Notes under the pieces: model-generated
Told to the model about the DNA's origin: nothing
Database searches by the model: none
Seen by the model: only the letters and a program-made list of their open reading frames with translations
Sequence record: NC_047890.1
Origin: Escherichia phage PGT2
Length of the DNA stretch: 42,686 nucleotides
Strand: one strand, 5' to 3'
Position numbers and translations under genes: made by a program
Shown here: in pieces, positions 1-42,686 of the stretch
How the letters are laid out: each line of letters starts with the position of its first letter
How positions within the stretch are numbered: the stretch's first letter is position 1

Positions 1-260
1 TCCAACACAAATGAGGTCGCGTTTCCCCCGTAGGCCCGGCCTTCTGGATGGCTAAATGGCTGGATGGATGGATGGCTGGACGGCTAGACGTTTAGACGGC
101 TAAATGGCCAAATGACCGTAAAAAGGGCCGTGGGCACTGATAGGGTCAATCGGGCTGTAAGCCACGCCAACCGGGGTTTCCGCACATTACTTTATAAGAG
201 AGCTTGTAAGGTGTCTGGCGGCGATCCGTCTACGACGGGAGAAGGAAAGAGACGTGGGGT
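1..260. repeat. Left direct terminal repeat (DTR), 260 bp
   Basis: Bases 1-260 are identical to 42427-42686, checked block by block. The repeat runs to the window edge, so 260 bp is a minimum length. Confidence 0.9.
48..118. repeat. Array of short imperfect ~8-bp repeats (CTRRAYGG-like) inside the terminal repeat
   Basis: ggctaaatgg ctggatgg atggatgg ctggacgg ctagacgt ttagacgg ctaaatgg ccaaatga read directly. Resembles the short repeat series in T7 terminal repeats. Confidence 0.6.
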
Positions 261-316
261 ATCTATCTTTTTGGATACGCCTATCTTTTTCTAGTCATCT
301 ATCTTCTTACGATGAG

Positions 317-336
317 CTATCTATCTATCTATCTAT
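317..336. repeat. (CTAT)5 microsatellite flanked by TATCT-TTTTT iterons
   Basis: ctatctatctatctatctat at 317-336; ctatcttttt recurs at about 263-273 and 284-294, just inside the left terminal repeat. Confidence 0.6.
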
Positions 337-383
337 CCAGCTATCCGATTATCTTCGCTTCGACGGATCGGCTATCGCCTTTC

Positions 384-413
384 TTGTCTCCGCTACGATA
401 AGGGAGCTATACT
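384..413 (+). promoter_or_regulatory. Candidate sigma70-type promoter (TTGTCT-18-TATACT)
   Basis: -35 ttgtct at 384-389, -10 tatact at 408-413, 18-bp spacer; lies upstream of the strong RBS of ORF 453. Confidence 0.3.
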
Positions 414-452
414 AAGGATTGTGTTATTGCTCTTTAAGAATGAGGTGAGATT

Positions 453-656
453 ATGGCTATACGTAATTGGGCGGCGGTGCTGGCCATTGTGGATAGTGTG
501 GGGACTGAAGCGGCGTTATCCTTGCCGTATGTTCCGGCTGATGCTAACACTATGCCGGACCGGGCCAAAAGATATGCAATTGAGTACAACATACAACGGG
601 GGAAGTATGGCGAGACCTTGCCGGAAGTACCGACGTCGTGCACTTATCGGGATTGA
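453..656 (+). CDS. Hypothetical early protein (67 aa)
   Basis: ATG at 453 preceded by SD gaggtgag with 7-nt spacing; first ORF after the terminal repeat. Confidence 0.45.
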   Translation: MAIRNWAAVLAIVDSVGTEAALSLPYVPADANTMPDRAKRYAIEYNIQRGKYGETLPEVPTSCTYRD

Positions 657-1047
657 TGTATCCGGGTATCATCCGCCGGCTGTGGTCCGGAACTGGTTAA
701 GGGATACTTTAAGGGATGAATCCAAGGGACTAGCCGATCAGCTTATTTGTAAGCCGTGGGCTGTCTGGTTAGTTTGGGCGCATGATGAGATAGATAGTAA
801 GCGGGTCAGTCTTCTGTGCTGTGTAGGGGAGCGGCAAGCCTTAACTATTATGGATAACGCGGCCCGGCTTGACGGGTATCTGTGCCGGCTGTATCAGTCC
901 GATGGCGATGCGGTCGATATTAGTCATCTGTCCGAGTATAAATCGGTGCATAACTGGACCGGATACTGGAAGCATGTACACGGTGAGGATATGCCGATGA
1001 CGATTAGTGATGACGGATTGAGAAAGCTGCGGGAGATGATAGCATGA
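607..1047 (+). CDS. Hypothetical early protein (146 aa); possibly the C-terminal part of a frameshifted product with ORF 453-656
   Basis: ATG at 607 follows a G5 run (598-602); frame is +1 relative to ORF 453 and overlaps its 3' end; a strong terminator follows the stop. Confidence 0.35.
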   Translation: MARPCRKYRRRALIGIDVSGYHPPAVVRNWLRDTLRDESKGLADQLICKPWAVWLVWAHDEIDSKRVSLLCCVGERQALTIMDNAARLDGYLCRLYQSDGDAVDISHLSEYKSVHNWTGYWKHVHGEDMPMTISDDGLRKLREMIA

Positions 1048-1051
1048 TGAT

Positions 1052-1088
1052 AAGGGGCGGGGAGTGTATCCTTGCCCCTTTCTTTTTG
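1052..1088 (+). terminator. Rho-independent terminator
   Basis: 12-bp stem aaggggcgggga / tccttgcccctt (two G-U pairs), loop gtgta, then tctttttgt. Confidence 0.6.
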
Positions 1089-1217
1089 TATTGTGGATCC
1101 CTGACGTTCTCCTGATCGGGCTTATGCACTCATGGCTGTGCGTTGGCTTGTCTTACGTGTGATTAGGTGTCTGGTGAGAACGTGGGAGATTATTTTCGAT
1201 TATTTTTAAAATATCGC

Positions 1218-1246
1218 TTGCATAGTTCGTGAGGAGGCTATATAGT
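1218..1246 (+). promoter_or_regulatory. Candidate sigma70 early promoter (TTGCAT-17-TATAGT) with AT-rich upstream region
   Basis: -35 ttgcat at 1218-1223, -10 tatagt at 1241-1246, preceded by tatttttaaaatat. Confidence 0.4.
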
Positions 1247-1442
1247 TAATTTCAACGGCGGGGTAGTGGGAAGACAAGCCGATAAAATAGGATTCCCTCC
1301 ACATGGTCAGTTACCATAGGTCATCCGAGACACCAAACGGAATAACTAACAAGTAGTAACACCGGGGCAAGGAGGCCGCCTCGAAAGAGGAAAGTAGCTG
1401 GTAATGGCGTATGAAGCATTACCCCGGTGAGAAAGAAAGAGA

Positions 1443-1471
1443 TTGACAAGTTCAGAAGTAAGCAGTAAGAT
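1443..1471 (+). promoter_or_regulatory. Candidate sigma70 early promoter (TTGACA-17-TAAGAT)
   Basis: Consensus -35 ttgaca at 1443-1448; -10 taagat at 1466-1471; shares the upstream 18-mer aagaaagagattgacaag with the promoter at 1639. Confidence 0.45.
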
Positions 1472-1638
1472 GTAAATCAAGCAGTACGGGAGGAGGCGCA
1501 ACGGAAGGCGCGACACGGCGGGGAGTGATACAAGGACGCGCCAAAGGGAGAACGGATAGGAACTGCGAACCCTTCCGGATACCCGCTACGGATAGCACAG
1601 TTTGCCGGAGTATGCAGACACGGTAAGCAAGAAAGAGA

Positions 1639-1667
1639 TTGACAAGCTGGACAAGTTACCCGATAAT
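1639..1667 (+). promoter_or_regulatory. Candidate sigma70 early promoter (TTGACA-17-GATAAT)
   Basis: Consensus -35 ttgaca at 1639-1644; -10 gataat at 1662-1667; an RBS and small ORF follow. Confidence 0.55.
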
Positions 1668-1698
1668 AAGCTCAACGAATCGCAACGAGGAGAGAGAA

Positions 1699-1857
1699 AT
1701 GACTTACTACGAATCAGCAGAGAACGAGATGATCACCGCAGCACGCGCAGAAAAAGAAGTGCGCCGCCACGGTTGCAGCGTAGCAGAATTTTACGCAGAC
1801 TGCGGTACTCATGAGGAGTACGACGCACAAGCTGTGTTAGAATGGTTAGGGTACTAA
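1699..1857 (+). CDS. Small acidic early protein (52 aa)
   Basis: ATG at 1699 preceded by SD aggagag; lies downstream of the promoter at 1639; 11 acidic versus 4 K/R residues. Confidence 0.45.
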   Translation: MTYYESAENEMITAARAEKEVRRHGCSVAEFYADCGTHEEYDAQAVLEWLGY

Positions 1858-1878
1858 CAGAAAGTTTGAAGAAATAGG

Positions 1879-1907
1879 TTGACAAGTTAAGCAGTAAGCA
1901 GTAACCT
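1879..1907 (+). promoter_or_regulatory. Candidate sigma70 early promoter (TTGACA-17-TAACCT, weak -10)
   Basis: -35 ttgaca at 1879-1884; the spacer carries two AAGCAGTA copies, paralogous to the promoter at 1443. Confidence 0.35.
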
Positions 1908-2122
1908 AGAAAGCAAGCAGTACAGCAGTATCACAGCAGCCTAGAATAGGTTGAGTCGCACTCGGTGTGAATAGCTGACCTGACAGCGATATGGTTCAGG
2001 GGGGCCGGAGGATAGACAGTGACGTCGCCAATAAGCCCAACAAACGAAAGGTTTGTTAGTGTATCCTCACAGTAGGGTACAGCAACAAACTAACCGTAAA
2101 CGCAACGTAAACGAGGCGCACC

Positions 2123-2362
2123 ATGACTACACGTACAGAATACAACGGACACAAAAACAAAACTCACTGGAATGTAAGCCTTTGGATTAATAACGATGAG
2201 GCACTTTACCAGTTGGCAAGAGAATTTATCAACGATAACAATAACCGTAATGATGCGGCCCGCGCTATGGCGTTATTTTTAGCACAGTTGGGACAAGATA
2301 AAACGCCGGACGGATTCAAATACAGCGCTACGGCGATCCGCGCCGCTATGGTTGAGATGTAA
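2123..2362 (+). CDS. Hypothetical early protein (79 aa)
   Basis: ATG with SD acgagg at 6-nt spacing; first of a run of tightly packed same-strand early ORFs. Confidence 0.55.
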   Translation: MTTRTEYNGHKNKTHWNVSLWINNDEALYQLAREFINDNNNRNDAARAMALFLAQLGQDKTPDGFKYSATAIRAAMVEM

Positions 2363-2373
2363 GGAGGCACAGC

Positions 2374-2640
2374 ATGAAACTTTCAAAACAGACCGCGACC
2401 GATATTAGAAGCGCACTCATTGGCAAGGACGTGCCAGCTATCGCAAAGGCTTATCAGGAAAAAGGTTTATCATTCACTCGCTTCATATGGGACGCGTATC
2501 ACTCTATCGGCCACGCTAAGACCAACGAGATACTGACAGCTAACAACAAGCTGACAGTTATTGGTGGCTATGTAACCGATATTAATGACAGCCATATTGA
2601 AACAATGCTAAAACTAGCGTTCAAAGATTGTAAGTTTTAA
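2374..2640 (+). CDS. Hypothetical early protein (88 aa)
   Basis: ATG preceded by strong SD aaggagg. Confidence 0.6.
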   Translation: MKLSKQTATDIRSALIGKDVPAIAKAYQEKGLSFTRFIWDAYHSIGHAKTNEILTANNKLTVIGGYVTDINDSHIETMLKLAFKDCKF

Positions 2641-2682
2641 GATAGCGGCATACAAATAAACGCAACGTAAATGAGGCGCACC

Positions 2683-3177
2683 ATGAAAGTATTAATTTCT
2701 GCATTCCGTAAAGAAAACGATCTGTTAACCCATATCAATAATCACGCGGAATTATTCGACCGCATCACCGCATTAGGATTGACGCCGCAGCCCGTCGATG
2801 GCGTGTGGAAAGGTGTATCGGAGTTTTCTTACATGGTACACGGTGTTACCACAGCGATGCTCAAAGCGTTTTATGCAATGGCCCGCGACTACAATCAGGA
2901 GGCTATCTTGCTTGTTGCTGATGATAACCGTGCCGCAGTAGTGCCCACCGATGGCCCGGTGATGGCCCCGATGATTGACGTTGGCGACTGGAGGGAAGTA
3001 AGCAAAGAGATCGCGATACAATTTGACGGATACACCAAGACACGCGACGGCCGCTATTTTGTCGCCGCCACTCGTGAGCAGTTCGGCCTCGCCACTCGTC
3101 GGCTGTTAGCCACACAGATGGGCGTAATCGCTGCTAACGAATATGCAGCACGTGTAAACGCAGTGGGAGGATTATAA
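2683..3177 (+). CDS. Hypothetical early protein (164 aa)
   Basis: Start at the second ATG (2683), chosen because the 28-nt block before it is 27/28 identical to the leader of ORF 2123; the provided ORF track begins at the in-frame ATG at 2671. Confidence 0.55.
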   Translation: MKVLISAFRKENDLLTHINNHAELFDRITALGLTPQPVDGVWKGVSEFSYMVHGVTTAMLKAFYAMARDYNQEAILLVADDNRAAVVPTDGPVMAPMIDVGDWREVSKEIAIQFDGYTKTRDGRYFVAATREQFGLATRRLLATQMGVIAANEYAARVNAVGGL

Positions 3178-3178
3178 A

Positions 3179-3427
3179 ATGCGCAAACTTAGTGAAATTG
3201 TACATCATACCAACGTATTCTATAACAGCAAGGGTTATCTGTGGATAACCCTGAAGGACGTGCGACCTGACGGGCGTCATCGTGTGGTAGTACGTAAAAT
3301 GTACAGCAAATACGTTAGTAATTGGTCATTGGATACAGTACGCATTAATAACGAGACTTTTCAGATTGACTCACAGATTGACCTACAACCAACGGCAAGC
3401 CATTCCGCACCATATTTTTCTAACTGA
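3179..3427 (+). CDS. Hypothetical early protein (82 aa)
   Basis: ATG preceded by SD gggagg; overlaps the stop of the upstream gene. Confidence 0.55.
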   Translation: MRKLSEIVHHTNVFYNSKGYLWITLKDVRPDGRHRVVVRKMYSKYVSNWSLDTVRINNETFQIDSQIDLQPTASHSAPYFSN

Positions 3428-3504
3428 ATCCGGGCCTATGCCGCGCACTCATGGGCGGCATACACACGCAGTCAGATCACTCCCATTAAATGAGGACACA
3501 GAGC

Positions 3505-3618
3505 ATGAACACAATAACATCCGGCCTTGCACTCATCGGCGCGATTATCGGCGTCGCTGTGTTTAACGCATTACCCTTGATTATTGGCGTGGCGGTCCTC
3601 AGTTGGTGGCTGTCATAA
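3505..3618 (+). CDS. Small hydrophobic peptide (37 aa), probable single-pass membrane protein
   Basis: ATG with SD gagga at 8-nt spacing; translation MNTITSGLALIGAIIGVAVFNALPLIIGVAVLSWWLS; below the 60-aa cutoff of the ORF track. Confidence 0.4.
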   Translation: MNTITSGLALIGAIIGVAVFNALPLIIGVAVLSWWLS

Positions 3619-3682
3619 TCCACGCACTCATAGCCACACTGTACGTTTCCCAATCGCATAAATCATTTTGAGATATACGCAT

Positions 3683-3862
3683 ATGAATATCAAAGAATCC
3701 GTATCCACAGAACGCGCCGCCGCCATACAGTACGCGCACGATAACCTATCACCGGATGCCTACTGGCTGTTCTGTGACCGCCTGCGAGAAACAGAAGACC
3801 TATCCCCGGATAATATCCACGCCCTTATTGTCGCAGTAGCGCAGGAGGTATCTAATGTTTGA
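3683..3862 (+). CDS. Small acidic early protein (59 aa)
   Basis: ORF track starts at TTG 3668; first in-frame ATG is 3683; weak RBS. Confidence 0.4.
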   Translation: MNIKESVSTERAAAIQYAHDNLSPDAYWLFCDRLRETEDLSPDNIHALIVAVAQEVSNV

Positions 3863-4103
3863 GGCAGCGAACGACGACCATTACAACGAAAAAACAGCGG
3901 TGGAAGAGGCACAGAAGCGCCAGCGGGATATAAATATGGCCTACTATACACGCGTGCCGCCGTTTTACGTGTTCCAGCAAGGCGCTGGCGTAGGCGTATC
4001 CTTCGGTTATGTCACGAGATACGGTTACTCCCGTGTAGGTTATGCCAGCTATTCAGATGCGGCAGAGGCGGCAGAGGCTTATTCCAGTGAGGTAGAAAGA
4101 TGA
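3855..4103 (+). CDS. Hypothetical early protein (82 aa), Tyr/Gly-rich
   Basis: ATG preceded by SD aggagg. Confidence 0.55.
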   Translation: MFEAANDDHYNEKTAVEEAQKRQRDINMAYYTRVPPFYVFQQGAGVGVSFGYVTRYGYSRVGYASYSDAAEAAEAYSSEVER

Positions 4104-4288
4104 CACAGCCTGTATATAACGTGTACCGGGGTACGGGCGTATGCGTCCGGATGACATACCGGGCTGTTCCGGGGGCCACAGTGTCCCAATTCCTCACTGA
4201 CTCCGGCTGGCAGGATAGTCTAGTGACTGAACGCACTATTCGCGCCAGTCTCCCACTCGTGGCTAAAAACGTGAGGTTCAAGGCATGA
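4100..4288 (+). CDS. Hypothetical early protein (62 aa)
   Basis: ATG preceded by SD gtgaggtag; overlaps the upstream stop. Confidence 0.5.
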   Translation: MTQPVYNVYRGTGVCVRMTYRAVPGATVSQFLTDSGWQDSLVTERTIRASLPLVAKNVRFKA

Positions 4289-4620
4289 AAATCATTAATC
4301 CGTTACATCTCATCCAGTTCGTGGTGGTTTACTTGTACACGTGGTACGCCCTACGCAGTGCGCCGCGTGTAGAAGGCTTTAACGTCGGCTGGAGTAGTCC
4401 GCACGATGACTTTCAGGTGTACTATAACGCGCAGGTCAACGTGTTAGGCGTAATCACACCAGCGCAGGACACTACATGGCAACCAGTCGGCTGGCGTGCG
4501 TGGTTCAACCTTGTCCGGGCATACGATGACCTGCTCGAACAGACCACAGCGGCGTTCATTGAAGCGTATCTCCCAGACTTCGCAGATGACATCAACGAAT
4601 CAGACACAGAGGACAAATAA
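4285..4620 (+). CDS. Hypothetical early protein (111 aa)
   Basis: ATG preceded by SD gtgagg at 8-nt spacing. Confidence 0.55.
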   Translation: MKIINPLHLIQFVVVYLYTWYALRSAPRVEGFNVGWSSPHDDFQVYYNAQVNVLGVITPAQDTTWQPVGWRAWFNLVRAYDDLLEQTTAAFIEAYLPDFADDINESDTEDK

Positions 4621-4622
4621 TT

Positions 4623-5132
4623 ATGACAAGCATCAATCCGGTAGACCTGACCACTTTAGGCGCACGAGTAACCGACCCGGCACAGTTGACAGAAGGCCGC
4701 TGGTATGTGGTCCGCGTTAACTGTAGAGGCTATACCCCACTGGTACACGCCAAATACTTGGGTATGAAAGGGCGCGCCTCACATGCGTTTGAGGTGTGCG
4801 ATGAGGATCATCTCGCGTTAAAGCGTTCTCTGGGCCTCGCCAAGCGCATCCACCGCGACAACGGTAGTATCCGCTCAGGGAAGATTGATGGCGGCGGTAT
4901 CTGCGAGATATTCAAGTTTAAGCAGGCGACAGCTACCCGATCCAATGCGCCGCAGCCCACCGCAACCTTATCCACAGTGGACCAATTCAAATCAGAGATT
5001 GACGCGTTACGTGCCAAGGCTACACAGAAGCGCGACCAGATTGCTCAGCTCTCAGAAGAGATTGCCGGGATTAACATCGCTATCTACGACACACGCAAGA
5101 AACTCAAAGCCAGCTTAGAGGGTTACATCTAA
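4623..5132 (+). CDS. Hypothetical early protein (169 aa)
   Basis: ATG two bases after the upstream stop; long ORF in the gene-dense early block. Confidence 0.55.
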   Translation: MTSINPVDLTTLGARVTDPAQLTEGRWYVVRVNCRGYTPLVHAKYLGMKGRASHAFEVCDEDHLALKRSLGLAKRIHRDNGSIRSGKIDGGGICEIFKFKQATATRSNAPQPTATLSTVDQFKSEIDALRAKATQKRDQIAQLSEEIAGINIAIYDTRKKLKASLEGYI

Positions 5133-5150
5133 TGCTTGAAGGTGACAAAC

Positions 5151-5462
5151 ATGAAACCGAATCAAAAGAAAATCCCCGCGCTCCTGCTATGCTCAGTCGG
5201 CCTGTTATGGGCGGTGGCGGGGGTCAATCAGGCGTATGCTTCGACCCATATGCAGCGGGAGACAGTGACGTTCAACAGTCTTTTCAAGTCGGATGGGATG
5301 ACTATCAGTGAGTATTGTTCTGTGACATTGCAGGGCAATACACAGATTGTTGAAGCATCCTGCTACGGCATACTGAAACCCACAGTGACGGACTTACAAC
5401 GCCGCTATCCACTCGTGGCCTTCCACGTGATTATCAATGGCGAGTCACTGAACACTATTTGA
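5151..5462 (+). CDS. Predicted secreted/periplasmic early protein (103 aa) with N-terminal signal peptide
   Basis: N-terminus MKPNQKKIPALLLCSVGLLWAVAGVNQAYAS has a basic n-region, hydrophobic core and AxA-like cleavage site; two Cys in the mature part; ORF track start 5136 is a TTG. Confidence 0.55.
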   Translation: MKPNQKKIPALLLCSVGLLWAVAGVNQAYASTHMQRETVTFNSLFKSDGMTISEYCSVTLQGNTQIVEASCYGILKPTVTDLQRRYPLVAFHVIINGESLNTI

Positions 5463-5470
5463 GGTGTATC

Positions 5471-5761
5471 ATGGAATTATCTGATGATGAACTGCGCCTG
5501 ATTCGTCGGGCGCTGGCGTTCGCAGTCCGTCACCTGCATGTATGTGCCGATGAAGCACGAGACAACCACCGCATTAAAGAGAAGCTCGACTGTCAGGTCG
5601 AAGCAGCACGGTTAACCACACTATCGGAGAAACTCCATGGGCAAATCATCAAACAACTCAAAGCCAAATCTCAAAACACTACACGAGGAACTGAGGGATG
5701 CGGAGCCAGATGCACTAATCTCTGTGCGGCAGGCGCGTGTCCTAATCGCCAGTCTGATTAA
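5471..5761 (+). CDS. Hypothetical early protein (96 aa)
   Basis: ATG with SD gagg at 6-nt spacing; its 3' part overlaps ORF 5637 in another frame. Confidence 0.4.
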   Translation: MELSDDELRLIRRALAFAVRHLHVCADEARDNHRIKEKLDCQVEAARLTTLSEKLHGQIIKQLKAKSQNTTRGTEGCGARCTNLCAAGACPNRQSD

Positions 5762-5963
5762 CCTCCAGAATGTTGTGGTGTCATTGATGGACACCATGGA
5801 CCATAACACCAAAATCATGAACGACTCCCACGCAGCGACGAATGAGAATTTCATCGGGCTGTTAGGCATCTGTAAGGTGCTGGGCCGGGAGTTAAACGTC
5901 GAGATTAACGGCATCAACGAGGCCACCACAGGCTCCCCATACAACAACAAAACGAGGCACTAA
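5637..5963 (+). CDS. Hypothetical early protein (108 aa)
   Basis: ATG with SD ggag at 7-nt spacing; overlaps ORF 5471 by about 125 nt. Confidence 0.4.
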   Translation: MGKSSNNSKPNLKTLHEELRDAEPDALISVRQARVLIASLINLQNVVVSLMDTMDHNTKIMNDSHAATNENFIGLLGICKVLGRELNVEINGINEATTGSPYNNKTRH

Positions 5964-5964
5964 T

Positions 5965-6270
5965 ATGAGCGAACGTATCTGCGTACCATATGCACGTAAA
6001 GGCAATCCAGACGTACACACTATCGTAATCCCAGCAGGCTTTATCAGTCTGGAAGACCTCTTGTCCCATGTCGGCTTCCAGCTTGGCATGGGCGACCAGT
6101 TGCTGGATGAGATTAACGGCCTTCTGGCACAGGAATACACAGCAGGCAAGCGCGCGCTGGCTGAAGTCCTGAGCCGGGCTACTCATAGCGCGACGTACAC
6201 TCCCAACATGGAGGATGCGCACCGTATCCTGACGGCTGAAGAATTGGGGTATGCAAATGACCGTGAGTAA
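5965..6270 (+). CDS. Hypothetical early protein (101 aa)
   Basis: ATG preceded by acgaggc-type SD. Confidence 0.55.
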   Translation: MSERICVPYARKGNPDVHTIVIPAGFISLEDLLSHVGFQLGMGDQLLDEINGLLAQEYTAGKRALAEVLSRATHSATYTPNMEDAHRILTAEELGYANDRE

Positions 6271-6361
6271 AGCCATTGGCTGGCTGATAGCCTACGCAGT
6301 GTTTTCTATAGTCGCCAACATCATCGGCGGCATCTCGTTAATTTTGTTCCTGCTCAAGTGA
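6251..6361 (+). CDS. Small hydrophobic peptide (36 aa), possible membrane protein
   Basis: Translation MQMTVSKAIGWLIAYAVFSIVANIIGGISLILFLLK; overlaps the end of ORF 5965 in another frame; weak RBS. Confidence 0.3.
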   Translation: MQMTVSKAIGWLIAYAVFSIVANIIGGISLILFLLK

Positions 6362-6369
6362 GGTAATTA

Positions 6370-6645
6370 ATGTCTGAGTTCCAGAAGAAACTTAAACAGG
6401 CGTTTTACGCTAACTTCTCCCGGCAGCGGACCGATAAAGAGGGTGTTATCTCTTACCGGACCTATTTTGGCACGTCCCTACCAACCACGCGGTACGTAGA
6501 GACGCTGGTGGATGAGAAGAAGTCTGCGACGGAAGGCGTGGACACAGTGGCGATTGTTGATCAGATTCGTGTGCACCATTTCAACGAAATCATGGGATAC
6601 ATCGACAACGAACTGCGCAAGGTTCTCAAATTGCAGGAGGGATAA
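6370..6645 (+). CDS. Hypothetical protein (91 aa)
   Basis: ATG preceded by SD gtgaggtaa; immediately upstream of primase. Confidence 0.55.
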   Translation: MSEFQKKLKQAFYANFSRQRTDKEGVISYRTYFGTSLPTTRYVETLVDEKKSATEGVDTVAIVDQIRVHHFNEIMGYIDNELRKVLKLQEG

Positions 6646-7466
6646 TGAACTACCGTGATTCCGATTGGTATTTGGCTATAAAAGACCATCCGGTCGGTAC
6701 TCGGCTGCGTATGGCACACGATGGCTGCTCCACGAGTGAGGCACTCATCGTCACAAAACAGGATTCCGGGGTAAGCGCGTATTGCTTCCGTTGCAAATGG
6801 AACGGATTCGTTGGCGCGCCTCCTGAATCGTTGGCCCAAAAGTTAGAGCGTAAATCTCGTGAGAAGCTCGCCAGCAAGGTGATGAAGGATAGTAAGGCGT
6901 TACCATCCCCCAAGTGCGAAAACATCGCTGAGTGGCCGCTAGAAGCGCGGATTTGGCTCTATAAAGCTGGACTTAATAACCATGACATATCTGAAGCTGG
7001 TATTTATTATCATGGAGGCAGTAATCGTGTGGTCATCCCTATATTTGATGGTGACGCGCTGGTGTATTGGCAAGCCCGTGGATTTGACCCTGAAGCGCCT
7101 AAGTACCTCAATCCGTCGGTGGTGGACCGGACTGCTCTTGTCGCCAACTGGTACGGCTCTGAAAGATGCCTTGTTCTTACAGAGGACTGGCTATCAGGCT
7201 ACCGGGTACATCGGGCCACAGGCTTCCAAGTCTATGCCCTCCTTGGGACAACACTCACGGACGCAATCGCGGCCCAAATCGTCTACAACCGTGTACCAGT
7301 GGCCATATGGCTCGACCCGGATTCGGCGGGCCAGACTGCGGCGCGGAAGATTATTGCTAAACTCAGTGCGCTGAACCACCCGGTTAAAAACATCGTCACT
7401 GAGCGGGATCCTAAACTTTACAGTGACGCAGAAATCCGGGAGGTGTTACGATGCGACCCACAGTGA
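6645..7466 (+). CDS. DNA primase (zinc-binding and TOPRIM domains)
   Basis: Cys cluster HDGC...CFRC near the N-terminus; TOPRIM-like LVLTEDWLSGYR and IWLDPDSAGQTAARK; strong SD aggaggg. Confidence 0.8.
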   Translation: MNYRDSDWYLAIKDHPVGTRLRMAHDGCSTSEALIVTKQDSGVSAYCFRCKWNGFVGAPPESLAQKLERKSREKLASKVMKDSKALPSPKCENIAEWPLEARIWLYKAGLNNHDISEAGIYYHGGSNRVVIPIFDGDALVYWQARGFDPEAPKYLNPSVVDRTALVANWYGSERCLVLTEDWLSGYRVHRATGFQVYALLGTTLTDAIAAQIVYNRVPVAIWLDPDSAGQTAARKIIAKLSALNHPVKNIVTERDPKLYSDAEIREVLRCDPQ

Positions 7467-7852
7467 TGGAGAGTTGTTGCATCTGCCATACGCAGAAAGG
7501 TCCCTATAATCAGGCAGGCCGTGCAACATACAAGGGCCGGATGGTGGGGTTACACAGGCTTATCTTCTTTAAGGAGTTCGGTTACTGGCCGGAAGTTGTC
7601 CTGCACCTCTGCGACAACCAGCGCTGTATAAATCCTGAACATCTGGTAGGAGGTACACAGGCAGACAACATCCGAGATGCAGTAGAGAAAGGGCGGTGGG
7701 TAAGAAATTTCCCTAATAAGTTATCCGCAGACACTGTTCGGGCCATACGAAGCGCGGTAGGCACAAACAAGCAGATAGCACAACAGTTTAATATAGACCC
7801 GGCGCATGTAAGCCGTATCAAAAATGGTATTGCTTATAAGGAGGTCACATAA
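7451..7852 (+). CDS. HNH homing endonuclease
   Basis: HNH core LHRLIF...HLCDNQRCINPEHL...N with a C-terminal helix-turn-helix-like segment; sits between primase and helicase. Confidence 0.7.
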   Translation: MRPTVMESCCICHTQKGPYNQAGRATYKGRMVGLHRLIFFKEFGYWPEVVLHLCDNQRCINPEHLVGGTQADNIRDAVEKGRWVRNFPNKLSADTVRAIRSAVGTNKQIAQQFNIDPAHVSRIKNGIAYKEVT

Positions 7853-7923
7853 GCCTCGATAGTGAATTTCTCCGTAGTATCCGACACCGCTCTAAGTTCA
7901 AAGAGCGTATAGGAACTACCCCC

Positions 7924-9132
7924 TTGTATTTGTTCGAAGAGAAGACACGCGACCTGATAAAGCTCATGTCACGTTATTTTAAGACTTACAAGGCGGCAGA
8001 CGTCATCCTAAAAGATGACTTCATAACTTGGCTGAATGAACTAAAGGGAGACAAACTAACAGAGTCTGACAGCATACTGTTTCAGGCACTCATGGAAGAT
8101 TTTGAGTATGACCTGTCTGCCGCCGCCGAGCAGTTCCTGACCGAGCGTTTGCAGGAATCCGATTTAGTCTACAAAACCGCAGACCTGATTGAGAAATGGT
8201 CGAACGGTGATGAGATTGAAATCATTGAGCAAATGAAAATCGTCACCGACAAAGCGGCATTTGGCCGTGCTGACCGGGACGGTATTAAAGTAGTCACAGA
8301 GTCGATTGAGGAGATTCTGGAGCACGCCGGGAGCAAGTGGGGATTCGAGTGGTCATTGCCAATATTAGCTAAGGCCATGCGACCCGCACAGCCGGGAGAC
8401 ATGATTCTCATAGCTGCCCGACCGGACCAAGGGAAGACTACATTCATCGGTAACATTGTCCGGCCTTGGCTGGCACAACTGGATGAAATATTCCCCGATG
8501 AAGAACGCTGCATTCTCTGGCTCAATAACGAGGGACCGGGTACTCGTATCAAGCTCCGAAATTACCAATCGGCCCTCGGCCTGACTATCCCAGAAGTGGA
8601 CCAGATGGCTCATACTCGTGGGATGCTGGACGAGGAATACAGGAAGGTGGTAGCCAATGCCGACCGCCTTATTATCCTCGACGTCCACGGCAAGAACACG
8701 GCACAGATTGAGCGGAAGATTGCTGAATTGAAGCCGGGTGTCATTGTCTGGGACATGCTGGATAAGGTGAAGTATGTTACAGAAGACGCTTTTAGGAATA
8801 CACGTACGGATGAGTATCTTGAAGGCTTGTACTCGTGGGTACGAGAATCCGGTGTCATATATGACTGCGTTAACGTCGTATCAACCCAGTTATCCGGTGA
8901 TGCTGAGAACATGCAGTATCCGCACCTCGGAATGCTCAAAGACTCAAAAACGGGCAAACAGGGTACGGCTGATGCCATCATTACGTTCGGGTCGGTTGAC
9001 ACTTACCCCCGTACACGATTCATTGGTCTTACTAAAAATAAGCTCAATATGGGCCGCGCTACGAGTCGCCTAGGCGAAGTCGTATTCGACGGTGCCCGTG
9101 GCTTAATCACTATGCCAGAGGTAGAGAAATGA
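7924..9132 (+). CDS. Replicative DNA helicase (DnaB/T7 gp4 helicase-domain type)
   Basis: Walker A ARPDQGKTT; the frame is closed upstream so the start is TTG 7924 or the internal ATG at 7966. Confidence 0.8.
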   Translation: MYLFEEKTRDLIKLMSRYFKTYKAADVILKDDFITWLNELKGDKLTESDSILFQALMEDFEYDLSAAAEQFLTERLQESDLVYKTADLIEKWSNGDEIEIIEQMKIVTDKAAFGRADRDGIKVVTESIEEILEHAGSKWGFEWSLPILAKAMRPAQPGDMILIAARPDQGKTTFIGNIVRPWLAQLDEIFPDEERCILWLNNEGPGTRIKLRNYQSALGLTIPEVDQMAHTRGMLDEEYRKVVANADRLIILDVHGKNTAQIERKIAELKPGVIVWDMLDKVKYVTEDAFRNTRTDEYLEGLYSWVRESGVIYDCVNVVSTQLSGDAENMQYPHLGMLKDSKTGKQGTADAIITFGSVDTYPRTRFIGLTKNKLNMGRATSRLGEVVFDGARGLITMPEVEK

Positions 9133-9716
9133 TTGATACAGTAGTTTTAACAGCATCCGGCCAATACGTGAATATCCTTGCACCAACCGAGGATGAGATT
9201 GACATCCACGACATTGCTCATGCACTGGCTAATATCAATCGGTTCAACGGTCACACCGCTGTACCCTACACGGTAGCAGAGCACTCATTGCGCTGTTCAG
9301 CCTTGCTTAAGGCGTGGGGATACACTCCCTCATCTCAGTTGGCTGGCCTGCTGCATGATGCTACCGAGGCGTATATCGGCGACGTGGCTACCCCACTCAA
9401 ACAACTGCTGCCAGAGTTCAGAGTCATTGAGAAGAATCTGGAAAAGGTTATTGAGAAGAAGTTCGACATTATCATTAATGACCGTCCAGAAGTCCATTAC
9501 GCAGACCTCCAGCTACTGGCATCCGAACGCAAGTACCTGATGCCGGAAACGCCTGAGTATGTTTGGGAGATTATCGACGGGATTGGCCCGACGACCTACT
9601 CCACAGTGACTGGCAACAATCCTAAGTGGGGTGGTCGGACGCATAAGGAACTGGTCGGCTGGTTCATTAAACGCTTTGAGCAACTTATCAACGAGGTTCA
9701 CAATGTTAAAAATTGA
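9129..9716 (+). CDS. HD-domain phosphohydrolase (5'-deoxynucleotidase-like)
   Basis: HD motifs NINRFNGH...EHS and LLHDATEAYIGD. Confidence 0.65.
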   Translation: MIDTVVLTASGQYVNILAPTEDEIDIHDIAHALANINRFNGHTAVPYTVAEHSLRCSALLKAWGYTPSSQLAGLLHDATEAYIGDVATPLKQLLPEFRVIEKNLEKVIEKKFDIIINDRPEVHYADLQLLASERKYLMPETPEYVWEIIDGIGPTTYSTVTGNNPKWGGRTHKELVGWFIKRFEQLINEVHNVKN

Positions 9717-9996
9717 CCTGACTATCGGCGCATTTAGGATAACCTCTGATGAACACAATTACATTCTGCACCAGTGCAAGCCTAAGACCAAGGGTAAGGA
9801 CGTAGGAACTTTACATTGGGCGGTGATCGGGTACTACAGCAGTCTGGAGCACGTCGCTGGTAATATCGCAAAGTGTGCCGCAGACGGCGTTACCGAAGGC
9901 TTCCCTATCTACCAACTCGACGACCTGAAGAAAGTAGAACGGGCTATCTCAGAGGTAGGCACGGAACTGGTTAAGGCAATACAGGAGAAAGTTTAA
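9703..9996 (+). CDS. Hypothetical protein (97 aa)
   Basis: In-frame ATG at 9703 with SD acgagg at 6-nt spacing; the ORF track starts further upstream (9631) inside the HD gene. Confidence 0.5.
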   Translation: MLKIDLTIGAFRITSDEHNYILHQCKPKTKGKDVGTLHWAVIGYYSSLEHVAGNIAKCAADGVTEGFPIYQLDDLKKVERAISEVGTELVKAIQEKV

Positions 9997-12389
9997 TGTC
10001 CTATGTAACGTTCGATTTGGAGACAACGGTCAAATCCTTGGCTAAACGCAAGGCCAGCCCGTTCCACCCGAACAATTTCATAGTGGCGATTGGTTGGAAA
10101 CGACAAAACTGCTCTGTTCAGGGTAGTTACAGTAAAACGGGCGAGCACCATCCCAATTGGTTCGAAGGTCTTTTGGCAGGTACTAAATTACTTGTCGGCC
10201 AGAATATCAAATTTGACATTCTCTATGCTATAACCCGGTCCGAATCGGCATACGCCGCTTGGATGAACTGGGTAGAGGCCGGAGGAAATGTTTGGGATTG
10301 CCAGCTTGCCGAGTATTTACTGCGAGGTCAGGAACAATCAGCCCACATGTTGTCGATGGATGAGATGGTCGAGGAGTACGGCGGGAACACGAAGGTGGAT
10401 GAAGTCAAAGCCATGTGGGAAGCAGGCTACGATACACCGGAGATTCCTGAAGACTTGCTGATGCGTTATCTCTGCGGTGAGACAAGGGATGATGGTACTC
10501 GCGTGTTCGGCGACATTGAGAACACCGAAGCAATCTTCCTCGGTCAATTGAAGAAGGCACGTAAGCGCGGCCACCTGAAGTCCATCATGCTTAACATGGG
10601 GAGCCTGTTGGCCTCCATAGAGATGGAAAAGAACGGTATGGCCGTTGACCTGAAACTGGGCTTAGAGCAAGCCGAGAAGTTGAAGGTAGCGTGCAACGAA
10701 CTCCGCGAGAAAATGCAGCAGTACCTGCCAAGTGACCTACCGTGTGAGTTTAACTGGGGTTCCGGGCACCACTTATCGGCCCTTATCTTCGGCGGCGCGA
10801 TTAAGTACAAGCAGAAAGCCGAGATTCTGGATGACGAAGGCAACAACGTTTACCCACAGATTAAGGCCGTAGGCTACGAGACAGTAACCGGGGACTTCGT
10901 GGTGCCGGGCCACGGTATCTCTGAAGAGCGTTTTCAGGAGATGGTTGAGGCCGGGAACATTGCCACGTACAAGGCCGGGAAGAAGAAGGGCCAGTTCCGG
11001 TCCAAGCAGGTTAACGTTGATGACCTGTCCCGTCCTAAGACGAAGATAATGGAGTTCCGGTACAACATGCCGGGGTTCACGGAGCCGGACCCGAAGTGGG
11101 AGACGAAGCACGAAGGCGTTTACGCCACTAATGCGGACGTCATTGAGGAATTAGGAACACGCGACGTACCGTTCCTGAAAGACCTCACCAAGCTCAACAA
11201 AATGGATAAAGACCTGACGACATACTATATCTGCGAAGACCCTAAGAAAGAGGGGATGTTCAAAGGTATGTTGACGCTGGTCGGCGATGACGGCATTATC
11301 CACGGCAGCATTAACCACACCTCCACAGTGACCGGGCGATTCTCTGCGAGCAACCCTAACCTCCAGAACATCCCCCGTGCGGACACTTCTGAAGTTAAGA
11401 AGCTGTTCATCTCGCGCTTCGGCGACGACGGCCAGATTATTCAGTCTGACTTCTCGTCTCTGGAGATTTACGTTCAGGCATTACTCACAGGTGACAAGCA
11501 ATTGCTGGCAGACCTGAAGAAAGGTCTGGACATGCACTGCGTTCGCGTCGCCAGTAAATTCGGGGTGCCCTATGAGGAAGCAGTCAAACGTTGTAAGAAG
11601 GATGTTGACGCGCCGGACTACAAGCTATGGAAGTCTCGCAGGACTGGATGTAAGGAATTTTCATTCCAACGAGCATACGGCGCTGGAGCGGCAGCAGTGG
11701 CGAACTCTACGGGGATGTCTATTGAAGACGTGCAGGACCTTATCAAGTTAGAGGACGAACGTTACCCGGAGATTGAACCATTCTATGCAAGAGTTACAGC
11801 AGCAATTAACGAAAGCCGAGTACCAACAAGTCTGTATGTACATCATCCAGAGATACGGGGACTGTCTGTCTGCATCGGCAAAGGATTTTATAGAACGCCT
11901 GATGGGAAGAAATACACTTACCGAGAGTACCCTGCTCCGGCTGGTTTTATCAAACGCGGGGGTGCACACGCCTCCTTCTCGCCTCCTGAAATTAAGAACT
12001 ACATTGTGCAGGGTACAGGTGGCGAGTGGGCGAAAGCTGCGATGTGGCTTGCAGTCCGCACATTCTATCGTTTCAACAACTTCGGAGGAAAGGCGCTCTT
12101 AGTGAATATGGTGCACGATGCGCAATACGTCGATGCTCACAATGACGTGCTGTTCGAAGCCTGCGTAGCGTTACATGCTGCAATGGAAGCGGCCAGCGAG
12201 TTCATGGAGTACCGATTCGATTGGCAGGTCGATGCCCCGGTCCCTTCAGAAACAACCTTTGGCCCAGCGATGTACTACGAGACTGGTGCCGACACCCTGC
12301 CGGGATTCGCCGAAGCAGTGCGTGCTGAACGTCTCAAAATCCGTAAGCTGTACATGAACGACTACCAACCATCATTCGAGGGTAATTAA
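9996..12389 (+). CDS. Family A DNA polymerase with 3'-5' exonuclease domain
   Basis: Exo I motif FDLETT; polymerase motif A DFSSLEIYV, motif B RTGCKEFSFQRAYG, motif C VHDA. Confidence 0.9.
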   Translation: MSYVTFDLETTVKSLAKRKASPFHPNNFIVAIGWKRQNCSVQGSYSKTGEHHPNWFEGLLAGTKLLVGQNIKFDILYAITRSESAYAAWMNWVEAGGNVWDCQLAEYLLRGQEQSAHMLSMDEMVEEYGGNTKVDEVKAMWEAGYDTPEIPEDLLMRYLCGETRDDGTRVFGDIENTEAIFLGQLKKARKRGHLKSIMLNMGSLLASIEMEKNGMAVDLKLGLEQAEKLKVACNELREKMQQYLPSDLPCEFNWGSGHHLSALIFGGAIKYKQKAEILDDEGNNVYPQIKAVGYETVTGDFVVPGHGISEERFQEMVEAGNIATYKAGKKKGQFRSKQVNVDDLSRPKTKIMEFRYNMPGFTEPDPKWETKHEGVYATNADVIEELGTRDVPFLKDLTKLNKMDKDLTTYYICEDPKKEGMFKGMLTLVGDDGIIHGSINHTSTVTGRFSASNPNLQNIPRADTSEVKKLFISRFGDDGQIIQSDFSSLEIYVQALLTGDKQLLADLKKGLDMHCVRVASKFGVPYEEAVKRCKKDVDAPDYKLWKSRRTGCKEFSFQRAYGAGAAAVANSTGMSIEDVQDLIKLEDERYPEIEPFYARVTAAINESRVPTSLYVHHPEIRGLSVCIGKGFYRTPDGKKYTYREYPAPAGFIKRGGAHASFSPPEIKNYIVQGTGGEWAKAAMWLAVRTFYRFNNFGGKALLVNMVHDAQYVDAHNDVLFEACVALHAAMEAASEFMEYRFDWQVDAPVPSETTFGPAMYYETGADTLPGFAEAVRAERLKIRKLYMNDYQPSFEGN

Positions 12390-12391
12390 TA

Positions 12392-13330
12392 ATGGCTAAG
12401 CAATTTTCCGTACTGAAGAAGAAAGAACTGCTCGTAGACCAGACCAAAGCAAGCACTGGTGGTGACTATACGCCGCCAGCGGAAGGTCTGGCCCGTGCCC
12501 GACTCGTCGCCTACGTCGAGGTCGGCAAGCATGAGAAGGTCAGTAAGCAATACGGCACCAAGGTCCAGAGCATGGTGCATCTGACCTTCGAACTGTCCGG
12601 TCCGAAGTGGGAGCCGAAGAAGCTGGATGATGGTACTCTGATTCCGCAGCGTATCACCCTGAAAGAGAACCTGTCCACTAACACCAAGGCGCGATTCTAC
12701 AAGCTGTTCCTGAAGCTCCGCGATGGTCGTGAGGACATTACTCACTTCGCCGAAATGCTGGGTGAAGCCTGCCTCATCCGTATCAAGCACCGTGAGTACG
12801 AGGTGGATGCTGGCGGTAAGAAAGAGAAGCGCGTTGCGGTCGATGTGTACTCTCCAGACAGTGGTTGGTCAATCACTCCTCCGTACATCCTGAAAGATAT
12901 TATGGATGAGAACGACGAACCGACTGGCGAGCAAGAGAAGAAGCACGTCACCGTCTCCGACCCGGTTAGTGACCTCCGCCTGTTCATCTGGGATTGCGCG
13001 GACAAAGAGCAGTGGGACAGCCTGTACATCGAGCCGGGTGACGGCGACCGCAGCAAGAACGTGTTCCAAGAACTGATTGTCAACGCGAAGAACTTTATCG
13101 GTTCCCCGGCTGAAGCAGCGGCACACGGCTCTGAATCTCTGGAGGCCATTCTGAAGGGTGGTAAGGGTTCAACCGAGCCTGCCACTGACGATGACGATGA
13201 TGATGGCTCAGAAGGCGTTGTAGAGGATAAGAGCAGCAAGAAAGCTACCTCTGTTGTGAAGAAGGTCGTTAAGAAGACGGTAGAGGCTGAAAAGCCTGCT
13301 GACGAAGATGACTTAGGGGATATTGACTAA
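12392..13330 (+). CDS. Hypothetical protein with acidic C-terminal tail; possible ssDNA-binding protein (T7 gp2.5-like)
   Basis: C-terminus DDDDDDGSEG...ADEDDLGDID; position between polymerase and exonuclease. No sequence-level match verified. Confidence 0.35.
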   Translation: MAKQFSVLKKKELLVDQTKASTGGDYTPPAEGLARARLVAYVEVGKHEKVSKQYGTKVQSMVHLTFELSGPKWEPKKLDDGTLIPQRITLKENLSTNTKARFYKLFLKLRDGREDITHFAEMLGEACLIRIKHREYEVDAGGKKEKRVAVDVYSPDSGWSITPPYILKDIMDENDEPTGEQEKKHVTVSDPVSDLRLFIWDCADKEQWDSLYIEPGDGDRSKNVFQELIVNAKNFIGSPAEAAAHGSESLEAILKGGKGSTEPATDDDDDDGSEGVVEDKSSKKATSVVKKVVKKTVEAEKPADEDDLGDID

Positions 13331-13331
13331 C

Positions 13332-14282
13332 ATGACAAAGTTCAAGCTGCCTAAAGACCTCAGTTCGATGGTGCAGCCTGAACCTGTTAGCATTGTCCCT
13401 CCCCAAGTTCCGGGGAGGGTCTGCCATGTTGATGCGGACTTCTTAGCTTACTTCGCCGCTGGCGGTGAGAATATGCCTATTAGCATATGCCGCCAAGTGG
13501 TTAAGGAACGCGTCGAGAAGTTCCGCGTCATGACAGGATCAGAATCTGTACTCCTGCACCTGACGGACAGCCGCTCAACAAAAGGCGACAGATACCTCGT
13601 AGGTGCTACCGTACCATATCAGGGTCAACGTCTCTCTGGTAAGAAACCCGGTAACTGGGCGGCTACCCGAGAGTATATCGAATCAGGTACTCATGGCCTC
13701 CCCATGAAGTTCTGGAAGACGAGGGAGGCGGATGATGGGGTCGCATATTGTGCAGAACGCAGTGGTGGGGTTGACGCTATATGCACAAAAGATAAGGACT
13801 TTCGGATGTTCTCCGGGCTGCATTGCTTATGGGATACGTTCCAATTGGTGCAGGTTAATCCCGGTGATTTTCGTGTGGATGGTCCTGCTCCTGCCAAGGG
13901 CAAAGTACAGAAGTATTACGGCCACTTCTTCTTCTGGCAGCAGATGTTGTACGGAGATACTGCGGATAACATCCCCGGTATACATGGGATTGGCGAGGCC
14001 ACTGCCGCCCAACTTCTGCTTGATTGTACTAATAACGCCGAAGCATTCGATGTTGTCGCTGATATTTACAGGAAAAAGAAACGGGAGGGGTGGTCTGATT
14101 ATATGGTTGAGCAGGCTGCGCTTCTATGGATGCGAACTGACCGACACGCAGACCTGCTGGATTTCCTCAAGATATTCCCGGAAGATGAGGAAATTATCAT
14201 TGCTGCGGAGAAGATGAGGCAGCGGGTTCTCGAAGATAAGGCTACCTTAGAGAGCATACTCAAAGGTTACTCACATAAATAG
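13332..14282 (+). CDS. 5'-3' exonuclease / flap endonuclease (T7 gp6-like)
   Basis: H3TH-type motif GDTADNIPGIHGIGEATAAQLL; ORF track start 13323 is a TTG, ATG at 13332 has better SD spacing. Confidence 0.8.
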   Translation: MTKFKLPKDLSSMVQPEPVSIVPPQVPGRVCHVDADFLAYFAAGGENMPISICRQVVKERVEKFRVMTGSESVLLHLTDSRSTKGDRYLVGATVPYQGQRLSGKKPGNWAATREYIESGTHGLPMKFWKTREADDGVAYCAERSGGVDAICTKDKDFRMFSGLHCLWDTFQLVQVNPGDFRVDGPAPAKGKVQKYYGHFFFWQQMLYGDTADNIPGIHGIGEATAAQLLLDCTNNAEAFDVVADIYRKKKREGWSDYMVEQAALLWMRTDRHADLLDFLKIFPEDEEIIIAAEKMRQRVLEDKATLESILKGYSHK

Positions 14283-14295
14283 AGGGTATTCCGTG

Positions 14296-14775
14296 ATGAT
14301 GAAATTAACCCAATCCCTAATTCCCGTAGTAAGACGCAAGATGGCAGCAGAGCAAGGGAACCTGTGCCTATTATGCAGGGAACATATGGAAGATAAGCAA
14401 ATGGTGCTGGACCACGACCATGATACAGGCCACTGTCGCGGGGTTCTCCACAGAGGCTGTAATGCCATGCTCGGACATCTGGAAAACAACCGTGCCCGTC
14501 ACCTGCTGAAAGACGACGACAAGTTCGCTACGTTCCTCTCGAACATCATGGAATACATCAACATGGACTGCTCGCACCAGCCACTGCACAGCACTCATAA
14601 GAACACTGCGGAGAAGAAAGCGGCATCTTATGAGAAGTCCCGGAAGAAGTTAGTAGCTTCCCGGATTGCAGCCAACCCAACCGCCGCCGACGCTATCAAA
14701 GCGAAGGAAAAAGCATTGCGTAAAGTACGCGCCGACCGTAACCGTCCATCTGTTAAATCAAGCAAAGACATTTGA
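14296..14775 (+). CDS. Recombination endonuclease VII (Holliday junction resolvase)
   Basis: Zinc/catalytic motif CLLCREH...LDHDHDTGHCRGVLHRGCN, typical of T4 endo VII family. Confidence 0.8.
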   Translation: MMKLTQSLIPVVRRKMAAEQGNLCLLCREHMEDKQMVLDHDHDTGHCRGVLHRGCNAMLGHLENNRARHLLKDDDKFATFLSNIMEYINMDCSHQPLHSTHKNTAEKKAASYEKSRKKLVASRIAANPTAADAIKAKEKALRKVRADRNRPSVKSSKDI

Positions 14776-14782
14776 GGATATT

Positions 14783-15772
14783 ATGCCAAAGACTAATCTC
14801 ATTGCACTATTCACCAAGGAACAGCACCAGAACATCCTCGGCAAGCACCCCGACAACACGGCTGCTGCCAAGGCGTACAACGAACTGCTGGGCTGGAATA
14901 GTCCGGTAGTCTACCGCCAAGTGGTGGCGTACTGGCGCAAGATTTATATCGACCACGGTGGTAAGAAAGGCGAGGCTATTCGTGAAGAGAAACAAGCTGT
15001 TAAGCTGGTTCAGCCATCACCAAGTGACGATATTGGTAACACTGACGTCCCTGACGTGTGTCGCCGTATCCTTGTGGTTGGTGATTTACATGCTCCTTAT
15101 ACTCATCCCGACGCTATTGCTTTCCTTCGCCATGTCCGAGACAGTTATGTTCCTGACATGGTTGTTCAGGTAGGCGATGAGACGGACGGCCACGCAATCA
15201 GCTTCCACGACTCGGACCCGAATCTGGATAGCGCCGGGGTCGAATTAGAGAAAGCCAAAGCCGTACTGGAGCAATTACATGACCTGTTCCCGAACCTTCT
15301 GGTATGTGACTCCAATCACGGCAGTCTTGTGTATCGCCGCGCAAAGGCTCACGGTCTACCAGTGCAATTTATCAAGAAGTACCGTGATATTCTTTTCCCT
15401 GAGCACGGTGCTAAGAAGTGGTCATGGGCTGACGCATGGGTACTCAATACCCCGCTTGGCCAAGTTCGATTCCAACATCAAGTGTCGGGCGACTTCATGC
15501 TTAACGCCAGCCATGAGAGAACCTCGCTTGTCTTGGGTCACGAGCATGGTCGCTTTGAAGTGCAGTACGCAGCAAGCTCAACAGCTTTGTACTTTGGTGC
15601 ATACGCTGGGTGTCTGATTGACCGTAAGTCTCTGGCCTTTGCCTACGGCAAGTTGCACCGCAAGAAACCAATCCTCGGCGTGATGGTAATCACCGATGGT
15701 TGTCCGCAGTTAATCCCTATGCTGATGGATGAAAACGGGAGGTGGTGTGCGCGAGATAAAACCAAAGGTTGA
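14783..15772 (+). CDS. Calcineurin-like metallophosphoesterase
   Basis: Motifs VVGDLHAPY, VQVGDETDGH, CDSNHG, GHEH; in-frame ATG 14783 with upstream SD (ORF track start 14666 overlaps the endo VII gene). Confidence 0.65.
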   Translation: MPKTNLIALFTKEQHQNILGKHPDNTAAAKAYNELLGWNSPVVYRQVVAYWRKIYIDHGGKKGEAIREEKQAVKLVQPSPSDDIGNTDVPDVCRRILVVGDLHAPYTHPDAIAFLRHVRDSYVPDMVVQVGDETDGHAISFHDSDPNLDSAGVELEKAKAVLEQLHDLFPNLLVCDSNHGSLVYRRAKAHGLPVQFIKKYRDILFPEHGAKKWSWADAWVLNTPLGQVRFQHQVSGDFMLNASHERTSLVLGHEHGRFEVQYAASSTALYFGAYAGCLIDRKSLAFAYGKLHRKKPILGVMVITDGCPQLIPMLMDENGRWCARDKTKG

Positions 15773-15794
15773 TACAGGGAAGAGATTCCGGGGT

Positions 15795-16292
15795 ATGGTG
15801 GTGTACACTTGGGACTGCCCTTACTGTGGTAGAGAGTTTGAGGCTATACGGACTAAGCTCTTCAATACAAGTAAGCGAGGTGGTGCAGGGCATTGTGGGT
15901 GTCAGACTAAGGTTCGACAGTCACAAAGAAATGCAGGGCGTACACCGCCTAATAAGCTGGACGATTTGACAGCCTCCGCTAACAAGGTGTGGCAGTACAG
16001 TACCAAACTAGGCCGGAGCATTACTAAAGAGGATGCCAAAGCCTTAGTAAGTGCAAACTGTTACTACTGCGGGGCAGCGCCCAGCACCTACCGAGAGATT
16101 GGTGGAGGTCGCTGGTCGCGCAAGTCCGAAATACCCACAAACGGAATCGACAGAAAGGATTCATCTGTAGGTTATCACGTACATAATTGTGTACCTTGCT
16201 GCCCTACGTGCAACTACATGAAGTCCGATATGCACCACGACGACTTCTTGGAGTTGTGTAGTAAAATAGCCGACCGTTGGGCCGGTCGCTAA
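15795..16292 (+). CDS. HNH endonuclease (second free-standing copy)
   Basis: N-terminal CPYCG zinc motif and C-terminal HVHNCVPCCPTCNYMKSD HNH motif; start could also be ATG 15729. Confidence 0.65.
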   Translation: MVVYTWDCPYCGREFEAIRTKLFNTSKRGGAGHCGCQTKVRQSQRNAGRTPPNKLDDLTASANKVWQYSTKLGRSITKEDAKALVSANCYYCGAAPSTYREIGGGRWSRKSEIPTNGIDRKDSSVGYHVHNCVPCCPTCNYMKSDMHHDDFLELCSKIADRWAGR

Positions 16293-16332
16293 TTATACCG
16301 GGCACGGACGCCCATTCAATTGAGGATAATAT

Positions 16333-17052
16333 ATGTTGTTAATGCTCTCTGGCGCGATTGGCGCTGGCAAAGATACCTTCGGTGAGTTCCTGTACGACTC
16401 ATTCGACAAGTTCGGCTACAGCGTGGAAGTGGTGAAGTTTGCCGACCCCATTCGTGAAGCTGCATTTAAGCTCGGATTCAATCCAGATGACCGGGCAACC
16501 AAGGAAGTCCCTGCAATACGCCATTATAAACTCTCAGAACTTGATGAGGCCATTTTTACTACTCATACCTGCCTGACACCTTACGAGCGCCGAATGGTCG
16601 CTGTACGAGTTCACCAGAGATTAATTAACATTCGCAAGGAGAAACATGATGGCATCTACAAGCCTGTCGTCAGTACGCGAGAATTTATGCAGGTCGTCGG
16701 TGGGACTGTACGAGACGCTAAAGAAGATTATTACATCCAGCACATGCTTCTCAATACACCAGAATCACGCGTTAACATCTGCACTGATACTCGGTTCATC
16801 AACGAGCAGCGAATTGGGGATTATTCGGTCTACGTTGAGCGCCCAAACAACCCGTTGGCGGTTCATACCCGCGACGCGTCGGAAGCAGCACAAGCGTTGC
16901 TCCGGGGGGCGGCGAAGAAAGTAATCCTGAACAACAGCACTCTGGATAATCTGGCTGAAGAAGCCGATTACGTGGCTACAACATTAATTTCAAAAGGGTA
17001 TTGTGATGACGCAGTTAAAGACGCAGGCGGAACTGGAATCTTTATCGAGTGA
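16333..17052 (+). CDS. P-loop deoxynucleoside monophosphate kinase-like protein
   Basis: N-terminal P-loop MLLMLSGAIGAGKDT resembles T4 dNMP kinase MKLIFLSGVKRSGKDT; strong SD tgagga. Confidence 0.6.
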   Translation: MLLMLSGAIGAGKDTFGEFLYDSFDKFGYSVEVVKFADPIREAAFKLGFNPDDRATKEVPAIRHYKLSELDEAIFTTHTCLTPYERRMVAVRVHQRLINIRKEKHDGIYKPVVSTREFMQVVGGTVRDAKEDYYIQHMLLNTPESRVNICTDTRFINEQRIGDYSVYVERPNNPLAVHTRDASEAAQALLRGAAKKVILNNSTLDNLAEEADYVATTLISKGYCDDAVKDAGGTGIFIE

Positions 17053-18976
17053 GCGCGGTCTTGCCAAGCTGATGGCCGAGTGTGAGCAGGCTGAATCAGC
17101 GGGGCGTGCATCCGGCGCGTTTTATGCCAAGCAGTTGTTAGAGCGTTTTGTTAACCGTATGGCCGAACGTATTGACCACGAGATGGCGAATCCGGGTGCT
17201 GGCCGCGCGAAAGCGCATAAGAAACTGGTCGCTGTGTTTGACTCCAAAGTCACTGCGTTTATTTCTGTATCAACCACATTGAACATGCTGATGGTCAACG
17301 AGCAGACACCGGGCACCAGCCTTAGTCGCGCCCTCGGCAATGCAATGTATAACGAACTGTTCTGTACCACATTCGACGATGCCAACCCGGACCTGTTTCA
17401 CACCATCTGCAAGGACTTGGATAAGCGCCAGAGCAAATCCAGCCGCCACCGCATGACGGTACTGAAGAATCAGGCAGCGAAGAAGGGTATCGCGTGGGAG
17501 AACTGGACCGTCACCGAAATCCTTCAGGTCGGTGAGTGGTGTCTGGATAATCTGGTGTCAGTTGGTCTGTGCGAAACGCATACCGAGGTGTCTCGCGGTA
17601 AGGCGAAGATGTACGTGGAACTGTCCGACGAGGCGCTGGGAATGATTGAGGATACCAAACGTCTGGTGTCCTTCTTCCGGCCCCAGCGCCTCCCGTTCGT
17701 AGAGAAGCCTCTGGACTGGACCGGGATTGTTGGTGGTGGCTACCATACTGCTCGTATGCAGAGTACGATGCCTCGTTGCATCAAAGCCAGCCCGACCCAG
17801 ATGGATGTACTCATAAAGCACCGTGACGACTACAAGGATACGGTGGTGGCGTGCATTAACACTCTGCAATCGGTAGAGTGGCGTATCAACAAGCGTATTC
17901 TGGAAGTGCAGCAGCAGATGTTCCGAGGCTTTGAGCCGAAGAACAAGCCTGATGCTCTGGAGTGTCATAGCAAGGACGTTGAAGAGTGGACCGAGGCAGA
18001 TAAATCTCTACACAGCCACTGGAAGAAGGAAATGGCTCGCTGGTACACAGAGCAGCGTGCAGAGCGTTATGCCGCTTCACGACATGCCTACACGTTGTCA
18101 GTGGCACGAGAGTTCGCTGACTACCCGCGTATCTGGTTCATGTACTTCGCCGACTGGCGCGGGCGTTATTACCCGGCCACCACAGGCATCTCGCCGCAGG
18201 GGACCGACATCTCTAAATCCATGCTGGAGTTCGCCAATGGCAAGCCCATCTCTGACCCAATCGCAGAACAGTTCTTCTTCCTCCTTGGTTCAACTAAATT
18301 CGGATTCGACAAAGGCTCTATATCCGAACGAGTTCAGTGGGTTCACAAGAATCACGACCTTATCTTGGCGTGTGCCGACGAACCGCTACTACATACTGAT
18401 TTCTGGTACAGAGAAGCAGATAAGAAGACCCGCTACCAATTTCTGGCATGGTGTTTTGAATATGCTGAATACACGCGGTTCCCAGCTGGATTTGTATCAC
18501 GACTTCCGGTGTCTCTTGATGGCACATGTAATGGCCTACAACACTATTCGGCGATGCTACGAGATTCGGTTGGTGCTAAGGCTACCAACCTGTTACCTGC
18601 TAACCGACCAAACGATATTTACGCGCAAGTCGCAGGCGTTGTCACCAACCTTCTTGAAAGCATGTCACCTGCCGACTTCCCGGCACTGACACGCGAATCT
18701 AAGCCTCTCAGCGTCTATGAGGTGGACTTCTTCCGTAGGGCATGGTTACACCACGGTATCAGCCGTAGCCTCGTTAAACGGTGCGTTATGACGTTACCTT
18801 ACGGGTCCAAGAAGTTCAGCATGGGTCGCTTCATCAAAGGCGACTACATGATGGACATTCACCCGGAAGAGTTCGACACCGACGACTACACCGACGCAAA
18901 GTATGTTCCCGCCAGACCAGAGTTCGGTGACCTCGATTTAGAGCAGGTCAATCACTCCGAATACTTCTTCCTGTAG
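17006..18976 (+). CDS. T7-like single-subunit RNA polymerase, apparently lacking the C-terminal ~190 aa (motif C and C-terminus)
   Basis: PLDWTGIVGGGY, DWRGRYY...PQGTD, FLAWCFEYA, LDGTCNGLQHYSAMLRD (motif A) and VMTLPYGSKKF (motif B) align with T7 RNAP; the ORF stops about 50 residues after motif B. Confidence 0.85.
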   Translation: MTQLKTQAELESLSSERGLAKLMAECEQAESAGRASGAFYAKQLLERFVNRMAERIDHEMANPGAGRAKAHKKLVAVFDSKVTAFISVSTTLNMLMVNEQTPGTSLSRALGNAMYNELFCTTFDDANPDLFHTICKDLDKRQSKSSRHRMTVLKNQAAKKGIAWENWTVTEILQVGEWCLDNLVSVGLCETHTEVSRGKAKMYVELSDEALGMIEDTKRLVSFFRPQRLPFVEKPLDWTGIVGGGYHTARMQSTMPRCIKASPTQMDVLIKHRDDYKDTVVACINTLQSVEWRINKRILEVQQQMFRGFEPKNKPDALECHSKDVEEWTEADKSLHSHWKKEMARWYTEQRAERYAASRHAYTLSVAREFADYPRIWFMYFADWRGRYYPATTGISPQGTDISKSMLEFANGKPISDPIAEQFFFLLGSTKFGFDKGSISERVQWVHKNHDLILACADEPLLHTDFWYREADKKTRYQFLAWCFEYAEYTRFPAGFVSRLPVSLDGTCNGLQHYSAMLRDSVGAKATNLLPANRPNDIYAQVAGVVTNLLESMSPADFPALTRESKPLSVYEVDFFRRAWLHHGISRSLVKRCVMTLPYGSKKFSMGRFIKGDYMMDIHPEEFDTDDYTDAKYVPARPEFGDLDLEQVNHSEYFFL

Positions 18977-19062
18977 TACCCGGCCAAGGATGGCTACCTT
19001 CCCTCTCTATTTCGTCACCTACAATAGCACACAATACCCTCAAACTGTTCTTCTTGAACACT

Positions 19063-19095
19063 AGCCTTGGCCTCTTTGGTCAGGGCTATTTTTTC
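19063..19095 (+). terminator. Rho-independent terminator downstream of the RNA polymerase ORF
   Basis: 10-bp stem agccttggcc / ggtcagggct (two G-U pairs), loop tcttt, then attttttc. Confidence 0.65.
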
Positions 19096-19139
19096 TGATT
19101 TAGGGTATTTGTTAAATATGGCTTGAAGCCTTGATATAT

Positions 19140-19169
19140 GGGGTTTCCGCACATTATTTTAATAAGGGG
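19140..19169 (+). promoter_or_regulatory. Conserved 28-bp element GGGGTTTCCGCACATTAYTTTA(A)TAAGRG; candidate phage promoter or other regulatory site
   Basis: Near-identical copies at 173-200 and 42599-42626 (inside the terminal repeats); first 17 nt identical, then 1 mismatch and 1 indel. Confidence 0.4.
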
Positions 19170-19509
19170 TCCGGAGGGTGTTAAAATGTTCCTTAAATTT
19201 TACTTTGGTTAATTTCTAAGTTAAGCGAAAGCCAACTTAGTAAGGTAAGAGATTATTACCGGATTAGTGGTCCATACCGTAGTGAGTTAGAAAGACTACA
19301 TTCCCGGATTAGTGAGTTAGAGGGTGCTCTTTCCTCCTCAGAGTCTGTACCAGAACCTGTTACAGAAATATTCAGTAGAATGAACTATGAGGTGTACGAA
19401 TACTTTGAGCGTACAGTAAGTAATACTTCTGTAGCTAGTTCTACTACTGATTTAGAAGCTGGGTTTAAATTAGGTGTCCAGCATGTTCTCGCCAAGTTGA
19501 GGAATGGGT

Positions 19510-19938
19510 ATGTCACACCGCGAAGTCTCTGATTCTGATTGGGTAGCTAGTGTTCCTAAGTTGGTTGAGGCTATTTGCAACTCACCCAGCAGGATGATAT
19601 GTGATATTGACGTAGAGGCTACTCTGGCTCATTTTATGGCCGTAGCCACTCGTGGTGGTGCGTATATTGTCAAGGAGAAGTATCTGGTCGTATTCGACCG
19701 CTACAAGCTCTGGTATGCACCTACCAAGGATATTATCGAAGAGAAGATTGTCCTGTGTATTTACCCAGAAAATCCCGGCTCAATGTTCGATGTTGTCCGA
19801 TTTCTAATTGAACAACGTGATTACCTTGAAGCGAATCACTTGGTCATAGGTGACTTCCTGCACACTAATCAGGAAAAGTATGGTCGAGTCCTAACTAAAT
19901 TAGGGTTGACCAAAATCAACTCAGTTTACGCATGTTAG
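19510..19938 (+). CDS. Hypothetical protein (143 aa) in a compositionally atypical region
   Basis: SD gagga 6 nt before ATG 19510 (ATG 19504 is too close to the SD); no recognisable motif; region is more AT-rich than neighbours. Confidence 0.5.
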   Translation: MSHREVSDSDWVASVPKLVEAICNSPSRMICDIDVEATLAHFMAVATRGGAYIVKEKYLVVFDRYKLWYAPTKDIIEEKIVLCIYPENPGSMFDVVRFLIEQRDYLEANHLVIGDFLHTNQEKYGRVLTKLGLTKINSVYAC

Positions 19939-19948
19939 GAGGTTCCCA

Positions 19949-20551
19949 ATGGGAGGCTTACTCGGTGGCGGCGATAACGGTAAATCTCAAGCAAAGGCTA
20001 CCCGTGAAGCTGCCGAACGTCAGGCACAGGCAACATTGCAGGCCGCACGGGAGCAGATAGAGGCTCAGAACCGTCAGGCGGCTGCACAGCAACAATGGTC
20101 CAGTCAACAGGCCGCGCAACAGCGTGAGTTTGAGGCCCAGCTAAATCAGACCAATCAAGAATACCAATCAACCCTACAGGCACAACAGCTTGCTCAGCAG
20201 AAAGCACTCACTGAACAGACTAACGCCATTAACAAGGCGTATCAGGACAAGATGGCTAGTCTGCAACAGCAGGCCAACGAACAGCAGCAGTTTGAGTACA
20301 CCCAGCAGCTTTTACAGTCTTCCGCAGACGCACAGCGCCAGCAGGCACTGAAGGAAGCGCAGGATGCTACTTGGATGCCGCAGGAACAGGTTGAGGTTAC
20401 TCTGGCCGCAGATAGCTCTACGTATCTGGACGAGCAACGTCGTAGACGTCCCGTGAGCAACCTATACAATGGTGCAGGCAACGTGAACACGGCTTCGGCG
20501 AATGGGCAGTCTACGAGTGGCACAGGGCTTTCTAGTGGATTGAGGATTTAA
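19949..20551 (+). CDS. Gln/Ala-rich coiled-coil protein (200 aa), probable virion or assembly protein
   Basis: Strong SD aggagg; low-complexity Q/A-rich sequence; first gene of the structural block. Confidence 0.55.
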   Translation: MGGLLGGGDNGKSQAKATREAAERQAQATLQAAREQIEAQNRQAAAQQQWSSQQAAQQREFEAQLNQTNQEYQSTLQAQQLAQQKALTEQTNAINKAYQDKMASLQQQANEQQQFEYTQQLLQSSADAQRQQALKEAQDATWMPQEQVEVTLAADSSTYLDEQRRRRPVSNLYNGAGNVNTASANGQSTSGTGLSSGLRI

Positions 20552-20552
20552 T

Positions 20553-21491
20553 ATGACCGATGATGAAGCTCGCCAACTTGCTCAATGGGGCGAGGATGAA
20601 ATTGCCCGGATACTCGGACTGAACAGAAACTCATATTTGTCGGCACAGGGTCAGTCAGTAGCGGATTGGTCCAGCCGCTGGTCTTCCGGTCTAAATGACA
20701 TTTCTGGATATTATGACCAAGGTAAGGCTAACTCCCTGTACGCATCCCTTGGTGGGACTACATCGTCCACGTACCTTAACCAGTTGTCGATGCTGGCAGA
20801 GGAATCCAACAAGCTCTACACCTTAATTAATAACCCTAACGCAGTACACTCCAAGCTCCGGGAAGAGGCCGGGAGGCAAGGCGGTGTCGCGCAGTTCTCT
20901 ATCGGTATGGGTTATCGTACTGAAGGTAACGGTGGTTACGTTTACGACCTGATGGGCAACAGATTCAACGACATAACGATGAGTCCGCTGTACAAATCCT
21001 TGTATAGCATGGTTGATAGTTTTAGCAATCAGCAGGGTAAAATCGTCAATGAGTTGAACGCACAGCAGGGCCGTGAGCAGAACTATATCAGTCAGATTAG
21101 TGGTTTATTGCAGCAGGGTACGTTAGCAAAGACCAAAGCTGAACAGGAAGCTCAGAGGAAGGCGCTTGAAGAGCAGTATGCACAGCAACAGGAAGAATTG
21201 AACAAACAGGCTGCAGAGAATGCACGTATCCTCAAGGAGAAGCAGGAAGCTCAGACCAAGATGTTCAACGAGTCCGCTAAGGTTACGGCGGAATCCAACG
21301 CAGCGACATCCCAGCTTCAACAGGCCAAATCTGCTGCCACTCAGGTAGCCAATGTAGGTTCAGCCCGTGGTGGTGAGGCAATATCCTCAACCAACGCAGC
21401 CGCTAAATCAAAGACCAGACAAACCACGCGTACTGAACGCTGGCAGTCAACCCGCTCCCCAGCCGCTGGCGGTGGCGGCATCAACGTTTAA
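20553..21491 (+). CDS. Hypothetical virion-associated protein (312 aa) with Q/E-rich coiled-coil segment
   Basis: SD gagga; coiled-coil-like segment KTKAEQEAQRKALEEQYAQQQEELNKQAAE; immediately upstream of portal. Confidence 0.55.
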   Translation: MTDDEARQLAQWGEDEIARILGLNRNSYLSAQGQSVADWSSRWSSGLNDISGYYDQGKANSLYASLGGTTSSTYLNQLSMLAEESNKLYTLINNPNAVHSKLREEAGRQGGVAQFSIGMGYRTEGNGGYVYDLMGNRFNDITMSPLYKSLYSMVDSFSNQQGKIVNELNAQQGREQNYISQISGLLQQGTLAKTKAEQEAQRKALEEQYAQQQEELNKQAAENARILKEKQEAQTKMFNESAKVTAESNAATSQLQQAKSAATQVANVGSARGGEAISSTNAAAKSKTRQTTRTERWQSTRSPAAGGGGINV

Positions 21492-21502
21492 CAGGAGCTA
21501 TC

Positions 21503-23056
21503 ATGACCAACGCAGACAACGCTGTACAATCAACCGTTACAGCGCCGTCTCGCTGGACTGAACTTGACGGGCAGAGACGTAGCCTAGTGCGTCGGTGGGA
21601 GTCGTATTCCATCTACACCATCCCCTACATCTGCCCTGATGAGAACTACCAGCAGGACACGGATGAAATGACCCACGACTTCCAAGCAGTGGGCGCACAA
21701 GCCGTGAACAGTCTCGCCAACAAAATCATGTTAGCTCTGTTCGCACCATCCAGACCATTCTTCAAACTCGACCCGGATGATGACACCAAGGAAGAGTTGA
21801 TGAAGGTTGGTATCGACCCAGACGCATTGAAAGATGTGTTCTCATCCTTGGAACTTCAGAGCGCAAAGCTGCTGGATACCAAGAATTTCCGCCCGGTAAT
21901 GTTCGAAATCATCAAGTCACTCATCGTCACTGGCAATAGCCTGATGGACTTAGGTAACGAAGTGGCATATGTCCGGGTACGTGATTTTGTAGTGAAGCGT
22001 GACTACTACGGTCGCCCATGCGAAATCATGATTAAGACCTGCCTCAAATTTGAGCAGTTGACCATGGACGTTCAGGAATCCTGCCAGCAGAAGAAGCCGC
22101 ATGGATACACCCCTGACACGAAGGTGGACGTTTACCGTTGGTACAAAGTGGATGAGACGGGTAAACGTATGAAGATGACTTACTGGATAGATGACCTCTC
22201 TCTGGAAGATGGCAAGTATCAAGGGGATTGGAAGAGGGAAGATTGTCCCGTCCGCCCACTGACTTGGTGTCTTACTGCGAATGCCGACTACGGAACTGGT
22301 CTGGTAGAGGAATACGCTGGCGACTTCGCCGCGCTATCCACGATGTCAACCTCTTTCGTTCAGGGTAGTGTTCTCGCTTCCGAGTTCCGCTGGCTCTCCA
22401 ACCCGGCTGGTATGACCCAACCGGAAGATGTCCGCGACTCAAATAACGGTGCAGTAATTCCCGGCGTCGAAGGCGACCTATCCCTTATCTCTGCTGGTCA
22501 GGGTATGGGGCAGACTCTCCAGATGATGATGAACGGGATGGACATCTACACCCGACGTATCAGTCAAGGATTCTTGATGATGTCCGGTGTTACCCGCGAT
22601 GCAGAACGTGTGACCGCCGAAGAGATTCGGATGCAGGCCAACGAACTGGAGAACTCGCTGGGTGGAGCGTATAGCCGACTGGCTATCGACATGCAGCTTC
22701 CAATTGCCAACTGGCTTCTGGATATGCAAGACCTGTCCATCAAAGGCGTCAAGATGAACGTATCCATCGTGACTGGCCTCAACGCACTGTCTCGTAATGG
22801 CGACCTTGATAATCTCAATGCTGCCGTAGGCAATATCACCGCAATGTACCAGATGCCGCCGTTGGCTATGCGACTGCTCAAAATGGATGCAGTCATCTCC
22901 GACATCATGGCAGGCCACGGCCTGTTGGCAGCCCGGTACGTCAAAACTCAAGCTGAAGTTGCTCAAGAAGAACAGCAGGCTCAACAGCAGGCTCTTGCTC
23001 AACAAGGCGCGGCAAACGTGGTAGACCAAGCCACGATGCCTCAACAACCAATGTGA
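21503..23056 (+). CDS. Portal (head-tail connector) protein
   Basis: AVGAQAVNSLANKIMLALF matches T7 gp8 AVGARGLNNLASKLMLALF; size and position fit. Confidence 0.85.
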   Translation: MTNADNAVQSTVTAPSRWTELDGQRRSLVRRWESYSIYTIPYICPDENYQQDTDEMTHDFQAVGAQAVNSLANKIMLALFAPSRPFFKLDPDDDTKEELMKVGIDPDALKDVFSSLELQSAKLLDTKNFRPVMFEIIKSLIVTGNSLMDLGNEVAYVRVRDFVVKRDYYGRPCEIMIKTCLKFEQLTMDVQESCQQKKPHGYTPDTKVDVYRWYKVDETGKRMKMTYWIDDLSLEDGKYQGDWKREDCPVRPLTWCLTANADYGTGLVEEYAGDFAALSTMSTSFVQGSVLASEFRWLSNPAGMTQPEDVRDSNNGAVIPGVEGDLSLISAGQGMGQTLQMMMNGMDIYTRRISQGFLMMSGVTRDAERVTAEEIRMQANELENSLGGAYSRLAIDMQLPIANWLLDMQDLSIKGVKMNVSIVTGLNALSRNGDLDNLNAAVGNITAMYQMPPLAMRLLKMDAVISDIMAGHGLLAARYVKTQAEVAQEEQQAQQQALAQQGAANVVDQATMPQQPM

Positions 23057-23065
23057 GGGTAATTC

Positions 23066-23986
23066 ATGACCGTATCAACTCCGTCAACTCCGGTACAACA
23101 AGCAGCAGCCCCAGCGGCTGCTCCGGCACCACAAGCTCCGGCACAGAGCGGCATCCCGTATGTTCCGCCTGCCCCTGTAGCTCCGGCTGCTCCGGTGGAA
23201 GCACCGCAAGCAACGCTTGACCCGAATCAATTCGCTAACCCGTCTCAGGCAGGCATCCCCGCCGCCTCGGTACAGCAGCCAGCACCGCAGTCTCCACCGC
23301 AGGCTCCCGTAGAGCCGCCAGCACAGCAGACGCCATCGCAGGCAGAATTAACGCTGACAGAGAAACCGCTGTACAAGCACGAGCCTACTGGCAACGTTGC
23401 TTATGATATGGCTATGAATGCCTTCGCAGCTAAGGGATTCTCCCCGGACCACCCTGCGTTCGTCCCGGCATCCAAAGGTGACTTCTCCGCACTGGAGGCG
23501 TTCGTCAAGGAGCAAGGCATCGACCCGCAATATCTGGCACTGGCTCAACAGGCGTACATCCAGATTTCTGAGCACCACAACGCCACTCATGGCGAGACTA
23601 TCAAGAAAGCATTGGAAGTCGCTGGTGGTCAGGAACGCTGGAACAAGGTGCAGGCGTGGGTGCAGGATGTTGCCAGCCCGGAAGAGATTACTTACTACAA
23701 ACAGCAGCTTGAAGCTGGTGGTGTTGCCACCCTGAAGGCTGTGGAATACCTGTCCGGCCTGTACGGACAACATGCAGAGAATGCCCCGGCCCAGCCGAGT
23801 GAATCACCTGCTACCCCGTTCAATACCAATTCGTCACCTACAATAGCAACTAACGGTGCCCCGATTTCCCCGCAAGAATTTCGGGCAGAACTGTCTCGTC
23901 TCATTGACAAGGTAGGGTACTCCGGTCTGGAAACCTCACCGGAATACAAAGCGTTGCAACAACGTCGTCAGGCGTGGCGCGGGTAA
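23066..23986 (+). CDS. Capsid assembly (scaffolding) protein with Pro/Ala/Gln-rich N-terminal region
   Basis: Located between portal and major capsid, 306 aa; assigned by synteny only. Confidence 0.6.
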   Translation: MTVSTPSTPVQQAAAPAAAPAPQAPAQSGIPYVPPAPVAPAAPVEAPQATLDPNQFANPSQAGIPAASVQQPAPQSPPQAPVEPPAQQTPSQAELTLTEKPLYKHEPTGNVAYDMAMNAFAAKGFSPDHPAFVPASKGDFSALEAFVKEQGIDPQYLALAQQAYIQISEHHNATHGETIKKALEVAGGQERWNKVQAWVQDVASPEEITYYKQQLEAGGVATLKAVEYLSGLYGQHAENAPAQPSESPATPFNTNSSPTIATNGAPISPQEFRAELSRLIDKVGYSGLETSPEYKALQQRRQAWRG

Positions 23987-24035
23987 CATACATCCCTCCC
24001 GTCCTGCCGTAATCTTTGCTTAGAAGGAAACATAA

Positions 24036-25019
24036 ATGGCCTTACCAACTTGGACTCCTACCCGTCCTAACCAACAGAACCAAGCAGGTTCTGTGAATGC
24101 TCTCATCATCGAAGAGTTCACGGGCATCGTTGAGCACACTATTAAGCGTAAGCAGGTGCTGGCCCCGTTTATCCCGATGCGTACCATTCGTGGTACTAAC
24201 ACCCTGACCAACTATGCGGTCGGCAACACCACTCTCGGCACTGTAACCACTGGTACTGAACCAGCGGAAACTTCTGGCCCGGATGTATCCCGCAACTTCT
24301 TGGTTGTGGATACTCACGTCTATGCACGTAACTCCATCGGTCTGCTGGAAACCTTCCAGAGCACCATCGACATCCGTCGTGAGATTGCAATTGAGCATGG
24401 CGAAACCATGTCCAAGTTTACTGACCAAGCCTTCTTCATTCAGGCGGTCAAAGCGGCTCGTGCTGTTCAGAGTTCTTACTCTGGTGGTACTGCTAGTAAA
24501 CCGGGTGGCTTCGGCGTGGGTAACGTCCAGACTCTGGCTGCGGCTGGTGACGAACTGGATGGCACCAAGCTGTACAAAGCAATCAGCAACCTGTTCGTGA
24601 AGATGGAACAGCAGGACGTGCAGCCGAATATGGATGGTATGGTACTTGCTCTGGTTCCGTCTGCGTTCTATGCGCTGCTGGATGCTGAGCAGATTATCAA
24701 CGGTAACTATGTTACTGCTGATGGTACCAGCGTGTCCGGTATGGTGTTTAAGGCGTTCGGTGTGCCTGTTGTTAAATCCAACAACATCCCGACCACCAAC
24801 GTCACCTCTCACCCGCTGGGTGCGAACTACACTGGCGACTTCTCCAAAGTTGTCGGCGTGGTCCTGTCTCCGAAAGCCCTGATGGCTGGTGAGACTATCC
24901 CGCTCCAGAGCGACCTGTTCTACGACAAGCTGCGTAAGACTTGGTACGTGGACTCCGAGCGTGCATTCGGTGTTGCACCGAACCGCAACGAATACGCTGG
25001 CGTTATTGAGAAAGCGTAA
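24036..25019 (+). CDS. Major capsid protein
   Basis: Synteny (after scaffold, followed by a terminator), strong RBS, 327 aa; loose similarity to remembered T7 gp10A. Confidence 0.8.
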   Translation: MALPTWTPTRPNQQNQAGSVNALIIEEFTGIVEHTIKRKQVLAPFIPMRTIRGTNTLTNYAVGNTTLGTVTTGTEPAETSGPDVSRNFLVVDTHVYARNSIGLLETFQSTIDIRREIAIEHGETMSKFTDQAFFIQAVKAARAVQSSYSGGTASKPGGFGVGNVQTLAAAGDELDGTKLYKAISNLFVKMEQQDVQPNMDGMVLALVPSAFYALLDAEQIINGNYVTADGTSVSGMVFKAFGVPVVKSNNIPTTNVTSHPLGANYTGDFSKVVGVVLSPKALMAGETIPLQSDLFYDKLRKTWYVDSERAFGVAPNRNEYAGVIEKA

Positions 25020-25026
25020 TCCAACT

Positions 25027-25059
25027 AGCCTCTACCTTAATTGGTAGGGGCTATTTTTC
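25027..25059 (+). terminator. Rho-independent terminator after the major capsid gene
   Basis: Stem agcctctacc / ggtaggggct (one G-U pair), loop ttaatt, then atttttcc. Confidence 0.65.
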
Positions 25060-25083
25060 CTAAAGTATTCAGAGGAACTTTTC

Positions 25084-25698
25084 ATGGGTAATATCACGAA
25101 GTTGACTGTGGTCAACGAATGCCTGAAGACTATGGGAGAGGTTCCTCTGAATACCTTGGTTAACGAGGACCACCCGTACATTGCAGCGGCATTATCCGCG
25201 CTTGATTTGGCTCTTATCCGAGAACTCTCCTTACCGTGGTGGTTCAATACTGAGTATTGCACCCTGCATCCCGACAGCATCACAAAGAAGATTGTTCTCC
25301 CGCAGAACTGTCTCGACATCGACCCCCGTTCCGGCACCGGGTATCTGGTAGCCCGTGGTCGATACCTCTTTGACCGTATGAAGCAGAGCTACGAGTTCGA
25401 TGGTCCAGAGGAAGTCCGGTACACGTCATTTATTGAGTTTGATGACCTGCCGATGCTGTTCAAGATGTACGTGATGTATTCTGCGGTACTGGACTTCTGT
25501 TCCAGCTTTGATGCAGATGAACAACGCGTACAGGAAGTGAACATGAAATATGCAGCTTCTCGTGTGACCGTGAAGTCAGCCGATACCCGCAACAAGGACA
25601 TCAACATGTTCCAGCAGGTGAGCACTTCTACCAAACTTAACCGTATTGCTTGGCCGGGTACAACCGCTGTCCGAGCACGTAACGCAATGAGACGATAA
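25084..25698 (+). CDS. Tail tubular protein A
   Basis: Synteny with T7 gp11 (directly after capsid and its terminator) and similar size (204 aa). Confidence 0.7.
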   Translation: MGNITKLTVVNECLKTMGEVPLNTLVNEDHPYIAAALSALDLALIRELSLPWWFNTEYCTLHPDSITKKIVLPQNCLDIDPRSGTGYLVARGRYLFDRMKQSYEFDGPEEVRYTSFIEFDDLPMLFKMYVMYSAVLDFCSSFDADEQRVQEVNMKYAASRVTVKSADTRNKDINMFQQVSTSTKLNRIAWPGTTAVRARNAMRR

Positions 25699-25701
25699 TC
25701 T

Positions 25702-28332
25702 ATGGCGCGTGTTGAAGGTTCTTACGAATCAGTAGTTCGGGGCGTCTCTCAGCAGGTGCCACACCAACGTTTCTCAGGTCAGCACACTGACCAAAAAAAC
25801 TTACTTAGTGACCCGGTAGAGGGTCTGGTACGGCGCAGAGGTACTCGCCGCATATCAGAGCATCTTGTTACCCCGTCACTGACTGCCTCCGATATTGCAG
25901 AGATTCAAAAATATCGTACACACAAGTGGAACCCCGGTTCCGCTGGCGAACCCCTACAGGTTGCATATAAGGCCAAGCCCGGTGTTATAGGGGATAGCCG
26001 TCTGCTGTACATCATCAATCAGGTTACTCGGAACCGGGTTAACACTGCTGGTATAGACGCCGAGACTGATACGGTGTATCAGAAAGCGCGCGCTAACGGT
26101 CTGTCCGCCATAACCTCTGTAGGTCGTTACCTGTTCATGGCGGTAAACAATCATGTGGGCAGCGTGGCTGCGTCTCAGGATTACTTAGCAACAGCCAACC
26201 GCAATAAGGTTGTAGCATGGGTCCGTGGTGGGGCATATGCCCGTACATATACCGTGACCCTATTGCTGGATGCTGGTGGTCAATTGAAGTTCAGCTACAC
26301 CACAATGTCCTCGTCATATCCTACCTTGATTGACACCACTGCGGCTGGTAACACCACCGATACGGATTATCAGAATAAGCTGTCCAAGATAGTCGCCGAT
26401 TACAACTCGGCCACTACCAAGTGGATTTCGGACGCAGCCAAGGACATCGACGCGGAGAATATTGCCAACCGCTTATTGAACGGTCCAGCCACATCCGGTA
26501 ATACTGGTACTGGCACGGGTCTTATTGCAGCAAACGCTGCTGCCACTGGAATCAATAAAGTAACCAACCTGACATACGCGCTGGTTAGCTCCACGCTGTA
26601 TATTCAGGGCGACAACATTCGTGAGATAGTTGTTGACGATGGTGGCGACACGACACTGATTCGTGGCGTTGGTAATGAGGTAACGAGCGCGGACTTAGTA
26701 TCCACACGACACTTCTATGACAAGATTGTGAAGGTGCGTGCTAAGAAGTCGGACGACTCTGACGCATACTACCTGAAGGCAGAATCAAAGAACGATTCCA
26801 ATGACCCCGGTGTAACTGACCGTGGGGAGGTGGTCTGGAAAGAGTGTGCTGGATATACTCAGACGTTGACCAACCATTTCCTGTTCGGCTACTACCACAC
26901 CGATGGGGTCGTGTATGTTTCAAGCTCTCTTTCTAAGCTGTCTACTGCGCTTTCAATCACTACCCCGGTTCTCCAACCGAACCTTGCTGGGGATGATTTC
27001 ACCAACCCACCACCTAACTTCGGGACCAAGCAGATTAGTTACTTGGGTATGTTCCAAGACCGTCTTGTCGTGGGTTCGGGGGCAGTTGCTTCGTTCTCGC
27101 GGCCCGGAGATTACCTTAATTTCTTCCGACAATCAGTGCTCACGCTTACTGACACTGACCCGATTGACATGTTCGCACTCGGTGCCGAGGATGATGTTCT
27201 CCGACACTCGGCGTTGTTCGATAAGTCCTTATTCATCTTTGGTGACAAGCGACAATACGTAGTCAATGGGCGTACCGTCCTGACTCCGACCAACCAGAAC
27301 ATGACCGTGGTATCGCAGTTCCCGAACACTACCGGGGCGCAACCACAGGGTTCCGGCAACTTCATCTTCTATACGAAGCCCGGTGACACGAGTTCTCCAG
27401 TTATTACTCTCAACCAGATGCAGTATGGGCAGATTGCAGACTCCACGGAGTCCTATGACCTGTCTCAACAGTTAACTGACTTCTGTGCTGGGGTATGTGC
27501 TGAAATCGTTCCTGTGACCTCTCCAGCGGCTGTGTTGGTTCGTCCAGAGACATCGCAGAACTTGTACGTGTTCCGGTATACCGATGAGGTGGGTACTGGT
27601 CGTCGTATGCAGGCTGCATGGGACCGCTGGGAGTTCGACCCGGCATTCGGGACAATCATCTCTATGGCGACCTACGGCGATGAGATTCTGGCTATGGTTA
27701 TGCGTAGGGCCGAGGATGGTTCGACGTACCTGTGCGTTGAGCAGTTATCGTTACGACCTGCAAAAAGCAACGAACCATATTTCGACTCATATCAGGTGGC
27801 CACTGGTGTAGGTTCCGGGATTACCGTATCCTCTCCGTACCTGTTAGCAAGTCCGAACTTACTTAATCGCTGTTATGTTGCGGTTGTTGGTGGTAGCCAT
27901 GCTTTGACCGGGACCACGTATGAGGATCGTGCAGAACTGACAGCCTCTCAAATTGCCGATGGGACTTTGGCGGCGGGTATCCCGTTCGAATCTTCCTGCA
28001 TCCCAACCAACCCTTATCAGCGCGACCAGAATGGGAACGCTATTCTACAGGGTAGGCTGGTGCTGTCTCAGGTTCAAATATCCGTGCAGGAGACTGGGGC
28101 TATGGACGTATACGTGGCTGACGCTAACCGTGAGTGGTTATCGAAACACTTCAACGGGTTCCGCCTGTCTCGTACCGCATCTATGGTTGGTAGTCAACCT
28201 GTCGTGGACACCTCTATAACAGCATTGATTGGCCGAGAGGTCCGTGAATGCCGTTATCGCATTCAATCCGTTAAATTCCTGCCCATGGTGGTAACAGCCA
28301 TCTCGTGGCAGGGTCAATCATTTAGGAGATAA
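25702..28332 (+). CDS. Tail tubular protein B
   Basis: 876 aa; N-terminus resembles T7 gp12; synteny. Confidence 0.75.
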   Translation: MARVEGSYESVVRGVSQQVPHQRFSGQHTDQKNLLSDPVEGLVRRRGTRRISEHLVTPSLTASDIAEIQKYRTHKWNPGSAGEPLQVAYKAKPGVIGDSRLLYIINQVTRNRVNTAGIDAETDTVYQKARANGLSAITSVGRYLFMAVNNHVGSVAASQDYLATANRNKVVAWVRGGAYARTYTVTLLLDAGGQLKFSYTTMSSSYPTLIDTTAAGNTTDTDYQNKLSKIVADYNSATTKWISDAAKDIDAENIANRLLNGPATSGNTGTGTGLIAANAAATGINKVTNLTYALVSSTLYIQGDNIREIVVDDGGDTTLIRGVGNEVTSADLVSTRHFYDKIVKVRAKKSDDSDAYYLKAESKNDSNDPGVTDRGEVVWKECAGYTQTLTNHFLFGYYHTDGVVYVSSSLSKLSTALSITTPVLQPNLAGDDFTNPPPNFGTKQISYLGMFQDRLVVGSGAVASFSRPGDYLNFFRQSVLTLTDTDPIDMFALGAEDDVLRHSALFDKSLFIFGDKRQYVVNGRTVLTPTNQNMTVVSQFPNTTGAQPQGSGNFIFYTKPGDTSSPVITLNQMQYGQIADSTESYDLSQQLTDFCAGVCAEIVPVTSPAAVLVRPETSQNLYVFRYTDEVGTGRRMQAAWDRWEFDPAFGTIISMATYGDEILAMVMRRAEDGSTYLCVEQLSLRPAKSNEPYFDSYQVATGVGSGITVSSPYLLASPNLLNRCYVAVVGGSHALTGTTYEDRAELTASQIADGTLAAGIPFESSCIPTNPYQRDQNGNAILQGRLVLSQVQISVQETGAMDVYVADANREWLSKHFNGFRLSRTASMVGSQPVVDTSITALIGREVRECRYRIQSVKFLPMVVTAISWQGQSFRR

Positions 28333-28334
28333 CT

Positions 28335-29162
28335 ATGGGGTCTACTGGTGGCGGTGCCTTGGGCGGTGCTGCTGGCGGTGCTGCTGCCGGGTACTCCGTC
28401 GGGGGTCCGTGGGGCGCTGCGATTGGTGGCGCTCTCGGCCTTGTCTCTGGCCTGTTCTCCGGTAACAAAGAGAAAGCTCAGGCCCGGATAGCGAACGCAC
28501 AGCAACAAGCTCAGTACATCGTTCAGAACGCACAGGCTCAGGCTCAGACAATGCTGAGTCAGAACTCTGCGGCTGCTCAAAACTTGGTGGCATCGGGCAA
28601 TAACTTTCTGGCAGCAGCCAATGAAAGCGTTGCCCTGTACACCCAATCTCTAAACAACCAGCGGTCATATAAGGCTACTGGAGAAGCATACAATGCCCTT
28701 CAGGAGTCTATTGGTCGTTACAGCGACGATTACCTTCGTGGCACATTCCAACAGCGCCTACAGGCTTCTGAGATGTTAGGGCGCACAACGGCAGAGTTCG
28801 CTGCTGCCGGGGTTGGTGGTTCTACATCGCAACTCGTTAACCGGACCATGCGTCTTCAGGCTGGTGTGGCAGAAGAAGAGATGCGCATCGGTAATCGCTC
28901 GGCTATGTGGGACTTCGCTAAACAGCGAGGGGCGCTCACTGACCAAGCAGTCGATGGTACGCAGATGCTCGTCCAGCGTGACATGACAGGTTACGACCCG
29001 TCAGCCGGGTTCTACTTCGGTAACACTACGATTGGGCCGCAGGCTCCTGTCGGTACTCAGAACCTTAATAGCTGGAGCAATACACTCGGTTCCGTACTCG
29101 GTTCCGGTATGTCTGCATATAATACCGTCCAAGGTATGAGCGCATTAAGTAAACTCAAATAG
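28335..29162 (+). CDS. Internal virion protein (gp14-like) with Gly/Ala-rich hydrophobic N-terminus
   Basis: Synteny; N-terminus GALGGAAGGAAAGYSVGGPWGAAIGGALGLVSGLFSG. Confidence 0.6.
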   Translation: MGSTGGGALGGAAGGAAAGYSVGGPWGAAIGGALGLVSGLFSGNKEKAQARIANAQQQAQYIVQNAQAQAQTMLSQNSAAAQNLVASGNNFLAAANESVALYTQSLNNQRSYKATGEAYNALQESIGRYSDDYLRGTFQQRLQASEMLGRTTAEFAAAGVGGSTSQLVNRTMRLQAGVAEEEMRIGNRSAMWDFAKQRGALTDQAVDGTQMLVQRDMTGYDPSAGFYFGNTTIGPQAPVGTQNLNSWSNTLGSVLGSGMSAYNTVQGMSALSKLK

Positions 29163-29171
29163 TGAGGCTAT

Positions 29172-31490
29172 ATGGCAGGGCCAGAAACTTATTCAGTGAA
29201 TACGCAGCGGCAACAGGCTGCTGTTGCGCCACAGGGTCAATCTCTGATTCGCTCTACTGGCGCTGCCACTCGTCCCGCTACCGCTGCTCAACAGGGCAGC
29301 ATTTCTTATGTCGGGGCGCAAGTGGCAGAGGAATCCGCCGCGTCCCAATACTCCCGTGCACAGAGTGACAAGACAACGGACTGGCTGTTAAAGGCCGCTT
29401 CCGCCATCATCGAACCAAAGATGCAGGCTCTCCAGTCCCAACAGGTGATGAAGGGTATTCAGGAAGCGGCAGCAGGGAAGTCGATTGATGAGATTAAGGA
29501 CGCACCTCCGTGGTACTCCGCAATCTTCGGCGATAGCGATTTGGTTACTGCTGCCCGTGCTTATCAGGCACAGGCTGCGGTATCTAAGTTCGTAACCCAA
29601 GTACAGCGTGACATTCCGACGATGAACGACATGTCGCCGGAAGAAGCGCGGAACTACATGACCACCAAGTGGCAGGAGTTCCAGACCGGGGACATGATTA
29701 CGGATGCCGTAGCGAACCAACAGTTCCTCAATGCGGCACCGGGCTTGTTTGAACAATACAACAAGCAGAACTACAAGAACTGGCAGGAAACTGCCAAGGT
29801 TGCACAGCAGCAGGCGTACAGTGCCATGTCCGCCAGCTACAACCAGAAAGCCATGAGCTATGCGACGGACGGGACCATCTCCAAAGATGATCTTCTGAAA
29901 TCGCAGGTTGAGCTGATTAACGGTCTGTCCTCGGTTGATGGCCAGACTTTTGAGTCGTGGTCCAGCAACTTGGTATCCGCTGTGCAGGATGCTGTTAACA
30001 ATGGCAACTTCCATTCGGTGACGGCGATAACTTCCTCCGGCTTACTGGACAACTTACCCCCTGACCAACAGTCCGCTATAGGTTCCATGATTCGTGCTGG
30101 TGAAGCCAAATCCATTATGGATGTGAGAATCACTCCAGAATACTCATCTCAGATTGCGGACCTGCAATGGGAACTGCGTACCGGGCAACTCTCCCCGCAG
30201 GATGTATTTCAACGCACTGCGGTAATTAACGCCTCGGCCAAGGCCAAGTACGGGTACACGATGCCTCTAATCGGACCGGATGAGGTTGAGAGTTGGATGG
30301 GGACGTCAATTGGATTGTCGTCCAATGAGGTTAACCAATCCCGTACTCAGGCTATCTCCGACCAGAAACGTCTGGCTCAGAAGACTGCTGATGAGGCTGG
30401 TCGTCAGGATGCGGAACGTCGGGAACTACTGTTGGGTGGGAACCGCTTCTCTTCGGGTGGGCTTATTCCTCCGGGAGAATCCACTGACCCAGTTAAGAAA
30501 GCTGGTGCTGGTATGTTCGACCGTATGGAGAAGGTTAACCCCGGTAGCGGATATACGTCCCTAGTGAACCTCTACGCGAACAATAACGGTCTGGTCATCC
30601 CTACCCTACAGGCTCGCTTTCAGAGTGGCCTACAGACTTCTGACAAGACCGAATGGACGCCTGAGTTTGATGAGTCCACTACCAAGCCGTTTATGCAGAT
30701 GATAGCCCAGCATGGTGGTCATAATGCGGCTGTTCAGTATTTCGGTGCTGACGGCTACAAGAAGATGACCAACTACCTGTCTGCCATGAATAACGGTGTT
30801 CCGCAGCCACTGGCGTATCACGAAGCCTTTGTGGAACCGCAGCGTTTGGGAGATACATCCAACCTGACTAAAGAGGAGCAGAAGCTCTTAGGTAAGGAGT
30901 TGGATGTGGCGTGGTATGAACGTTTCTTCACGGATGGTAAGAGCGCTTCTGCCCGTGCTACCATCATGCACTCAGCCGCTGGTCACTATGCTGACCTGAA
31001 GGCAAACTCGCGGTACACGGATGACGACGAGCGAGCAAAGACAGCACTCAATCTGGCCCTAAATGATGGCAACATTGCCACGTATGGGCGCTGGGCGTGG
31101 GACCGGGATAAGTCTGCAAAACCTCTGCATGAGCAGGTTGGTTTGAGCAGCGACCAGACCTACGGTGTATTGTCTACGCATCTGGAACGTATGCCACAGT
31201 TCAAAGGAACCAATCTTGATAACGCCTCGTTCATTGAGCGGGTTGACTCCGATGGCAACTCAGACCTGCTGGTGTACGTCCCTACTGGGGATGGTAAGTT
31301 CCGCATCGGTAGCGTGTCCGCTGCTGACATCCGGGAAACGGCCAAGAGGATTCGTGATGCAGAACGTGAGAGTCGTATTAAGTTACGCACAGAACTCAAC
31401 AACCCTACCCTGCGCCGTGGTACTGGTGAAGGCTTAATTAATACTGGTGGCGGTACTGGACTATTCTCAGGCGGTACTGGACAACGTTAA
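29172..31490 (+). CDS. Internal virion protein (gp15-like)
   Basis: 772 aa, synteny and size comparable to T7 gp15. Confidence 0.6.
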   Translation: MAGPETYSVNTQRQQAAVAPQGQSLIRSTGAATRPATAAQQGSISYVGAQVAEESAASQYSRAQSDKTTDWLLKAASAIIEPKMQALQSQQVMKGIQEAAAGKSIDEIKDAPPWYSAIFGDSDLVTAARAYQAQAAVSKFVTQVQRDIPTMNDMSPEEARNYMTTKWQEFQTGDMITDAVANQQFLNAAPGLFEQYNKQNYKNWQETAKVAQQQAYSAMSASYNQKAMSYATDGTISKDDLLKSQVELINGLSSVDGQTFESWSSNLVSAVQDAVNNGNFHSVTAITSSGLLDNLPPDQQSAIGSMIRAGEAKSIMDVRITPEYSSQIADLQWELRTGQLSPQDVFQRTAVINASAKAKYGYTMPLIGPDEVESWMGTSIGLSSNEVNQSRTQAISDQKRLAQKTADEAGRQDAERRELLLGGNRFSSGGLIPPGESTDPVKKAGAGMFDRMEKVNPGSGYTSLVNLYANNNGLVIPTLQARFQSGLQTSDKTEWTPEFDESTTKPFMQMIAQHGGHNAAVQYFGADGYKKMTNYLSAMNNGVPQPLAYHEAFVEPQRLGDTSNLTKEEQKLLGKELDVAWYERFFTDGKSASARATIMHSAAGHYADLKANSRYTDDDERAKTALNLALNDGNIATYGRWAWDRDKSAKPLHEQVGLSSDQTYGVLSTHLERMPQFKGTNLDNASFIERVDSDGNSDLLVYVPTGDGKFRIGSVSAADIRETAKRIRDAERESRIKLRTELNNPTLRRGTGEGLINTGGGTGLFSGGTGQR

Positions 31491-31509
31491 TAACACATAG
31501 GAACCTCCG

Positions 31510-34500
31510 ATGAACTATACAGAACTTCGTGGTAAAACCTCCGACGAAATCTTTGAGGCTGTTGCCAAAGACACGGGGGTTCCTACTCAACTGCTGAAGA
31601 ACATGTGGCAGGTAGAATCTGGTGGCGGACAGAATATGAAGTCCCCCGCTGGTGCTGTCGGCCACATGCAAATTATGCCGCGCGAATTGGGCGTAATGCG
31701 TAAGACCTATGGTGAAGACCTCGACCCTATGAATTTGGCTGACTCGGTGTTTATGGCCGGGAAGATGCTCAAAGAAAACATGCAGCACTTTGGGAACATC
31801 CCCGATGCTGTATCCGCCTACAACGGCGGGTGGACTAAATCCCGATGGAGTAACCCAGAGACTTCGGCATACACCCCGAAGGTTCTCGCCGGAACAGGAA
31901 TCACCTTTGATGAACAAGGCACCCCGCACGTCGAGCAACCCTACACAACGAGCCGTGCTCAGATTGATTCGGTTCGTCCTGAACCTGTTGTTCAAGCGAA
32001 AACCTACTTAAATTCTGTAGAGAAGAACGCTATTGAACAGCAGATGTACAATAAGCAGCTTCAGGGTACTGACACCAATGAAGTTGTTAATGAGGCTGTT
32101 CAATTAAGTTTTAACCCGGAGGCTGCATTCGGTCTGGCTGATAGCCTATCCACTACACCTCCGGCAACCTCCTATGACAGCGCCGACCAAGCCATCGCCC
32201 TTGATGTGCAGGCGTCAGTCAAAGAGGCCACCCGTATTGCGAACACTACTGCCGGAGATGCCTTCTCCGCAGCATTCAAGCAATACTCGTTGACGGGTAC
32301 TGCTATGGAGGCGATGGCTAACACCACCGCCGATATAATGGACAAGCGCCAGCAGGTAGACCGGAAGTGGATTGAGGAGTACGAGGCAAAGCGTGAGCAG
32401 ATGATTAAAGGTCTGTCTCCCTATGCCGTTACTCAACTGGACCAAGCCCTTAACGCGCAGGAAGCGAAGGACATCGTGGACCGCGATAAGCGTGACCAAG
32501 TGGTCCAGCAGACTTTGAATGATTCTGGTCATCCAATCCTCTGGGGATTAACCGCAGGTATCCTTGACCCGGCTGGTTGGGTTGTTGGTGGGGGTGTAGG
32601 CAAGGCATTTATGCTTGGTAAAAGCGTCAGCATGGCTGCTCGCATGGGTAAGTTGGCCGCAGGTAACGCCGCAGGTAACGTGGCCGTTACTGGTGCTATG
32701 GATTTGTTGGGTGGCCAGATTACCCCTGACGACTATATCCATGCCGCTGCCTTTGGTTTGGCTACTGGTGCCGCTTTGGGAGCATTCTCTCGTGGCGACC
32801 GGGCGGCTATACAGCAGGCAGCAGCAGATATGCACGAAGCCGCAACAGCGCGTACTCAAGCGACCGTAGAACGCGCGGCGAAAGAGCACTACAAAATGTA
32901 CGCTGGTGTGGACCCGTTCGAAGCCACTGACCCAAATGCAATCGTACAGCTTCATCGTGGGAACACTGACCCTAGTAATGGTCCGGTGTGGTGGACTACC
33001 GACCGGGCTAAGGCCGCTGGGGATGGGGATGTTGACAGTATCTGGGTACGGGCCTCCGATATACAAACTAAGGGAGTGGCTGGTCCTAACGGCCCTGATG
33101 AAGTGGTATTCCAAACTGACCCTCGTTCGTTTGCTGTAGGCGGGCCGAGTGCTGAGGATTTGGCCCAGACAGCAGCTAAGATGTCTGAGCGTGAGATTAT
33201 GGATACTGTTGACCAAGTGCTCACTCAACCTACTGCTGAATCCAAAGTGTTCCAGCCACGGGACATCGACCCGGTAGAGACTGGTCGCCTACAGCAGCAG
33301 TACAGTCTGGATAGTGTAACCGATGAGCATCGCTTGTCATCCATCAACTCCCTGTACAAATCCGCTGAAGACTTCATCGCCGCCAACAAGGATAAGATTC
33401 GTCATACGGCTATTACCAACCAGAAGTACCGTCCCATATCCGATGCTCTCGGCTTTCGTTCCGCTAGTAACGAGTTAATCTCCGATGACAACTATCTGGC
33501 GAAGGTTTTGGGTATGGTGGTAGCTGAGGATACCGCTGGCATTTCTGGTGTCCGTGGGGTTACTGTGGCGATTAAATCTCGCTTACTGAACAACCACGTC
33601 AACCTGAACATTGAACGCGGTATCCACGAGAACTATACCGCTTACCTAAAGGCCAAGGGCGTTGGTCGCGTTAAAGGTGCTTTAGAAACCTACACCACCG
33701 GGAAGAACATTACCGAGTTCTATGCACAGGTTGCAGCAGAGATTCGTAACCGGGCCAACCCGATGTTCGTATCCACTGCACATCGTTCCGTACAGCAAGC
33801 AGCCAACGTACTGGAAGATGGCTTCCAGCGCATGGGTGACCTTCAGCGCATGGCTAAGACTCTGGGGCACGAGTTCATACCAACCAGTTCCCGTGGCTAC
33901 CTGCCGCAGCAACTGAATGGTAAGGCATTCGCCGCATTGTCTGGTGCAGAGAAGCGTCAGGTTCAACAGGAGTTCATCCGACAGGCTACCAAAGATTTTG
34001 GGTGGGATACAGAGTTCGCCTCTAAGAAGGTGGCCGAGTACATGAACCGTGCTGAGGATGCTGCTACGCCTGCTGGCCGGATGAATCCATCTGCTGGTAA
34101 AGACCTGATGGGTATGTTGATGGAAGAGTTGGATAACCCCAATCTGGCCCCTGACCAGTACATGCAGATTCTTGAGCGTCTCCGTTCTGGTGCTGCAAAG
34201 CATACCAACAAACGCCTTGACTGGGATTTGAACGCAACTATCCGTATGGATAACGGTGACATGATTCCTCTGTCCTCCCTGTACAATAACGACGTACTGT
34301 CACTGTACAAAGGGTACGCCAACCGGGTATCCGGTGACGTAGCATTCGCTCATGTAGGAATTTATGGCGACCGTGACATACGTATGATTACCGAGGCACT
34401 CCAGAGGAGCAAAGTTGGCGACCCTACGAAAACCATCCCGGCTTGGCAGCAAGTCGTCAACGAAGTTTACCAGCGCCCTACTGCCACTGACGCTGGTGGT

Positions 34501-35712
34501 AATCTCTCCACTTCTGCTCGTTTTATTCGTCAGTATACTGGCATTCGTTTACTCGGCGGAGTAGCGTTCATGCAGTTAGGGGAGATGGCCAATACCATCT
34601 CTCACTTGGGCGTAGGTGTGTTTATGAAGTTCCTCCCAGCCGTTCCTCGTCTCCTGAAAGAGGCAAAGGCTCTCAAGGCGGGTCAGATACCAGAGAACAG
34701 TGTTATGTGGTCTGTGGACTCCATAGCAGGTTCTCCGTTGGGTGTTGAGCAGTTCCAGATGGTAATGCCGCAGGTTATTGACGAAGGTCTGTCCATTGTG
34801 GACCAGCGTTCATTCAATACTGTGATGCGTGCTATGGGCGGTGCTCAGTTGCTGCATAACAAGTTCTCCTTCATGCGTGCTGTAACGGTGGTGCAGCAGC
34901 GTTTCGTTGGTAATGAAATCGTCATGAAGGCTATGCGCTACATGCGTGATGGTACGGATGACGTGGCTTTACGTGATATGGGTATCACACCAGAACTGGC
35001 AGCTAAGTTCCGTGCAGAGATGGGGAATATTGCCGAGTTCACTGAGAGCGGCCACCTGAAGGCGTTGAACCTCTACCATATGAAGGATATGGATGCTGTG
35101 GCGGAGTTCATTACGGCGGTACGTCGTGGGACCGGGCAAATCATTCAGGATACCTTCCCCGGCGAGACTGGTAAGTGGATGCGTTCGGAGATTGGTCAGT
35201 TACTGATGCAGTTCCGTAAATTCCCTTCCGTAGCCATTGAGAAGCAGTACATGCGTCAGTACGGTAAGTTTGGGTTCACCAAAGCTCTGGGCGGCACACT
35301 AGCTGCTATGGGTATTGGCACCTTTCTTTACTATGGCCGCGCTATGGTTGCTGCATCCTTGCTCGGAGAGAGTGAGCGCGAGAAGTTCTTAGAGGCACGT
35401 CTGGCACCTGCATCCGTAGCGAGTGGGGCGTTGATGTACGTATCCAACTTGGGTATGCTCAGCGACTTCCTACAGCTTGGTAGTGGTGTTGGGAACATGC
35501 TGGACGACTCTATGGACTTAGGCTGGACACACGGGCGGGGTATTCCAGCACAAGGTATCGGTGGGGTAATCCCATCCCTTGGTACGCTGAGCGATGCCTA
35601 CAACCTGACTCAACAACCTTCTGTGAACGGTGCGTTGAAACTACTCCCATTCACAAACTTGCCTATGGTTCTTCCGATAATCAATGCAATCAAGCATTCG
35701 GATGACGACTAA
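31510..35712 (+). CDS. Internal virion protein (gp16-like) with N-terminal lytic transglycosylase domain
   Basis: N-terminal SLT-type motif MWQVESGGGQNMKSPAGAVGHMQIMP; 1400 aa; synteny. Confidence 0.8.
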   Translation: MNYTELRGKTSDEIFEAVAKDTGVPTQLLKNMWQVESGGGQNMKSPAGAVGHMQIMPRELGVMRKTYGEDLDPMNLADSVFMAGKMLKENMQHFGNIPDAVSAYNGGWTKSRWSNPETSAYTPKVLAGTGITFDEQGTPHVEQPYTTSRAQIDSVRPEPVVQAKTYLNSVEKNAIEQQMYNKQLQGTDTNEVVNEAVQLSFNPEAAFGLADSLSTTPPATSYDSADQAIALDVQASVKEATRIANTTAGDAFSAAFKQYSLTGTAMEAMANTTADIMDKRQQVDRKWIEEYEAKREQMIKGLSPYAVTQLDQALNAQEAKDIVDRDKRDQVVQQTLNDSGHPILWGLTAGILDPAGWVVGGGVGKAFMLGKSVSMAARMGKLAAGNAAGNVAVTGAMDLLGGQITPDDYIHAAAFGLATGAALGAFSRGDRAAIQQAAADMHEAATARTQATVERAAKEHYKMYAGVDPFEATDPNAIVQLHRGNTDPSNGPVWWTTDRAKAAGDGDVDSIWVRASDIQTKGVAGPNGPDEVVFQTDPRSFAVGGPSAEDLAQTAAKMSEREIMDTVDQVLTQPTAESKVFQPRDIDPVETGRLQQQYSLDSVTDEHRLSSINSLYKSAEDFIAANKDKIRHTAITNQKYRPISDALGFRSASNELISDDNYLAKVLGMVVAEDTAGISGVRGVTVAIKSRLLNNHVNLNIERGIHENYTAYLKAKGVGRVKGALETYTTGKNITEFYAQVAAEIRNRANPMFVSTAHRSVQQAANVLEDGFQRMGDLQRMAKTLGHEFIPTSSRGYLPQQLNGKAFAALSGAEKRQVQQEFIRQATKDFGWDTEFASKKVAEYMNRAEDAATPAGRMNPSAGKDLMGMLMEELDNPNLAPDQYMQILERLRSGAAKHTNKRLDWDLNATIRMDNGDMIPLSSLYNNDVLSLYKGYANRVSGDVAFAHVGIYGDRDIRMITEALQRSKVGDPTKTIPAWQQVVNEVYQRPTATDAGGNLSTSARFIRQYTGIRLLGGVAFMQLGEMANTISHLGVGVFMKFLPAVPRLLKEAKALKAGQIPENSVMWSVDSIAGSPLGVEQFQMVMPQVIDEGLSIVDQRSFNTVMRAMGGAQLLHNKFSFMRAVTVVQQRFVGNEIVMKAMRYMRDGTDDVALRDMGITPELAAKFRAEMGNIAEFTESGHLKALNLYHMKDMDAVAEFITAVRRGTGQIIQDTFPGETGKWMRSEIGQLLMQFRKFPSVAIEKQYMRQYGKFGFTKALGGTLAAMGIGTFLYYGRAMVAASLLGESEREKFLEARLAPASVASGALMYVSNLGMLSDFLQLGSGVGNMLDDSMDLGWTHGRGIPAQGIGGVIPSLGTLSDAYNLTQQPSVNGALKLLPFTNLPMVLPIINAIKHSDDD

Positions 35713-35714
35713 AT

Positions 35715-35743
35715 GGTGGGCTTCGGCCCACCTCTATTTTATT
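35715..35743 (+). terminator. Rho-independent terminator between the gp16-like gene and the tail fiber gene
   Basis: Perfect 7-bp stem ggtgggc / gcccacc with loop ttcg, then tctattttatt. Confidence 0.6.
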
Positions 35744-35753
35744 GGAGATTTTG

Positions 35754-38516
35754 ATGGCTATTACGTTTTATGCTACCAACAACTTCACTGGTGATGGTAC
35801 TACCGTAAACTGGAATATTAACTTCGCAGACGGTTATATCGACATCACCACCGTGAAGGCGCGGTATCTGGATAATACCGGGAGCTACGTTGACATCGCT
35901 ATTTCAAGCGTGGCAGGAAACGTAGTAACCATTTCCCCGGCTGTGGCGGACGGTCAGGAGTTCCAAATCTATCGTGATACAGAGAAGCGGTTCCCGCTGG
36001 TGGACTTCTCTGACGGTGCAATCCTCAACGAGACTAACCTTGACACGCTGGCTACTCAAGCTGTGATGGTGTCTGCTGAGGCATTCGACCAGTCTAACAA
36101 CGGTGTGCGTATCGCAGGTGATTCCTTGGTTGTTGCACAGGGTATCGACGCCAAGGCACAGGAAGCTCTGGACAACTCCGAGGCTGCTGTAGCTACAGCG
36201 AACGGTATCGACGGTAAAGCGCAGACGGCATTGAATACCGCCGCCGCCGCTGTCGCCACGGCTAATGCTGCCACATCTACTGCTGCTGGTGCTGTATCTA
36301 CGGCCAACACCGCACTGTCTACTGCCCACGATGCCGCCGATGACGCAGCTACCGCTATCACTACCGCTAACGGCGCTGTGATTACGGCCAATGCTGCAAC
36401 CACTACGGCCAACGCCGCTAGTGCTGCCGCCTCTGCTGCAACGACTACTGCGAACAGTGCTGCAAACGACGCTGCTACTGCTGTGTCTACTGCGGGTACG
36501 GCCTTGTCTACTGCGAACACCGCATCTACCAACGCCTCTACCGCTGTGTCCACGGCTAACGGCGCTAAGGCTACTGCTGAGGGTATCGAGGCTAAAGCGG
36601 ATTCTGCTTTGGCAGCCTCTGCTACCGCTGTGTCCACAGCTAACTCAGCCGAGGCTACGGCCAACGCTATCGACGGTAAGGCTACGGACGCATTAGACAC
36701 TGCCGACTCCGCTGTGGCTACGGCTAACGCTGCTGTTTCTACGGCTAACTCTGCTACTGCTACGGCTAATGCTGCCTCTTCTACTGCGAGTTCGGCTGCC
36801 TCTGACGCCAGTACCGCCTTGAGCACAGCTAATGCTATTGACGCAAAGGCACAGACTGCTTTGGATAATACCACGGCTCTGGATGCGGCCACCATGAAGA
36901 AAGCCGCCAACTTATCTGATATTGCGGATAAGGCGGCTGCATGGCTTAACGTCCGTCCTATTGGCTCCACGCCATTGGCAGGCGACCCGGTAGGGGATTA
37001 CGATGCTGTTACTAAGCGTTGGGTAGAGAACCTGATTAACACAGGTACTGTCGGTCCAACCATGAACGGGGTGATGAACTTCGGCGTCGGTGACTTCCAT
37101 CTCCGGGATAGCCGCGCGTACATCCAGCCTTATGAGGTTGTCTCTGACGGTCAGTTACTGAACCGCGCTGACTGGCCTGAACTTTGGGCCTACGCCCAAA
37201 TGCTGTCGCCTATAACGGATGCAGCTTGGTTGGCAGACCCTCTCAAGCGCGGCGCTTACTCTACCGGAAACGGAACCACTACCTTCCGAGTACCGGATAG
37301 GAACGGTGTTCAGTCAGGCTCTGTAAGGGCGCTTTTTGGGCGTGGTGACGGTGGGAACTCTTCTATCGGCAGTACCATCATGGAGTCCTTCGTACCGAAT
37401 ATCACGGCTACGTTAAATATGCACGGTGCTGGTCCCGCATCAGAACCTGCCGCTGGTACTAACGTGGCAGGATTTGGTGGTGCCTTGGTTGCTACGGGAG
37501 AGGCTCTCCCGAGATACCTGCGTGGGGTTACTCTGTTATCTGCTGGTGGTAACTCCTATGGTGGAGCTACCTTCGATGCCTCCCGTTCCAGTGCTGCTTA
37601 TGGTCGTGGTGGTCTGACTACGGATGAGGTTCTGCCGCGTAACTTCACTGGTGTATGGGTAATTCGTGCATCTGGCGGCTTCGTAGCGGCTAATACGCAG
37701 TGGCAGGTTATAAACCAAGATGCGACTAGGCCCGGTAACGGTACTGCCGTCTTAGGTGGTAATATTGTATCTGAGTACCGCGTTGGTGGTGCCTTGGAGG
37801 GTACAGCAAACTTCCGTATGGCGGGTACTATCGATGGTTCGTATGGCGCGCGCATTGCTGTTTATAATGCCACATCTTTAAATGGCGCCAGCTTCGATTT
37901 TACAGAGCACGGGAACATAGAGACTCCCCTTGGTAGGGCTATTGTTATAGGCAACTATGGTATAGGTTCGCAAGCAGATGCTATACCTACTTCGAGGGAT
38001 AACGCATTTATCTCTAACGCTGATAGTAATAGTTCTTGGTCTGCTTCTAACGGGGGTGGCTTTCAAATTACATATGCAGCTAACCGTATCGTCCAGTTCT
38101 GGGTAAGTCAAGGTGGTACTACGGCTTATTTCCGTGCTAATAGCACAGACAGTAACCCCCAACGACCGAAGTCTGCATCTCCTTGGGTCACACTCCAGAA
38201 TGCTGGTACTTCGGACGCTAATGTAAAAACCGTCCTCGGTGACTTAGACTTATCTATACCGTTGAGTAATATCAACGCACTGGAGTTTAAGAAATTCCGC
38301 TACAACAAGGATGGTGAGGATGGCCCGGTTCGACGGGGCATTATCGCGCAGCAGGCGCAGAATGTGGACCCGGAGTACGTACATTCTGCGGATAAGTCCG
38401 GGGTTATGACTCTTGATAGTAACCCGCTGCTGTTGGATGCTCTAGCTGCTGTCAAAGCACTATCTGCTAAAGTGGCCGCTCTGGAAGAGCGTATTGATGA
38501 ACTAACTTCTCAGTAA
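35754..38516 (+). CDS. Tail fiber protein: T7 gp17-like N-terminal adaptor, Ala/Thr/Ser-rich repeat shaft, C-terminal intramolecular chaperone domain
   Basis: N-terminus LVDFSDGAILNETNLDTLATQAVMVSAEA parallels T7 gp17 [29 protein letters not shown]; C-terminus GIIAQQAQ...LAAVKALSAKVAALEERIDELT is chaperone-like; ORF track start 35742 is a TTG. Confidence 0.8.
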   Translation: MAITFYATNNFTGDGTTVNWNINFADGYIDITTVKARYLDNTGSYVDIAISSVAGNVVTISPAVADGQEFQIYRDTEKRFPLVDFSDGAILNETNLDTLATQAVMVSAEAFDQSNNGVRIAGDSLVVAQGIDAKAQEALDNSEAAVATANGIDGKAQTALNTAAAAVATANAATSTAAGAVSTANTALSTAHDAADDAATAITTANGAVITANAATTTANAASAAASAATTTANSAANDAATAVSTAGTALSTANTASTNASTAVSTANGAKATAEGIEAKADSALAASATAVSTANSAEATANAIDGKATDALDTADSAVATANAAVSTANSATATANAASSTASSAASDASTALSTANAIDAKAQTALDNTTALDAATMKKAANLSDIADKAAAWLNVRPIGSTPLAGDPVGDYDAVTKRWVENLINTGTVGPTMNGVMNFGVGDFHLRDSRAYIQPYEVVSDGQLLNRADWPELWAYAQMLSPITDAAWLADPLKRGAYSTGNGTTTFRVPDRNGVQSGSVRALFGRGDGGNSSIGSTIMESFVPNITATLNMHGAGPASEPAAGTNVAGFGGALVATGEALPRYLRGVTLLSAGGNSYGGATFDASRSSAAYGRGGLTTDEVLPRNFTGVWVIRASGGFVAANTQWQVINQDATRPGNGTAVLGGNIVSEYRVGGALEGTANFRMAGTIDGSYGARIAVYNATSLNGASFDFTEHGNIETPLGRAIVIGNYGIGSQADAIPTSRDNAFISNADSNSSWSASNGGGFQITYAANRIVQFWVSQGGTTAYFRANSTDSNPQRPKSASPWVTLQNAGTSDANVKTVLGDLDLSIPLSNINALEFKKFRYNKDGEDGPVRRGIIAQQAQNVDPEYVHSADKSGVMTLDSNPLLLDALAAVKALSAKVAALEERIDELTSQ
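36100..36900. repeat. Imperfect tandem codon repeats (STAN/ATAN units) inside the tail fiber gene
   Basis: About 16 copies of nCyACnGCnAAy (encoding x-T-A-N) at roughly 7-, 11- and 14-residue spacing. Confidence 0.7.
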
Positions 38517-38525
38517 GGAGAGCCG

Positions 38526-38897
38526 ATGTCCGACTTCGAAGAAGAGGATGTCACACAGGAAGAGAACGGGTCTTCGGACCTGTTCAAACCCTTAGAGACT
38601 ATCCCCGGCGCTACCGCCAACCGGGACCAGATGGCAGAGCTACACCAGCTTATCTGCATCGCCCTGTCCGCACGTATCCGGGCAGGTATCTGGTCCTCCG
38701 GCGATATTGCCGCAGCTACAAAGTTCCTGAAGGACAACAACGTTACTGCCGATGTTGGCGACAACAAGGCACTCCAGAAACTACGCGATGAGATGGAAAC
38801 TAAGCAGAAGGCACGTCGTGAAGAACGGACGTATCTCTCTGAGCAAGAACTCGTCAAACTCGCAACGGAAGAACTGAATAACGAGATATGGCACTAA
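38526..38897 (+). CDS. Terminase small subunit (putative)
   Basis: Small acidic protein directly upstream of and overlapping the large terminase gene; strong SD aaggagag; assigned by synteny. Confidence 0.55.
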   Translation: MSDFEEEDVTQEENGSSDLFKPLETIPGATANRDQMAELHQLICIALSARIRAGIWSSGDIAAATKFLKDNNVTADVGDNKALQKLRDEMETKQKARREERTYLSEQELVKLATEELNNEIWH

Positions 38898-40696
38898 GAG
38901 AATCAGCAGAAAGAGAAGAACAGCGGTTACTTGAACTCGCAGCACTGCGGGACATGTACCCCACGTTCCTACCGTTTCTGATTGATTTCATGGTGATGCT
39001 CGGATTCTTCGTCACCCCGGTACAGAAGCTCATTGCTCAATTCCTTGAGTACGGGCCTCTGTACCGGATGGTGCAGGCCCAGCGTGGCCAAGCGAAGACT
39101 ACCATCACAGCCGCATATGCAATCTGGCGACTTATCCACGATACCAACCTTGCCGTGTTAATCGTCTCGGCAGGGGGCAAGCAGGCGAACGAGATTTCAA
39201 CCCTCATCGTCCGCTCATTCAAAACGTGGGATAAGCTGGCCTGCATGTGTCCTGACGCCTCTATGGGCGACCGTGAGTCAGTCGAAGCATTCGACGTTCA
39301 CTACAACTTAAAGAGGCTGAATAAATCTCCGTCCGTGGCCTGTACTGGCATCACGGGTAACTTGCAGGGTAAACGTGCGGGTCTGCTTATCGCGGACGAC
39401 GTTGAGTCCCAGAAGAACTCCCTGACTGCGGTCATGCGTGAGAACCTTCTGAACCTGACTCGTGACTTTACCTCCATCTGCTCCACCGGGGATATTATCT
39501 ACCTCGGTACACCGCAGACTACAGAATCAATTTATAACACCCTGCCGGGGCGTGGCTTTACTGTCCGCATCTGGCCGGGACGTTTCCCTACCGCAGAGCA
39601 GGTGGAAGCCTACGGCGACCAGCTATGCCCTGTCTTTAGGATGAAGATTGCTTCACGCCCTGACCTGACTACAGGCTACGGGCCGGATGGGCTTCAGGGT
39701 GCTCCGGTTGACCCTGTAATCCTCGGCGAAGCCTTCCTGAACAAGAAAGAGATTGACCAAGGAACTGCATACTTCCAGTTGCAGCACATGCTTCAGACGC
39801 GCCTGATGGATGCTATGCGCAAGCCATTACACGCAGAGAAGCTGATTGTGGCCCAACTGCCGAAGCGTGACGGTCTGTTCCCTATCACCATTACGCGAGA
39901 AATCTCTGTACAAGCCTACATGCGCCGAAACGTCCTGAGCAAGCCTCTGGTATTCGGTGTGCCCGGTAGCGTGTCTAAGGACGTCGCTACGCTTCAGGGC
40001 GTATGCTTCTACATCGACCCTGCTGGTGGTGGTAAGAACGCGGATGAAACTGCATTCGCTTGTACCGGGTTCCTGAACTCCAATATCTTCCTACTGGATT
40101 GGGGCGGCTTACCGGGCGGATATGCCCCGGATGTTATGTCCGCTCTCGCTCAACGTGTGTTTGATGTACGGCCCAATGTTGTCAAAATCGAAAAGAACTT
40201 CGGTTACGGCGCATTCCGCGAAGTATGGTTGCCGTACCTCTGGGCCATTTATGATAAAGCTGGTGTTAACCGTCCCGGCGTAGAGGACGATATGGTACAC
40301 GGCCAGAAGGAGAAGCGAATCATTGATACGCTTGAGCCTGTAATGGGTCGTGGCTCGCTTATTGTTGACGAGCGTCTCATCAAGGAAGACGAAGACCAAA
40401 CCATGCGGTACAGCGCACAAATGCGTGTGACGTACTCCGGGTTCCTACAGATGGTTAATATCTCCTACGACAAAGATGCGTTGGTGCATGATGACCGACT
40501 GGATGCTTTGGAAGGAGCGGTTCGTCATTGGCAGGATTGGCTTGCCAAGAACCAAGAGAAGGCCATTCAGGCTCAACGGAAACGTGAGTTCGAAGAGTGG
40601 CAGAAAGACCCTATGATGAAGAAGCGTTGTCAGTCCGTGAAGGAATACAATGCTGGTCGTCGTGGTAAAACCATGTTTGATAAGAGAAAACGCTAA
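38888..40696 (+). CDS. Terminase large subunit
   Basis: LAVLIVSAGGKQ, SPSVACTGITGNLQGKRAGLLIADDVESQKNS, IIYLGTPQT and ALVHDDRLDALEGA match the corresponding T7 gp19 segments. Confidence 0.9.
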   Translation: MALRESAEREEQRLLELAALRDMYPTFLPFLIDFMVMLGFFVTPVQKLIAQFLEYGPLYRMVQAQRGQAKTTITAAYAIWRLIHDTNLAVLIVSAGGKQANEISTLIVRSFKTWDKLACMCPDASMGDRESVEAFDVHYNLKRLNKSPSVACTGITGNLQGKRAGLLIADDVESQKNSLTAVMRENLLNLTRDFTSICSTGDIIYLGTPQTTESIYNTLPGRGFTVRIWPGRFPTAEQVEAYGDQLCPVFRMKIASRPDLTTGYGPDGLQGAPVDPVILGEAFLNKKEIDQGTAYFQLQHMLQTRLMDAMRKPLHAEKLIVAQLPKRDGLFPITITREISVQAYMRRNVLSKPLVFGVPGSVSKDVATLQGVCFYIDPAGGGKNADETAFACTGFLNSNIFLLDWGGLPGGYAPDVMSALAQRVFDVRPNVVKIEKNFGYGAFREVWLPYLWAIYDKAGVNRPGVEDDMVHGQKEKRIIDTLEPVMGRGSLIVDERLIKEDEDQTMRYSAQMRVTYSGFLQMVNISYDKDALVHDDRLDALEGAVRHWQDWLAKNQEKAIQAQRKREFEEWQKDPMMKKRCQSVKEYNAGRRGKTMFDKRKR

Positions 40697-40920
40697 TGAC
40701 TATTGCTGCACAACTCCCAGACCCGAAGCTCGACGTTAAGGGCGACCGACTGCGTTTCCTGTTGGCCGCTTGTATCAGCGAGTGTAATATCCAAGCAGAC
40801 AACGGTGCGTATGATAAAGGCACCAGCTTCAAAGCCCTGCTTACTGCCGCTGCTGCACTCGTGAAGGTAGCTCCGGTAGAACCTGAAGACCCGGAAGACC
40901 CTGAAAACCCGGGAGAATAA
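40696..40920 (+). CDS. Hypothetical protein (74 aa)
   Basis: ATG overlapping the terminase stop; acidic Pro/Glu-rich C-terminus. Confidence 0.45.
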   Translation: MTIAAQLPDPKLDVKGDRLRFLLAACISECNIQADNGAYDKGTSFKALLTAAAALVKVAPVEPEDPEDPENPGE

Positions 40921-40957
40921 TACAATTGGCCAAGGACGGCTATTGAGGAACCTATTT

Positions 40958-41245
40958 ATGCGTATCGACGACATCTGTTCACCCGGTTTTGTACCTAACT
41001 CCCACCGCCTTCGTCAGGAGACTGTCCGGGCTATTGCTTTCTGTGAAACCATAGGAAGCGCTGAGAAGGCCGTAGAGCTACAAAAATACTTTCGTGAGGC
41101 TATCGAATACCTTGACCGAGAAATCGTCTCCAGCGGCTTGCCAGAGAGCGAGAAGCCTATTGTGGATGCTGATGCTGTGTCACCATTCGCTGAGGAAGAA
41201 GTTGTGGCCGAACCGAAACCTAAAGCCAAAGGAGGCAAGAAGTGA
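40958..41245 (+). CDS. Hypothetical protein (95 aa)
   Basis: ATG at 40958 with SD gaggaa at 8-nt spacing (ORF track start 40943 is a TTG). Confidence 0.5.
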   Translation: MRIDDICSPGFVPNSHRLRQETVRAIAFCETIGSAEKAVELQKYFREAIEYLDREIVSSGLPESEKPIVDADAVSPFAEEEVVAEPKPKAKGGKK

Positions 41246-41694
41246 ATCTGACCGCAGCGGAGAAGTTAGTTCGACATTTTGAGGGTCTGAAGTTGGAATC
41301 GTACCTGTGTCCTGCTGGTATATGGACTATCGGGTACGGGCAGACCAAGGGTATTAAGAAAGGCATGGTGTGGACCAAGGCTCAGGCCGAGGCAGATATG
41401 TCTGCCACTGTCCGGCGCTTTGCCGAAGAAGTACGTCAACTGGTCCGCAAGGATACGACCGACGCTGAACTGAGCGCATTCACATCTCTGGCCTATAACA
41501 TCGGTACTCCGAACTTTAAGACGTCCTCTGCTCTGCGTTGGCATAATGCCCGTGAGTCCGCGTCCAAGGTATGTGCTGGTATCCGTATGTGGAACAAGGC
41601 CACCGTCAATGGCAAGAAGATTATCCTGAAAGGTCTGGTACGTCGCCGAGAGGCTGAATGCTCCGTATATACAACTGGAGACTTTAATGAATAA
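41242..41694 (+). CDS. Endolysin, phage lysozyme family (GH24 / T4-lysozyme-like)
   Basis: Motif EGLKLESYLCPAGIWTIGYGQT (Glu-8aa-Cys-5aa-Thr arrangement); GTG start with SD ggagg at 6-nt spacing; no N-terminal hydrophobic segment. Confidence 0.75.
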   Translation: MNLTAAEKLVRHFEGLKLESYLCPAGIWTIGYGQTKGIKKGMVWTKAQAEADMSATVRRFAEEVRQLVRKDTTDAELSAFTSLAYNIGTPNFKTSSALRWHNARESASKVCAGIRMWNKATVNGKKIILKGLVRRREAECSVYTTGDFNE

Positions 41695-41857
41695 ATTTAA
41701 GCAATATCTGGGTGCCGCATGGGATTTCACCAAGGAACATGGTGTTACTATCCTGCGTGGTGTGGCTGTCCTCCTTGTAGGTCGTAAGGTTGGTCGCGTT
41801 GCCAACCAGTCCGCCGATGTACTTGATACGGTCATCAAAGGGACTAAGAAGAATTAA
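41687..41857 (+). CDS. Small protein (56 aa) with one short hydrophobic segment; possible lysis accessory protein
   Basis: ATG overlaps the endolysin stop; translation MNKFKQYLGAAWDFTKEHGVTILRGVAVLLVGRKVGRVANQSADVLDTVIKGTKKN; below the 60-aa ORF cutoff. Confidence 0.3.
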   Translation: MNKFKQYLGAAWDFTKEHGVTILRGVAVLLVGRKVGRVANQSADVLDTVIKGTKKN

Positions 41858-41866
41858 AGGATAGCC

Positions 41867-42250
41867 ATGTTCGAAGGCACCGGGAACTACGGTTCCCTTG
41901 TGACCACCCTCCTTACGGGAGCAGTGGCGGCTCAAACCTCTTATCAGGTATCCCGTATAGTCACACATGATTCTCTGTTATTAGTTGGCATCCTCTGCGT
42001 CATCGGTATCGTGGTAGGTCTGGGTCATGCTCTCTCAAGCAAGTCCCCTCTCCCATTCCGCCGTATCGTAGGCAAGGTGCTTATGTCTACTGGCGTGGCC
42101 GTTACAGCCGCTGCTGTTTATTACTTCAAACCAAGTACCGACCCGTTAGTCGTCATTGCCATTGGCGCTGGGTTAAGCGTCATGGGTTCTGGCTGGCTGG
42201 AAGAGTTCGTCCGTAACAGAACAGGAACCAAGAAGGATGATGGTAGTTAA
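41867..42250 (+). CDS. Multi-pass membrane protein, putative holin
   Basis: Three to four hydrophobic segments and a charged C-terminal tail EEFVRNRTGTKKDDGS; SD aagga at 6-nt spacing; adjacent to endolysin. Confidence 0.55.
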   Translation: MFEGTGNYGSLVTTLLTGAVAAQTSYQVSRIVTHDSLLLVGILCVIGIVVGLGHALSSKSPLPFRRIVGKVLMSTGVAVTAAAVYYFKPSTDPLVVIAIGAGLSVMGSGWLEEFVRNRTGTKKDDGS

Positions 42251-42402
42251 AAGCTCTCACAAGCTCTACAACGCTCTCAAGGACGAGAGCAGTACGATGT
42301 TACCACCTGACCCTGATTAGATGCCTGATGACTTCATTAGCACGTTTTAAGTTGATTCCTGATTACGTGGTTAGCTAGTCCACAGAGGGCAGTCCTAAAA
42401 TT

Positions 42403-42411
42403 TGATATAAT
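42403..42411 (+). promoter_or_regulatory. Extended -10 promoter element (TGaTATAAT) facing the right terminal repeat
   Basis: tg at 42403-42404 and perfect tataat at 42406-42411; no good -35, which extended -10 promoters can lack. Confidence 0.35.
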
Positions 42412-42426
42412 TTTGTGAGGGGGCAG

Positions 42427-42686
42427 TCCAACACAAATGAGGTCGCGTTTCCCCCGTAGGCCCGGCCTTCTGGATGGCTAAATGGCTGGATGGATGGATG
42501 GCTGGACGGCTAGACGTTTAGACGGCTAAATGGCCAAATGACCGTAAAAAGGGCCGTGGGCACTGATAGGGTCAATCGGGCTGTAAGCCACGCCAACCGG
42601 GGTTTCCGCACATTACTTTATAAGAGAGCTTGTAAGGTGTCTGGCGGCGATCCGTCTACGACGGGAGAAGGAAAGAGACGTGGGGT
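42427..42686. repeat. Right direct terminal repeat (DTR), 260 bp
   Basis: Exact copy of 1-260. Confidence 0.9.

What the first reader, a model, noticed from the sequence alone, without database searches (positions are those of the whole stretch)
1..260. Complete genome with exact 260-bp direct terminal repeats and an internal short-repeat array
Identical ends show the window is a whole linear genome rather than a fragment. The repeat contains a run of about eight 8-bp CTRRAYGG-like units, and (CTAT)5 plus TATCT-TTTTT iterons lie just inside the left repeat. These resemble the concatemer-processing and packaging signals of T7-type phages.
Basis: partly seen in the sequence, partly recalled or inferred. 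Interest (0 to 1): 0.4.

Follow-up and report, generated by a model that had tools for sequence, protein, structure and literature searches.

The report
T7-type terminal repeat with met-box array
The identical 260-bp ends are the genuine terminal repeats of a T7-family phage genome, which is ordinary, but the short-repeat run inside them looks like an oversized binding site for the host's methionine repressor MetJ, and similar runs sit in the terminal repeats or near the record ends of several unrelated phage groups.

Summary
Observation confirmed. Bases 1-260 equal 42427-42686 exactly; the 8-bp run, three TATCTTyTT copies and (CTAT)n are present and non-random. The window is a phiKT-like Autographiviridae genome.

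The repeat is almost certainly physical. Both edges fall, to the base, where defined T7-family termini fall: a TC... start with CCCCrTAG at +26 (+24 to +30 in 7 of 7 phages), and a repeat end directly followed by ATCTATCTTTTT. T7 and T3 have ATCTGTT there, the class II RNA-polymerase pause signal (CJ).

A promoter-like 22-mer lies inside the repeat and otherwise only upstream of the structural genes.

The 8-bp run is not a T7-type packaging signal. A close relative with the same edges lacks it. With the published MetJ matrix it scores as 9 adjacent met boxes (56 bits; E. coli metF 24.9, metJ-metB 31.2; simulated genomes at most 21.7). Similar arrays occur in jumbo phages, T5-like Vibrio, Aeromonas and Providencia phages, Myosmarvirus and a Klebsiella T7-like phage. 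They lie in the terminal repeat or near a record end where that could be checked. All but one of 93 hosts belong to orders with MetJ. Binding is untested, and box position 6 deviates.

In passing: the phage RNA polymerase lacks 167 aa, including motif C.

The parts
1..260 (+). Left direct terminal repeat (DTR)
   Evidence: Exactly identical to 42427-42686. Present once, as a continuous junction, in phiKT and L006.
42427..42686 (+). Right direct terminal repeat
   Evidence: the repeat finder D2.
1..37 (+). Left-terminus box TCCAACAC...TTCCCCCGTAGGCCCGG (cut-site-proximal conserved sequence)
   Evidence: The 15-mer TTCCCCCGTAGGCCC is identical and at the same offset in phiKMV. CCCC[AG]T[AG][GT] lies 24-30 nt from the left end in 7 of 7 phages and occurs on the + strand only in the DTR copies. 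Invariant in phiKT and nearly so in L006.
42396..42426 (+). Conserved block just upstream of the right-end cut: TAAAATTTGATATAATTTTGTGAGGGGGCAG|
   Evidence: Resembles phiKMV CCAATTTTGATATCGTCGTGTGAG..| and SP6 AAAATTTTGATATAGGCGTGTG..|, and is conserved in L006. It contains TGATATAAT, a perfect extended -10 by inspection. GGGCAGTCC, which spans the cut at 42421-42429, is duplicated at 42387-42395.
38..109 (.).
   Evidence: Published MetJ matrix: 9 boxes, 56.0 bits. The only other site in the genome is a 2-box, 13.1-bit one. The null maximum is 3 boxes and 21.7 bits. Only 2 of 576 permuted matrices do as well. Conserved in phiKT, absent in L006.
148..194 (+). Promoter-like block; core GGGGTTTCCGCACATTACTTTA at 173-194 (right copy 42574-42620)
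   Evidence: A second copy at 19115-19161 (core 19140-19161, 1 mismatch) lies after the RNAP gene and a terminator-like hairpin with a T-run (by inspection) and before the structural genes. There are no other copies with 3 or fewer mismatches, and 0 are expected. The block is conserved in phiKT and, in diverged form, in L006.
261..272 (+). ATCTATCTTTTT, the first unique bases after the DTR; positional counterpart of the T7 CJ class II pause signal
   Evidence: T7 and T3 have CCCT|ATCTGTT, SP6 A|TCTGTT, Percy A|TCTATCTT, L006 CCCT|ATCTATCTTTTT. Conserved in phiKT. Class II consensus.
282..308 (+). Second and third iterons (TATCTTTTT 282-290, ATCTATCTTCTT 297-308)
   Evidence: Not conserved in phiKT or L006.
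317..345 (+). (CTAT)n microsatellite, which amounts to overlapping ATCTATC cores
   Evidence: TRF. Replaced by (TATG)n in phiKT.
19115..19161 (+). Internal copy of the promoter-like block, upstream of the late (structural) genes
38526..40696 (+). Terminase small (38526-38897) and large (38888-40696) subunits, the enzymes expected to act on the repeat edges
   Evidence: PHROG 891 and PHROGs 38 and 17672. TerL has about 2,700 Autographiviridae relatives.
17003..18976 (+). Single-subunit phage RNA polymerase, here with a 167-aa internal deletion (junction at about 18897)
   Evidence: PHROG 414 and Pfam PF00940 matches are truncated; alignment to phiKT, phiKMV and T3.

Best explanation
The 260-bp identical ends are the physical direct terminal repeats of a phiKT-like (Ermolevavirus) T7-supergroup podovirus. 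They are the two copies made from the single repeat that joins genome units in replicating concatemers. The repeat is a composite of four elements. (1) Its left edge is the conserved family terminus (TC..., then CCCCCrTAGG about 25 nt in), preceded in the concatemer by a conserved AAAATTTGATAT...GTGAG block. (2) Its right edge abuts ATCTATCTTTTT, a variant of the T7 class II RNA-polymerase pause signal that sits at exactly this place in T7 and T3. (3) A copy of the phage's late promoter-like sequence lies 67 bp upstream of that motif, inside the repeat. (4) An accessory array of nine 8-bp units resembles a very long operator for the host methionine repressor MetJ. Proposed working, by analogy with T7 (inferred): rightward transcription by the phage polymerase, from the repeat's own promoter and by read-through from the late operon, pauses at the repeat's right edge. 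Terminase (TerS and TerL) is recruited there. Staggered cuts at the two edges plus strand-displacement synthesis duplicate the repeat, so each packaged genome carries a copy at both ends. The array is not part of this machinery. The most likely reading is that it binds MetJ-SAM cooperatively on the first DNA to enter the cell and on every replicated copy, acting as a repressor sponge or a SAM-dependent switch. Shown: the sequence features, their conservation and the matrix scores. Inferred: pausing, promoter activity, the cutting mechanism and MetJ binding.
For: Exact 260-bp identity. The genome is phiKT-like, with all genes on one strand and a T7-family RNAP, TerS and TerL. phiKT and the independent metagenome contig L006 hold the repeat once, as a continuous junction. 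Both edges match defined termini to the base. The terminal box lies 24-30 nt from the end in 7 of 7 phages and nowhere else on the + strand. ATCT[AG]T[CT] starts within 1 nt of the repeat end in the window, T7, T3, SP6 and Percy, against a per-position frequency of 0.5-2.6e-4. The same paired signature occurs 160-280 bp apart in the distant relatives L007, L015 and L017. For the class II signal definition and the role of the CJ pause in maturation. The promoter-like 22-mer occurs only in the repeat and at 19140. Met-box scoring, nulls and controls. Array distribution. Its match to the phyletic range of MetJ.
Against: No read data, so the physical termini are inferred from homology. ATCTATC differs from ATCTGTT at 2 of 7 positions, T7 RNAP tolerates no change there, and phiKMV has no such motif at its edge. 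Promoter activity is unproven; only two distinct copies exist, and a co-variation test could not be run. This genome's own RNAP lacks motif C, so the promoter and pause elements may be idle here. For the array: position 6 of the boxes is G in 65%, against T in 87% of natural met boxes. No sigma-70 promoter overlaps it. One array-bearing phage, XbC2, is listed with a Xanthomonas host, an order without MetJ. L006 does without the array.
Confidence: 0.8

Rival explanations
1. The identical ends are an assembler artefact: a circular or circularly collapsed assembly was opened at an arbitrary point and left with an overlap.
For: phiKT's record holds the element once and is permuted. No reads are available.
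Against: An arbitrary opening point would have to coincide to the base with the family-conserved left terminus, and the overlap length would have to end to the base at the CJ-type motif. From general knowledge, 260 bp is not a usual k-mer overlap.
Confidence: 0.04
2. The 8-bp array is a phage-specific packaging signal, for example a set of binding repeats for the small terminase.
For: It lies in the repeat, 38 bp from the terminus. Short repeats in and next to T7-group terminal repeats are common. KPV811, another T7-family phage, has an array at the same place.
Against: It is absent from L006, which keeps both conserved edges and an 88%-identical TerL. It is absent from T3, SP6, phiKMV and Percy and from the T7 end regions held. 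The same unit occurs in phage groups whose packaging machinery I presume to be unrelated; their terminases were not compared.
Confidence: 0.12
3. The array is bound by some other factor with 8-bp periodic recognition, such as another ribbon-helix-helix protein of host or phage. Alternatively it is a hypervariable slippage product with no function, and the MetJ resemblance is partly coincidental.
For: The systematic G at box position 6. Homogeneous (CTGGATGG)n microsatellites also score as met boxes. T7-group terminal-repeat regions are known slippage hot spots. No promoter context.
Against: The frequency profile correlates at r = 0.87 with the MetJ matrix in one register only. Only 2 of 576 permuted matrices fit as well. 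The heterogeneous units vary mainly at the MetJ-tolerated positions. The host range matches MetJ's orders. No MetJ homolog was found in the phage sequence held, which was limited.
Confidence: 0.3
4. The promoter-like element plus the T-rich iterons to its right form a transcription-activated replication origin, like the T7 phiOL and phiOR secondary origins, rather than or as well as a pause and packaging signal.
For: In T7 and T3 a phage promoter lies close to each end (phiOL and phiOR). From my own knowledge, T7 origins consist of a phage promoter followed by an AT-rich stretch. The iterons and (CTAT)n are AT-rich.
Against: Only the first motif, the one at the repeat edge, is conserved in phiKT and L006. 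Its position matches CJ, not an origin. No primase-site analysis was possible.
Confidence: 0.2

Closest known systems
Terminal repeat and concatemer junction of T7 and T3 (Teseptimavirus, Teetrevirus), including the CJ class II pause signal
   Same: Exact direct repeats of 160-231 bp. The left end starts TC... with CCCCCATAG about 27-30 nt in. The repeat ends ...CCCT and is followed at once by ATCTGTT (here ...GGGT|ATCTATC). A phage promoter reads rightward toward that site. The terminase is of the same family.
   Different: The motif here is ATCTATC, 5 of 7 matches. The promoter copy is inside the repeat, not about 550 bp upstream like phiOR. T7's CCTAAAG repeats (seen in the TR and just inside it; the SRL/SRR names are from memory) are replaced by different short repeats. 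The RNAP gene sits late in the genome, as in phiKMV.
phiKMV-type genomes (Krylovirinae) and Escherichia phage phiKT (Ermolevavirus)
   Same: phiKT is 95.5% identical over the structural half and carries the same 260-bp element. phiKMV shares the 15-mer TTCCCCCGTAGGCCC at the same offset from the end, the pre-cut TTTTGATAT...GTGTGAG block and the gene order.
   Different: phiKT's record is permuted and shows the repeat once, unannotated. phiKMV's repeat is 414 bp, has no ATCT motif at its edge and has no met-box array.
MetJ operators (tandem met boxes, consensus AGACGTCT) of E. coli and other Gammaproteobacteria
   Same: Contiguous 8-bp units. Every unit passes the published single-box threshold. 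Base preferences match at 7 of 8 positions. Phage host range matches the orders that have MetJ.
   Different: 9 boxes here and up to 14 in jumbo phages, against the 4 boxes each that I scored at E. coli metF and metJ-metB (natural operators have 2-5 boxes by memory). G is preferred at position 6. There is no overlapping sigma-70 promoter and no met gene. The array lies in a phage terminal repeat.
Hypervariable short repeats in and beside T7-group terminal repeats (Yersinia fPS phages, PMC5923468)
   Same: Short tandem repeats inside the repeat and between it and the first phage promoter differ in copy number between close relatives, as (CTAT)n and the extra iterons do between the window and phiKT.
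   Different: Those repeats have 10- and 12-bp units and other sequences. No host-factor assignment was made for them.
Host-factor site clusters in the T5 left terminal repeat (DnaA boxes of the injection-stop region, bioRxiv 10.1101/866236)
   Same: Non-coding parts of a terminal repeat, on the first DNA to enter, carry arrays of host DNA-binding-protein sites. In Vibrio T5-like phages the met-box arrays lie next to DnaA-box-like motifs.
   Different: T5 itself has no met-box array there. The proposed factor is DnaA, not MetJ.

Membership tests
T7-supergroup direct terminal repeat / concatemer junction | Exact direct repeat of a few hundred bp at both genome ends | tested here: met
   260 bp, 100% identical. 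Panel values are 160-414 bp.
T7-supergroup direct terminal repeat / concatemer junction | Genome encodes the T7-family TerL, TerS and single-subunit RNAP, with all genes on one strand | tested here: met
   (the RNAP is present but deleted).
T7-supergroup direct terminal repeat / concatemer junction | Conserved left-terminal sequence (TC..., C-run + rTAG about 25 nt from the end) | tested here: met
   Box at position 26; 24-30 in 7 of 7 phages; unique to the repeat.
T7-supergroup direct terminal repeat / concatemer junction | Relatives hold one copy of the repeat as a continuous junction with the same edges | tested here: met
   phiKT and L006.
T7-supergroup direct terminal repeat / concatemer junction | Defined physical ends in virion DNA (read-start pile-ups, coverage doubling, restriction mapping) | not testable with these tools
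   No reads or DNA available.
T7 class II pause/termination signal (CJ) | Strictly conserved ATCTGTT on the non-template strand | tested here: not met
   ATCTATC at 261-267, 5 of 7 matches. Any change abolishes the signal for T7 RNAP. Percy and L006 share the ATCTATCT variant.
T7 class II pause/termination signal (CJ) | Preceded by A, C or T and followed by a T-rich run | tested here: met
   T260 precedes it and TTTTT at 268-272 follows.
T7 class II pause/termination signal (CJ) | Located at the right edge of the terminal repeat in the concatemer junction | tested here: met
   Starts at the first unique base, as in T7 (161) and T3 (232).
T7 class II pause/termination signal (CJ) | The phage RNAP actually pauses or terminates there | not testable with these tools
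   Needs in vitro transcription with the phiKT-type RNAP.
MetJ operator (met-box array) | Two or more directly adjacent 8-bp boxes, each at least 1/4 of the consensus score, with a total at least equal to the consensus (criterion of PMC3228920) | tested here: met
   9 boxes, 56.0 bits. The controls metF (24.9) and metJ-metB (31.2) were recovered. The null maximum is 21.7.
MetJ operator (met-box array) | Position-specific base preferences of natural met boxes | tested here: inconclusive
   r = 0.87 overall and 0.04 or less in other registers, but position 6 is G 65% against T 87% in natural boxes.
MetJ operator (met-box array) | Overlaps or abuts the promoter of a regulated gene | tested here: not met
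   No sigma-70-like site at or beside 38-109. The nearest element is the phage promoter-like block at 148-194.
MetJ operator (met-box array) | The host encodes MetJ | tested here: met
   phiKT's host is Escherichia. MetJ is confined to five orders. 92 of 93 array-bearing phage records have hosts in three of them. The window's own host is not stated.
MetJ operator (met-box array) | SAM-dependent binding by MetJ | not testable with these tools
   Needs EMSA, footprinting or ChIP.
Assembler-generated terminal overlap | Arbitrary start point and overlap length unrelated to biological signals | tested here: not met
   Both edges coincide with family-conserved termini.

The most novel reading that the evidence does not exclude
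Virulent phages of MetJ-bearing Gammaproteobacteria, from at least five unrelated lineages, place 'super-operators' for the host methionine repressor in non-coding DNA. Those lineages are Ermolevavirus, Drulisvirus KPV811, Rak2/121Q/GAP32-type jumbo phages, Vibrio/Aeromonas/Providencia Demerecviridae and Myosmarvirus. The arrays have 3 to 14 contiguous met boxes and lie in the terminal repeat, or near a record end, wherever this could be checked, often close to the first-entering DNA end. They would act as a sponge that derepresses methionine and SAM synthesis, or as a SAM-sensing switch acting on the incoming or replicating genome. This would be a class of phage cis-element that hijacks a host metabolic repressor, and I found no description of it in the literature I could search.
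Probability: 0.4. Interest if true: 0.75.

Novelty: new variant of a known kind. Interest (0 to 1): 0.5.

Why it matters
The terminal repeat itself adds little: it is one more T7-family genome with defined ends. Two points are useful. First, both repeat edges can be recognised from sequence alone across distant Autographiviridae: a terminal CCCCrTAG box about 25 nt in, and an ATCTrTy motif at the first unique base. That gives a read-free way to orient and close such genomes, including phiKT's permuted record. It also suggests that polymerase pausing at the junction, established for T7, extends to other subgroups with a variant signal. Second, the short-repeat run appears to be a host-repressor binding array shared by unrelated phages in their terminal repeats. 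If MetJ binds it, phages would be manipulating or sensing host methionine and SAM metabolism through DNA alone. That would be relevant to SAM-dependent defences and to phage engineering, where terminal regions are usually treated as inert.

Tried and rejected
1. Independent contigs ending at the same base. L029 carries the 17-mer promoter core at nearly the same offset from its end, but in L029-L035 the match lies inside an unrelated coding region. Rejected.

2. Promoter co-variation. Searching for L006's diverged promoter variant found only L006 itself and an unrelated 96-kb contig. Searching relatives by RNAP returned only phiKT and the window. The test could not be run.

3. Secondary structure. 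The DTR folded as DNA gives z = -1.3, and RNA from 190-420 gives z = -0.7. Nothing significant.

4. A copy of an internal motif inside the DTR in other family members. None in T3, SP6, phiKMV or Percy.

5. A literature search for ATCTGTT at terminal-repeat edges returned only noise.

6. A phage-encoded MetJ homolog. None found by tblastn in the window or in the phage loci held, which were only partial genomes.

7. Pfam and PHROG searches of the leftmost ORFs 453-656 and 658-1047 gave no hits.

8. T5's injection-stop region has no met boxes; its DRD repeat is unrelated.

9. Host origin of the array: no match in 28 Gb of E. coli genomes.

10. A Chi-like reading of GCTGGATGG was rejected because it is not Chi. 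True Chi sites lie elsewhere.

11. The homogeneous (CTGAATGG)n and (CTGGATGG)n arrays in metagenome contigs L047, L048, L051 and L054 were treated as unrelated microsatellites.

Full report
**1. Observation**

The window's first and last 260 bases are identical, and no other overlap length above 1 matches (repeat finder D2). Tandem Repeats Finder reports an array at 44-108 with period 8 (7.8 copies) and period 16 (4.1 copies, score 60), and a (CTAT) run at 317-345.

Read in register from 44, the array is CTGGATGG CTAAATGG CTGGATGG ATGGATGG CTGGACGG CTAGACGT TTAGACGG CTAAATGG CCAAATGA, with no indels.

TATCTT[TC]TT occurs four times on the + strand of the genome, three of them at 264, 282 and 300, and never on the - strand. 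ATCTATC occurs seven times, six of them at 261-337. Shuffle means are 0.15 and 1.87.

**2. What the genome is**

- All long ORFs are on the + strand.
- The closest record is Escherichia phage phiKT (Autographiviridae, Ermolevavirus), 95.5% identical over the structural half and 86% over the first 1.2 kb.
- The layout is phiKMV-like: helicase, DNA polymerase, a single-subunit RNA polymerase at 17003-18976, then portal and capsid genes, with TerS at 38526-38897 and TerL at 38888-40696.
- About 2,700 phage records hold a TerL relative.
- The window is IMG/VR contig IMGVR_UViG_2974667396_000001.

**3. Are the repeats physical?**

No reads are available, so I used comparison.

(a) phiKT's record and L006, an independent metagenome contig with 88% TerL identity, both hold the element once. 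It forms a continuous junction between the lysis genes and the early region, as expected for a collapsed concatemer junction.

(b) I computed the terminal repeats of T3 (231 bp), SP6 (174), phiKMV (414) and Percy (201). For T7 I took the 160-bp repeat length from memory and checked its edges against the two fetched end segments. I then compared both edges.

| Edge | Window | Other phages |
|---|---|---|
| Left end | TCCAACAC...TTCCCCCGTAGGCCC | phiKMV has the same 15-mer at the same offset; T7, T3 and SP6 have TCTC...CCCCATAG |
| Upstream of the right copy | AAAATTTGATATAATTTTGTGAG... | phiKMV AATTTTGATATCGTCGTGTGAG; SP6 AAAATTTTGATATAGGCGTGTG |
| Repeat/unique boundary | GGGGT\|ATCTATCTTTTT | L006 CCCT\|ATCTATCTTTTT; T7 and T3 CCCT\|ATCTGTTA; SP6 A\|TCTGTT; Percy A\|TCTATCTT; phiKMV has no such motif |

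The box CCCC[AG]T[AG][GT] lies 24-30 nt from the left end in seven of seven phages, including Klebsiella phage KPV811. In the five whole genomes checked, the closely related pattern CCCC[AG]T[AG]G occurs on the + strand only in the two repeat copies. ATCT[AG]T[CT] has a per-position frequency of 0.5-2.6e-4.

The same pair of signals, 160-280 bp apart, occurs downstream of TerL in the distant relatives L007, L015 and L017. An arbitrary assembler breakpoint and overlap would not land on both signals to the base. I therefore regard the repeats as genuine, with confidence of about 0.95 short of read evidence.

**4. The edge motif and transcription**

Published work defines T7 class II pause/termination signals as follows:
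- ATCTGTT on the non-template strand, preceded by A, C or T.
- Strengthened by a downstream T-run.
- The only natural example is CJ at the concatemer junction.

In T7's sequence, ATCTGTT occupies 161-167, the first bases after the 160-bp repeat. The polymerase-lysozyme complex paused there is reported to interact with gp18 and gp19 to start maturation and packaging.

In the window, ATCTATCTTTTT occupies 261-272, preceded by T and followed by a T-run. It differs from the T7 heptamer at two positions. L006 and Percy share the ATCTATCT variant. Only this first copy is conserved in phiKT and L006. The second and third iterons and (CTAT)n are replaced in phiKT, which fits the known hypervariability of short repeats beside T7-group terminal repeats.

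A 47-nt block inside the repeat (148-194) recurs at 19115-19161, between the RNAP gene with its terminator-like hairpin and T-run (by inspection) and the structural genes. The 22-nt core GGGGTTTCCGCACATTAyTTTA occurs nowhere else with three or fewer mismatches, and 0 are expected. I read it as the phage-polymerase late promoter, with a second copy placed 67 bp upstream of the pause-like motif.

This parallels T7's phiOR-to-CJ arrangement, but with the promoter inside the repeat. T3, SP6, phiKMV and Percy show no such internal copy. Promoter and pause activity are inferred, not shown. A role as a replication origin, like T7's phiOL and phiOR, is not excluded.

**5. The 8-bp array**

It is conserved in phiKT with one substitution, but absent from L006, which keeps both edges and the promoter block. 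So it is not needed for the conserved termini.

A blastn search of the left end unexpectedly hit about 44 jumbo-phage records over just the array. In Asteriusvirus vB_Ec-M-J the match is a 12-14-unit array of the same 8-bp units. It lies about 0.8 kb from the left end, inside the annotated 21.5-kb terminal repeat.

A three-unit degenerate pattern scanned against 2.9 million viral contigs found heterogeneous arrays only in:
- this phage and phiKT;
- jumbo phages;
- Vibrio phage pVp-1, whose homologous region in VF16 is annotated 'Left terminal repeat';
- Serratia phages MyoSmar and MTx, where the array is inside the 'direct terminal repeat predicted by PhageTerm'.

Read two bases along, the units are RRAYGKCT. 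That recalled the MetJ met box AGACGTCT, which works as tandem 8-bp repeats. I tested this with the published matrix and site criterion (PMC3228920).

| Sequence | Adjacent boxes | Total bits |
|---|---|---|
| E. coli metJ-metB operator (control) | 4 | 31.2 |
| E. coli metF operator (control) | 4 | 24.9 |
| Window 38-109 | 9 | 56.0 |
| Only other site in the window genome | 2 | 13.1 |
| Best in 300 Markov-simulated genomes | 3 | 21.7 |
| vB_Ec-M-J | 14 | 105 |
| pVp-1 | 9 | 68 |
| GAP32 | 7 + 4 | not summed |
| MyoSmar and MTx | 3 | 26 |

T3, SP6, phiKMV, Percy, the T7 end regions held and L006 have none.

Across 62 phage boxes, the base frequencies correlate with the published matrix at r = 0.87 in this register and at 0.04 or less in the other seven. 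Only 2 of 576 column- and base-permuted matrices, counting the true one, fit the array as well.

A synthetic array of natural-style boxes retrieved 93 of 50,697 phage records. Their hosts are Escherichia, Vibrio, Erwinia, Aeromonas, Salmonella, Providencia, Klebsiella, Cronobacter, Pectobacterium and Serratia, plus one other, which I take to be the Xanthomonas phage XbC2. MetJ exists only in Enterobacteriales, Vibrionales, Aeromonadales, Pasteurellales and Alteromonadales.

KPV811 is a T7-family Drulisvirus. Read from its record end it starts with the canonical terminus, followed by 4+2 boxes at 66-121, including a perfect AGACGTCT. Vibrio phage Chester's record starts with about 11 boxes at 4-107, next to TTATCCACA motifs, the DnaA-box consensus.

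Points against the MetJ reading:
- Box position 6 is G in 65% of phage boxes, against T in 87% of natural ones.
- No sigma-70 promoter overlaps the array.
- XbC2, a Mimasvirus like the Cronobacter phage GAP32, is listed with a Xanthomonas host.
- T5 itself has no such array.
- Homogeneous microsatellites such as (CTGGATGG)n also score.
- I found no paper describing met boxes in phage genomes. Absence from this library is not proof of novelty.

My reading is that this is an accessory host-factor array, most likely bound by MetJ-SAM (about 0.5). What it does (sponge, SAM-dependent switch or end-proximal nucleoprotein) is open.

**6. Comparison and novelty**

The repeat is a member of the T7-supergroup terminal-repeat and concatemer-junction class. 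All sequence-testable defining features are met; physical ends are untestable here.

The edge motif works like CJ by position and context, but it fails the strict ATCTGTT definition. I therefore call it a CJ-like variant, not a class II signal.

The array meets the published met-box site criterion but not the usual operator context. I say it resembles a MetJ operator and do not file it as one.

Overall this is a new variant of a known kind. The repeat itself is ordinary; the embedded promoter copy and the met-box-type array are the new parts.

**7. Other points**

This genome's RNA polymerase lacks an in-frame 167-aa block that phiKT, phiKMV and T3 all have. The block includes NGIAPNFVHSLD and IHDSxGT (motif C). 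The Pfam match ends at profile position 183 of 448, against 374 in phiKT.

So this is either a deletion variant or a mis-assembly. It qualifies the 'complete genome' reading and raises doubt about whether the promoter and pause elements are used in this particular genome.

All eight Chi sites are on the + strand and none on the - strand. Simulations give a mean of about 1 per strand and a maximum of 5.

Noticed in passing
window 17003-18976 (junction at about 18897): The phage RNA polymerase gene has an in-frame 501-nt (167-aa) deletion relative to phiKT. It removes NGIAPNFVHSLD and the IHDSxGT motif C. The Pfam RNA_pol match stops at 183/448, against 374/448 in phiKT. No direct repeat flanks the junction. 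The enzyme is probably inactive, so this is a deletion variant, a mis-assembly or an RNAP-independent phage.
   Followed up: yes
window, whole genome (6504, 23621, 23714, 26272, 34492, 35996, 37542, 40022): All eight Chi sites (GCTGGTGG) are on the + strand and none on the - strand. Markov simulations give means of 1.04 and 0.67 with a maximum of 5. By my recollection of Chi polarity, this is the orientation recognised by RecBCD entering from the right end. It may instead be a by-product of codon usage, since all genes are on the + strand.
   Followed up: partly
window 384-1090: A small leftmost cassette lies between the repeat and the strong early promoters. It has a weak sigma-70-like site at 384-413, an ORF at 453-656 with a good ribosome-binding site (and further ORFs to 1047), then a strong terminator at 1052-1080 plus a T-run. 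It is conserved in phiKT and L006, unannotated in phiKT, and has no Pfam or PHROG hit.
   Followed up: partly
window 1425-1930: Three repeated strong sigma-70 promoter units (AAGAAAGAGATTGACAAG...TAAGAT) at about 1443, 1639 and 1879, analogous to T7 A1-A3. They lie 1.4-1.9 kb from the left end, further in than T7's.
   Followed up: no
window 42387-42429: The sequence spanning the right-end cut, GGGCAGTCC (42421-42429, cut after 42426), is duplicated 34 bp upstream at 42387-42395. L006 has the same arrangement. Between the two copies lies TGATATAAT (42403-42411), a perfect extended -10 hexamer context.
   Followed up: partly
window 36244-36829 and 36934-37360: The tail-fibre gene (35742-38516) contains a long 21-nt-period Ala/Thr/Ser-rich coding repeat. 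It also has a roughly 420-nt stretch 75-79% identical to L-shaped tail-fibre genes of T5-like phages (DT57C, DT571/2), which points to a mosaic receptor-binding protein.
   Followed up: no
L040 (Escherichia phage vB_Ec-M-J) 1-1300: The non-coding left end of the jumbo phage's terminal repeat carries, besides the met-box array, at least ten copies of a CAGTACTG-type palindrome.
   Followed up: no
L065 (Vibrio phage Chester) 200-280; L058 (VF16) about 1990-2050: TTATCCACA / TGTGGATAA motifs (the DnaA-box consensus) lie next to the met-box arrays in T5-like Vibrio phages. This recalls the DnaA-box clusters proposed for T5's injection-stop region.
   Followed up: partly
L063 (Klebsiella phage KPV811, reverse complement of the record's right end) 1-125: The record is deposited in reverse orientation. 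Its end reads as a canonical T7-family left terminus, followed by a G-run of about 17 and then the met-box array. No terminal repeat is annotated.
   Followed up: partly
phiKT record JN882298, 37842-38103: phiKT's GenBank record is circularly permuted. It holds the 260-bp element once, unannotated, between the holin gene and the early region. Its physical ends can be predicted from this window.
   Followed up: yes

What the first reader, a model, noticed from the sequence alone, without database searches (positions are those of the whole stretch)
384..1088. Self-contained leftmost transcription unit with two overlapping ORFs joined at a G5 run
A candidate promoter (384-413), a strong RBS, ORF 453-656, an overlapping +1-frame ORF 607-1047, and a 12-bp-stem terminator (1052-1088) together form a discrete unit ahead of the main early promoter cluster. 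The two ORFs meet at a GGGGG run (598-602), a typical site for polymerase slippage or a sequencing indel, so they may encode one protein of about 200 aa. As the first expressed gene, it is a candidate host-takeover or anti-defense function.
Basis: partly seen in the sequence, partly recalled or inferred. Interest (0 to 1): 0.5.

Follow-up and report, generated by a model that had tools for sequence, protein, structure and literature searches.

The report
Two-gene early phage operon, not fusion
The leftmost unit of coliphage PGT2 is a real, conserved promoter-to-terminator operon, but its two overlapping reading frames are separate genes: the GGGGG run is the ribosome-binding site of the second, better-conserved gene, which GenBank leaves unannotated, and not a frameshift or sequencing error.

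Summary
The window is the complete genome of Escherichia phage PGT2 (42,686 bp, 260-bp terminal repeats). The unit recurs in phiKT and in about 20 metagenomic relatives.

- All 18 ORF1 variants found are 67 aa.
- All ORF2 homologues start at a conserved M(A/G)RP.
- No fused protein turned up in searches of 5.8 billion clusters (word-indexed) and 1.84 billion representatives (exhaustive profile search).
- No indel occurs at the G run in 8 lineages read as DNA.
- Three relatives (L002, L017, L018) lack ORF1 and join the same leader and ribosome-binding site directly to ORF2.
- One relative (L016) has an unrelated upstream ORF whose stop lies 1 nt before ORF2's ATG.

The G5 run sits at -9 to -5 from ORF2's ATG. 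That is exactly where L017 has GGAGG, and it pairs with the anti-Shine-Dalgarno at -8.6 kcal/mol.

Selection runs in each ORF's own frame: pN/pS is 0.39 for the unique part of ORF1 and 0.11 for ORF2. The overlap is constrained only in ORF2's frame.

ORF2 appears to be unannotated in both the PGT2 and phiKT records. It belongs to an orphan family of about 10 clusters. Its function is unknown. A medium-confidence AlphaFold model weakly resembles sigma-region-4/LuxR helix-turn-helix domains. The gene organisation is ordinary, and the position at the genome's left end is mildly interesting.

The parts
1..260 (.). Left direct terminal repeat (context only). The unit begins 124 nt after it.
   Evidence: Bases 1-260 are identical to 42427-42686. 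This matches the published PGT2 genome: TR 260 bp, total 42,686 bp (PMC5773715).
384..413 (+). Sigma-70-type promoter candidate, TTGTCT-18-TATACT. The inferred transcription start is near 420.
   Evidence: It scores 9/12 in the scan. The -35 is invariant and the -10 is kept as TAnnnT, with a 16-18 nt spacer, in 5 lineages. Equivalent sites exist in L018 (10/12) and L002. Activity was not measured.
425..448 (+). Conserved mRNA leader TATTGCTCTTTAA... ending in the Shine-Dalgarno GAGGTGA (442-448) of ORF1.
   Evidence: The leader is conserved in all lineages. In L002 and L018 it feeds directly into ORF2. The anti-SD duplex is -6.9 kcal/mol.
453..656 (+). ORF1, 67 aa (7.4 kDa, pI 5.2), annotated as PGT2_g00001. 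It is an accessory small upstream gene. Only codons 1-50 are constrained as protein.
   Evidence: All 18 variants are 67 aa. pN/pS is 0.39 in its own frame against 1.04 and 1.12 in the other two. A 92-aa homologue exists in the distant L015. ORF1 is absent from L002, L017 and L018.
598..602 (+). GGGGG run. It is the Shine-Dalgarno element of ORF2, embedded in ORF1 codons CGG-GGG (Arg49-Gly50).
   Evidence: It occupies -9 to -5 from ATG 607, the same position as GGAGG in the ORF1-less L017. The anti-SD duplex is -8.6 kcal/mol. CAACGGGGG is invariant at its synonymous sites in 8 lineages, including L015. No indels were seen.
607..1047 (+). ORF2, 146 aa (16.9 kDa; the N-terminal 20 aa have pI 11.4). 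This is the conserved core gene of the unit, in an orphan family, and appears unannotated in the PGT2 and phiKT records.
   Evidence: pN/pS is 0.11. The M(A/G)RPxxxYxRR N-terminus is conserved in 12 of the 13 aligned homologues; P0024 lacks that segment. The exact sequence is not in the protein collection, and phiKT has no CDS at this place. The family comprises about 10 clusters.
452..457 (+). TATGGC, the first copy of a short direct repeat that brackets the body of ORF1.
   Evidence: Read from the sequence. Deleting the DNA between the two copies (452-457 and 606-611) would reproduce the L002/L018 arrangement of leader, ribosome-binding site and ATGGC...ORF2. This is an inference.
606..611 (+). 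TATGGC, the second copy of the direct repeat. It includes ORF2's ATG.
   Evidence: Read from the sequence.
1052..1088 (+). Intrinsic terminator: 12-pair stem at 1052-1080 followed by a T-rich tail.
   Evidence: Found by the scan. The fold is -25 kcal/mol with z = -4.82. The position is conserved while the stem sequences differ in L003/L006/L008, L002 and L018. No terminator was detected after ORF2 in L015, L016 or L017.

Best explanation
The region is a small bicistronic early operon of phage PGT2. It is transcribed by host RNA polymerase from a sigma-70-type promoter (384-413) and closed by an intrinsic terminator (1052-1088).

It encodes two separately initiated proteins:
- ORF1 (453-656, 67 aa) starts behind the leader's GAGGTGA.
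- ORF2 (607-1047, 146 aa) starts at its own conserved ATG.

The GGGGG run inside ORF1 serves as ORF2's Shine-Dalgarno sequence, so it is neither a slippery site nor a sequencing error.

ORF2 is the ancestral core gene of the unit. ORF1 is an optional upstream cassette whose last 16 codons merely ride over ORF2's start. Ribosomes translating ORF1 pass over ORF2's initiation site, so ORF1 probably also tunes ORF2's output. That last step is an inference.

The function of ORF2 is not established. My best guess, at low confidence, is a nucleic-acid- or RNA-polymerase-binding early protein: a strongly basic N-terminal arm (MARPCRKYRRR) followed by a helical core that resembles a sigma-region-4/LuxR helix-turn-helix. 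It would be made from the first DNA to enter the cell.
For: **Shown**
1. Two ORFs with the same geometry (67 aa; 146-149 aa; 50-nt overlap; +1 frame) occur in 7 distinct lineages read as DNA. A 92-aa/149-aa version occurs in the distant L015.
2. All 18 ORF1 protein variants are 67 aa and keep QRG-x-YG, that is, TAT-GG spanning ORF2's ATG.
3. ORF2 stands alone directly behind the homologous leader and ribosome-binding site in L002 and L018, and behind a canonical TAGGAGGTTATATG in L017. In L018 the ORF2 frame is open for only 3 nt (one codon) upstream of the ATG before a stop.
4. In L016 an unrelated 54-aa upstream ORF (hhalign probability 0.3%) ends TAG-G-ATG just before ORF2.
5. G5 pairs with the anti-SD at -8.6 kcal/mol, more strongly than ORF1's own SD at -6.9. 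It occupies -9 to -5, as GGAGG does in L017.
6. pN/pS values: ORF1 unique part 0.39 in frame against 1.04 and 1.12 off frame; overlap 0.21 in ORF2's frame against 2.90 in ORF1's frame; ORF2 body 0.11.
7. There is no stable RNA structure downstream of the run (z = +1.47).
8. No fused homologue exists: every hit to a 197-aa fusion query covers only the ORF2 part, and the profile searches agree.
9. The promoter and terminator are conserved, as detailed in the observation check.

**For the function guess**
- The AlphaFold2 model built from 13 sequences has mean pLDDT 72, above 80 for residues 10-100.
- They recur again among the non-significant Foldseek hits.
Against: - No expression data exist, so promoter, terminator and both start sites are computational calls.
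- The lack of constraint on ORF1's tail is also what a frameshift model would predict, so a minor fused product cannot be formally excluded.
- The SD-to-ATG spacing is short (4 nt after the last G).
- The coding evidence for ORF1 is moderate. Variable columns by codon position are 17/11/25, which is only a marginal departure from uniform by my own rough estimate.
- ORF1's pS (0.28) is about half of ORF2's (0.54), which hints at an extra nucleotide-level constraint that I have not explained.
Confidence: 0.8

Rival explanations
1. Programmed +1 ribosomal frameshifting, or transcriptional slippage, at CGG-GGG-AAG joins ORF1 codons 1-50 to ORF2. This would yield a 197-aa (22.4 kDa) fusion, possibly alongside the separate products.
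For: ORF2 is in the +1 frame. The G run is invariant even at synonymous sites in 8 lineages, including the distant L015. ORF1's post-run tail is unconstrained (pN/pS 2.9). From my own knowledge, GGGGG-UAU superficially recalls the SD-like stimulator AGGGGGUAU of the prfB frameshift site.
Against: - There is no slippery P-site codon and no stop or rare A-site codon after the run. The next codon varies (AAG, AAC, GAC, GTA) and is followed by UAU-GGN.
- There is no downstream stimulatory structure.
- The run is only 5-6 nt, well below the lengths generally associated with RNA-polymerase slippage (own knowledge).
- ORF2's ATG and SD are conserved.
- ORF2 is a stand-alone gene in L002, L017 and L018. 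It is separated by a stop from an unrelated upstream ORF in L016.
- No fused homologue was found in any search.
Confidence: 0.05
2. The two frames are an artefact. A 454 homopolymer miscall at 598-602 split one real gene in the PGT2 assembly.
For: PGT2 was sequenced on a Roche 454 Junior, a platform prone to homopolymer-length errors (own knowledge).
Against: The same frame arrangement, with no indel, appears in phiKT and in independent metagenome assemblies from several unrelated samples: L003-L012 and L015. All 18 ORF1 proteins are 67 aa.
Confidence: 0.01
3. ORF1 is not a functional protein. It is a regulatory upstream ORF or leader whose translation only sets the level of ORF2, by occluding or unmasking ORF2's start or by coupling.
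For: - ORF1 is dispensable in three lineages (L002, L017, L018).
- An unrelated upstream ORF occupies the same slot in L016, with stop-start coupling and a very weak SD (-1.8 kcal/mol) for ORF2.
- ORF1's tail is unconstrained.
- ORF1 has no homologues outside this slot.
Against: The first 50 codons show purifying selection in frame only (0.39 against about 1.1). The motifs DSVG-E and E-x-x-IQRG survive in L015 at 38% identity. ORF1's length is invariant in 18 variants. A purely regulatory upstream ORF would not need a conserved peptide, although the two roles are not exclusive.
Confidence: 0.14

Closest known systems
Class I (early) region of T7/T3-type phages: host-RNAP promoters A1-A3 followed by gene 0.3 (Ocr in T7, SAM lyase in T3)
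   Same: Sigma-70-driven genes sit at the genome's left end just inside the terminal repeat. PGT2 also has strong consensus promoters (1443, 1639) followed by an S-AdoMet-lyase homologue (2671-3177; PF23780 on the orthologues).
   Different: The ORF1/ORF2 unit lies upstream of that promoter cluster. It has its own weak promoter and its own terminator, and shows no sequence similarity to Ocr, SAM lyase or any Pfam or PHROG family. To my knowledge T7 has no protein-coding gene in the equivalent position; this was not tested here.
Overlapping or translationally coupled bacterial and phage cistrons in which the downstream gene's Shine-Dalgarno lies inside the upstream gene
   Same: The SD (GGGGG) and the ATG of ORF2 lie within ORF1's coding sequence. 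Both ORFs are under selection in their own frames, and the overlap is constrained by one frame only.
   Different: The overlap is long (50 nt) rather than the usual 1-4 nt. The upstream gene is an optional cassette, present or absent among close relatives.
prfB (RF2) programmed +1 frameshift site, AGG GGG UAU CUU UGA C
   Same: A G-rich SD-like run inside an ORF is followed by UAU, and the second ORF is in the +1 frame.
   Different: There is no CUU-U slippery codon and no in-frame stop at the shift position. The downstream ORF has its own conserved ATG and exists alone in relatives.
Sigma-factor region 4 / LuxR-type helix-turn-helix domains, and from memory Hin-type 'GRPR arm + HTH' DNA-binding domains
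   Different: All structural scores are below significance. No HTH profile matches at E <= 1. This is a lead, not evidence of membership.

Membership tests
Programmed +1 ribosomal frameshift (prfB-type) | Slippery P-site codon that can re-pair in the +1 frame | tested here: not met
   After GGGGG the 0-frame codons are AAG/AAC/GAC/GTA and then UAU-GGN. None allows good +1 re-pairing, judged by reading the sequence against established codon-anticodon rules.
Programmed +1 ribosomal frameshift (prfB-type) | Stop or hungry codon in the A site at the shift position | tested here: not met
   There is no stop codon. ORF1's frame runs on for 17 more codons to TGA at 654-656.
Programmed +1 ribosomal frameshift (prfB-type) | The trans-frame product is the conserved entity, and the downstream ORF lacks an independent start | tested here: not met
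   ORF2 has a conserved ATG and SD. It is a stand-alone gene in L002, L017 and L018. No fused homologue was found.
Transcriptional slippage / homopolymer phase variation | Long homopolymer with length polymorphism among isolates | tested here: not met
   The run is 5 G in six lineages and 6 G in two, and the change is by substitution. The frames are unchanged in all 8 lineages.
Sequencing homopolymer artefact | The frame break is absent from independent assemblies | tested here: not met
   phiKT and independent metagenome assemblies from several samples show the same two frames.
Separately initiated overlapping cistrons (internal SD) | Anti-SD-complementary motif 4-9 nt upstream of a conserved start codon | tested here: met
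   GGGGG lies at -9 to -5 with a duplex of -8.6 kcal/mol. The ATG is invariant in 12 lineages. GGAGG occupies the same position in L017.
Separately initiated overlapping cistrons (internal SD) | Each ORF under purifying selection in its own frame | tested here: met
   pN/pS is 0.39 for the unique part of ORF1 and 0.11 for ORF2. Off-frame values are at or above about 1 (1.04-3.6).
Separately initiated overlapping cistrons (internal SD) | Both proteins actually made from their own starts | not testable with these tools
   This needs start-site ribosome profiling, N-terminal proteomics or tagged constructs.
Sigma-70 promoter plus intrinsic terminator transcription unit | -35 and -10 hexamers with 16-18 nt spacing, conserved among relatives | tested here: met
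   The hexamer score alone (9/12) is at chance level, so conservation carries the argument.
Sigma-70 promoter plus intrinsic terminator transcription unit | GC-rich hairpin followed by a U tract immediately after the last stop codon | tested here: met
   (z = -4.8). Equivalent hairpins occur in L002 and L018. None was detected in L015, L016 or L017.
Sigma-70 promoter plus intrinsic terminator transcription unit | Transcript with the predicted 5' and 3' ends early in infection | not testable with these tools
   No transcriptome for PGT2 or phiKT was found. One full-text search on phiKT returned nothing about this region.
Sigma region 4 / LuxR-type HTH fold (ORF2) | Significant structural match to an HTH domain | tested here: inconclusive
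Sigma region 4 / LuxR-type HTH fold (ORF2) | Match to a Pfam HTH or sigma profile | tested here: not met
   No Pfam family reached E <= 1 for ORF2 or for any of 13 family members, apart from one DUF2020 hit at E = 0.23.
Known anti-defence or defence-associated proteins | Sequence match to a catalogued family | tested here: not met
   PADLOC found nothing for the window's ORF1 and ORF2. One weak AbiEi hit (E = 0.008) was found for P0022 only. PHROGs found nothing. No dedicated anti-defence library was available.

The most novel reading that the evidence does not exclude
ORF2 founds a family of 'pre-early' effectors specific to phiKT-like podophages. It would be a basic-arm plus sigma-4-like protein, made from the first ~1.1 kb of DNA to enter the cell, before the main early promoters at 1443-1880 are available. 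It would bind host RNA polymerase or DNA to redirect transcription, protect the entering genome, or start transcription-driven genome entry. The optional ORF1 cassette would be its modulator or partner.
Probability: 0.12. Interest if true: 0.6.

Novelty: new member of a known kind. Interest (0 to 1): 0.28.

Why it matters
**Practical.** The larger and far better conserved gene of this unit (ORF2, pN/pS 0.11) appears to be missing from the PGT2 and phiKT protein sets, while the small accessory ORF1 is annotated. The records need correcting, and the apparent frameshift should not be propagated as a pseudogene or a recoding event.

**Biological.** In T7-type phages the left end enters the cell first. 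A self-contained host-transcribed unit placed before the classical early promoters has, to my knowledge, no counterpart in T7. Its product is therefore a reasonable candidate for a very early host-directed function. The presence or absence of ORF1, bracketed by TATGGC repeats, is a tidy small example of how an upstream cistron can be gained or lost without disturbing the downstream gene's translation signals.

Tried and rejected
1. **Fusion query.** A 197-aa hypothetical fusion searched against 5.8 billion protein clusters gave hits to the ORF2 part only.
2. **Family and structure-sequence libraries.** Pfam, PHROGs, PADLOC and PDB sequence searches on ORF1, ORF2, the fusion and family members gave nothing usable.
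3. **First AlphaFold run.** With 6 close sequences the model was too poor to use (pLDDT 50.7). It was repeated with 13 sequences.
5. **Metagenome DNA scan.** The junction pattern TACAAYRTWCAACGGGG, used as a proxy for homopolymer-length variation, hit only chance matches. None of the loci from L019 onward encodes ORF1 or ORF2.
6. **IMG/VR scan with the ORF2 profile.** It returned only PGT2 itself and phiKT.
7. **tblastn against GenBank phages.** Using ORF1, ORF2 and the distant homologues P0023 and P0025 against 50,697 records, only phiKT matched.
8. **Homology of the L016 upstream ORF to ORF1.** Rejected (hhalign probability 0.3%).
9. **The 208-aa GTG-421 extension of ORF2's frame.** Rejected. 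That frame has pN/pS of about 1.04 upstream of 607, and relatives carry stops there.
10. **Rfam on 1-3000.** No match.
11. **A frameshift-stimulating structure after the run.** None found.
Full report
**Identity of the window.** The window carries 260-bp direct terminal repeats: bases 1-260 equal 42427-42686. Its nearest GenBank relative is Escherichia phage phiKT (Autographiviridae, Ermolevavirus), at 89% identity over this region. Its length (42,686 bp) and repeat length (260 bp) match exactly the published genome of Escherichia phage PGT2, MG201401, which was sequenced on a Roche 454 Junior (PMC5773715). ORF1's product is in public databases as 'hypothetical protein PGT2_g00001', and IMG/VR holds the same 42,686-bp contig. 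The finding therefore lies 124 nt inside the left end of a T7-like genome.

**Check of the observation.**
- ORF1 is 453-656 (67 aa). ORF2 is 607-1047 (146 aa), in the +1 frame, with a 50-nt overlap. The G run is 598-602.
- The promoter-like site TTGTCT-18-TATACT (384-413) scores only 9/12. That is unremarkable, since 7 sites were found against 4.1 expected by chance.
- Conservation supports the promoter. The -35 is invariant and the -10 remains TAnnnT through substitutions (TATACT, TATAAT, TATAGT, TATACT, TACAAT), with spacers of 16-18 nt in five lineages. Equivalent sites precede the gene in L018 (TTGATA-16-TATACT) and L002.
- The terminator is strong: 12 pairs, -25 kcal/mol, z = -4.8.
- Different hairpins with U tracts take its place in L002 (-33.7 kcal/mol, z = -4.75) and L018. 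This is the pattern expected of a conserved function rather than a conserved sequence.
- The strongest consensus promoters lie downstream at 1443 and 1639.

**Relatives.**
- A 197-aa hypothetical fusion, used as query against 5.8 billion protein clusters, returned four proteins that all cover only the ORF2 part.
- ORF1 alone returned 17 clusters, every one of them 67 aa.
- A profile search of 1.84 billion representatives, plus a second profile search, added distant ORF2 homologues at 34-54% identity: P0022, P0023, P0024, P0025 and P0027.
- I read their contigs. All sit in the same genomic slot, after terminase, endolysin, disruptin and holin and the genome end, and before an S-AdoMet-lyase gene.
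- Among 50,697 GenBank phage records only phiKT carries the gene.

**One protein or two?** Five lines of evidence point to two.

1. *Geometry is conserved without indels.* Seven PGT2-clade lineages read as DNA have a 67-aa ORF1, an ORF2 of 146-149 aa, a 50-nt overlap and the +1 frame. The G run is 5 G in five of them and 6 G in L008 and L009, where the extra G arose by substitution. The much more distant L015 (ORF2 39% identical) has a 92-aa ORF1 homologue and the identical junction CAACGGGGGAACTATGGC. Independent assemblies from several samples exclude a 454 homopolymer error.

2. *ORF2 exists without ORF1.* In L002 and L018 the homologous promoter and leader (…ATTGCTCTTTAA…GAGGTG…) run straight into ATGG(G/C)TAGACCT, which encodes M(G/A)RP, the start of ORF2. 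In L018 the ORF2 frame is open for only 3 nt (one codon) upstream of that ATG before a stop. L017 has no upstream ORF and a canonical TAGGAGGTTATATG. In L016 an unrelated 54-aa ORF (hhalign probability 0.3%) ends TAG-G-ATG just before ORF2, whose own SD is negligible at -1.8 kcal/mol. That is classic stop-start coupling.

3. *The G run is a Shine-Dalgarno sequence.* It occupies -9 to -5 from ATG 607, exactly where L017 has GGAGG. It pairs with the 16S 3' end at -8.6 kcal/mol, more strongly than ORF1's own SD at -6.9. Its invariance at the synonymous third positions of CGG and GGG in 8 lineages shows selection on the nucleotides themselves. The SD role explains this.

4. *Selection acts in separate frames.* In the unique part of ORF1, pN/pS is 0.39 in ORF1's frame against 1.04 and 1.12 in the other two. 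In the overlap it is 0.21 in ORF2's frame against 2.90 in ORF1's frame. In ORF2's body it is 0.11. So ORF1's first 50 codons look coding, its last 16 are passengers, and nothing upstream of 607 is coding in ORF2's frame. This also rules out the 208-aa GTG-421 reading.

5. *Recoding signals are absent.* There is no slippery codon and no stop or rare A-site codon, and the codon after the run varies (AAG, AAC, GAC, GTA). The downstream RNA is less structured than shuffled controls (z = +1.47). Five or six G is well short of the tract lengths I associate with RNA-polymerase slippage (own knowledge).

The unconstrained ORF1 tail would also fit a frameshift model, so a trace of fused product cannot be excluded. 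I put that at about 5%.

**Origin of ORF1.** The body of ORF1 is bracketed by the direct repeat TATGGC (452-457 and 606-611). Deleting the DNA between the copies would yield precisely the L002/L018 arrangement. ORF1's first codons (ATG GCT ATA CGT) also resemble ORF2's (ATG GCG AGA CCT). ORF1 is present in the PGT2 clade and in the distant L015, yet absent from the intermediate L002 and L018. This implies repeated loss or exchange. These points are inference. ORF1 and ORF2 share an atypical composition: G-ending codons make up 0.42 and 0.38 against 0.28 in 15 long reference genes, and rare codons 0.15 and 0.18 against 0.07. GC skew across the unit is +0.24 to +0.28. That probably explains why gene callers miss ORF2.

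**Annotation status.** ORF2's exact sequence, for both PGT2 and phiKT, is absent from the 15-billion-protein collection that does contain PGT2_g00001. The phiKT record has no CDS at this place, only a BPROM 'P3 late promoter' at ORF2's 3' end. So the reference records appear to annotate the accessory ORF, or nothing, and to miss the conserved gene.

**What ORF2 might do.**
- There are no sequence-family matches.
- The family is tiny, at about 10 clusters.
- Invariant features are an N-terminal M(A/G)RPxxxYxRR arm (pI 11.4 for the first 20 residues) and a core V(W/L)xVWxH(D/E)xIxxxRVxL(L/V)CxxGxRQAxxxMxYAxxxD.
- AlphaFold2 with 13 sequences gives pLDDT 72 overall and 80-91 for residues 10-100. 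The core is helical, with helices at 50-57, 64-71 and 75-97.
- Foldseek's non-significant top hits are again sigma-A chains and LuxR or MarR regulators. The best BFVD hits are uncharacterised Pseudomonas phage proteins (E ~ 0.015).

I read this as a weak lead towards a protein that binds DNA or RNA polymerase, with about 30% confidence, and nothing more.

**Position.** From my knowledge of T7, roughly the first 850 bp enter the cell without transcription, and host RNA polymerase then pulls in more DNA. By analogy, this unit would be the first expressible DNA, and it lies ahead of the strong promoters. That fits a very early host-directed role, or possibly a role in priming entry. Neither was tested.

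**Verdict.** What remains is an ordinary overlapping two-cistron early operon that encodes an orphan, unannotated protein family in a notable position.

Noticed in passing
window 1360-1430 (also L008 3598-3668 and L002 1423-1493): A conserved structured RNA candidate lies between the ORF1/ORF2 terminator and the strong early promoter at 1443. It has an outer stem CACCGGGG/CCCCGGUG enclosing a GAAA-tetraloop hairpin and a second hairpin. MFE is -28.6 kcal/mol with z = -3.07. Of 22 pairs, 4 show compensatory changes among 3 copies. Rfam gives no match. It might be an RNase III-type processing site or another leader element.
   Followed up: partly
window 2671-3177: This 168-aa ORF is the homologue of genes that carry the Pfam S-AdoMet_lyase domain (PF23780) in L002, L009, L017 and L018. 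Its phiKT orthologue is annotated as 'phage tail tape measure protein', which looks like a misannotation of a T3-type anti-restriction SAM lyase.
   Followed up: partly
window 607-1047; phiKT JN882298 38433-38873: ORF2 appears to be missing from the protein sets of both reference genomes, PGT2 and phiKT, although it is the most strongly constrained gene in this unit.
   Followed up: yes
window 40-110 and 300-380: Short repeat arrays flank the end of the terminal repeat: GGATGG/CTAAATGG-type units inside the repeat, and CTAT tetranucleotide runs plus three GCTATC copies just upstream of the -35 of the ORF1 promoter. The CTAT and GCTATC arrays are conserved in relatives. They may be packaging or concatemer-processing repeats, as at T7 genome ends, or possibly operator-like sites.
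   Followed up: no
window 401-1200: The unit has an unusual strand composition: GC skew of +0.24 to +0.28, T exceeding A, G-ending codons at about 0.40, and twice the rare-codon fraction of the long reference genes. The downstream early genes are A-rich instead. ORF1's synonymous divergence (pS 0.28) is about half of ORF2's (0.54), and I have no explanation for that.
   Followed up: partly
L016 1347-1515: In one distant relative ORF2 is preceded by an unrelated 54-aa ORF that ends TAG-G-ATG, and ORF2 has almost no SD (-1.8 kcal/mol). This suggests termination-reinitiation coupling. The 'upstream ORF slot' therefore seems to recur with different occupants.
   Followed up: partly
window 1218-1250 and 1879-1910: Further sigma-70-like promoters that the scan did not report are visible by eye, for example TTGCAT…TATATA near 1218 and GGTTGACAAGTT near 1879. 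The motif AAGAGATTGACAAG recurs at 1436 and 1632, which suggests duplicated early promoter modules.
   Followed up: no

What the first reader, a model, noticed from the sequence alone, without database searches (positions are those of the whole stretch)
1218..1907. Tandem cluster of four sigma70-like early promoters sharing an extended upstream block
Three promoters carry a perfect TTGACA -35 with -10 elements at 17-bp spacing. Two of them share the 18-mer AAGAAAGAGATTGACAAG, and AAGCAGTA recurs at least five times in the spacers and flanks. A TTGCAT-17-TATAGT promoter with an AT-rich upstream region lies at 1218. The layout parallels the A1/A2/A3 host-polymerase promoters of T7 and suggests strong early transcription by host RNAP.
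Basis: partly seen in the sequence, partly recalled or inferred. Interest (0 to 1): 0.45.

Follow-up and report, generated by a model that had tools for sequence, protein, structure and literature searches.

The report
Host-polymerase early promoter array of phage PGT2
This is the cluster of host-type (sigma-70) early promoters at the leading end of a T7-like coliphage genome, an expected feature.

Summary
The window is the whole genome of E. coli phage PGT2 (Autographiviridae, Ermolevavirus).

**Promoters**
- Four same-strand sigma-70-like promoters lie at 1218-1907: P1 TTGCAT-17-TATAGT, P2 TTGACA-17-TAAGAT, P3 TTGACA-17-GATAAT, P4 TTGACA-17-TAACCT.
- The shared 18-mer and the five AAGCAGTA copies are real and more than chance.
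- P2 resembles T7 A2 beyond the hexamers.
- P1-, P2- and P4-type promoters are conserved in phiKT, Drulisvirus, Wanjuvirus, Unyawovirus and Berlinvirus. The Drulisvirus homologues were already predicted as host promoters.
- The array lies upstream of early genes, including a T3-type SAM lyase.
- The T7 A1/A2/A3 reading is therefore supported by homology and context. It is not tested by experiment, and P4 is probably weak.

**What is added here**
- Only P3 directly precedes a gene.
- The other promoters each precede a 110-140-nt non-coding block (A, B, C). Blocks A and B, and a hairpin module before P2, show compensatory base changes. None matches Rfam or E. coli genomes.
- The blocks are shared at up to 92% identity between genera.
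- Breakpoints between relatives fall at the promoter cores and the AAGCAGTAC start motif.
- A fifth promoter (P0, 384), with a boxA-like element and its own terminator, lies upstream.

The promoters are a new member of a known kind. The leader RNAs are the only possibly new element.

The parts
384..413 (+). P0: extra sigma-70-like promoter TTGTCT-18-TATACT. It lies upstream of the array and outside the finding.
   Evidence: scores it 9/12. The phiKT homologue TTGTCT-18-TATAAT scores 10/12.
428..440 (+). boxA-like element TGCTCTTTAAGAA in the P0 leader.
   Evidence: It is the only genome match to rrn boxA TGCTCTTTAACAA within 2 mismatches (it has 1), and it is conserved in phiKT. That this is the boxA consensus is from my own knowledge.
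453..1047 (+). Two overlapping ORFs (453-656 and 655-1047) of the P0 operon, function unknown.
   Evidence: No PHROG or Pfam hit. Conserved in phiKT.
1052..1090 (+). Intrinsic terminator that closes the P0 operon and separates it from the array.
   Evidence: 12-bp stem with 7 GC pairs, followed by TCTTTTTGTA.
1185..1217 (+). A/T-rich UP-element-like region of P1, containing GATTATTTT twice.
   Evidence: 88% A+T. The homologous A/T block is present in phiKT, Drulisvirus and Wanjuvirus P1-type promoters.
1218..1246 (+). P1: TTGCAT-17-TATAGT, predicted start about 1254.
   Evidence: Conserved as TTGCAC/TTGCTT/TTGCAT ... TATAAC/TATAGT/TAGAGT in 11 relatives from three genera (Ermolevavirus, Drulisvirus, Wanjuvirus).
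1254..1359 (+). Block A: structured non-coding leader module.
   Evidence: Homologues occur in Drulisvirus, Wanjuvirus and Unyawovirus early leaders. There are 7 of 17 pairs and 4 of 13 pairs with compensatory changes; slid controls give 0. Absent from phiKT.
1360..1429 (+). HP module. It has an outer stem CACCGGGG/CCCCGGTG, a CCTC-GAAA-GAGG hairpin, the AGTAGCTGG motif, and a TAATG/CATTA hairpin with loop GCGTATGAAG.
   Evidence: (I4). The stem sequence differs but stays complementary in phiKT, Minorna, DU_PP_II, Arno160/PP2 and T7/P1338.
1425..1442 (+). Shared upstream block CGGTGAGAAAGAAAGAGA of P2. It combines the 3' arm of the hairpin with an A-rich proximal UP-like tract.
   Evidence: D8. 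Also present in Berlinvirus Carena as cacGGTGAGAAAGcagTTGACAag.
1443..1471 (+). P2: TTGACA-17-TAAGAT, T7 A2-like, predicted start 1479.
   Evidence: (10/12).
1479..1487 (+). AAGCAGTAC at the predicted +1 of P2.
   Evidence: The same motif lies 7 nt after the -10 in P4, phiKT and the Drulisvirus promoters.
1487..1628 (+). Block B: structured non-coding module ending in hairpin GTTTGCCG...CGGTAAGC with the conserved loop GAGTATGCAGACA.
   Evidence: It is 92% identical in Minorna and phiKT. The 3' half is present in P1338, Carena and nasanit. Five of 23 pairs are compensatory and 98% of cells are paired. One- and two-nt indels exclude coding.
1621..1638 (+). Shared upstream block CGGTAAGCAAGAAAGAGA of P3.
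   Evidence: D2.
1639..1667 (+). P3: TTGACA-17-GATAAT, the best consensus match, predicted start about 1675.
   Evidence: 11/12.
1699..1857 (+). 52-aa early gene with RBS GAGGAG at 1687-1692. It is the only gene directly served by a promoter of the array.
   Evidence: phrog_25588, E = 3e-33. Its homologue is the first gene of PhiM1-like phages. Absent from phiKT.
1879..1907 (+). P4: TTGACA-17-TAACCT, with a weak -10 that keeps T-12, A-11 and T-7. Predicted start 1915.
   Evidence: Homologues have TAATTT (phiKT) and TAACTT (Minorna and Klebsiella Drulisvirus). Predicted as a host promoter in PMC4411677.
1915..2040 (+). Block C: non-coding leader that starts with AAGCAGTAC.
   Evidence: About 87% identical in phiKT only. 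The hairpin CGCAC-TCG-GTGTG corresponds to CGCA-TTGAG-TGCG in phiKT.
2051..2090 (+). Long imperfect hairpin just upstream of the first downstream gene. It is a candidate RNase III-type processing site (inference).
   Evidence: (I2: 17-nt arms, 82% complementary) and the MFE.
2123..3177 (+). Downstream early genes: DUF7249 (2123-2362), phrog_9817 (2374-2640) and SAM lyase (2671-3177).

Best explanation
The region is the early-promoter array of coliphage PGT2.

**What happens at infection (inferred)**
After the left genome end enters the cell, E. coli RNA polymerase with sigma-70 binds four tandem, same-strand promoters:
- P1 at 1218, helped by an A/T-rich UP-like element.
- P2 at 1443 and P3 at 1639, each with a perfect -35 and an A-rich proximal upstream block.
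- P4 at 1879, with a perfect -35 and a weak -10.

This would produce nested rightward transcripts that express the early genes: the 52-aa ORF, DUF7249, the SAM lyase anti-restriction gene and those that follow. As in T7, this transcription probably also helps draw the DNA in.

**Modular layout**
- P1 precedes block A and the hairpin module.
- P2 precedes block B.
- P3 precedes the small gene.
- P4 precedes block C, a long hairpin and then the genes.

The blocks are purine-rich, folded, non-coding leader RNAs. They most likely act in cis, either by protecting the roughly 450-nt (from P1) and 200-nt (from P4) untranslated leaders against Rho and RNases, or by providing processing sites.

**How the array evolves**
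The promoter cores and the AAGCAGTAC start motif double as homology patches. Through them, modules are exchanged between Autographiviridae genera.

**Shown and inferred**
- Shown: the sequence elements, their conservation and homology, compensatory changes, and breakpoint positions.
- Inferred: promoter activity and strength, transcript start sites, the role of the leaders, and the recombination mechanism.
For: **Elements and statistics**

**Phage identity and context**
- The window is phage PGT2, with 260-bp terminal repeats.
- The RNAP gene lies at 17-19 kb.
- The early genes include a SAM lyase.

**Homology to experimentally known and previously predicted promoters**
- T7 A1-A3 are annotated in NC_001604. 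P2 against A2 gives 45 of 62 identities, above every one of 300 shuffles.
- The Drulisvirus homologues are listed as predicted host promoters in PMC4411677.

**Conservation across genera**
- The -35, TAnnnT -10, 17-nt spacing, 7-nt discriminator and AGCAGTA start are conserved.
- The candidate phage-RNAP promoter motif is different.

**RNA-level constraint on the + strand**
- AT skew is +0.41 to +0.47 and GC skew is +0.10 to +0.25 over 1300-1800.
- The ORF candidates in the blocks have no family hits, and homologue alignments contain frame-breaking indels.
- Covariation in blocks A and B exceeds the shuffled and slid controls.
- Six different complementary stems occupy the same hairpin position.

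**Module exchange**
- PGT2 against phiKT differs by insertion of [A + HP + P2] and by replacement of HP with [P3 + orf].
- Minorna against NER40 swaps block A for block B + HP. The swap runs exactly between AAGCA(A/G)TACGG and the next TTGACAAG.
Against: - No transcript 5'-end, expression or binding data exist for PGT2 or phiKT.
- The P1 -35 (3/6) and the P4 -10 (3/6) are poor. The total count of consensus matches in 1-6000 is not above chance.
- The array starts 1.2 kb from the genome end. That is beyond the roughly 850 bp that T7 injects without transcription (my knowledge of T7).
- No boxA lies downstream of the array, although T7, Carena, DU_PP_II, Arno160, PP2 and PhiM1 have one there.
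- The covariation rests on 5-12 related sequences, and the structures were derived from those same alignments.
- Helix 4 of block A is doubtful. In Klebsiella phages it behaves as a co-varying direct repeat.
- The MFE z-score for block B alone is unremarkable (-0.74).
Confidence: 0.8

Rival explanations
1. The promoter-like repeats are mainly recombination junctions, working as PeSL-like shuffling cassettes. Only some of them (for example P2 and P3) fire appreciably, while P1 and/or P4 are decayed or weak passengers.
For: - Breakpoints between relatives coincide with the promoter cores.
- P2 and P3 arrived with insertions that are absent from phiKT.
- The P4 -10 and the P1 -35 are each 3/6.
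- There is a precedent in T4-type phages (PMC2839356, PMC4122927).
Against: - P1- and P4-type promoters are the most widely conserved of the four. They keep the -35, the critical -10 positions, the spacing and the start motif across three or more genera. That argues for selection on promoter function.
- The two roles are not mutually exclusive.
Confidence: 0.3
2. Each promoter plus block is an independent small-RNA gene. On this reading, blocks A, B and C are discrete trans-acting RNAs made at the very start of infection, for example decoys or inhibitors of host defence or RNA-decay factors, rather than cis leaders.
For: - The blocks begin at the predicted +1.
- They are structured and show compensatory changes.
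- They have conserved loops (GCGTATGAAG, GAGTATGCAGACA).
- They move between genera at up to 92% identity while the flanks differ.
- They have no Rfam match.
Against: - No terminator-like site follows any block. Defined 3' ends would therefore need processing.
- In Arno160 and PP2, block A has no promoter of its own.
- There are no expression data.
Confidence: 0.15
3. The repeats are promoters for the phage's own single-subunit RNA polymerase.
For: Autographiviridae carry repeated phage-specific promoters, and the repeats here share more than the hexamers.
Against: - The shared core is the sigma-70 consensus at canonical spacing.
- It occurs only at the left end.
- It matches the T7 host promoters A2/A3.
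- A different 22-mer recurs at 173, 19140 and 42599, as expected for a phage promoter.
Confidence: 0.02
4. The matches are chance consensus hits in an A-rich intergenic region.
For: The simple scan finds about as many promoter-like sites as shuffles do.
Against: The clustering statistics, the internal repeats and the cross-genus conservation all argue against chance.
Confidence: 0.01

Closest known systems
T7 early E. coli promoters A1, A2 and A3 (annotated at 498, 626 and 750 in NC_001604)
   Same: - Tandem same-strand sigma-70 promoters lie just inside the left terminal repeat.
- They are upstream of the anti-restriction gene and the other class I genes.
- The first promoter has an A/T-rich upstream region.
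- P2 shares TTGACAA, GAAGTAA, GCAGTAAGAT and AAATC with A2.
- An AGTAG-motif-plus-hairpin element precedes A2 in T7, as it precedes P2 here.
   Different: - There are four promoters plus an upstream P0, rather than three.
- Spacing is 200-240 nt rather than about 125 nt.
- The array lies 1.2-1.9 kb from the end.
- A protein gene is embedded between P3 and P4.
- No boxA or R0.3-type sequence follows the array.
- The RNAP gene lies at 17 kb, the phiKMV-type gene order.
Predicted host promoters of KP34-like (Drulisvirus) Klebsiella phages (Eriksson et al. 2015, PMC4411677, Table 3)
   Same: - TTGACACCGCGAAGAACATAAGCTAGATT followed by AGCAGTACGG corresponds to the P2 type.
- TTGACAAGTT...GAGTAACTT followed by AGCAAGCAGTA corresponds to P4.
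- The order is the same: P1-type, then a structured RNA, then P2-type, then block A, then P4-type.
   Different: - Those promoters are in-silico predictions only.
- That paper does not describe the conserved RNA blocks.
- PGT2 carries block A behind P1 and block B behind P2, and adds P3 plus a gene.
PeSL (promoter-early stem-loop) cassettes of T4-type phages (Arbiol et al. 2010, PMC2839356; Comeau et al. 2014, PMC4122927)
   Same: Near-identical sigma-70-like early promoters sit next to stem-loops. They flank small accessory units and mark the indel and replacement breakpoints between close relatives.
   Different: - The host family is different (Autographiviridae).
- The stem-loops here lack a U-tract and are not terminator-like.
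- Most of the units they flank are non-coding RNAs rather than ORFs.
- There are only a few copies, all at one locus.
- Mini-circles were not examined.
Cis-acting leader elements that modify host RNAP or protect transcripts: rrn/T7 boxA, HK022 put RNA and the T7 R0.3 RNase III site (my knowledge)
   Same: These are structured or conserved RNA elements placed directly downstream of early promoters and upstream of the first gene. That is a plausible functional analogy for blocks A-C and the 2051-2090 hairpin.
   Different: - There is no sequence or Rfam similarity.
- The only boxA-like element in PGT2 follows P0, not the array.
- The function of the blocks is untested.

Membership tests
Sigma-70 (housekeeping) bacterial promoter | -35 hexamer close to TTGACA | tested here: met
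   P2, P3 and P4 match 6/6. P1 (TTGCAT) matches 3/6, compensated by an UP-like A/T tract.
Sigma-70 (housekeeping) bacterial promoter | -10 hexamer close to TATAAT, with A at position 2 and T at position 6, 17 +/- 1 bp after the -35 | tested here: met
   - TATAGT matches 5/6, TAAGAT 4/6, GATAAT 5/6 and TAACCT 3/6.
- All four keep A2 and T6.
- All four spacers are exactly 17 nt.
Sigma-70 (housekeeping) bacterial promoter | Transcription initiates 6-8 nt downstream of the -10 with the sigma-70 holoenzyme | not testable with these tools
   This needs 5'-end mapping or in vitro transcription. Predicted starts are 1254, 1479, 1675 and 1915.
T7-group early (class I) promoter array | Tandem rightward host promoters near the left end, inside the terminal repeat boundary and upstream of early genes | tested here: met
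   - The terminal repeat is 1-260.
- The array is at 1218-1907, all on the + strand.
- SAM lyase and other small early genes lie downstream.
T7-group early (class I) promoter array | Sequence homology to the mapped T7 promoters | tested here: met
   - P2 against A2 gives 45 of 62 identities, above all 300 shuffles.
- The AGTAG motif plus upstream hairpin is shared with T7 546-588.
- For P3 and P4, similarity to A1-A3 is not above shuffles.
T7-group early (class I) promoter array | boxA and an RNase III site (R0.3) between the array and the first gene | tested here: not met
   - No GCTCTTTAA lies after the array. The only boxA-like site is at 428-440, behind P0.
- A different long hairpin lies at 2051-2090.
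PeSL cassettes (T4-type phages) | Strong sigma-70-like early promoter joined to a stem-loop that terminates transcription | tested here: not met
   - Hairpins abut P2 (1402-1421 within 1360-1429) and P3 (1600-1628).
- Neither has a U-tract or appears in the terminator scan.
PeSL cassettes (T4-type phages) | Indels and replacements between close relatives are bounded by the cassettes | tested here: met
   PGT2 against phiKT, and Minorna against NER40 and PGT2.
Any Rfam 15 RNA family (for blocks A, B, C and HP) | Covariance-model match | tested here: not met
   cmscan of 1-4000 at E <= 10 returned only a spurious snoRNA hit at 993-1026.

The most novel reading that the evidence does not exclude
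The blocks between the promoters (A, B, C and the GCGUAUGAAG hairpin module) would be a previously undescribed set of structured RNAs specific to the immediate-early leaders of enterobacterial Autographiviridae. They would be exchanged between genera as promoter-bounded cassettes. They would have a specific function at the onset of infection, such as a boxA-independent anti-Rho or antitermination action on host RNAP, or trans-acting decoys against host defence or RNA-decay factors, rather than being mere spacers.
Probability: 0.25. Interest if true: 0.6.

Novelty: new member of a known kind. Interest (0 to 1): 0.35.

Why it matters
**The promoter array**
For the promoters themselves it matters little. 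A host-polymerase early promoter array is expected at the left end of any T7-like phage, and close homologues have already been predicted. It does correct and complete the annotation of PGT2 and phiKT. The phiKT RefSeq record shows no early promoters over the stretch examined (L001), and it labels a site at the P0-operon terminator as a 'late promoter'.

**The leader modules**
The more useful outcome is the map of leader modules.
- At least two (A and B), plus a hairpin element that reaches as far as T7, show compensatory evolution.
- They are absent from Rfam.
- They are shared at high identity between phage genera that otherwise share no nucleotide similarity in this early region.

This gives a concrete, testable set of candidate cis- or trans-acting early RNAs. 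It also extends the idea that early promoters serve as recombination joints from T4-type phages to T7-type phages.

Tried and rejected
- **Rfam.** A scan of 1-4000 at E <= 10 found nothing relevant.
- **Block B in public collections.** IMG/VR returned only phiKT, Minorna and the window itself. The single metagenome scan returned one Minorna-like contig.
- **Loose hairpin pattern.** GCGTATGAAG-N4-30-TTGACA in IMG/VR gave 120 or more, mostly chance, hits. After filtering for a flanking stem, only PGT2, phiKT, Minorna and DU_PP_II remained.
- **E. coli genomes.** No similarity to 1180-2125 was found, so the blocks are not host-derived.
- **Literature search with block sequences.** Only unrelated primer matches turned up.
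- **Small ORFs inside the blocks.** None has a PHROG hit, and alignments show frame-breaking indels, so coding is rejected.
- **Phage-RNAP promoter reading.** Rejected.
- **The 16-mer at 39741.** CAAGAAAGAGATTGAC recurs inside the terminase gene with no -10 after it, so it is not a promoter.
- **AAGCAGTAC as a pause element.** The idea was that it acts as a -10-like sigma-dependent pause element. It matches at most 3 of 6 positions, so the idea was dropped.
- **MAFFT alignment of the short hairpin module.** The result was unreliable, so the stems were read directly from the sequences.
- **Helix 4 of block A.** It is not trusted, because in Klebsiella phages the two arms change in parallel as a direct repeat.
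Full report
**Identity of the window**

The window is the complete genome of Escherichia coli phage PGT2.
- It is 42,686 bp long, with 260-bp terminal repeats found directly (D2). This matches the genome announcement PMC5773715.
- Its only close relative is phiKT (Autographiviridae, Ermolevavirus). The core is 94% identical, while the early left end is only patchily similar.
- The phage has a single-subunit RNA polymerase gene at 17003-18976.
- It also has a family A DNA polymerase, a helicase and a primase.

**Check of the observation**

| Promoter | -35 | Spacer | -10 |
|---|---|---|---|
| P1 | TTGCAT 1218-1223 | 17 nt | TATAGT 1241-1246 |
| P2 | TTGACA 1443-1448 | 17 nt | TAAGAT 1466-1471 |
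| P3 | TTGACA 1639-1644 | 17 nt | GATAAT 1662-1667 |
| P4 | TTGACA 1879-1884 | 17 nt | TAACCT 1902-1907 |

- P1 is preceded by an 88% A+T tract that contains GATTATTTT twice.
- The 18-mer AAGAAAGAGATTGACAAG occurs at 1433 and 1629. The repeat is 26 nt long at 92% identity.
- P2 and P4 share a 60-nt stretch at 82% identity.
- AAGCAGTA occurs six times in the genome, five of them between 1460 and 1922. The expectation is 1.3, and no shuffle reached six.
- Only 19 TTGACA hexamers occur on both strands of the genome. Three of the four TTGACA-N16-18-[TG]AnnnT composites are in this array.
- P3 and P2 are the two best consensus matches in the first 6 kb.

The weak points:
- The overall number of promoter-like sites in 1-6000 is not above shuffles (11 against 8.5).
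- The P1 -35 matches consensus at only 3 of 6 positions.
- The P4 -10 also matches at only 3 of 6 positions, although it keeps T-12, A-11 and T-7.

**Are they host promoters?**

The comparative evidence is strong.
- The T7 record annotates the E. coli promoters A1, A2 and A3 at 498, 626 and 750.
- P2 aligns to A2 beyond the hexamers: TTGACAA, GAAGTAA, GCAGTAAGAT and AAATC. That is 45 of 62 identities, against 36.6 +/- 2.4 for shuffles with a maximum of 42.
- A table of all TTGAC[AT] sites in the early leaders of 15 phages shows a common design. It consists of TTGACA, 17 nt, TA(A/G)nnT, a 7-nt discriminator, and then (A)AGCAGTA.
- This design is seen in PGT2 P2 and P4, phiKT, Minorna and five Klebsiella or E. 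coli Drulisvirus phages.
- The P4 type (TTGACAAG...AG-TAACYT-AGAnAGC-AAGCA) is conserved with the -10 as TAACTT or TAATTT. The poor -10 is therefore a retained feature and not decay.
- The P1 type is conserved in 11 relatives from three genera: Ermolevavirus, Drulisvirus and Wanjuvirus. It consists of an A/T-rich tract, TTGC(A/T)(T/C), 17-18 nt, and TATAGT, TATAAC or TAGAGT.
- The Drulisvirus homologues were already listed as predicted host sigma-70 promoters by Eriksson et al. 2015 (PMC4411677, Table 3).
- A different 22-mer, GGGGTTTCCGCACATTAYTTTA, recurs at 173 (in the terminal repeat), 19140 (just after the RNAP gene) and 42599. It is the better candidate for a phage-RNAP promoter.
- Downstream of the array lie small early genes and a SAM lyase of the T3 0.3 type (PF23780, 8e-24).

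Activity and strength remain inferred.

**What lies between the promoters**

Only P3 directly serves a gene. That gene is a 52-aa ORF at 1699-1857 with a GAGGAG ribosome-binding site.
- It belongs to phrog_25588 (E = 3e-33).
- Its homologues are the first gene of PhiM1-like Pectobacterium phages.

The other intervals are non-coding.
- The ORF candidates there have no family hits.
- Homologue alignments contain 1- and 2-nt indels.
- The + strand is strongly purine-rich, with AT skew of +0.41 to +0.47 and GC skew of +0.10 to +0.25. This points to a constraint on the transcript.

*Block A (1254-1359)*
- It has homologues just downstream of the equivalent promoter in Klebsiella and E. coli Drulisvirus phages and in Unyawovirus DU_PP_II.
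- In Wanjuvirus Arno160 and PP2 it has no promoter of its own.
- RNAalifold predicts four helices, and 7 of 17 pairs show compensatory changes.
- On a 12-sequence alignment of the first three helices, 97% of cells pair. Helix 3 shows the series G-C, G-U, A-U, C-G. All slid controls give zero compensatory pairs.
- Helix 4 is doubtful, because in Klebsiella phages its arms co-vary as a direct repeat.

*Hairpin module (1360-1429)*
- It has an outer stem CACCGGGG/CCCCGGTG.
- Inside are a CCTC-GAAA-GAGG hairpin and the motif AGTAGCTGG.
- It also contains a hairpin TAATG/CATTA with loop GCGTATGAAG.
- The same position holds CCGATA/TATCGG in phiKT, CCGGTG/CACCGG in Minorna and CCACCA/TGGTGG in DU_PP_II.
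- It holds GGTTGA/TCAACC in Arno160 and PP2, and CCTG/CAGG upstream of A2 in T7 and P1338.
- That makes six different complementary stems after a conserved AGTAG motif.

*Block B (1487-1628)*
- It is 92% identical in Minorna (Drulisvirus) and phiKT.
- Its 3' half is present in P1338 and in Berlinvirus Carena and nasanit. In each case it lies directly behind an A2/A3-type promoter.
- Five of 23 predicted pairs are compensatory and 98% of cells pair.
- The terminal hairpin GTTTGCCG/CGGTAAGC becomes GCTTATTG/CGATAAGC in Carena, around an invariant loop.

*Block C (1915-2040)*
- It is shared only with phiKT.

*Searches outside the phages*
- None of these blocks matches Rfam or any complete E. coli genome.
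- A literature search with their sequences found nothing.

**Modularity**

- Relative to phiKT, PGT2 has [block A + hairpin module + P2] inserted between P1 and block B.
- In PGT2, [P3 + 52-aa gene] also replaces the hairpin module ahead of P4.
- Within Drulisvirus, Minorna carries block B plus the hairpin module where NER40 and others carry block A.
- Collinearity there breaks exactly after AAGCA(A/G)TACGG at the predicted +1 and resumes at the next TTGACAAG.
- That A-rich tract lies where a proximal UP subsite would be (my reading, based on the published UP consensus).
- The block is also present in Carena as GGTGAGAAAGcagTTGACAag.
- Promoters as recombination joints are known from the PeSL cassettes of T4-type phages (PMC2839356, PMC4122927).
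- The hairpins here differ from PeSL stem-loops in that they are not terminators.

**Mechanism proposed**

- *Shown:* the elements, their conservation, the compensatory changes and the breakpoint positions.
- *Inferred, from established T7 biology:* E. coli sigma-70 holoenzyme initiates at P1-P4 as the left end enters the cell. This gives nested rightward early transcripts.
- *More speculative:* the folded, purine-rich leaders act in cis to keep long untranslated RNA from Rho and nucleases or to provide processing sites. The 2051-2090 hairpin is the obvious RNase III candidate.
- Acting in trans remains a minority possibility, because no terminator-like 3' ends follow the blocks.

**Comparison and verdict**

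The array is a new member of a known kind, namely T7 A1-A3 and the KP34-type predicted host promoters. It fails one T7-group feature:
- No boxA or R0.3 sequence follows the array.
- T7, Carena, DU_PP_II, Arno160, PP2 and PhiM1 all have GCTCTTTAACAA at that position.
- In PGT2 and phiKT the only boxA-like sequence (TGCTCTTTAAGAA, 428-440) follows a separate upstream promoter, P0 (384-413).
- The two-gene P0 operon ends at a strong intrinsic terminator (1052-1090) just before the array.

Interest is modest for the promoters. The leader RNA modules are the part worth an experiment.

Noticed in passing
window 384-1090: A separate 'pre-array' unit lies upstream of the finding. It comprises promoter P0 (TTGTCT-18-TATACT), a boxA-like TGCTCTTTAAGAA at 428-440, two overlapping ORFs (453-656 and 655-1047) with no PHROG or Pfam hit, and a strong intrinsic terminator at 1052-1090. 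It is conserved in phiKT but unannotated there. In other T7-like phages the boxA sits after the promoter array instead.
   Followed up: partly
window 2141-2200 (inside ORF 2123-2362, DUF7249): A 60-nt stretch is 95-98% identical at the DNA level to most of the 205 phage records that matched the 1100-2200 query. These are mostly large E. coli myophages of about 140-385 kb (Phapecoctavirus, Justusliebigvirus and similar), which are otherwise unrelated to this podophage.
   Followed up: no
window 2097-2126 and 2657-2686: A 30-nt translation-initiation region (TAAACGCAACGTAAAYGAGGCGCACCATGA) is duplicated at 97% identity. The copies flank two genes (2123-2362 and 2374-2640) that phiKT lacks, so the arrangement looks like a cassette insertion by recombination at the repeat.
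   Followed up: partly
window 173-194, 19140-19161, 42599-42620: GGGGTTTCCGCACATTAYTTTA recurs in the terminal repeat and just after the RNAP gene. It is a candidate phage-RNAP promoter, analogous in position to T7 phiOL.
   Followed up: partly
window 17003-18976: The RNA polymerase ORF is at most 657 aa. Its Pfam RNA_pol match covers only profile positions 16-183 of 448, which is short for a T7-type RNAP. Possible explanations are a 454-sequencing frameshift or a truncated or divergent C-terminus.
   Followed up: no
window 39741-39756: The 16-mer CAAGAAAGAGATTGAC from the P3 upstream block recurs inside the large terminase gene. No -10 element follows it, so the repeat is probably coincidental or coding-driven.
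   Followed up: yes
L134-L138, L140, L145 (Drulisvirus block A, 3' part): A direct repeat co-varies between phages: CCGGAC..CCGGAC, CGGAC..CGGAC and CGAAC..CGAAC. This is unusual and is not explained by a simple hairpin.
   Followed up: no
L001 2904-2946 (phiKT record): The phiKT RefSeq record annotates a BPROM 'P3 late promoter' over what corresponds to the end of the P0 operon and its terminator. It shows none of the early promoters described here over the stretch examined.
   Followed up: yes
window 36244-36829: An extended 21-nt-periodic repeat array (GCTGCTACTGCTGTGTCTACT-like, Ala/Thr/Ser-rich) lies inside the 924-aa ORF 35742-38516, presumably a tail fibre.
   Followed up: no
window 40-80 and 296-345: Short tandem repeats lie in and next to the terminal repeat: GGATGG/GGCTGGATGG in the first range and CTATCTAT runs in the second. 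They are typical of T7-like genome ends.
   Followed up: no

Follow-up and report, generated by a model that had tools for sequence, protein, structure and literature searches.

Phages of the T7 group have been studied particularly well, and so far their early leader has been regarded as a region of promoters, boxA and RNase III sites. It is already known that this end of the T7 DNA enters the cell first and is read by the host polymerase. Phages also possess RNA decoys directed against host systems, including a pseudo-ToxI antitoxin RNA, RNA anti-CRISPRs and phage tRNAs. In phage HK022, it was demonstrated that the put RNA, which is made up of two long stem-loops and includes a triplex, binds the β′ zinc-binding domain (PMC9378689). 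Additionally, ONT-cappable-seq of LUZ19 and phiKZ revealed non-coding RNA candidates derived from 5′ untranslated regions (PMC10914365).

The complete genome of Escherichia phage PGT2 (MG201401; genus Ermolevavirus, a distant T7 relative), with its 42,686 bp, was analysed and is referred to here as the window; phiKT is both the sister of this phage and its closest database record. PGT2 is T7-like and has its early-promoter array at 1186–1667, the spacers of which code two non-coding structured RNA modules, termed A and B (Table 1). As in the T7 early leader, with its A1–A3 promoters, boxA and R0.3, tandem strong σ70 promoters are found at the first-entering end and conserved non-coding RNA signals follow them, and the promoter layout is that of the T7 A1–A3 array. 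Unlike in T7, which itself carries neither A nor B, module B forms an additional cassette flanked by two promoters or, in phage P1338, stands in for the boxA segment, while R0.3 is a block separate from B. Similarly to the LUZ19 and phiKZ candidates, A and B are short structured RNAs from 5′ untranslated early phage transcripts and are conserved among relatives. However, those candidates were defined transcriptomically, by premature termination, whereas A and B have no terminator and are known by covariation. In fact, no intrinsic terminator (G+C-rich hairpin plus U tract) was found on the + strand in 1100–3500, the nearest terminator-like site being located at 1052–1090, upstream of P1.

The three predicted promoters P1–P3 are near-consensus matches that are conserved among relatives. 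P3 (TTGACA-17-GATAAT, 11/12 consensus positions) is the top σ70 match of the first 14 kb and, together with P2 (TTGACA-17-TAAGAT, 10/12 in the σ70 scan, transcript start near 1478), makes up the two best matches of that region. P1, which agrees with the consensus at 8/12 positions, fell below the listing of the scan and was read by eye from the sequence; its layout is conserved in phiKT and Minorna. Purines like GAAAGAGA precede each promoter of the array, and the purine-rich stretch in front of P2 (1430–1442) appears to resemble a proximal UP subsite. An equivalent of P2, GAAAG..TTGACA, also follows module A in phiKT and Minorna, and more generally promoters equivalent to those of PGT2 occupy the same relative places in relatives, being annotated as host RNAP promoters in the GenBank record of BA14. 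A fourth promoter is found at 1879–1907.

Table 1. Features of the PGT2 early region, with positions in the window.
Feature	Positions	Strand	Details
Promoter P1, UP-like A/T-rich stretch	1186–1215	+	Read from sequence
Promoter P1	1186–1246	+	–35 TTGCAT 1218–1223; 17-nt spacer; –10 TATAGT 1241–1246; start near 1253
5′ part of P1 transcript	1253–1350	+	Upstream of module A
Module A	1360–1429	+	Outer stem 1360–1365 with 1424–1429; transcribed from P1
Module A, small hairpins	1366–1377 and 1379–1390	+	CCUC-GAAA-GAGG (1379–1390); RNA fold
Module A, terminal hairpin	1400–1406 with 1417–1423	+	Invariant 10-nt loop GCGUAUGAAG at 1407–1416
Promoter P2	1430–1471	+	GAAAGAAAGAGA 1430–1442; –35 TTGACA 1443–1448; –10 TAAGAT 1466–1471
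Module B, 5′ extension	1486–1549	+	Purine-rich conserved GGGAGGAGGCGCAACGGAAGG; hairpin GGCGCG 1507–1512/CGCGCC 1537–1542
Module B, core	1550–1633	+	84 nt; three hairpins and a loop-loop pseudoknot
Module B, H1	1553–1555, 1558–1560 with 1571–1573, 1575–1577	+	Covariance
Module B, H2	1585–1587 with 1594–1596	+	Covariance
Module B, H3	1600–1607 with 1621–1628	+	Covariance
Module B, pseudoknot	1563–1567 with 1613–1617	+	CUGCG with UGCAG; H1 loop/H3 loop
Promoter P3	1634–1667	+	GAAAGAGA; –35 TTGACA 1639–1644; –10 GATAAT 1662–1667
First early gene, main operon	1687–1857	+	RBS GAGGAG ~1687–1692; ATG 1699; 52 aa

A previous sequence-only reading of this region had described a single purine-rich leader of about 440 nt running from the promoter at 1218 without a credible open reading frame. 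Its composition was confirmed, since 1253–1698 is the most purine-rich stretch of the genome (65.5%, within the top 0.1% of 446-nt genome windows, which have a mean of 52.2% and an s.d. of 3.2%). The statement on coding content also held: no + strand ORF with a usable ribosome-binding site is present in 1253–1698, and the first good start is indeed ATG 1699, after GAGGAG. The product of this first gene matches phrog_25588, a family without known function (E = 3e-33). On the other hand, the single leader did not survive, given that it is split by P2 (1443–1471) and P3 (1639–1667).

Module A starts about 105 nt past P1 and is directly preceded by a conserved AAGUAGU (1351–1357). The repeat arms previously pointed out here (caccgggg 1360–1367, ccccggtg 1422–1429, ggtaatg 1400–1406 and cattacc 1417–1423) all have correct coordinates and both helices exist, but bases 1422–1423 are claimed by the two of them, so that the outer stem comprises 6 bp (1360–1365/1424–1429) beside the 7-bp hairpin. 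Folding of 1340–1440 with ViennaRNA, proposed earlier as a check, recovered exactly the branched structure that had been noted, at –28.6 kcal/mol (z = –3.2; 0/200 shuffles as good), and 1352–1436 gave z = –3.0. The stem-loop regarded as stable is thus present in the 1340–1440 fold, although in the full 1253–1442 transcript the minimum free energy structure replaces part of its pairing by a long-range helix, ~1257–1268 with 1417–1428, which competes with the module A fold. Therefore, the module A hairpin is not the sole thermodynamic solution in PGT2. The upstream arm of the alternative helix (1257–1268) has no homologue elsewhere, and BLAST found none for the whole of 1253–1350, only phiKT pieces outside it being matched.

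Homologues of module A were identified in phiKT (3420–3485 of locus L001), in the Drulisvirus-like coliphage Minorna (1165–1230 of locus L002) and in a Minorna-like metagenome contig (L131). All copies have in common the 5′ flank AAGUAGU, the outer 6-bp stem, a purine-rich ARGGA stretch and a terminal 6–7-bp hairpin with the loop GCGUAUGAAG, followed by the GAAAG..TTGACA of the next promoter. The multi-branched fold of phiKT and Minorna is the same as that of PGT2, while the middle hairpin is not conserved. Covariation in related phages, the second check that had been proposed, showed both sides changed in 8 of 12 stem pairs between PGT2 and phiKT/Minorna (5/6 in the terminal hairpin and 3/6 in the outer stem) and none broken, in a comparison that comprises three distinct sequences only. 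Hence, the earlier suggestion of a small structured RNA was supported, as the 1360–1429 fold is kept with compensatory changes in phiKT and Minorna. As module A contains no G-U pair, its strand follows from the direction of transcription alone. The first IMG/VR pattern for this module was too loose, returning more than 120 matches that were mostly due to chance; after a flanking-stem filter, PGT2, phiKT and Minorna-like contigs were left and no further copies were found in IMG/VR or the analysed loci.

The alternative suggested by the sequence-only reading, in which the 1360–1429 stem-loop would be an RNase III processing site comparable to the T7 R-sites within one long leader, is very unlikely. 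A stable and conserved stem-loop in the early RNA of a T7-like phage would suit such a site, and PGT2, phiKT and Minorna show no recognisable T7-type R0.3 site here. However, RNase III substrates usually span some two helical turns, and T7 R-sites are irregular hairpins of roughly 20 bp that contain an internal loop, whereas module A is branched, with a longest coaxial stack of ~13 bp (6 + 7), and the helices of module B measure 3–8 bp. Additionally, nothing in 1253–1698 aligns to R0.3, the region is split by promoters, and module A sits between promoters rather than between genes. The 10-nt loop is invariant while the stems covary freely, which would suit recognition of the loop and not of the helix.

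A better-conserved element at 1550–1633 had not been part of the earlier reading. It forms the core of module B, which as a whole spans 1486–1633 and is transcribed from P2. Among five sequences of subtype B1, pairing was held at every variable stem position, with compensatory changes in 5 pairs. A covariance model built from the B1 sequences (R1) scored 104.9 bits at the PGT2 module, the sole copy in the window; it found one copy per B1 genome and rejected all pattern-only matches. In an alignment of 17 sequences covering four subtypes, 97.6% of 376 cells were paired, a percentage that is inflated because the alignment was hand-curated to the structure and N-padded for register, and 15 of 24 pairs were changed on both sides; 0/500 shuffles reached any of the observed measures, and slid partners paired in only 33–44%. 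Free of this curation effect are the model-based matches, the four compensating versions of the pseudoknot (CUGCG/UGCAG, CCGCG/UGCGG, CCGAG/UUCGG and CCCUG/UAGGG) and the H2 and H3 sequences, which are entirely different between subtypes. The nearly invariant part of the module is H1 (GAUAGGAAC ... GA ... CCU.C). The 5′ extension of PGT2 is almost identical in phiKT and Minorna, and long forms with the 5′ hairpin occur in B1 of Ermolevavirus and Minorna, in B3 and in B4. The stem of this hairpin covaries: Pokalde, Indie and 5OI88 have GGCC/GGCC or GGUC/GGCC at this place, while GGAGGA..GCAACGGAAGG is kept. The G-U pairs, together with a featureless minus-strand fold (z = 0.02), indicated that module B folds as + strand RNA.

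Conservation due to a small peptide gene, or to a site that works as double-stranded DNA (for instance an origin or the binding site of a protein), is scarcely credible. Short ORFs do overlap both modules, and some automatic annotations place hypothetical CDSs on B (nasanit, ESh1, ESh6, Baskent_phicoli_1, Indie and pKP-M186-2.2), which are probably spurious. In fact, 1–2-nt indels between homologues break every reading frame, so that module B is not coding, and no start codon has usable Shine–Dalgarno spacing. The stem changes are compensatory and include G-C to G-U replacements that would amount to a mismatch on the other strand.

It is also highly improbable that module B works as a sponge, either of the CsrA type, through GGA motifs presented in loops, or by binding Hfq through the flanking A-R-N repeats. 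Such motifs are enriched, with 11 GGA in 1478–1630 versus 5.8 ± 1.7 in dinucleotide shuffles (1/500) and 5 ANGGA versus 1.7, and the H2 loop reads ANGGAU in B1 and B2. However, this loop, the only one to present a GGA, is AGAACAGA in B3 and B4, without GGA. In addition, B2 lacks two more of the GGA found in B1, and most of the conserved GGA lie inside helix H1. Moreover, the compact pseudoknotted fold is unlike the hairpin arrays of the CsrB type. A CsrB-type sponge for CsrA was rejected, since loop GGA is missing from B3 and B4.

The distribution of module B was assessed from BLAST-reachable relatives and exact-pattern scans, with the model run on selected loci. The 1478–1630 stretch of PGT2 was 83–92% identical by BLAST to unannotated DNA of phages with unrelated flanks, namely Minorna, the close T7 relative P1338 and two Berlinviruses, Carena and nasanit, which together with PGT2 and phiKT constitute subtype B1. 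When R1 was run with its filters off on relatives of Carena, the diverged subtype B2 was found in 285P, BA14 and a Klebsiella Przondovirus (45–51 bits). Near-full-length B2 was then counted in 45 of the 48 GenBank/RefSeq records that matched, with many duplicates between the two databases among them, from Berlinvirus, Kayfunavirus and Przondovirus, the hosts being Escherichia, Yersinia, Citrobacter, Hafnia, Serratia, Shigella and Klebsiella. Subtype B3 occurs in Klebsiella Drulisviruses and B4 in Klebsiella phage 5OI88, the two subtypes together covering Drulisvirus and T7-like phages of this host. Covariance model and BLAST thus revealed four subtypes over Berlin-, Kayfuna-, Przondo-, Drulis- and Ermolevaviruses. 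In IMG/VR, all 17 matches to an H1 pattern were T7-like genomes of 32–43 kb, while a B1 pattern returned only PGT2, phiKT and Minorna plus two chance matches. The same pattern found one Minorna-like contig only in the JGI metagenomes (L131) and no module B in GTDB genomes, where the other matches were noise according to the model. No BLAST match to 1340–1640 was obtained in all complete E. coli genomes or in PLSDB plasmids, which indicates that the modules are not derived from the host or from plasmids.

Module B behaves as a cassette and is always found between two host-type promoters. In BA14 (locus L138), for example, the annotated promoters lie at 608–645 and 757–793 and B at 658–745. The B2 core starts ~13 nt past the predicted upstream transcript start, and the long form of B1 about 70 nt past it. 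The Berlinvirus ErnstBeyeler is without exactly B plus one promoter, and in CICC 80001, EG1, C5, HZ2R8 and IME390 the unit of B2 and promoter stands behind an A3-type promoter and not an A2-type one. In P1338, B takes the place of the boxA-bearing segment that separates A3 from R0.3 in T7. The order of the modules also varies, being promoter-B-A-promoter in phiKT and Minorna and P1-A-P2-B-P3 in PGT2. These arrangements would be explained most simply if the modules were gained, lost and permuted through recombination between promoter sequences, which are repeated here. Downstream of B, the Studiervirinae carry boxA and the R0.3 block, which in P1338 and Carena is likewise separate and further downstream, and the genes that follow range from ocr and SAM hydrolase to unrelated small hypotheticals.

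The favoured explanation, held with low confidence (a probability of roughly 0.4), is that A and B are RNA payloads that may target, as RNA molecules, a host component shared by the Enterobacteriaceae, rather than regulators of downstream genes. The host RNA polymerase would transcribe A from P1 and B from P2, and both would be among the earliest phage molecules because this DNA enters first and is read by that polymerase. They could, for example, inhibit an RNA-binding protein, a nuclease or an immune sensor, or serve as a decoy for it. Regulation of a downstream gene is disfavoured because phages differ in which gene lies next to the module, in how far away it is and in the order of A and B. 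Furthermore, B comes with a replacement promoter of its own, and most operon transcripts therefore start downstream and are without it. In T7 relatives it lies upstream of the R0.3 RNase III site and would be cut off the mRNA. Finally, B is accessory and moves between phage genera that share only the host, which, like the other features, speaks for an action on the host and not for control of the operon or gene that follows. On the other hand, the lack of a terminator after A or B means that a discrete small RNA would need processing, which counts against RNA payloads.

The main rival to this explanation, though a doubtful one, is a cis action on RNA polymerase as in HK022 put, in which the nascent fold would bind the polymerase and resist pausing or termination. 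It could thereby speed transcription-driven entry of the genome and protect a long, untranslated leader exposed to Rho. Like putL and putR, the module is a structured nascent RNA of ~70–85 nt just behind early phage promoters of the host polymerase, needs no particular downstream gene and is accessory among related phages. B is indeed located right behind a strong early promoter, at ~+13 in B2 and after the 5′ hairpin in B1, B3 and B4, in a placement similar to that of HK022 putL (PMC9378689). The 5′-end position at ~+13 in B2, expected of a put-like element as well, and the presence of B in the place of boxA in P1338, which also fits a role in transcription elongation, are observations that speak against payloads. 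The independence of B from downstream content and its exchange for the boxA-bearing T7 leader segment in P1338 are likewise compatible with action on the polymerase. The same applies to the G-rich, C-poor leader (C/G ratio of 0.68 in 1253–1698), the composition expected under selection against Rho loading, and to the lack of boxA (GCUCUUUAACAA) from the main early operons of PGT2 and phiKT. None was found within 1186–2122 of PGT2, and the sole near-match at the early end of the window (428–440) belongs to another transcription unit.

However, a strong promoter always follows B, and many operon transcripts would consequently lack it. In most of the Studiervirinae with B, boxA is retained downstream of it, so that all transcripts already pass an antitermination signal, and for PGT2 the prediction gave no intrinsic terminators within the early operon. 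The structures differ as well, given that B combines three hairpins with a kissing-loop pseudoknot, has a next promoter behind it and usually coexists with boxA, whereas put consists of two long stem-loops arranged in a V, with a triplex in stem I. Homology of B to put was rejected, since R1 found nothing in the HK022 early region (27–31 kb), where the best score was 7.4 bits (E = 0.18).

An unlikely alternative is that the modules are structural elements, serving as 5′-end protection against RNase E/RppH or as folding insulators between tandem promoters, which would keep strong adjacent promoters and their nascent RNAs from interfering through R-loops or backtracking. Their position at the 5′ end of primary transcripts, their purine richness and their constant location between promoters would be in agreement with this. 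Nevertheless, nucleotides that are unpaired yet near-invariant across genera (GAUAGGAAC, GA and CCU in H1) and the maintenance of a specific pseudoknot reveal a constraint far beyond the need of a protective hairpin. In addition, R0.3 cutting in T7 relatives would part B from the mRNA to be protected, and close relatives manage without B.

With regard to RNA payloads, a more specific and tentative proposal is that A and B are RNA-only effectors of counter-defence or host takeover, carried as promoter-flanked cassettes that T7-like phages swap by recombination between promoter repeats. Transcription of these effectors would begin only seconds after the DNA enters, when phage proteins are still absent, and their target could be an RNA-binding nuclease or an immune sensor of the host that is conserved in the Enterobacteriaceae and would be neutralised by them. 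As with known phage RNA decoys, they would be small, structured, accessory, horizontally exchanged and early. However, no sequence or structure resemblance between such decoys and A/B was found with Rfam or ARAGORN, the latter detecting no tRNA or tmRNA in the whole window, and the comparison may serve as a lead only. Shared sequence was also sought elsewhere. A loop motif GNGUAUGNAG, common to the A loop and the B H3 loop, failed in B2–B4, and the 8-mers in common with 16S and 5S rRNA were within chance expectation.

Although phages are known to have structured leader RNAs as well as RNA decoys, A and B match no described family, and there is a real chance that their function is new. Rfam 15 assigned no family in 1–4000 of the window, the only match being sR41 noise outside the region (E = 2.3), and gave nothing at E ≤ 1 for seven loci spanning all subtypes of B. 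Dozens of phages of Escherichia, Klebsiella, Yersinia, Citrobacter, Hafnia and Serratia carry a compact, pseudoknotted, covariation-backed RNA that is absent from Rfam, first-transcribed and organised as a cassette with its own promoter. B is an easily tested candidate, either for an RNA-based function directed at the host or for a new polymerase-modifying RNA. Nothing on the A or B sequences was found in the literature searched, the comparison being made outside a 2023 catalogue of 10,006 viral structured-RNA candidates, the pipeline of which ignored contig edges (PMC10690425). The early leader of linear genomes sits at such contig edges.

In module A, the folded RNA at 1360-1429, the joined 3' strands read CAUUACCCCG (1417-1428), and their complement, CGGGGUAGUG (1257-1268), is carried by the 5' end of the transcript from P1, the first host-type early promoter of PGT2. 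This pairing results in an alternative fold of the full P1 transcript. The upstream segment involved is found only in PGT2, and the pairing could represent a conformational switch or a coincidence. In module B, the folded RNA of the P2 transcript, the first helix (H1) of P1338 and Carena contains the 9-mer CGAAACCTG, also found in T7 (L133 ~410-425) within the second hairpin of the A3 leader (UAACGAAACCUGACC). In PGT2, the counterpart is located at 1565-1573 and carries the sequence of subtype B1, CGAACCCTT, the exact 9-mer being that of P1338 and Carena. Since the chance expectation for such sharing is ~0.04, this short match could reflect a remote relationship or a coincidence.

Hypothetical CDSs were assigned over module B by automatic annotation in four phages, some of them on the minus strand (see table), and the hit table also listed hypothetical proteins under the module B match in Shigella phages ESh1 and ESh6. 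The CDSs annotated over this module are probably spurious.

In the T7-type leader, the segment running from the last early promoter to boxA includes a hairpin whose loop, ACACUGAAA, is conserved; it is located at ~2660-2700 in L004 and, downstream of B, in 285P, BA14 and L142-L146. The hairpin stems covary (UCACC/GGUGA, GUCCC/GGGAC, GUCAC/GUGAC), and the placement of the hairpin ahead of boxA is similar to the boxB-boxA arrangement in rrn leaders. The promoter that travels with subtype B2 (~630-672 in 285P, and at the equivalent place in L142-L146 and L150-L163) has an inverted repeat inside its spacer. This repeat covaries (ACAGC/GCUGU vs ACAGU/ACUGU), and its loop, CUCCUUUAAAA, resembles the anti-Shine-Dalgarno end of 16S rRNA.

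Behind the fourth promoter of PGT2, positions 1908-2122 form another long untranslated leader, the third. It is conserved with phiKT (L001 ~3520-3880), shares the start CAAGCAGUAC with the P2 transcript, and may contain further RNA structure.

Positions 384-1090, at the far left of the genome and ahead of the main early promoters, constitute a separate transcription unit, which is kept, without annotation, in phiKT (L001 ~2340-3030). Neither of its two proteins matched a PHROG family. In the phiKT annotation, the left-end terminator bears a 'late promoter P3', and one early protein, of 165 aa, is named tape measure protein. Short tandem repeats are also found near this end of PGT2, at 40-110 and 255-345 (ggatggatggatgg; ctatctatctatctatcc), within and just past the reported 260-bp terminal repeat.

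Features of the PGT2 early region and CDSs annotated over module B in other phages
Feature	Genome	Position	Remark
Promoter-like site	PGT2	384-413	left-end unit
boxA-like TGCTCTTTAAGAA	PGT2	428-440	left-end unit
ORF, 67 aa	PGT2	453-656	left-end unit; overlaps 607-1047 ORF
ORF, 146 aa	PGT2	607-1047	left-end unit; overlaps 453-656 ORF
Strong terminator	PGT2	1052-1090	left-end unit
Fourth promoter	PGT2	TTGACA 1879-1884, TAACCT 1902-1907	
Hypothetical CDS over B	nasanit (L005)	2334-2546	
Hypothetical CDS over B	Baskent_phicoli_1 (L143)	306-694	
Hypothetical CDS over B	Indie (L147)	610-780	
Hypothetical CDS over B	pKP-M186-2.2 (L148)	700-1035

What the first reader, a model, noticed from the sequence alone, without database searches (positions are those of the whole stretch)
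2098..2685. 28-nt translation-initiation block duplicated in front of two unrelated early genes
AAACGCAACGTAAACGAGGCGCACCATG (2098-2125) and AAACGCAACGTAAATGAGGCGCACCATG (2658-2685) are 27/28 identical and cover the SD and start codon of ORF 2123 and ORF 2683, whose products are unrelated. This suggests a conserved regulatory or processing site, or a recombination footprint.
Basis: seen in the sequence. Interest (0 to 1): 0.4.

Follow-up and report, generated by a model that had tools for sequence, protein, structure and literature searches.

The report
Repeated start-site block flanking gene cassettes
A 30-base stretch holding the ribosome-binding site sits in front of unrelated early genes of coliphage PGT2 because small genes are gained and lost from the phage's first operon at this block, which relatives keep almost unchanged.

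Summary
The repeat is real. It is 30 nt (2097-2126 and 2657-2686), 29/30 identical, and no shuffle produced it. The window is the whole genome of Escherichia phage PGT2 (Ermolevavirus, T7-like).

The block is the leader, Shine-Dalgarno site and ATG of the SAM lyase, the first immediate-early gene. All relatives fetched keep it, including one whose SAM lyase is only 59% identical. phiKT and several metagenomic relatives have one copy directly before the SAM lyase. Two relatives have block-B-block-SAM lyase. PGT2 and one other have block-A-B-block-SAM lyase.

The block therefore precedes three unrelated genes, always joined at ATGA. Close relatives differ by clean indels whose ends fall inside the repeats. 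Shorter copies of its 3' half flank further single-gene indels.

The block is better conserved than the genes around it. Its few substitutions preserve a small hairpin holding the SD, with two compensatory pairs. That evidence is suggestive only.

Best reading: a selected translation-initiation module that also serves as the homology joint for gene-cassette gain and loss. It works like the PeSL cassettes of T4-type phages but has no promoter or terminator. Recognition by an RNase or RNA-binding protein is untested. This is a moderately interesting new variant of a known kind.

The parts
2097..2126 (+). Block copy 1: TAAACGCAACGTAAACGAGGCGCACCATGA. It is the leader, SD (2113-2116) and ATG (2123-2125) of gene A. 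Predicted hairpin pairs: 2101-2118, 2102-2117, 2103-2116, 2106-2113, 2107-2112.
   Evidence: Identical in relative L016. Its upstream context matches that of the single block of L009 and L012.
2123..2362 (+). Gene A, 79 aa, DUF7249/phrog_871, function unknown. Among ermolevaviruses it is present only in PGT2 and L016; otherwise it is a gene of large myoviruses.
   Evidence: Its homologues in Phapecoctavirus and Asteriusvirus have their own promoter and stem-loop and no block.
2361..2376 (+). Partial third copy of the block (3' half): AAGGAGGCACAGCATG, the SD, spacer and ATG of gene B. The stop codon of gene A (2360-2362) abuts it.
   Evidence: 14/16 identical to block positions 14-29 of L024 copy 1. 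PGT2 2361-3167 aligns without gaps to L024 1025-1831, while PGT2 1869-2126 aligns to L024 786-1041. Gene A is therefore an insertion flanked by repeats of the block's 3' half.
2374..2640 (+). Gene B, 88 aa, phrog_9817, function unknown. Its relatives lie in the early regions of other Autographiviridae (Klebsiella phage KL01, 86% aa identity).
2641..2656 (+). Spacer between gene B and block copy 2. It is poorly conserved. Its first bases, GATAGC, match the sequence after gene B in KL01-type phages.
   Evidence: 56-75% identity among PGT2, L016, L024 and L025, against 87-100% for the adjoining block. KL01 sequence.
2657..2686 (+). Block copy 2: TAAACGCAACGTAAATGAGGCGCACCATGA. It is the leader, SD (2673-2676) and ATG (2683-2685) of the SAM lyase. 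The C-to-T change at 2672 turns a G:C pair into G:U and creates an in-frame upstream ATG at 2671.
   Evidence: Homology with phiKT starts exactly at 2657. The same T is present in copy 2 of L016.
2683..3177 (+). SAM lyase gene (T3 gene 0.3-type anti-restriction enzyme), 164 aa. This is the gene that carries the block in every relative.
   Evidence: Pfam PF23780, E=7.5e-24. 96% identical to phiKT ORF30. Cluster members listed.
3155..3162 (+). TAAACGCA inside the last codons of the SAM lyase. It matches the 5' end of the block. In 163-aa-type relatives, this position plus the next gene's start region forms a diverged full-length block copy (block').
   Evidence: Covariance-model hits at L009 4473-4506 (E=1e-7), L027 1836-1869 and L025 4782-4815. 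The 8-mer occurs only 4 times on the + strand of PGT2. In PGT2 itself only this 8-mer remains, so the assignment here is weak.
2044..2097 (+). Predicted long interrupted hairpin in the 5' UTR. It ends at the first base of block copy 1, the same position as the RNase III site R0.3 of phage T3.
   Evidence: RNAfold minimum-free-energy and centroid structures. The T3 annotation places R0.3 25 nt before the SAMase ATG. The RNase III function is inferred, not tested.
1433..1928 (+). Three repeated sigma-70-type early promoters with TTGACA at 1443, 1639 and 1879. They drive the operon that starts with the block.
   Evidence: (D2, D3, D10).

Best explanation
The block is the translation-initiation module of the first immediate-early gene of ermolevaviruses. 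It has an A/C-rich leader, an SD (GAGG) held in a weak 5-bp hairpin, a 6-nt spacer and the ATG. Selection keeps it nearly invariant because it sets how the first incoming genes are translated. Because it is conserved, it is also the stretch of homology at which single-ORF cassettes enter and leave the head of the early operon. A cassette flanked by two copies can be deleted by recombination between them. A cassette carrying one copy can integrate at a resident copy, which leaves block-gene-block. PGT2 carries two full copies and one half copy because two such events left genes A and B in front of the SAM lyase, each gene keeping a copy as its own start site. Shown: the repeat, its conservation, the presence/absence polymorphisms with ends inside the repeats, and substitutions compatible with the hairpin. 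Inferred: that the block is a strong or tuned start site, that the hairpin matters, that recombination is homologous between blocks (possibly through circles), and the order of events.
For: (1) Every relative keeps one block before the SAM lyase: phiKT, L009-L015, L027/L028 and the distant L007. (2) The block precedes three unrelated genes, always joined at ATGA: gene A in PGT2 and L016, gene B in L024 and L025, and the SAM lyase everywhere. (3) The sequence upstream of the block falls into at least 5 unrelated UTR contexts, plus the post-gene-B spacers, and similarity begins at base 1 of the block. (4) Blocks are 87-100% identical where adjoining genes are 80-91% and the spacer 56-75%. In L007 the block is 83-87% identical (25/30 to copy 2, 26/30 to copy 1), the coding sequence 64%, and the upstream sequence unalignable. 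(5) L024 (with B) and L009/L012 (without B) are 100%/93% identical over the upstream 60 nt and 96-97% in the SAM lyase. The single block of L009 aligns to both blocks of L024. (6) Gene A is flanked by the block and a 16-nt half copy. Gene F of L025 is flanked by 14-nt GGGGCACACCATGA repeats. The SAM lyase itself is flanked by the block and a diverged block'. (7) The hairpin is predicted in every context. Across 8 distinct copies, pairs 5-22 and 6-21 each show one compensatory double change, pair 11-16 changes G:C to G:U, and none is broken. 7 of 500 shuffles reach this. (8) PGT2's SAM lyase is closer to that of phiKT (91%) than to that of L016 (87%), although L016 shares A and B. This indicates exchange at block copy 2.
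Against: There is no expression, RNA-end or recombination data. Whether each polymorphism is a gain or a loss cannot be decided. The hairpin evidence rests on 8 distinct sequences and two double changes, all transitions, and the hairpin is weak (-4.8 kcal/mol, z=-0.8). Half copies lacking the 5' arm also serve as start sites, so the role of block positions 1-13 is unexplained. Thirty bases is short for homologous recombination. The very first joining of each foreign ORF to the block must have been illegitimate; a 9-nt microhomology, ATCATGAAA, exists for gene B. Only about ten genomes of the group could be examined.
Confidence: 0.65

Rival explanations
1. The block is a specific RNA signal. 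Under this view the hairpin with its UAAA loop and flanking bases is bound by a phage or host protein, or cut by an RNase, and this coordinates the translation or decay of whichever immediate-early genes carry it. The duplication would be selected so that new genes join that regulon.
For: Conservation extends 16 nt upstream of the SD, further than a generic ribosome-binding site needs. The substitutions preserve the hairpin. The block begins where a long RNase III-like hairpin ends, as in the T3 R0.3-SAMase layout.
Against: No binding protein or cleavage is known. There is no Rfam match, even at E<=1. Copy 2 has no long hairpin upstream. Other cassettes use only the 3' half. Similarity to the T3 leader is weak (p=0.007-0.23).
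Confidence: 0.2
2. The block is a neutral scar. Under this view the repeat is only the by-product of one insertion, made by template switching or unequal crossing-over, and has no role beyond a generic SD. It persists because too little time has passed.
For: The duplication coincides with an indel relative to phiKT. Duplications at insertion joints are common.
Against: The duplicated state is shared by lineages whose genes A and B have diverged by 9-19% while the blocks stayed 93-100% identical and the spacer fell to 56-75%. The block survives at 83-87% (25/30 and 26/30) in a phage whose SAM lyase coding sequence is only 64% identical. The changes seen are compensatory. The diagnostic T of copy 2 is shared by PGT2 and L016, so the copies are old and evolve separately.
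Confidence: 0.1
3. The copies are alike through concerted evolution (repeated gene conversion between start regions) or through convergence on an optimal start sequence, rather than through descent from cassette events.
For: Position 25 (C or T) tends to match within a genome: both copies are C in PGT2 and both are T in L025. Looser versions of the motif, TAAATGAGGAC.CAGA.CATG, occur before other early genes.
Against: A 30-nt identity cannot arise by convergence. Copy-specific differences persist across genomes: T16 in copy 2 of PGT2 and L016, and T5/A22 only in L024 copy 1. The indel ends fall in the repeats.
Confidence: 0.05

Closest known systems
PeSL (promoter-early stem-loop) mobile regulatory cassettes of T4-type phages (Arbiol et al. 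2010, PMC2839356; Comeau et al. 2014, PMC4122927)
   Same: Both are short conserved regulatory sequences repeated in front of unrelated, non-essential early genes. In both, indels and replacements between close relatives have their ends in the repeats. In both cases the proposed mechanism is homologous recombination between repeats, possibly through excised circles.
   Different: PeSLs consist of a sigma-70 promoter plus a terminator stem-loop and act on transcription. The block has neither. It is an SD/ATG module inside one operon, so its joints lie exactly at start codons and the cassettes are bare ORFs. It occurs in a T7-like podovirus. No circles have been looked for.
Gene 0.3 leader of phages T3 and T7 (three A promoters, RNase III site R0.3, a short leader, then the first anti-restriction gene)
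   Same: The layout is the same: three early promoters, a long hairpin, a leader of about 25 nt, and the SAM lyase as first gene. T3 and T7 share the leader ...GAGGTAACAC... in front of unrelated genes, SAMase and Ocr. A conserved start region with the ORF swapped at the ATG therefore has a precedent between genomes.
   Different: In T3 and T7 the leader occurs once per genome. Here it is duplicated within a genome and marks several serial insertions. Sequence similarity of the block to the T3 leader is not convincing.
Deletion between short direct repeats in T7 (Pierce and Masker 1989, Mol Gen Genet 217:215, reference seen in PMC5449768; the dependence on repeat length is from my memory)
   Same: A 30-bp direct repeat 309-560 bp apart in a T7-like genome is the type of substrate that those studies showed to delete. 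The one-block relatives look like the expected products.
   Different: Those were engineered repeats and laboratory deletions. Here the repeat is a functional start site that persists in diverged lineages, which implies selection for the enclosed genes.
Conserved linker or boundary sequences at gene junctions in mosaic lambdoid phages (modular theory of Susskind and Botstein; from my knowledge, not checked here)
   Same: Both involve short conserved sequences at gene boundaries where mosaic segments meet.
   Different: The boundary role of those sequences is debated and they are not start-site hairpins. Here both edges of the conserved block coincide with the joints in several independent comparisons.

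Membership tests
Shine-Dalgarno translation initiation region | A purine-rich match to the 16S rRNA 3' end, 5-9 nt upstream of the start codon of a real gene | tested here: met
   GAGG lies 6 nt before the ATG in both copies. The ORFs behind them belong to conserved families and their starts are conserved in relatives.
Shine-Dalgarno translation initiation region | Ribosome binding and initiation demonstrated at this site | not testable with these tools
   This needs toeprinting, reporter fusions or ribosome profiling of infected cells.
PeSL mobile regulatory cassettes (T4-type phages) | Contains a strong sigma-70-like early promoter | tested here: not met
   The promoter scan lists no site at 2097-2126 or 2657-2686. 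The block has no TTGACA/TATAAT pair.
PeSL mobile regulatory cassettes (T4-type phages) | Contains a stem-loop that terminates transcription | tested here: not met
   The block has only a 5-bp interrupted hairpin of -4.8 kcal/mol with no T-run. The terminator scan reports none there.
PeSL mobile regulatory cassettes (T4-type phages) | Repeated before unrelated early genes, with indels between close relatives bounded by the repeats | tested here: met
PeSL mobile regulatory cassettes (T4-type phages) | Recombination between neighbouring copies yields small circular DNAs | not testable with these tools
   This needs outward-facing PCR or read-level analysis of PGT2 lysates.
RNase III processing site of T7-group early mRNAs (R0.3 type) | A hairpin of about 50 nt with two stems around an internal loop | tested here: not met
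   The block itself forms only 5 pairs. A separate upstream hairpin at 2044-2097 has this shape, but copy 2 has none.
RNase III processing site of T7-group early mRNAs (R0.3 type) | Cleavage by RNase III | not testable with these tools
   This needs 5'-end mapping in wild-type and rnc hosts.
Target-site duplication of a transposable element or homing cassette | Fixed-length duplication flanking an element that has terminal repeats and its own transposase, integrase or nuclease | tested here: not met
   The repeat lengths differ between events: 30, 16 and 14 nt. Genes A and B are 79 and 88 aa with no enzyme domain and no PDB fold match.
Phage RNA polymerase promoter | A conserved motif of about 20 nt recurring many times before middle and late genes | tested here: not met
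   There are only two copies in 42.7 kb, even at 3 mismatches.
Known structured RNA families (Rfam 15) | A match to a curated covariance model | tested here: not met
   No hit at gathering score over the whole window, and none at E<=1 for 1880-2760.

The most novel reading that the evidence does not exclude
The head of the early operon of these T7-like phages may be an integron-like array. In that reading, a structured 30-nt start-site cassette serves both as the expression signal and as the dedicated recombination site through which bare ORFs, probably counter-defence genes, are captured from unrelated phages, stacked in front of the SAM lyase and shed again. The hairpin could additionally be read by a specific protein or RNase.
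Probability: 0.25. Interest if true: 0.65.

Novelty: new variant of a known kind. Interest (0 to 1): 0.45.

Why it matters
The first genes to enter the cell decide whether a T7-like phage survives host defences. The SAM lyase here is the counterpart of T3 SAMase, described as the first viral protein made on infection (PMC8406200) and as a counter-defence enzyme (PMC7877911).

If new ORFs are slotted in at a conserved start-site block, two things follow. First, the block is a practical marker for finding candidate counter-defence genes. Here these are DUF7249 and phrog_9817, both of unknown function, and the first is shared at 80-87% nucleotide identity with large myoviruses. Second, it shows how a compact operon without internal promoters can exchange single genes while every gene stays translatable. 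This extends repeat-mediated modular shuffling from transcription signals (PeSLs) to translation signals.

It also predicts that PGT2 stocks are genetically unstable at this locus, which matters for anyone using the phage.

Tried and rejected
- **Chance or assembly artefact:** rejected (independent assemblies).
- **Pattern scans:** my first scans required ...GGCGCAC and would have missed the common GGCGCAT variant. I repeated them with a degenerate pattern. Nothing beyond PGT2 and phiKT turned up in IMG/VR, JGI metagenomes or GTDB genomes. All further relatives came from Logan/ENA contigs reached through proteins, so the block's true distribution is under-sampled.
- **Host origin:** no match in 5,426 E. 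coli genomes and none in other GenBank phages.
- **Known RNA family:** none.
- **Phage-polymerase promoter:** rejected, only two copies.
- **Transposon-type target duplication:** rejected, because repeat lengths vary and there is no enzyme.
- **Homology of the block to the T3 SAMase leader:** weak and not convincing.
- **Function of genes A and B:** confident AlphaFold models (pLDDT about 89) have no PDB match, and no paper mentions DUF7249.
- **PGT2 genome announcement (PMC5773715):** it does not mention the repeat.
- **A conserved small ORF across the block:** excluded by the unrelated upstream contexts.
- **SAM lyase profile search of IMG/VR:** found only the same two genomes.

Full report
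**Observation.** No match arose in 100 shuffles. The repeat is 30 nt, 2097-2126 and 2657-2686, 29/30 identical and 560 nt apart (D7, D13). Each copy ends in GAGG, six bases and the ATG plus A of an ORF. ORF 2123-2362 (gene A below) is DUF7249/phrog_871. ORF 2683-3177 is an S-adenosylmethionine lyase (PF23780). ORF 2374-2640 between them (gene B) is phrog_9817. The three proteins are unrelated.

**What the window is.** The window is the complete 42,686-bp genome of Escherichia phage PGT2 with its 260-bp terminal repeat. PGT2 is a T7-like podovirus of the genus Ermolevavirus, whose only other isolate is phiKT (PMC5773715). The block lies at the head of the early operon, downstream of three repeated sigma-70 promoters (D2, D3, D10) and a structured 5' UTR of about 200 nt. 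T3 has the same layout: promoters A1-A3, RNase III site R0.3, a 25-nt leader, then the SAMase gene.

**Relatives.** phiKT has a single block (one mismatch) directly before its SAM lyase and lacks A and B. I reached more relatives through the SAM lyase and gene B proteins in Logan/ENA assemblies. Three arrangements occur.
- Block-SAM lyase: phiKT, L009-L013, L014/L015, L027/L028 and the distant L007, whose SAM lyase is 59% identical in protein.
- Block-B-block-SAM lyase: L024 and L025.
- Block-A-B-block-SAM lyase: PGT2 and L016.

The same 30 nt therefore precede three unrelated genes, and the joint is always at ATGA. On the other side, similarity among genomes begins at the first base of the block. 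The sequence upstream falls into at least five unrelated UTR contexts, plus the spacers that follow gene B.

**Conservation.** Between PGT2 and L016, L024 or L025 the blocks are 87-100% identical. Genes A, B and the SAM lyase are 80-91% identical, and the 16-nt spacer after B is only 56-75%. In L007 the block is 25/30 identical to copy 2 (83%) and 26/30 to copy 1, against 64% for the coding sequence and nothing alignable upstream. Copy 2 of PGT2 and of L016 share a diagnostic T at position 16. The two copies are therefore old, evolve separately, and are each kept. This excludes a recent neutral scar.

**Structure.** RNAfold places the SD in a small hairpin, with block positions 5-7 paired to 20-22 and positions 10-11 paired to 16-17 around a UAAA loop. 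The energy is -4.8 kcal/mol. The same hairpin is predicted in all five upstream contexts folded, although it is not significant by energy alone. Among 12 copies (8 distinct):
- L024 copy 1 carries C5U with G22A.
- L007 carries G6A with C21U, plus C23U, which adds an A4:U23 pair.
- Copy 2 of PGT2 and L016 changes G11:C16 to G:U.
- L025 copy 2 changes only the internal loop (GAGG to GGAG).
- No pair is broken.

Seven of 500 column shuffles reach the observed covariation, and slid registers score far lower. This is suggestive, not proof. The numbers are small and all changes are transitions. The region as a whole folds less stably than shuffled sequence (z=+1.1 and +2.0), as expected for an accessible start site.

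**The block as a recombination joint.** L024 (with B) and L009/L012 (without B) are 100%/93% identical over the 60 nt upstream and 96-97% identical in the SAM lyase. In BLAST, the single block of L009 (3971-4010) aligns to both blocks of L024, and the same holds for L025 against L012. This is the signature of a deletion or integration between direct repeats. PGT2's SAM lyase is closer to that of phiKT (91%) than to that of L016 (87%), which shares A and B, and PGT2-phiKT homology starts exactly at 2657. Sequence has therefore been exchanged at copy 2.

**Shorter copies mark further events.**
- PGT2 2361-2376 (AAGGAGGCACAGCATG, the start region of B) is 14/16 identical to block positions 14-29 of L024. 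PGT2 aligns to L024 on both sides of gene A with a 17-nt overlap on the block. Gene A was therefore inserted behind the block in front of B.
- In L025 an 83-aa gene absent from L012 is flanked by 14-nt GGGGCACACCATGA repeats.
- In L027 a different DUF7249 allele (62% identical) sits downstream of the SAM lyase behind TAAGGGGCGCATCATG.
- A covariance model of the block finds a diverged full-length copy spanning the last codons of the 163-aa SAM lyases and the next gene's start: UAAACGCAGC, 10 nt, GGGGCGCAUCAUGA (E=1e-7 to 2e-4). The SAM lyase itself is thus bracketed. In PGT2 only TAAACGCA (3155-3162) remains of that copy.

**Origin of the cassettes.** Gene A is 80-87% identical in nucleotide sequence to genes of Phapecoctavirus and Asteriusvirus myoviruses. 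There it has its own promoter and stem-loop and no block. Gene B is closest to early genes of other Autographiviridae such as KL01, which have a different ribosome-binding site. The sequence after its stop, TAAGATAGC, came along with it. The KL01-type start (ctATCATGAAAc) and the block-SAM lyase joint (gcATCATGAAAg) share 9 nt. This is a plausible microhomology for the first, illegitimate joining.

**Mechanism.** The following are shown: a conserved start-site block, its presence before three unrelated genes, clean indels with ends in the repeats, and hairpin-compatible substitutions. The rest is inferred. I infer that the block is kept because it governs translation of the first incoming genes. 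I infer that once an ORF has been joined to it, homologous recombination between blocks moves, stacks or deletes cassettes, either within concatemers or via excised circles as proposed for PeSLs. The variable repeat lengths (30, 16 and 14 nt) argue against an enzyme-defined target duplication and for recombination filtered by selection for translatable genes. T7 is known to delete DNA between short direct repeats (Pierce and Masker 1989, reference seen in PMC5449768). The persistence of the 30-bp repeat in diverged lineages therefore implies that A and B are useful.

**Comparison with what is known.** The closest analogues are the PeSL cassettes of T4-type phages (PMC2839356, PMC4122927). The logic is the same, but the block fails the two defining features of a PeSL, promoter and terminator. 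It works like a PeSL without being one. The T3/T7 gene 0.3 locus is a between-genome precedent, where a shared leader precedes the unrelated SAMase and Ocr genes. The block is not an RNase III site, a phage promoter, a transposon scar, a host sequence or an Rfam family.

**Verdict.** The finding is a new variant of a known kind, repeat-mediated modular shuffling acting here through a translation signal in a T7-like phage. It is of moderate interest. Its practical value is as a marker for candidate counter-defence genes, and it makes a clear, cheap experimental prediction: block-to-block deletions and circles in PGT2 lysates.

Noticed in passing
window 1433-1492, 1621-1667, 1869-1928: There are three repeated early promoters (AAGAAAGAGATTGACAAG...). 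The segment between the second and third (1631-1878) holds a 52-aa ORF (1699-1857, phrog_25588). That segment is replaced by 83 unrelated bases in phiKT, and the ORF is present in L012 and L025 but not in L009. This looks like a promoter-flanked cassette, closer to a true PeSL.
   Followed up: partly
window 2044-2097: A predicted long interrupted hairpin (8 bp, internal loop, 8 bp) ends at the first base of block copy 1, in the position of T3's RNase III site R0.3. Relatives with other UTRs also have a long hairpin followed by an A/C-rich single-stranded tract before the block.
   Followed up: partly
window 2671-2685: The C-to-T change in copy 2 creates an in-frame ATG 12 nt upstream of the SAM lyase start (MRRTM...). 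The same change is present in L016. There is no SD before this ATG, so it is probably unused.
   Followed up: no
L004 1100-1185 and 1430-1515; L005 1095-1180 and 1775-1860: In Phapecoctavirus and Asteriusvirus myoviruses, the gene A homologue and its neighbours each sit behind their own TTGACA/TATAAT promoter and a GC-rich stem-loop. These are PeSL-like arrays outside the T4-type phages.
   Followed up: no
L025 4802-5085: An 83-aa gene (4812-5063), absent from L012, is flanked by 14-nt GGGGCACACCATGA direct repeats. A TAAACGCA 8-mer lies 55 nt before the second repeat (model hit, E=0.018).
   Followed up: partly
L029 (T3) 457-504 and L030 (T7) 101-148: T3 and T7 share the end of R0.3 and the leader ...GAGGTAACAC... 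although their gene 0.3 products (SAMase and Ocr) are unrelated. The homology break is at or near the start codon.
   Followed up: partly
window 45-116 and 255-345: Short-period repeat arrays lie in and just after the 260-bp terminal repeat: TGGATGGC-type units with 8-nt spacing, then CTATCT runs.
   Followed up: no
window 148-194, 19115-19161, 42574-42620: A 47-nt element ending GGGGTTTCCGCACATTACTTTA occurs in the terminal repeat and, at 74% identity, in mid-genome. It may be a phage-polymerase promoter or a replication signal.
   Followed up: no
window 453-1047 and 1052-1080: Two ORFs with no family match (67 aa; 146 aa if started at 607) lie to the left of the early promoters. A strong terminator-like hairpin with a T-run follows them.
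   Followed up: no
window 3505, 4285; L009 5126: Other early genes use looser versions of the same start motif, for example TTAAATGAGGACACAGAGCATG and AAAAACGTGAGG. The start-site family may therefore be wider than the 30-nt block.
   Followed up: partly
window 36244-36829: Extensive 21-nt-periodic repeats rich in GCT/ACT codons (Ala/Thr/Ser) lie within a late gene, probably the tail fibre.
   Followed up: no

What the first reader, a model, noticed from the sequence alone, without database searches (positions are those of the whole stretch)
3505..3618. Unannotated 37-aa hydrophobic peptide gene
A short ORF with a good RBS encodes an almost entirely hydrophobic peptide (LALIGAIIGVAVFNALPLIIGVAVL). 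It falls below the usual ORF-size cutoffs, so it is easily missed.
Basis: seen in the sequence. Interest (0 to 1): 0.4.

Follow-up and report, generated by a model that had tools for sequence, protein, structure and literature searches.

The report
Conserved 37-residue phage membrane micro-protein
The 37-codon reading frame is a real gene under purifying selection in a small group of E. coli podophages; it encodes one charge-free hydrophobic helix of unknown function made early in infection, an ordinary kind of phage gene that is already listed as "hypothetical protein" in this phage's public record.

Summary
The ORF at 3505-3618 (+) exists exactly as described: ATG, 37 codons, TAA, with GAGGA 8 nt upstream. 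The window is almost certainly Escherichia phage PGT2, about 91% identical to phiKT (Autographiviridae, Ermolevavirus).

Hydrophobicity alone is not unusual here, because random ORFs in the window score as high. Conservation is what shows a gene:
- 13 distinct DNA versions from about 20 loci all keep a 37-codon frame.
- 17 of 26 variable sites are third codon positions, and pN/pS is 0.125. The best other frame gives 0.33.
- All three stop codons occur at the same position.
- Five unrelated upstream contexts each supply an SD-like element, usually with an ATGA overlap to the preceding gene.
- The flanking early genes are swapped or deleted, but the ORF is always kept.

AlphaFold2 predicts one helix (residues 2-36, pLDDT 92.5). 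There are no charged residues. G12xxxG16, N21, P24 and W34-W35 are invariant.

No Pfam, PHROG, NCBIfam or PDB match was found. A profile search of 1.84 billion proteins found only the peptide's own cluster.

The closest analogue is T7 gp0.5, which shares genomic position, composition and a 12-residue internal repeat. Homology is not demonstrable.

"Unannotated" is wrong for PGT2, where the ORF is gp07 (hypothetical protein). It is right for phiKT. The function is inferred only: a small inner-membrane helix acting by helix-helix packing.

The parts
3505..3618 (+). Coding sequence of the 37-aa hydrophobic micro-protein (stop TAA at 3616-3618); PGT2 gp07 in the public record
   Evidence: conservation and pN/pS 0.125; name; single helix 2-36 at pLDDT 92.5.
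3492..3496 (+). Shine-Dalgarno element GAGGA, 8 nt before the ATG
   Evidence: -6.0 kcal/mol against the anti-SD; SD-like elements of -4.3 to -6.9 kcal/mol at the same distance in four other unrelated upstream contexts.
3424..3504 (+). Leader sequence. In relatives this leader precedes the DUF8033 gene; here it is fused to the small ORF by a deletion between two ATGAAYAC (Met-Asn-Thr) gene starts. It contains a hairpin at 3437-3462 whose loop carries GCACTCAT.
   Evidence: Alignment; copies in relatives; fold -16.9 kcal/mol, z -2.05. The stem is invariant, so there is no covariation evidence.
3619..3682 (+). Conserved intergenic element downstream of the ORF (TCCRCGCACTCATAGCCACACTG...CATTTTGAG). 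It carries the SD of the next gene and is one of two alternative downstream modules in relatives.
   Evidence: Role unknown; the fold is not better than shuffles.
1443..1667 (+). Two strong sigma-70-type promoter matches (TTGACA-17-TAAGAT at 1443-1471; TTGACA-17-GATAAT at 1639-1667). They probably drive the early transcript that includes the ORF.
   Evidence: 10/12 and 11/12 matches. No terminator-like site with better-than-chance support lies between them and 3505. Assigning the ORF to the early class is an inference from position.

Best explanation
Window 3505-3618 is a real early gene of an Ermolevavirus-type E. coli podophage, almost certainly phage PGT2 gene 07. Host RNA polymerase probably transcribes it from the left-end sigma-70 promoters. 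In this genome it is translated from its own SD. In most relatives translation is coupled to the preceding gene through an ATGA overlap.

The product is a 37-residue peptide with no charged residues that forms one continuous alpha-helix. It most likely embeds in the host inner membrane as a single, probably tilted, span with the C-terminal Trp-Trp at an interface.

Its likely mode of action is intramembrane helix-helix packing. The candidate contacts are the invariant G12xxxG16 motif, the always-small residue at position 28 (G/A/S), and the membrane-buried Asn21/Pro24. The partner would be a host (or phage) inner-membrane protein, or the peptide itself. That would make it a small membrane-embedded modulator of host envelope physiology during takeover or superinfection exclusion.

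Shown: it is a gene, it is under purifying selection, it is kept while its neighbours are exchanged, and it is predicted to be helical and hydrophobic. Inferred: early expression, membrane insertion, helix-packing mechanism, and target.
For: Coding:
- Window versus phiKT: 8 differences, 7 synonymous third-position and 1 Leu-to-Met.
- 13 unique DNA versions from 17 loci: 26 variable columns split 7/2/17 by codon position (binomial P 8e-4). pN/pS is 0.125 in this frame, 0.33 in the wobble-sharing antisense frame and 0.9-4.7 in the other frames (first pass).
- Stop codons TAA, TAG and TGA all occur at codon 38.
- 18 peptide variants are all 37 aa. Only conservative changes occur, at 9 positions.

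Translation signals:
- Five unrelated upstream sequences each carry an SD-like element 6-8 nt upstream.
- ATGA overlap with four different upstream genes.

Retention:
- Every related locus examined that spans this region has the ORF intact, although the flanking genes differ.
- In the window a deletion removed the upstream genes but kept the ORF precisely.

Early region:
- Strong sigma-70 matches at 1443 and 1639.
- Neighbours are an S-AdoMet lyase (PF23780, E 8e-24) and a family also seen as K1F gp0.2.

Structure:
- AF2 gives one helix, residues 2-36, pLDDT 92.5.
- GRAVY 1.74, no charged residues, summed Hessa insertion energy about 0 kcal/mol, similar to T7 gp0.5.

Precedent: T7 gp0.5 occupies the same position and is described as an uncharacterised class I gene with a putative transmembrane helix. 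Its V26I change swept populations in an evolution experiment (PMC12798971).
Against: There is no direct evidence of transcription, translation, membrane location or any phenotype.

All relatives are close (at least 89% peptide identity), so conservation is measured over a shallow tree. Part of it could reflect a DNA- or RNA-level constraint: codons 26-35 show almost no synonymous change, and the over-represented word GCACTCAT lies in and beside the ORF.

Asn21 and Pro24 make the insertion energy marginal. With no charged flanks, topology cannot be predicted.

Variable positions do not cluster on one helix face (P 0.84), so no interaction face can be read from the sequences.

No consistent gene partner exists in the neighbourhood.
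Confidence: 0.5

Rival explanations
1. The peptide is a membrane-permeabilising or depolarising agent. It would self-assemble, with Asn21 and the small residues lining or zipping an oligomer, and leak ions. Possible outcomes are shutting down host functions, excluding superinfecting phage, or tuning lysis timing, in the manner of viroporins, pinholins or type I toxins.
For: It is extremely hydrophobic, with a polar Asn in mid-helix, a GxxxG motif and an internal 12-residue repeat IIGVAV(F/L)(N/S). The peptide is too small to have a soluble domain.
Against: It lies in the early region, 38 kb from the lysis cassette (endolysin, disruptin and holin at about 41.2-42.3 kb), so it would be made from the first minutes, when depolarisation would harm the phage. 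It lacks the charged C-terminal tail typical of holins and most type I toxins (established knowledge). It has only one GxxxG, not a glycine zipper (read directly from the sequence). The antisense promoter-like site at 3693-3665 is a chance-level match.
Confidence: 0.2
2. It is a highly diverged orthologue of T7 gene 0.5 (Pfam PF26813) and shares that gene's still unknown function.
For: Both lie in the early region after the anti-restriction gene. Both are Gly/Ala/Val/Ile-rich. BLASTP gives an ungapped 21-residue alignment in register, E 0.007 for the single comparison. Both peptides have their best internal self-match at an offset of exactly 12 residues around a G(V/L)AV core: 39/1000 and 5/1000 shuffles respectively.
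Against: hhalign probability is 3.4%. The gp0.5 HMM scores the peptide at 6.0 bits, and 106 of 5000 composition-preserving shuffles do as well. The reverse test shows no signal: 2773 of 5000 shuffles score at least as well. Smith-Waterman is matched by 452 of 5000 shuffles. The exhaustive profile search of 1.84 billion representatives found no gp0.5-like protein. gp0.5 has a basic C-terminal tail and four charged residues; this peptide has none. The gp0.5 family is confined to T7-like Studiervirinae, with no intermediates.
Confidence: 0.2
3. The stretch is conserved for a non-protein reason, and the peptide is incidental. Candidates are an RNA or DNA element (hairpins, the GCACTCAT word, a recombination junction), the antisense ORF 3486-3659, or a spacer ORF that merely passes ribosomes to the next gene.
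For: GCACTCAT occurs 9 times, all on the + strand, against 1.8 expected. One copy is in the ORF and two flank it. The word is over-used even given the amino acids. Codons 26-35 lack synonymous variation. An antisense frame stays open in all loci.
Against: Substitutions follow this frame's codon structure (pN/pS 0.125 against 0.33 for the antisense frame). The antisense open stretch has no conserved start or ends, and every gene of the phage is on the + strand. Amino-acid changes are all conservative, which a mere spacer ORF would not require. The hairpins are weak and show no covariation, and there is no Rfam match. The conserved block begins and ends exactly at the start and stop codons, while both flanks are replaced by unrelated sequence.
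Confidence: 0.07
4. It is a chance open frame with no function.
For: Random ORFs in this window reach the same hydrophobicity. No database family exists.
Against: All of the conservation evidence above argues against it, as does retention across at least 20 independent metagenomic and isolate sequences with rearranged flanks.
Confidence: 0.02

Closest known systems
Bacteriophage T7 gene 0.5 protein (gp0.5; Pfam PF26813)
   Same: Both are tiny (47 aa versus 37 aa) hydrophobic Gly/Ala/Val-rich peptides encoded in the host-RNAP-transcribed early region, just downstream of the anti-restriction gene. Both contain two 12-residue repeats with a G(V/L)AV core. Both have unknown function and a putative single transmembrane helix.
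   Different: There is no statistically supported sequence relationship. gp0.5 has Lys/Arg residues and a basic C-terminus plus a true GxxxGxxxG zipper (G13-G17-G21-G25-G29). This peptide has no charge, one GxxxG, a mid-helix Asn-x-x-Pro and a C-terminal Trp-Trp. The host phage belongs to a different lineage: Ermolevavirus, with no subfamily listed in its taxonomy line, against Studiervirinae for T7.
Bacterial small inner-membrane regulatory proteins (for example AcrZ, MgrB, MgtS, CydX); from established knowledge, not tested here
   Same: They are single-helix proteins under 50 aa, often missed by annotation, that act only by binding larger membrane proteins within the bilayer. This is the mode of action proposed here.
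   Different: Those proteins are host-encoded and generally have charged flanking residues that fix their topology. There is no sequence similarity, and no homologue of the peptide in 5,426 E. coli genomes or in PLSDB plasmids.
Bovine papillomavirus E5 protein (44-aa viral transmembrane protein that activates the PDGF-beta receptor through its transmembrane helix); from established knowledge, not tested here
   Same: It is a virus-encoded protein that is almost purely hydrophobic, has no soluble domain, and depends on a polar residue buried in mid-membrane (Gln17 there, Asn21 here).
   Different: It is a eukaryotic virus protein with a disulfide-linked dimer and a known target. The resemblance is one of principle only. 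No target is known here.
Holins/pinholins and type I toxin peptides (Hok, TisB, Ibs)
   Same: They are small hydrophobic helical peptides able to damage or depolarise the inner membrane.
   Different: This ORF is not in the lysis cassette and has no charged tail. There is no convincing antisense RNA gene and no dual-start motif, and its early expression is hard to reconcile with toxicity.

Membership tests
Protein-coding gene (generic comparative criteria) | Substitutions concentrated at synonymous sites of the proposed frame, more so than in any other frame | tested here: met
   pN/pS is 0.125 in the proposed frame, against 0.33 for the antisense wobble-sharing frame and 0.9-4.7 for the others. 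17 of 26 variable columns are at codon position 3.
Protein-coding gene (generic comparative criteria) | Start, stop and length conserved while flanks diverge; ribosome-binding site present | tested here: met
   37 codons in all 13 DNA versions and 18 peptide variants. TAA, TAG and TGA occur at the same codon. The start is ATG, or GTG in 2 loci. SD-like elements occur in 5 unrelated contexts.
Protein-coding gene (generic comparative criteria) | Direct evidence of translation (ribosome profiling, mass spectrometry, tagged product) | not testable with these tools
   No expression data were available. Literature searches found no study of PGT2 or phiKT early genes.
T7 gp0.5 family (Pfam PF26813) | Significant match to the family profile | tested here: not met
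   hhalign probability 3.4%. A purpose-built HMM of 18 family members gives 6.0 bits, equalled by 106 of 5000 shuffles. The hmmscan test is void because the local Pfam copy does not detect T7 gp0.5 itself.
T7 gp0.5 family (Pfam PF26813) | Small hydrophobic early-region protein downstream of the anti-restriction gene | tested here: met
   The SAM lyase gene is at 2671-3177 and sigma-70 promoter matches lie upstream.
T7 gp0.5 family (Pfam PF26813) | Basic C-terminal tail and invariant family residues (T5, T10, G17, S19, Y31, C35, K47 of T7 gp0.5) | tested here: not met
   This peptide has no Lys, Arg, Cys or Tyr.
Holin / pinholin | Encoded in the lysis cassette next to the endolysin; transmembrane domain(s) followed by a charged C-terminal domain | tested here: not met
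   The lysis genes (lysozyme, disruptin, holin PF04550) lie at the other end of the genome. The peptide has no charged residues.
Type I toxin-antitoxin toxin | Small hydrophobic toxin ORF paired with an overlapping or adjacent antisense RNA gene | tested here: inconclusive
   There is one minus-strand promoter-like match at 3693-3665 (9/12), no better than chance (12 found against 7.4 expected). No Rfam antitoxin RNA was found. Toxicity was not tested.
Transmembrane glycine zipper ((G/A/S)xxxGxxxG or GxxxGxxx(G/S/T)) | Three small residues at i, i+4, i+8 with Gly at the centre | tested here: not met
   Read from the sequence: L8-G12-G16 and G12-G16-F20 both fail. Only the single G12xxxG16 is present, plus A9xxxA13 and A18xxxA22.
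Single-pass membrane protein | Continuous hydrophobic helix of at least 19 residues with favourable insertion energy | tested here: inconclusive
   AF2 predicts a helix over residues 2-36. The hydrophobic run covers residues 7-36. A simple Hessa-scale sum gives -0.3 to +0.8 kcal/mol, which is marginal because of N21 and P24 and similar to T7 gp0.5. No dedicated topology predictor or experiment was available.

The most novel reading that the evidence does not exclude
The peptide is a phage counterpart of the viral 'transmembrane-only' effectors such as papillomavirus E5. On this reading, a charge-free helix recognises the membrane-spanning segment of one specific E. coli inner-membrane protein through G12xxxG16, Asn21 and Pro24. 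Candidate targets are a transporter, a sensor kinase, a divisome or elongasome component, or a membrane-anchored defence protein. By switching that protein on or off in the first minutes of infection, the peptide would give the phage a host-takeover or exclusion advantage, and that advantage would explain why it is retained while every neighbouring early gene is exchangeable. T7 gp0.5 would then be an independent or very distant example of the same device.
Probability: 0.2. Interest if true: 0.6.

Novelty: new member of a known kind. Interest (0 to 1): 0.3.

Why it matters
Small hydrophobic early proteins of T7-like phages, with gp0.5 as the type example, have remained without a function for forty years. 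This peptide gives a second, independently conserved example, and it has a very simple and informative sequence: no charges, one GxxxG, and a buried Asn.

It is the one fixed element in a highly mosaic early region, which suggests that it contributes to fitness. It is also easy to test in a tractable E. coli phage (phiKT or PGT2). If a host target were found, that would add a membrane-level host-takeover mechanism and a minimal transmembrane binding peptide.

As it stands, the practical result is modest. The gene is real. It should be added to the phiKT annotation. The same method (frame-specific substitution pattern plus flank replacement) validates it without experiments.

Tried and rejected
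The 42-aa extended form was used instead.
2. Pfam, PHROGs, NCBIfam and PDB sequence searches gave nothing meaningful. The best hits were phrog_30781 at E 0.16 and PRD1_DD at E 1.9.
3. The exhaustive profile search of 1.84 billion representatives found only the peptide's own cluster.
4. tblastn against phages found only phiKT plus chance-level Mycobacterium phage hits at E 4-7. There were no matches in E. coli genomes or plasmids.
5. IMG/VR holds only the window itself and phiKT.
6. Homology to T7 gp0.5 was tested four ways and is not supported. A broader gp0.5 family search gave no bridging sequences.
7. Paralogy with the second small hydrophobic ORF (6251-6361) is marginal: 116 of 5000 shuffles score as well.
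8. RNA-structure explanations: the hairpins are weak (z -2.05, -1.77, 0.14), there is no Rfam hit and no covariation.
9. Reading CGCACTCATRG as a phage-polymerase promoter was rejected. The copies share no extended consensus and several lie inside genes.
10. Helical-face analysis of variable positions showed no clustering (P 0.84).
11. Two guessed accession numbers for PGT2 were wrong or absent from the collection. The identification therefore rests.
12. A fold search of the AF2 model was not run. A single helix cannot give an informative match.

Full report
WHAT IS IN THE SEQUENCE. It has ATG at 3505, 37 sense codons and TAA at 3616-3618, and it encodes MNTITSGLALIGAIIGVAVFNALPLIIGVAVLSWWLS. 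GAGGA lies at 3492-3496, 8 nt before the ATG. Its pairing energy with the 16S 3' end is -6.0 kcal/mol. That is about the median of the long genes of this genome and within the best 10% or so of random positions. The peptide has GRAVY 1.74 and no Asp, Glu, Lys or Arg.

Hydrophobicity alone does not single it out. Among 345 six-frame ORFs of 30-80 aa in the window, another reaches the same GRAVY and several exceed 1.4. The case for a gene therefore rests on comparison with relatives.

WHAT GENOME THIS IS. The window is IMG/VR contig UViG_2974667396. Around the ORF it is about 91% identical in DNA to Escherichia phage phiKT (Autographiviridae, Ermolevavirus).

The exact peptide and the exact neighbouring 111-aa protein are on record as PGT2_g00007 and PGT2_g00010 of Escherichia phage PGT2, on a contig of 42,686 bp, which is the window's length. 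The window is therefore almost certainly PGT2, and in that public record the ORF is already annotated as "hypothetical protein" (ATS92425.1 / YP_009795439.1). In phiKT the same ORF (record positions 41167-41277) is not annotated.

All long ORFs are on the + strand. The order is small early genes, then primase/helicase/polymerase, RNA polymerase, structural genes, terminase and a lysis cassette. Two strong sigma-70 promoter matches lie at 1443 and 1639. An S-adenosylmethionine lyase gene lies at 2671-3177 (PF23780, E 8e-24). The ORF therefore lies in what looks like the host-polymerase-transcribed early region. This placement is inferred from position.

EVIDENCE THAT IT IS A GENE. The protein database returned four clusters of exactly 37-aa proteins at 89-97% identity. 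Cluster listing raised this to 18 distinct peptide variants. I fetched the DNA for 17 loci carrying the ORF, from isolates and from independent metagenomic runs, and four more through a neighbouring gene.

- Against phiKT alone there are 8 differences: 7 synonymous third-position changes and one Leu-to-Met.
- Across 13 unique DNA versions, 26 columns vary, split 7/2/17 by codon position (P 8e-4).
- pN/pS is 0.125 in the proposed frame. It is 0.33 in the antisense frame that shares wobble positions, and 0.9-4.7 in the other four frames (first pass).
- The antisense ORF 3486-3659 is a typical shadow frame. Its ends and start are not conserved.
- The conserved block starts and ends exactly at the start and stop codons.
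- Five unrelated upstream sequences and two unrelated downstream sequences flank it.
- TAA, TAG and TGA are all used at codon 38.
- Each upstream context offers an SD-like element (-4.3 to -6.9 kcal/mol) 6-8 nt from the start.
- In most loci the ATG overlaps the stop of the preceding gene as ATGA. That preceding gene is any of four different genes, of 66, 77, 86 or 104 aa.
- In two contigs a synonymous GAA-to-GAG change in the upstream gene turns the start into GTG. The frame is otherwise intact, and the gene caller missed it there.
- The in-frame ATG at 3490 exists only in the window and overlaps the SD, so 3505 is the start.

A LOCAL REARRANGEMENT. The 80 nt upstream of the ORF in the window (3424-3504) are the leader that precedes a DUF8033 gene in relatives. 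Both genes begin ATGAAYAC (Met-Asn-Thr). A deletion between the two starts evidently removed DUF8033 and one or two further small genes in the PGT2 lineage and joined that leader and SD precisely to the small ORF. In phiKT, by contrast, two extra unannotated ORFs of 80 and 86 aa sit upstream.

Every related locus that spans this region retains the ORF, while HNH endonuclease genes and other small genes come and go around it. This points to selection on the ORF itself.

THE PRODUCT. AlphaFold2 with the shallow family alignment gives one uninterrupted helix over residues 2-36, mean pLDDT 92.5. The invariant residues include G7, G12, G16, N21, P24, S33, W34 and W35. Position 28 is always small (G, A or S). 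All nine variable positions change conservatively.

The sequence contains an internal repeat at an offset of 12 residues, IIGVAVFN / IIGVAVLS. Within the six shared IIGVAV codons the two DNA copies differ only at third positions; overall they match at 16 of 24 bases (39 of 1000 shuffles give as good a self-match).

A plain sum of the Hessa scale gives about 0 kcal/mol (-0.3 to +0.8). This is marginal because of Asn21 and Pro24, and similar to T7 gp0.5. There is one GxxxG (G12-G16) but no glycine zipper. Variable positions do not cluster on one helix face (P 0.84).

COMPARISON WITH KNOWN FAMILIES. Nothing was found in Pfam, PHROGs, NCBIfam or PDB sequences. A profile search of 1.84 billion cluster representatives returned only the family's own cluster. 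No relative was found in E. coli genomes or plasmids.

The nearest thing known is T7 gene 0.5. It encodes a 47-aa Gly/Ala-rich hydrophobic peptide in the same relative position, after the anti-restriction gene. Recent literature describes it as an uncharacterised class I gene with a putative transmembrane helix (PMC12798971; PMC11863960).

- Signals in favour of a link: BLASTP aligns 21 residues without gaps (E 0.007 for the single comparison). Both peptides have their best internal repeat at an offset of 12 residues around G(V/L)AV.
- Signals against: hhalign gives 3.4% probability. A gp0.5 HMM score of 6.0 bits is reached by 2% of composition-preserving shuffles, and the reciprocal test shows nothing. 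No intermediates exist.

I therefore treat gp0.5 as the closest analogue and only a possible distant relative (about 0.2). One tool caveat applies: the local Pfam copy does not detect T7 gp0.5 itself, so the negative hmmscan result says nothing about PF26813.

HOW IT MOST LIKELY WORKS. Shown: this is a translated-looking, selected gene for a 37-residue hydrophobic helix. Everything that follows is inferred.

A peptide this small and this hydrophobic has no possible soluble function, so the membrane is the likely site of action. The invariant GxxxG, the always-small residue 28 and a buried Asn are the classical determinants of transmembrane helix-helix association (established knowledge on GxxxG motifs and Asn-driven association).

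Early expression, distance from the lysis cassette and the lack of a charged tail argue against a holin or toxin role. I therefore favour a membrane-embedded modulator that binds a host (or phage) inner-membrane protein or self-associates. It would serve host takeover or exclusion, as the small bacterial membrane regulators and papillomavirus E5 do in their own systems.

My confidences are about 0.9 that it is a functional gene, about 0.5 for gene plus membrane-helix-packing mechanism, 0.2 for a pore or depolarising role, 0.07 for a nucleic-acid-level explanation and 0.02 for chance.

UNEXPLAINED SIDE OBSERVATION. The 8-mer GCACTCAT occurs 9 times in the window. All copies are on the + strand and all lie in the first 14.6 kb, against 1.8 expected (0 of 100 shuffles reach 9). 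One copy lies in the ORF (codons 9-11) and two flank it (3445, 3624).

Given the amino acids, GCA-CTC is over-used for Ala-Leu-Ile/Met: 3 of 12 tripeptides in long genes use it, plus the one in this ORF, against 0.5 expected. The intergenic copies are conserved in relatives and sit where gene modules are exchanged.

Codons 26-35 of the ORF show almost no synonymous change. A second constraint on the nucleic acid may overlap the gene. I could not identify it.

VERDICT. It is a new, narrowly distributed family within a known kind of element, the small hydrophobic early proteins of T7-like phages. Its function is unknown and interest is modest (0.3).

Noticed in passing
window 1126, 2413, 3445, 3529, 3624, 6741, 8086, 9281, 14591 (all + strand): The 8-mer GCACTCAT occurs 9 times against 1.8 expected, always on the + strand and only in the first 14.6 kb. 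Three copies are intergenic and conserved in relatives at junctions between exchangeable early-gene modules. Coding copies over-use GCA-CTC for Ala-Leu-Ile/Met (3 of 12 in long genes plus the one in the 37-aa ORF, against 0.5 expected). Its meaning is unknown.
   Followed up: partly
window 6251-6361 (+): A second small hydrophobic ORF (36 aa, MQMTVSKAIGWLIAYAVFSIVANIIGGISLILFLLK) overlaps the end of the preceding gene by 20 nt. It is conserved in length in L004, L016 and L018 and called as a gene in L004. Variable columns split 5/1/6, so the coding evidence is weaker. Its similarity to the 37-aa peptide is marginal (116 of 5000 shuffles).
   Followed up: partly
window 3424-3504; L016 2412-2492: The leader and SD upstream of the small ORF are those of the DUF8033 gene in relatives. 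A deletion between two ATGAAYAC gene starts removed DUF8033 and the 66/77-aa genes in this lineage and fused the leader to the small ORF.
   Followed up: yes
L001 (phiKT NC_019520) 2368-2997 and the whole region after gp31: Relative to the window, phiKT carries about 630 bp with two ORFs (80 and 86 aa). Almost all of its early-region genes are unannotated in RefSeq, including the 37-aa ORF and the 111-aa gene.
   Followed up: partly
window 2671-3177 (+): This gene matches the S-adenosylmethionine lyase family (PF23780, E 8e-24), the T3-type anti-restriction enzyme. Its phiKT orthologue is labelled 'SAM-dependent methyltransferase' (RefSeq) or 'tail tape measure protein' (GenBank), which looks like a mis-annotation.
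   Followed up: partly
L023 1260-1373; L025 21-134: In two metagenomic contigs a synonymous GAA-to-GAG change in the upstream gene converts the small ORF's start from ATG to GTG. The frame is intact, but the gene caller did not call it.
   Followed up: yes
window 3580-3612 (codons 26-35 of the ORF): There is almost no synonymous variation across 13 DNA versions, unlike codons 2-25. This suggests an additional constraint, such as pairing with the downstream element or a recombination junction. The predicted hairpin 3600-3641 is weak (z -1.77) and shows no covariation.
   Followed up: partly
window 3693-3665 (- strand): A sigma-70-like match (TTGATA-17-CAAAAT, 9/12) lies just downstream of the ORF and points back across it. 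It is chance-level in the scan, but it would be the place to look if an antisense RNA were suspected.
   Followed up: no
window 1052-1080 and 1443-1667 (+): A strong terminator-like hairpin (12-bp stem plus T-run) is followed by two near-consensus sigma-70 promoters. This is probably the left-end early control region of the phage.
   Followed up: no
tool observation: T7 gp0.5 relatives carry a precomputed PF26813 label, yet hmmscan of T7 gp0.5 against the local Pfam-A returns nothing even at E 10. Negative Pfam results for very short hydrophobic proteins in this setup should not be trusted.
   Followed up: yes
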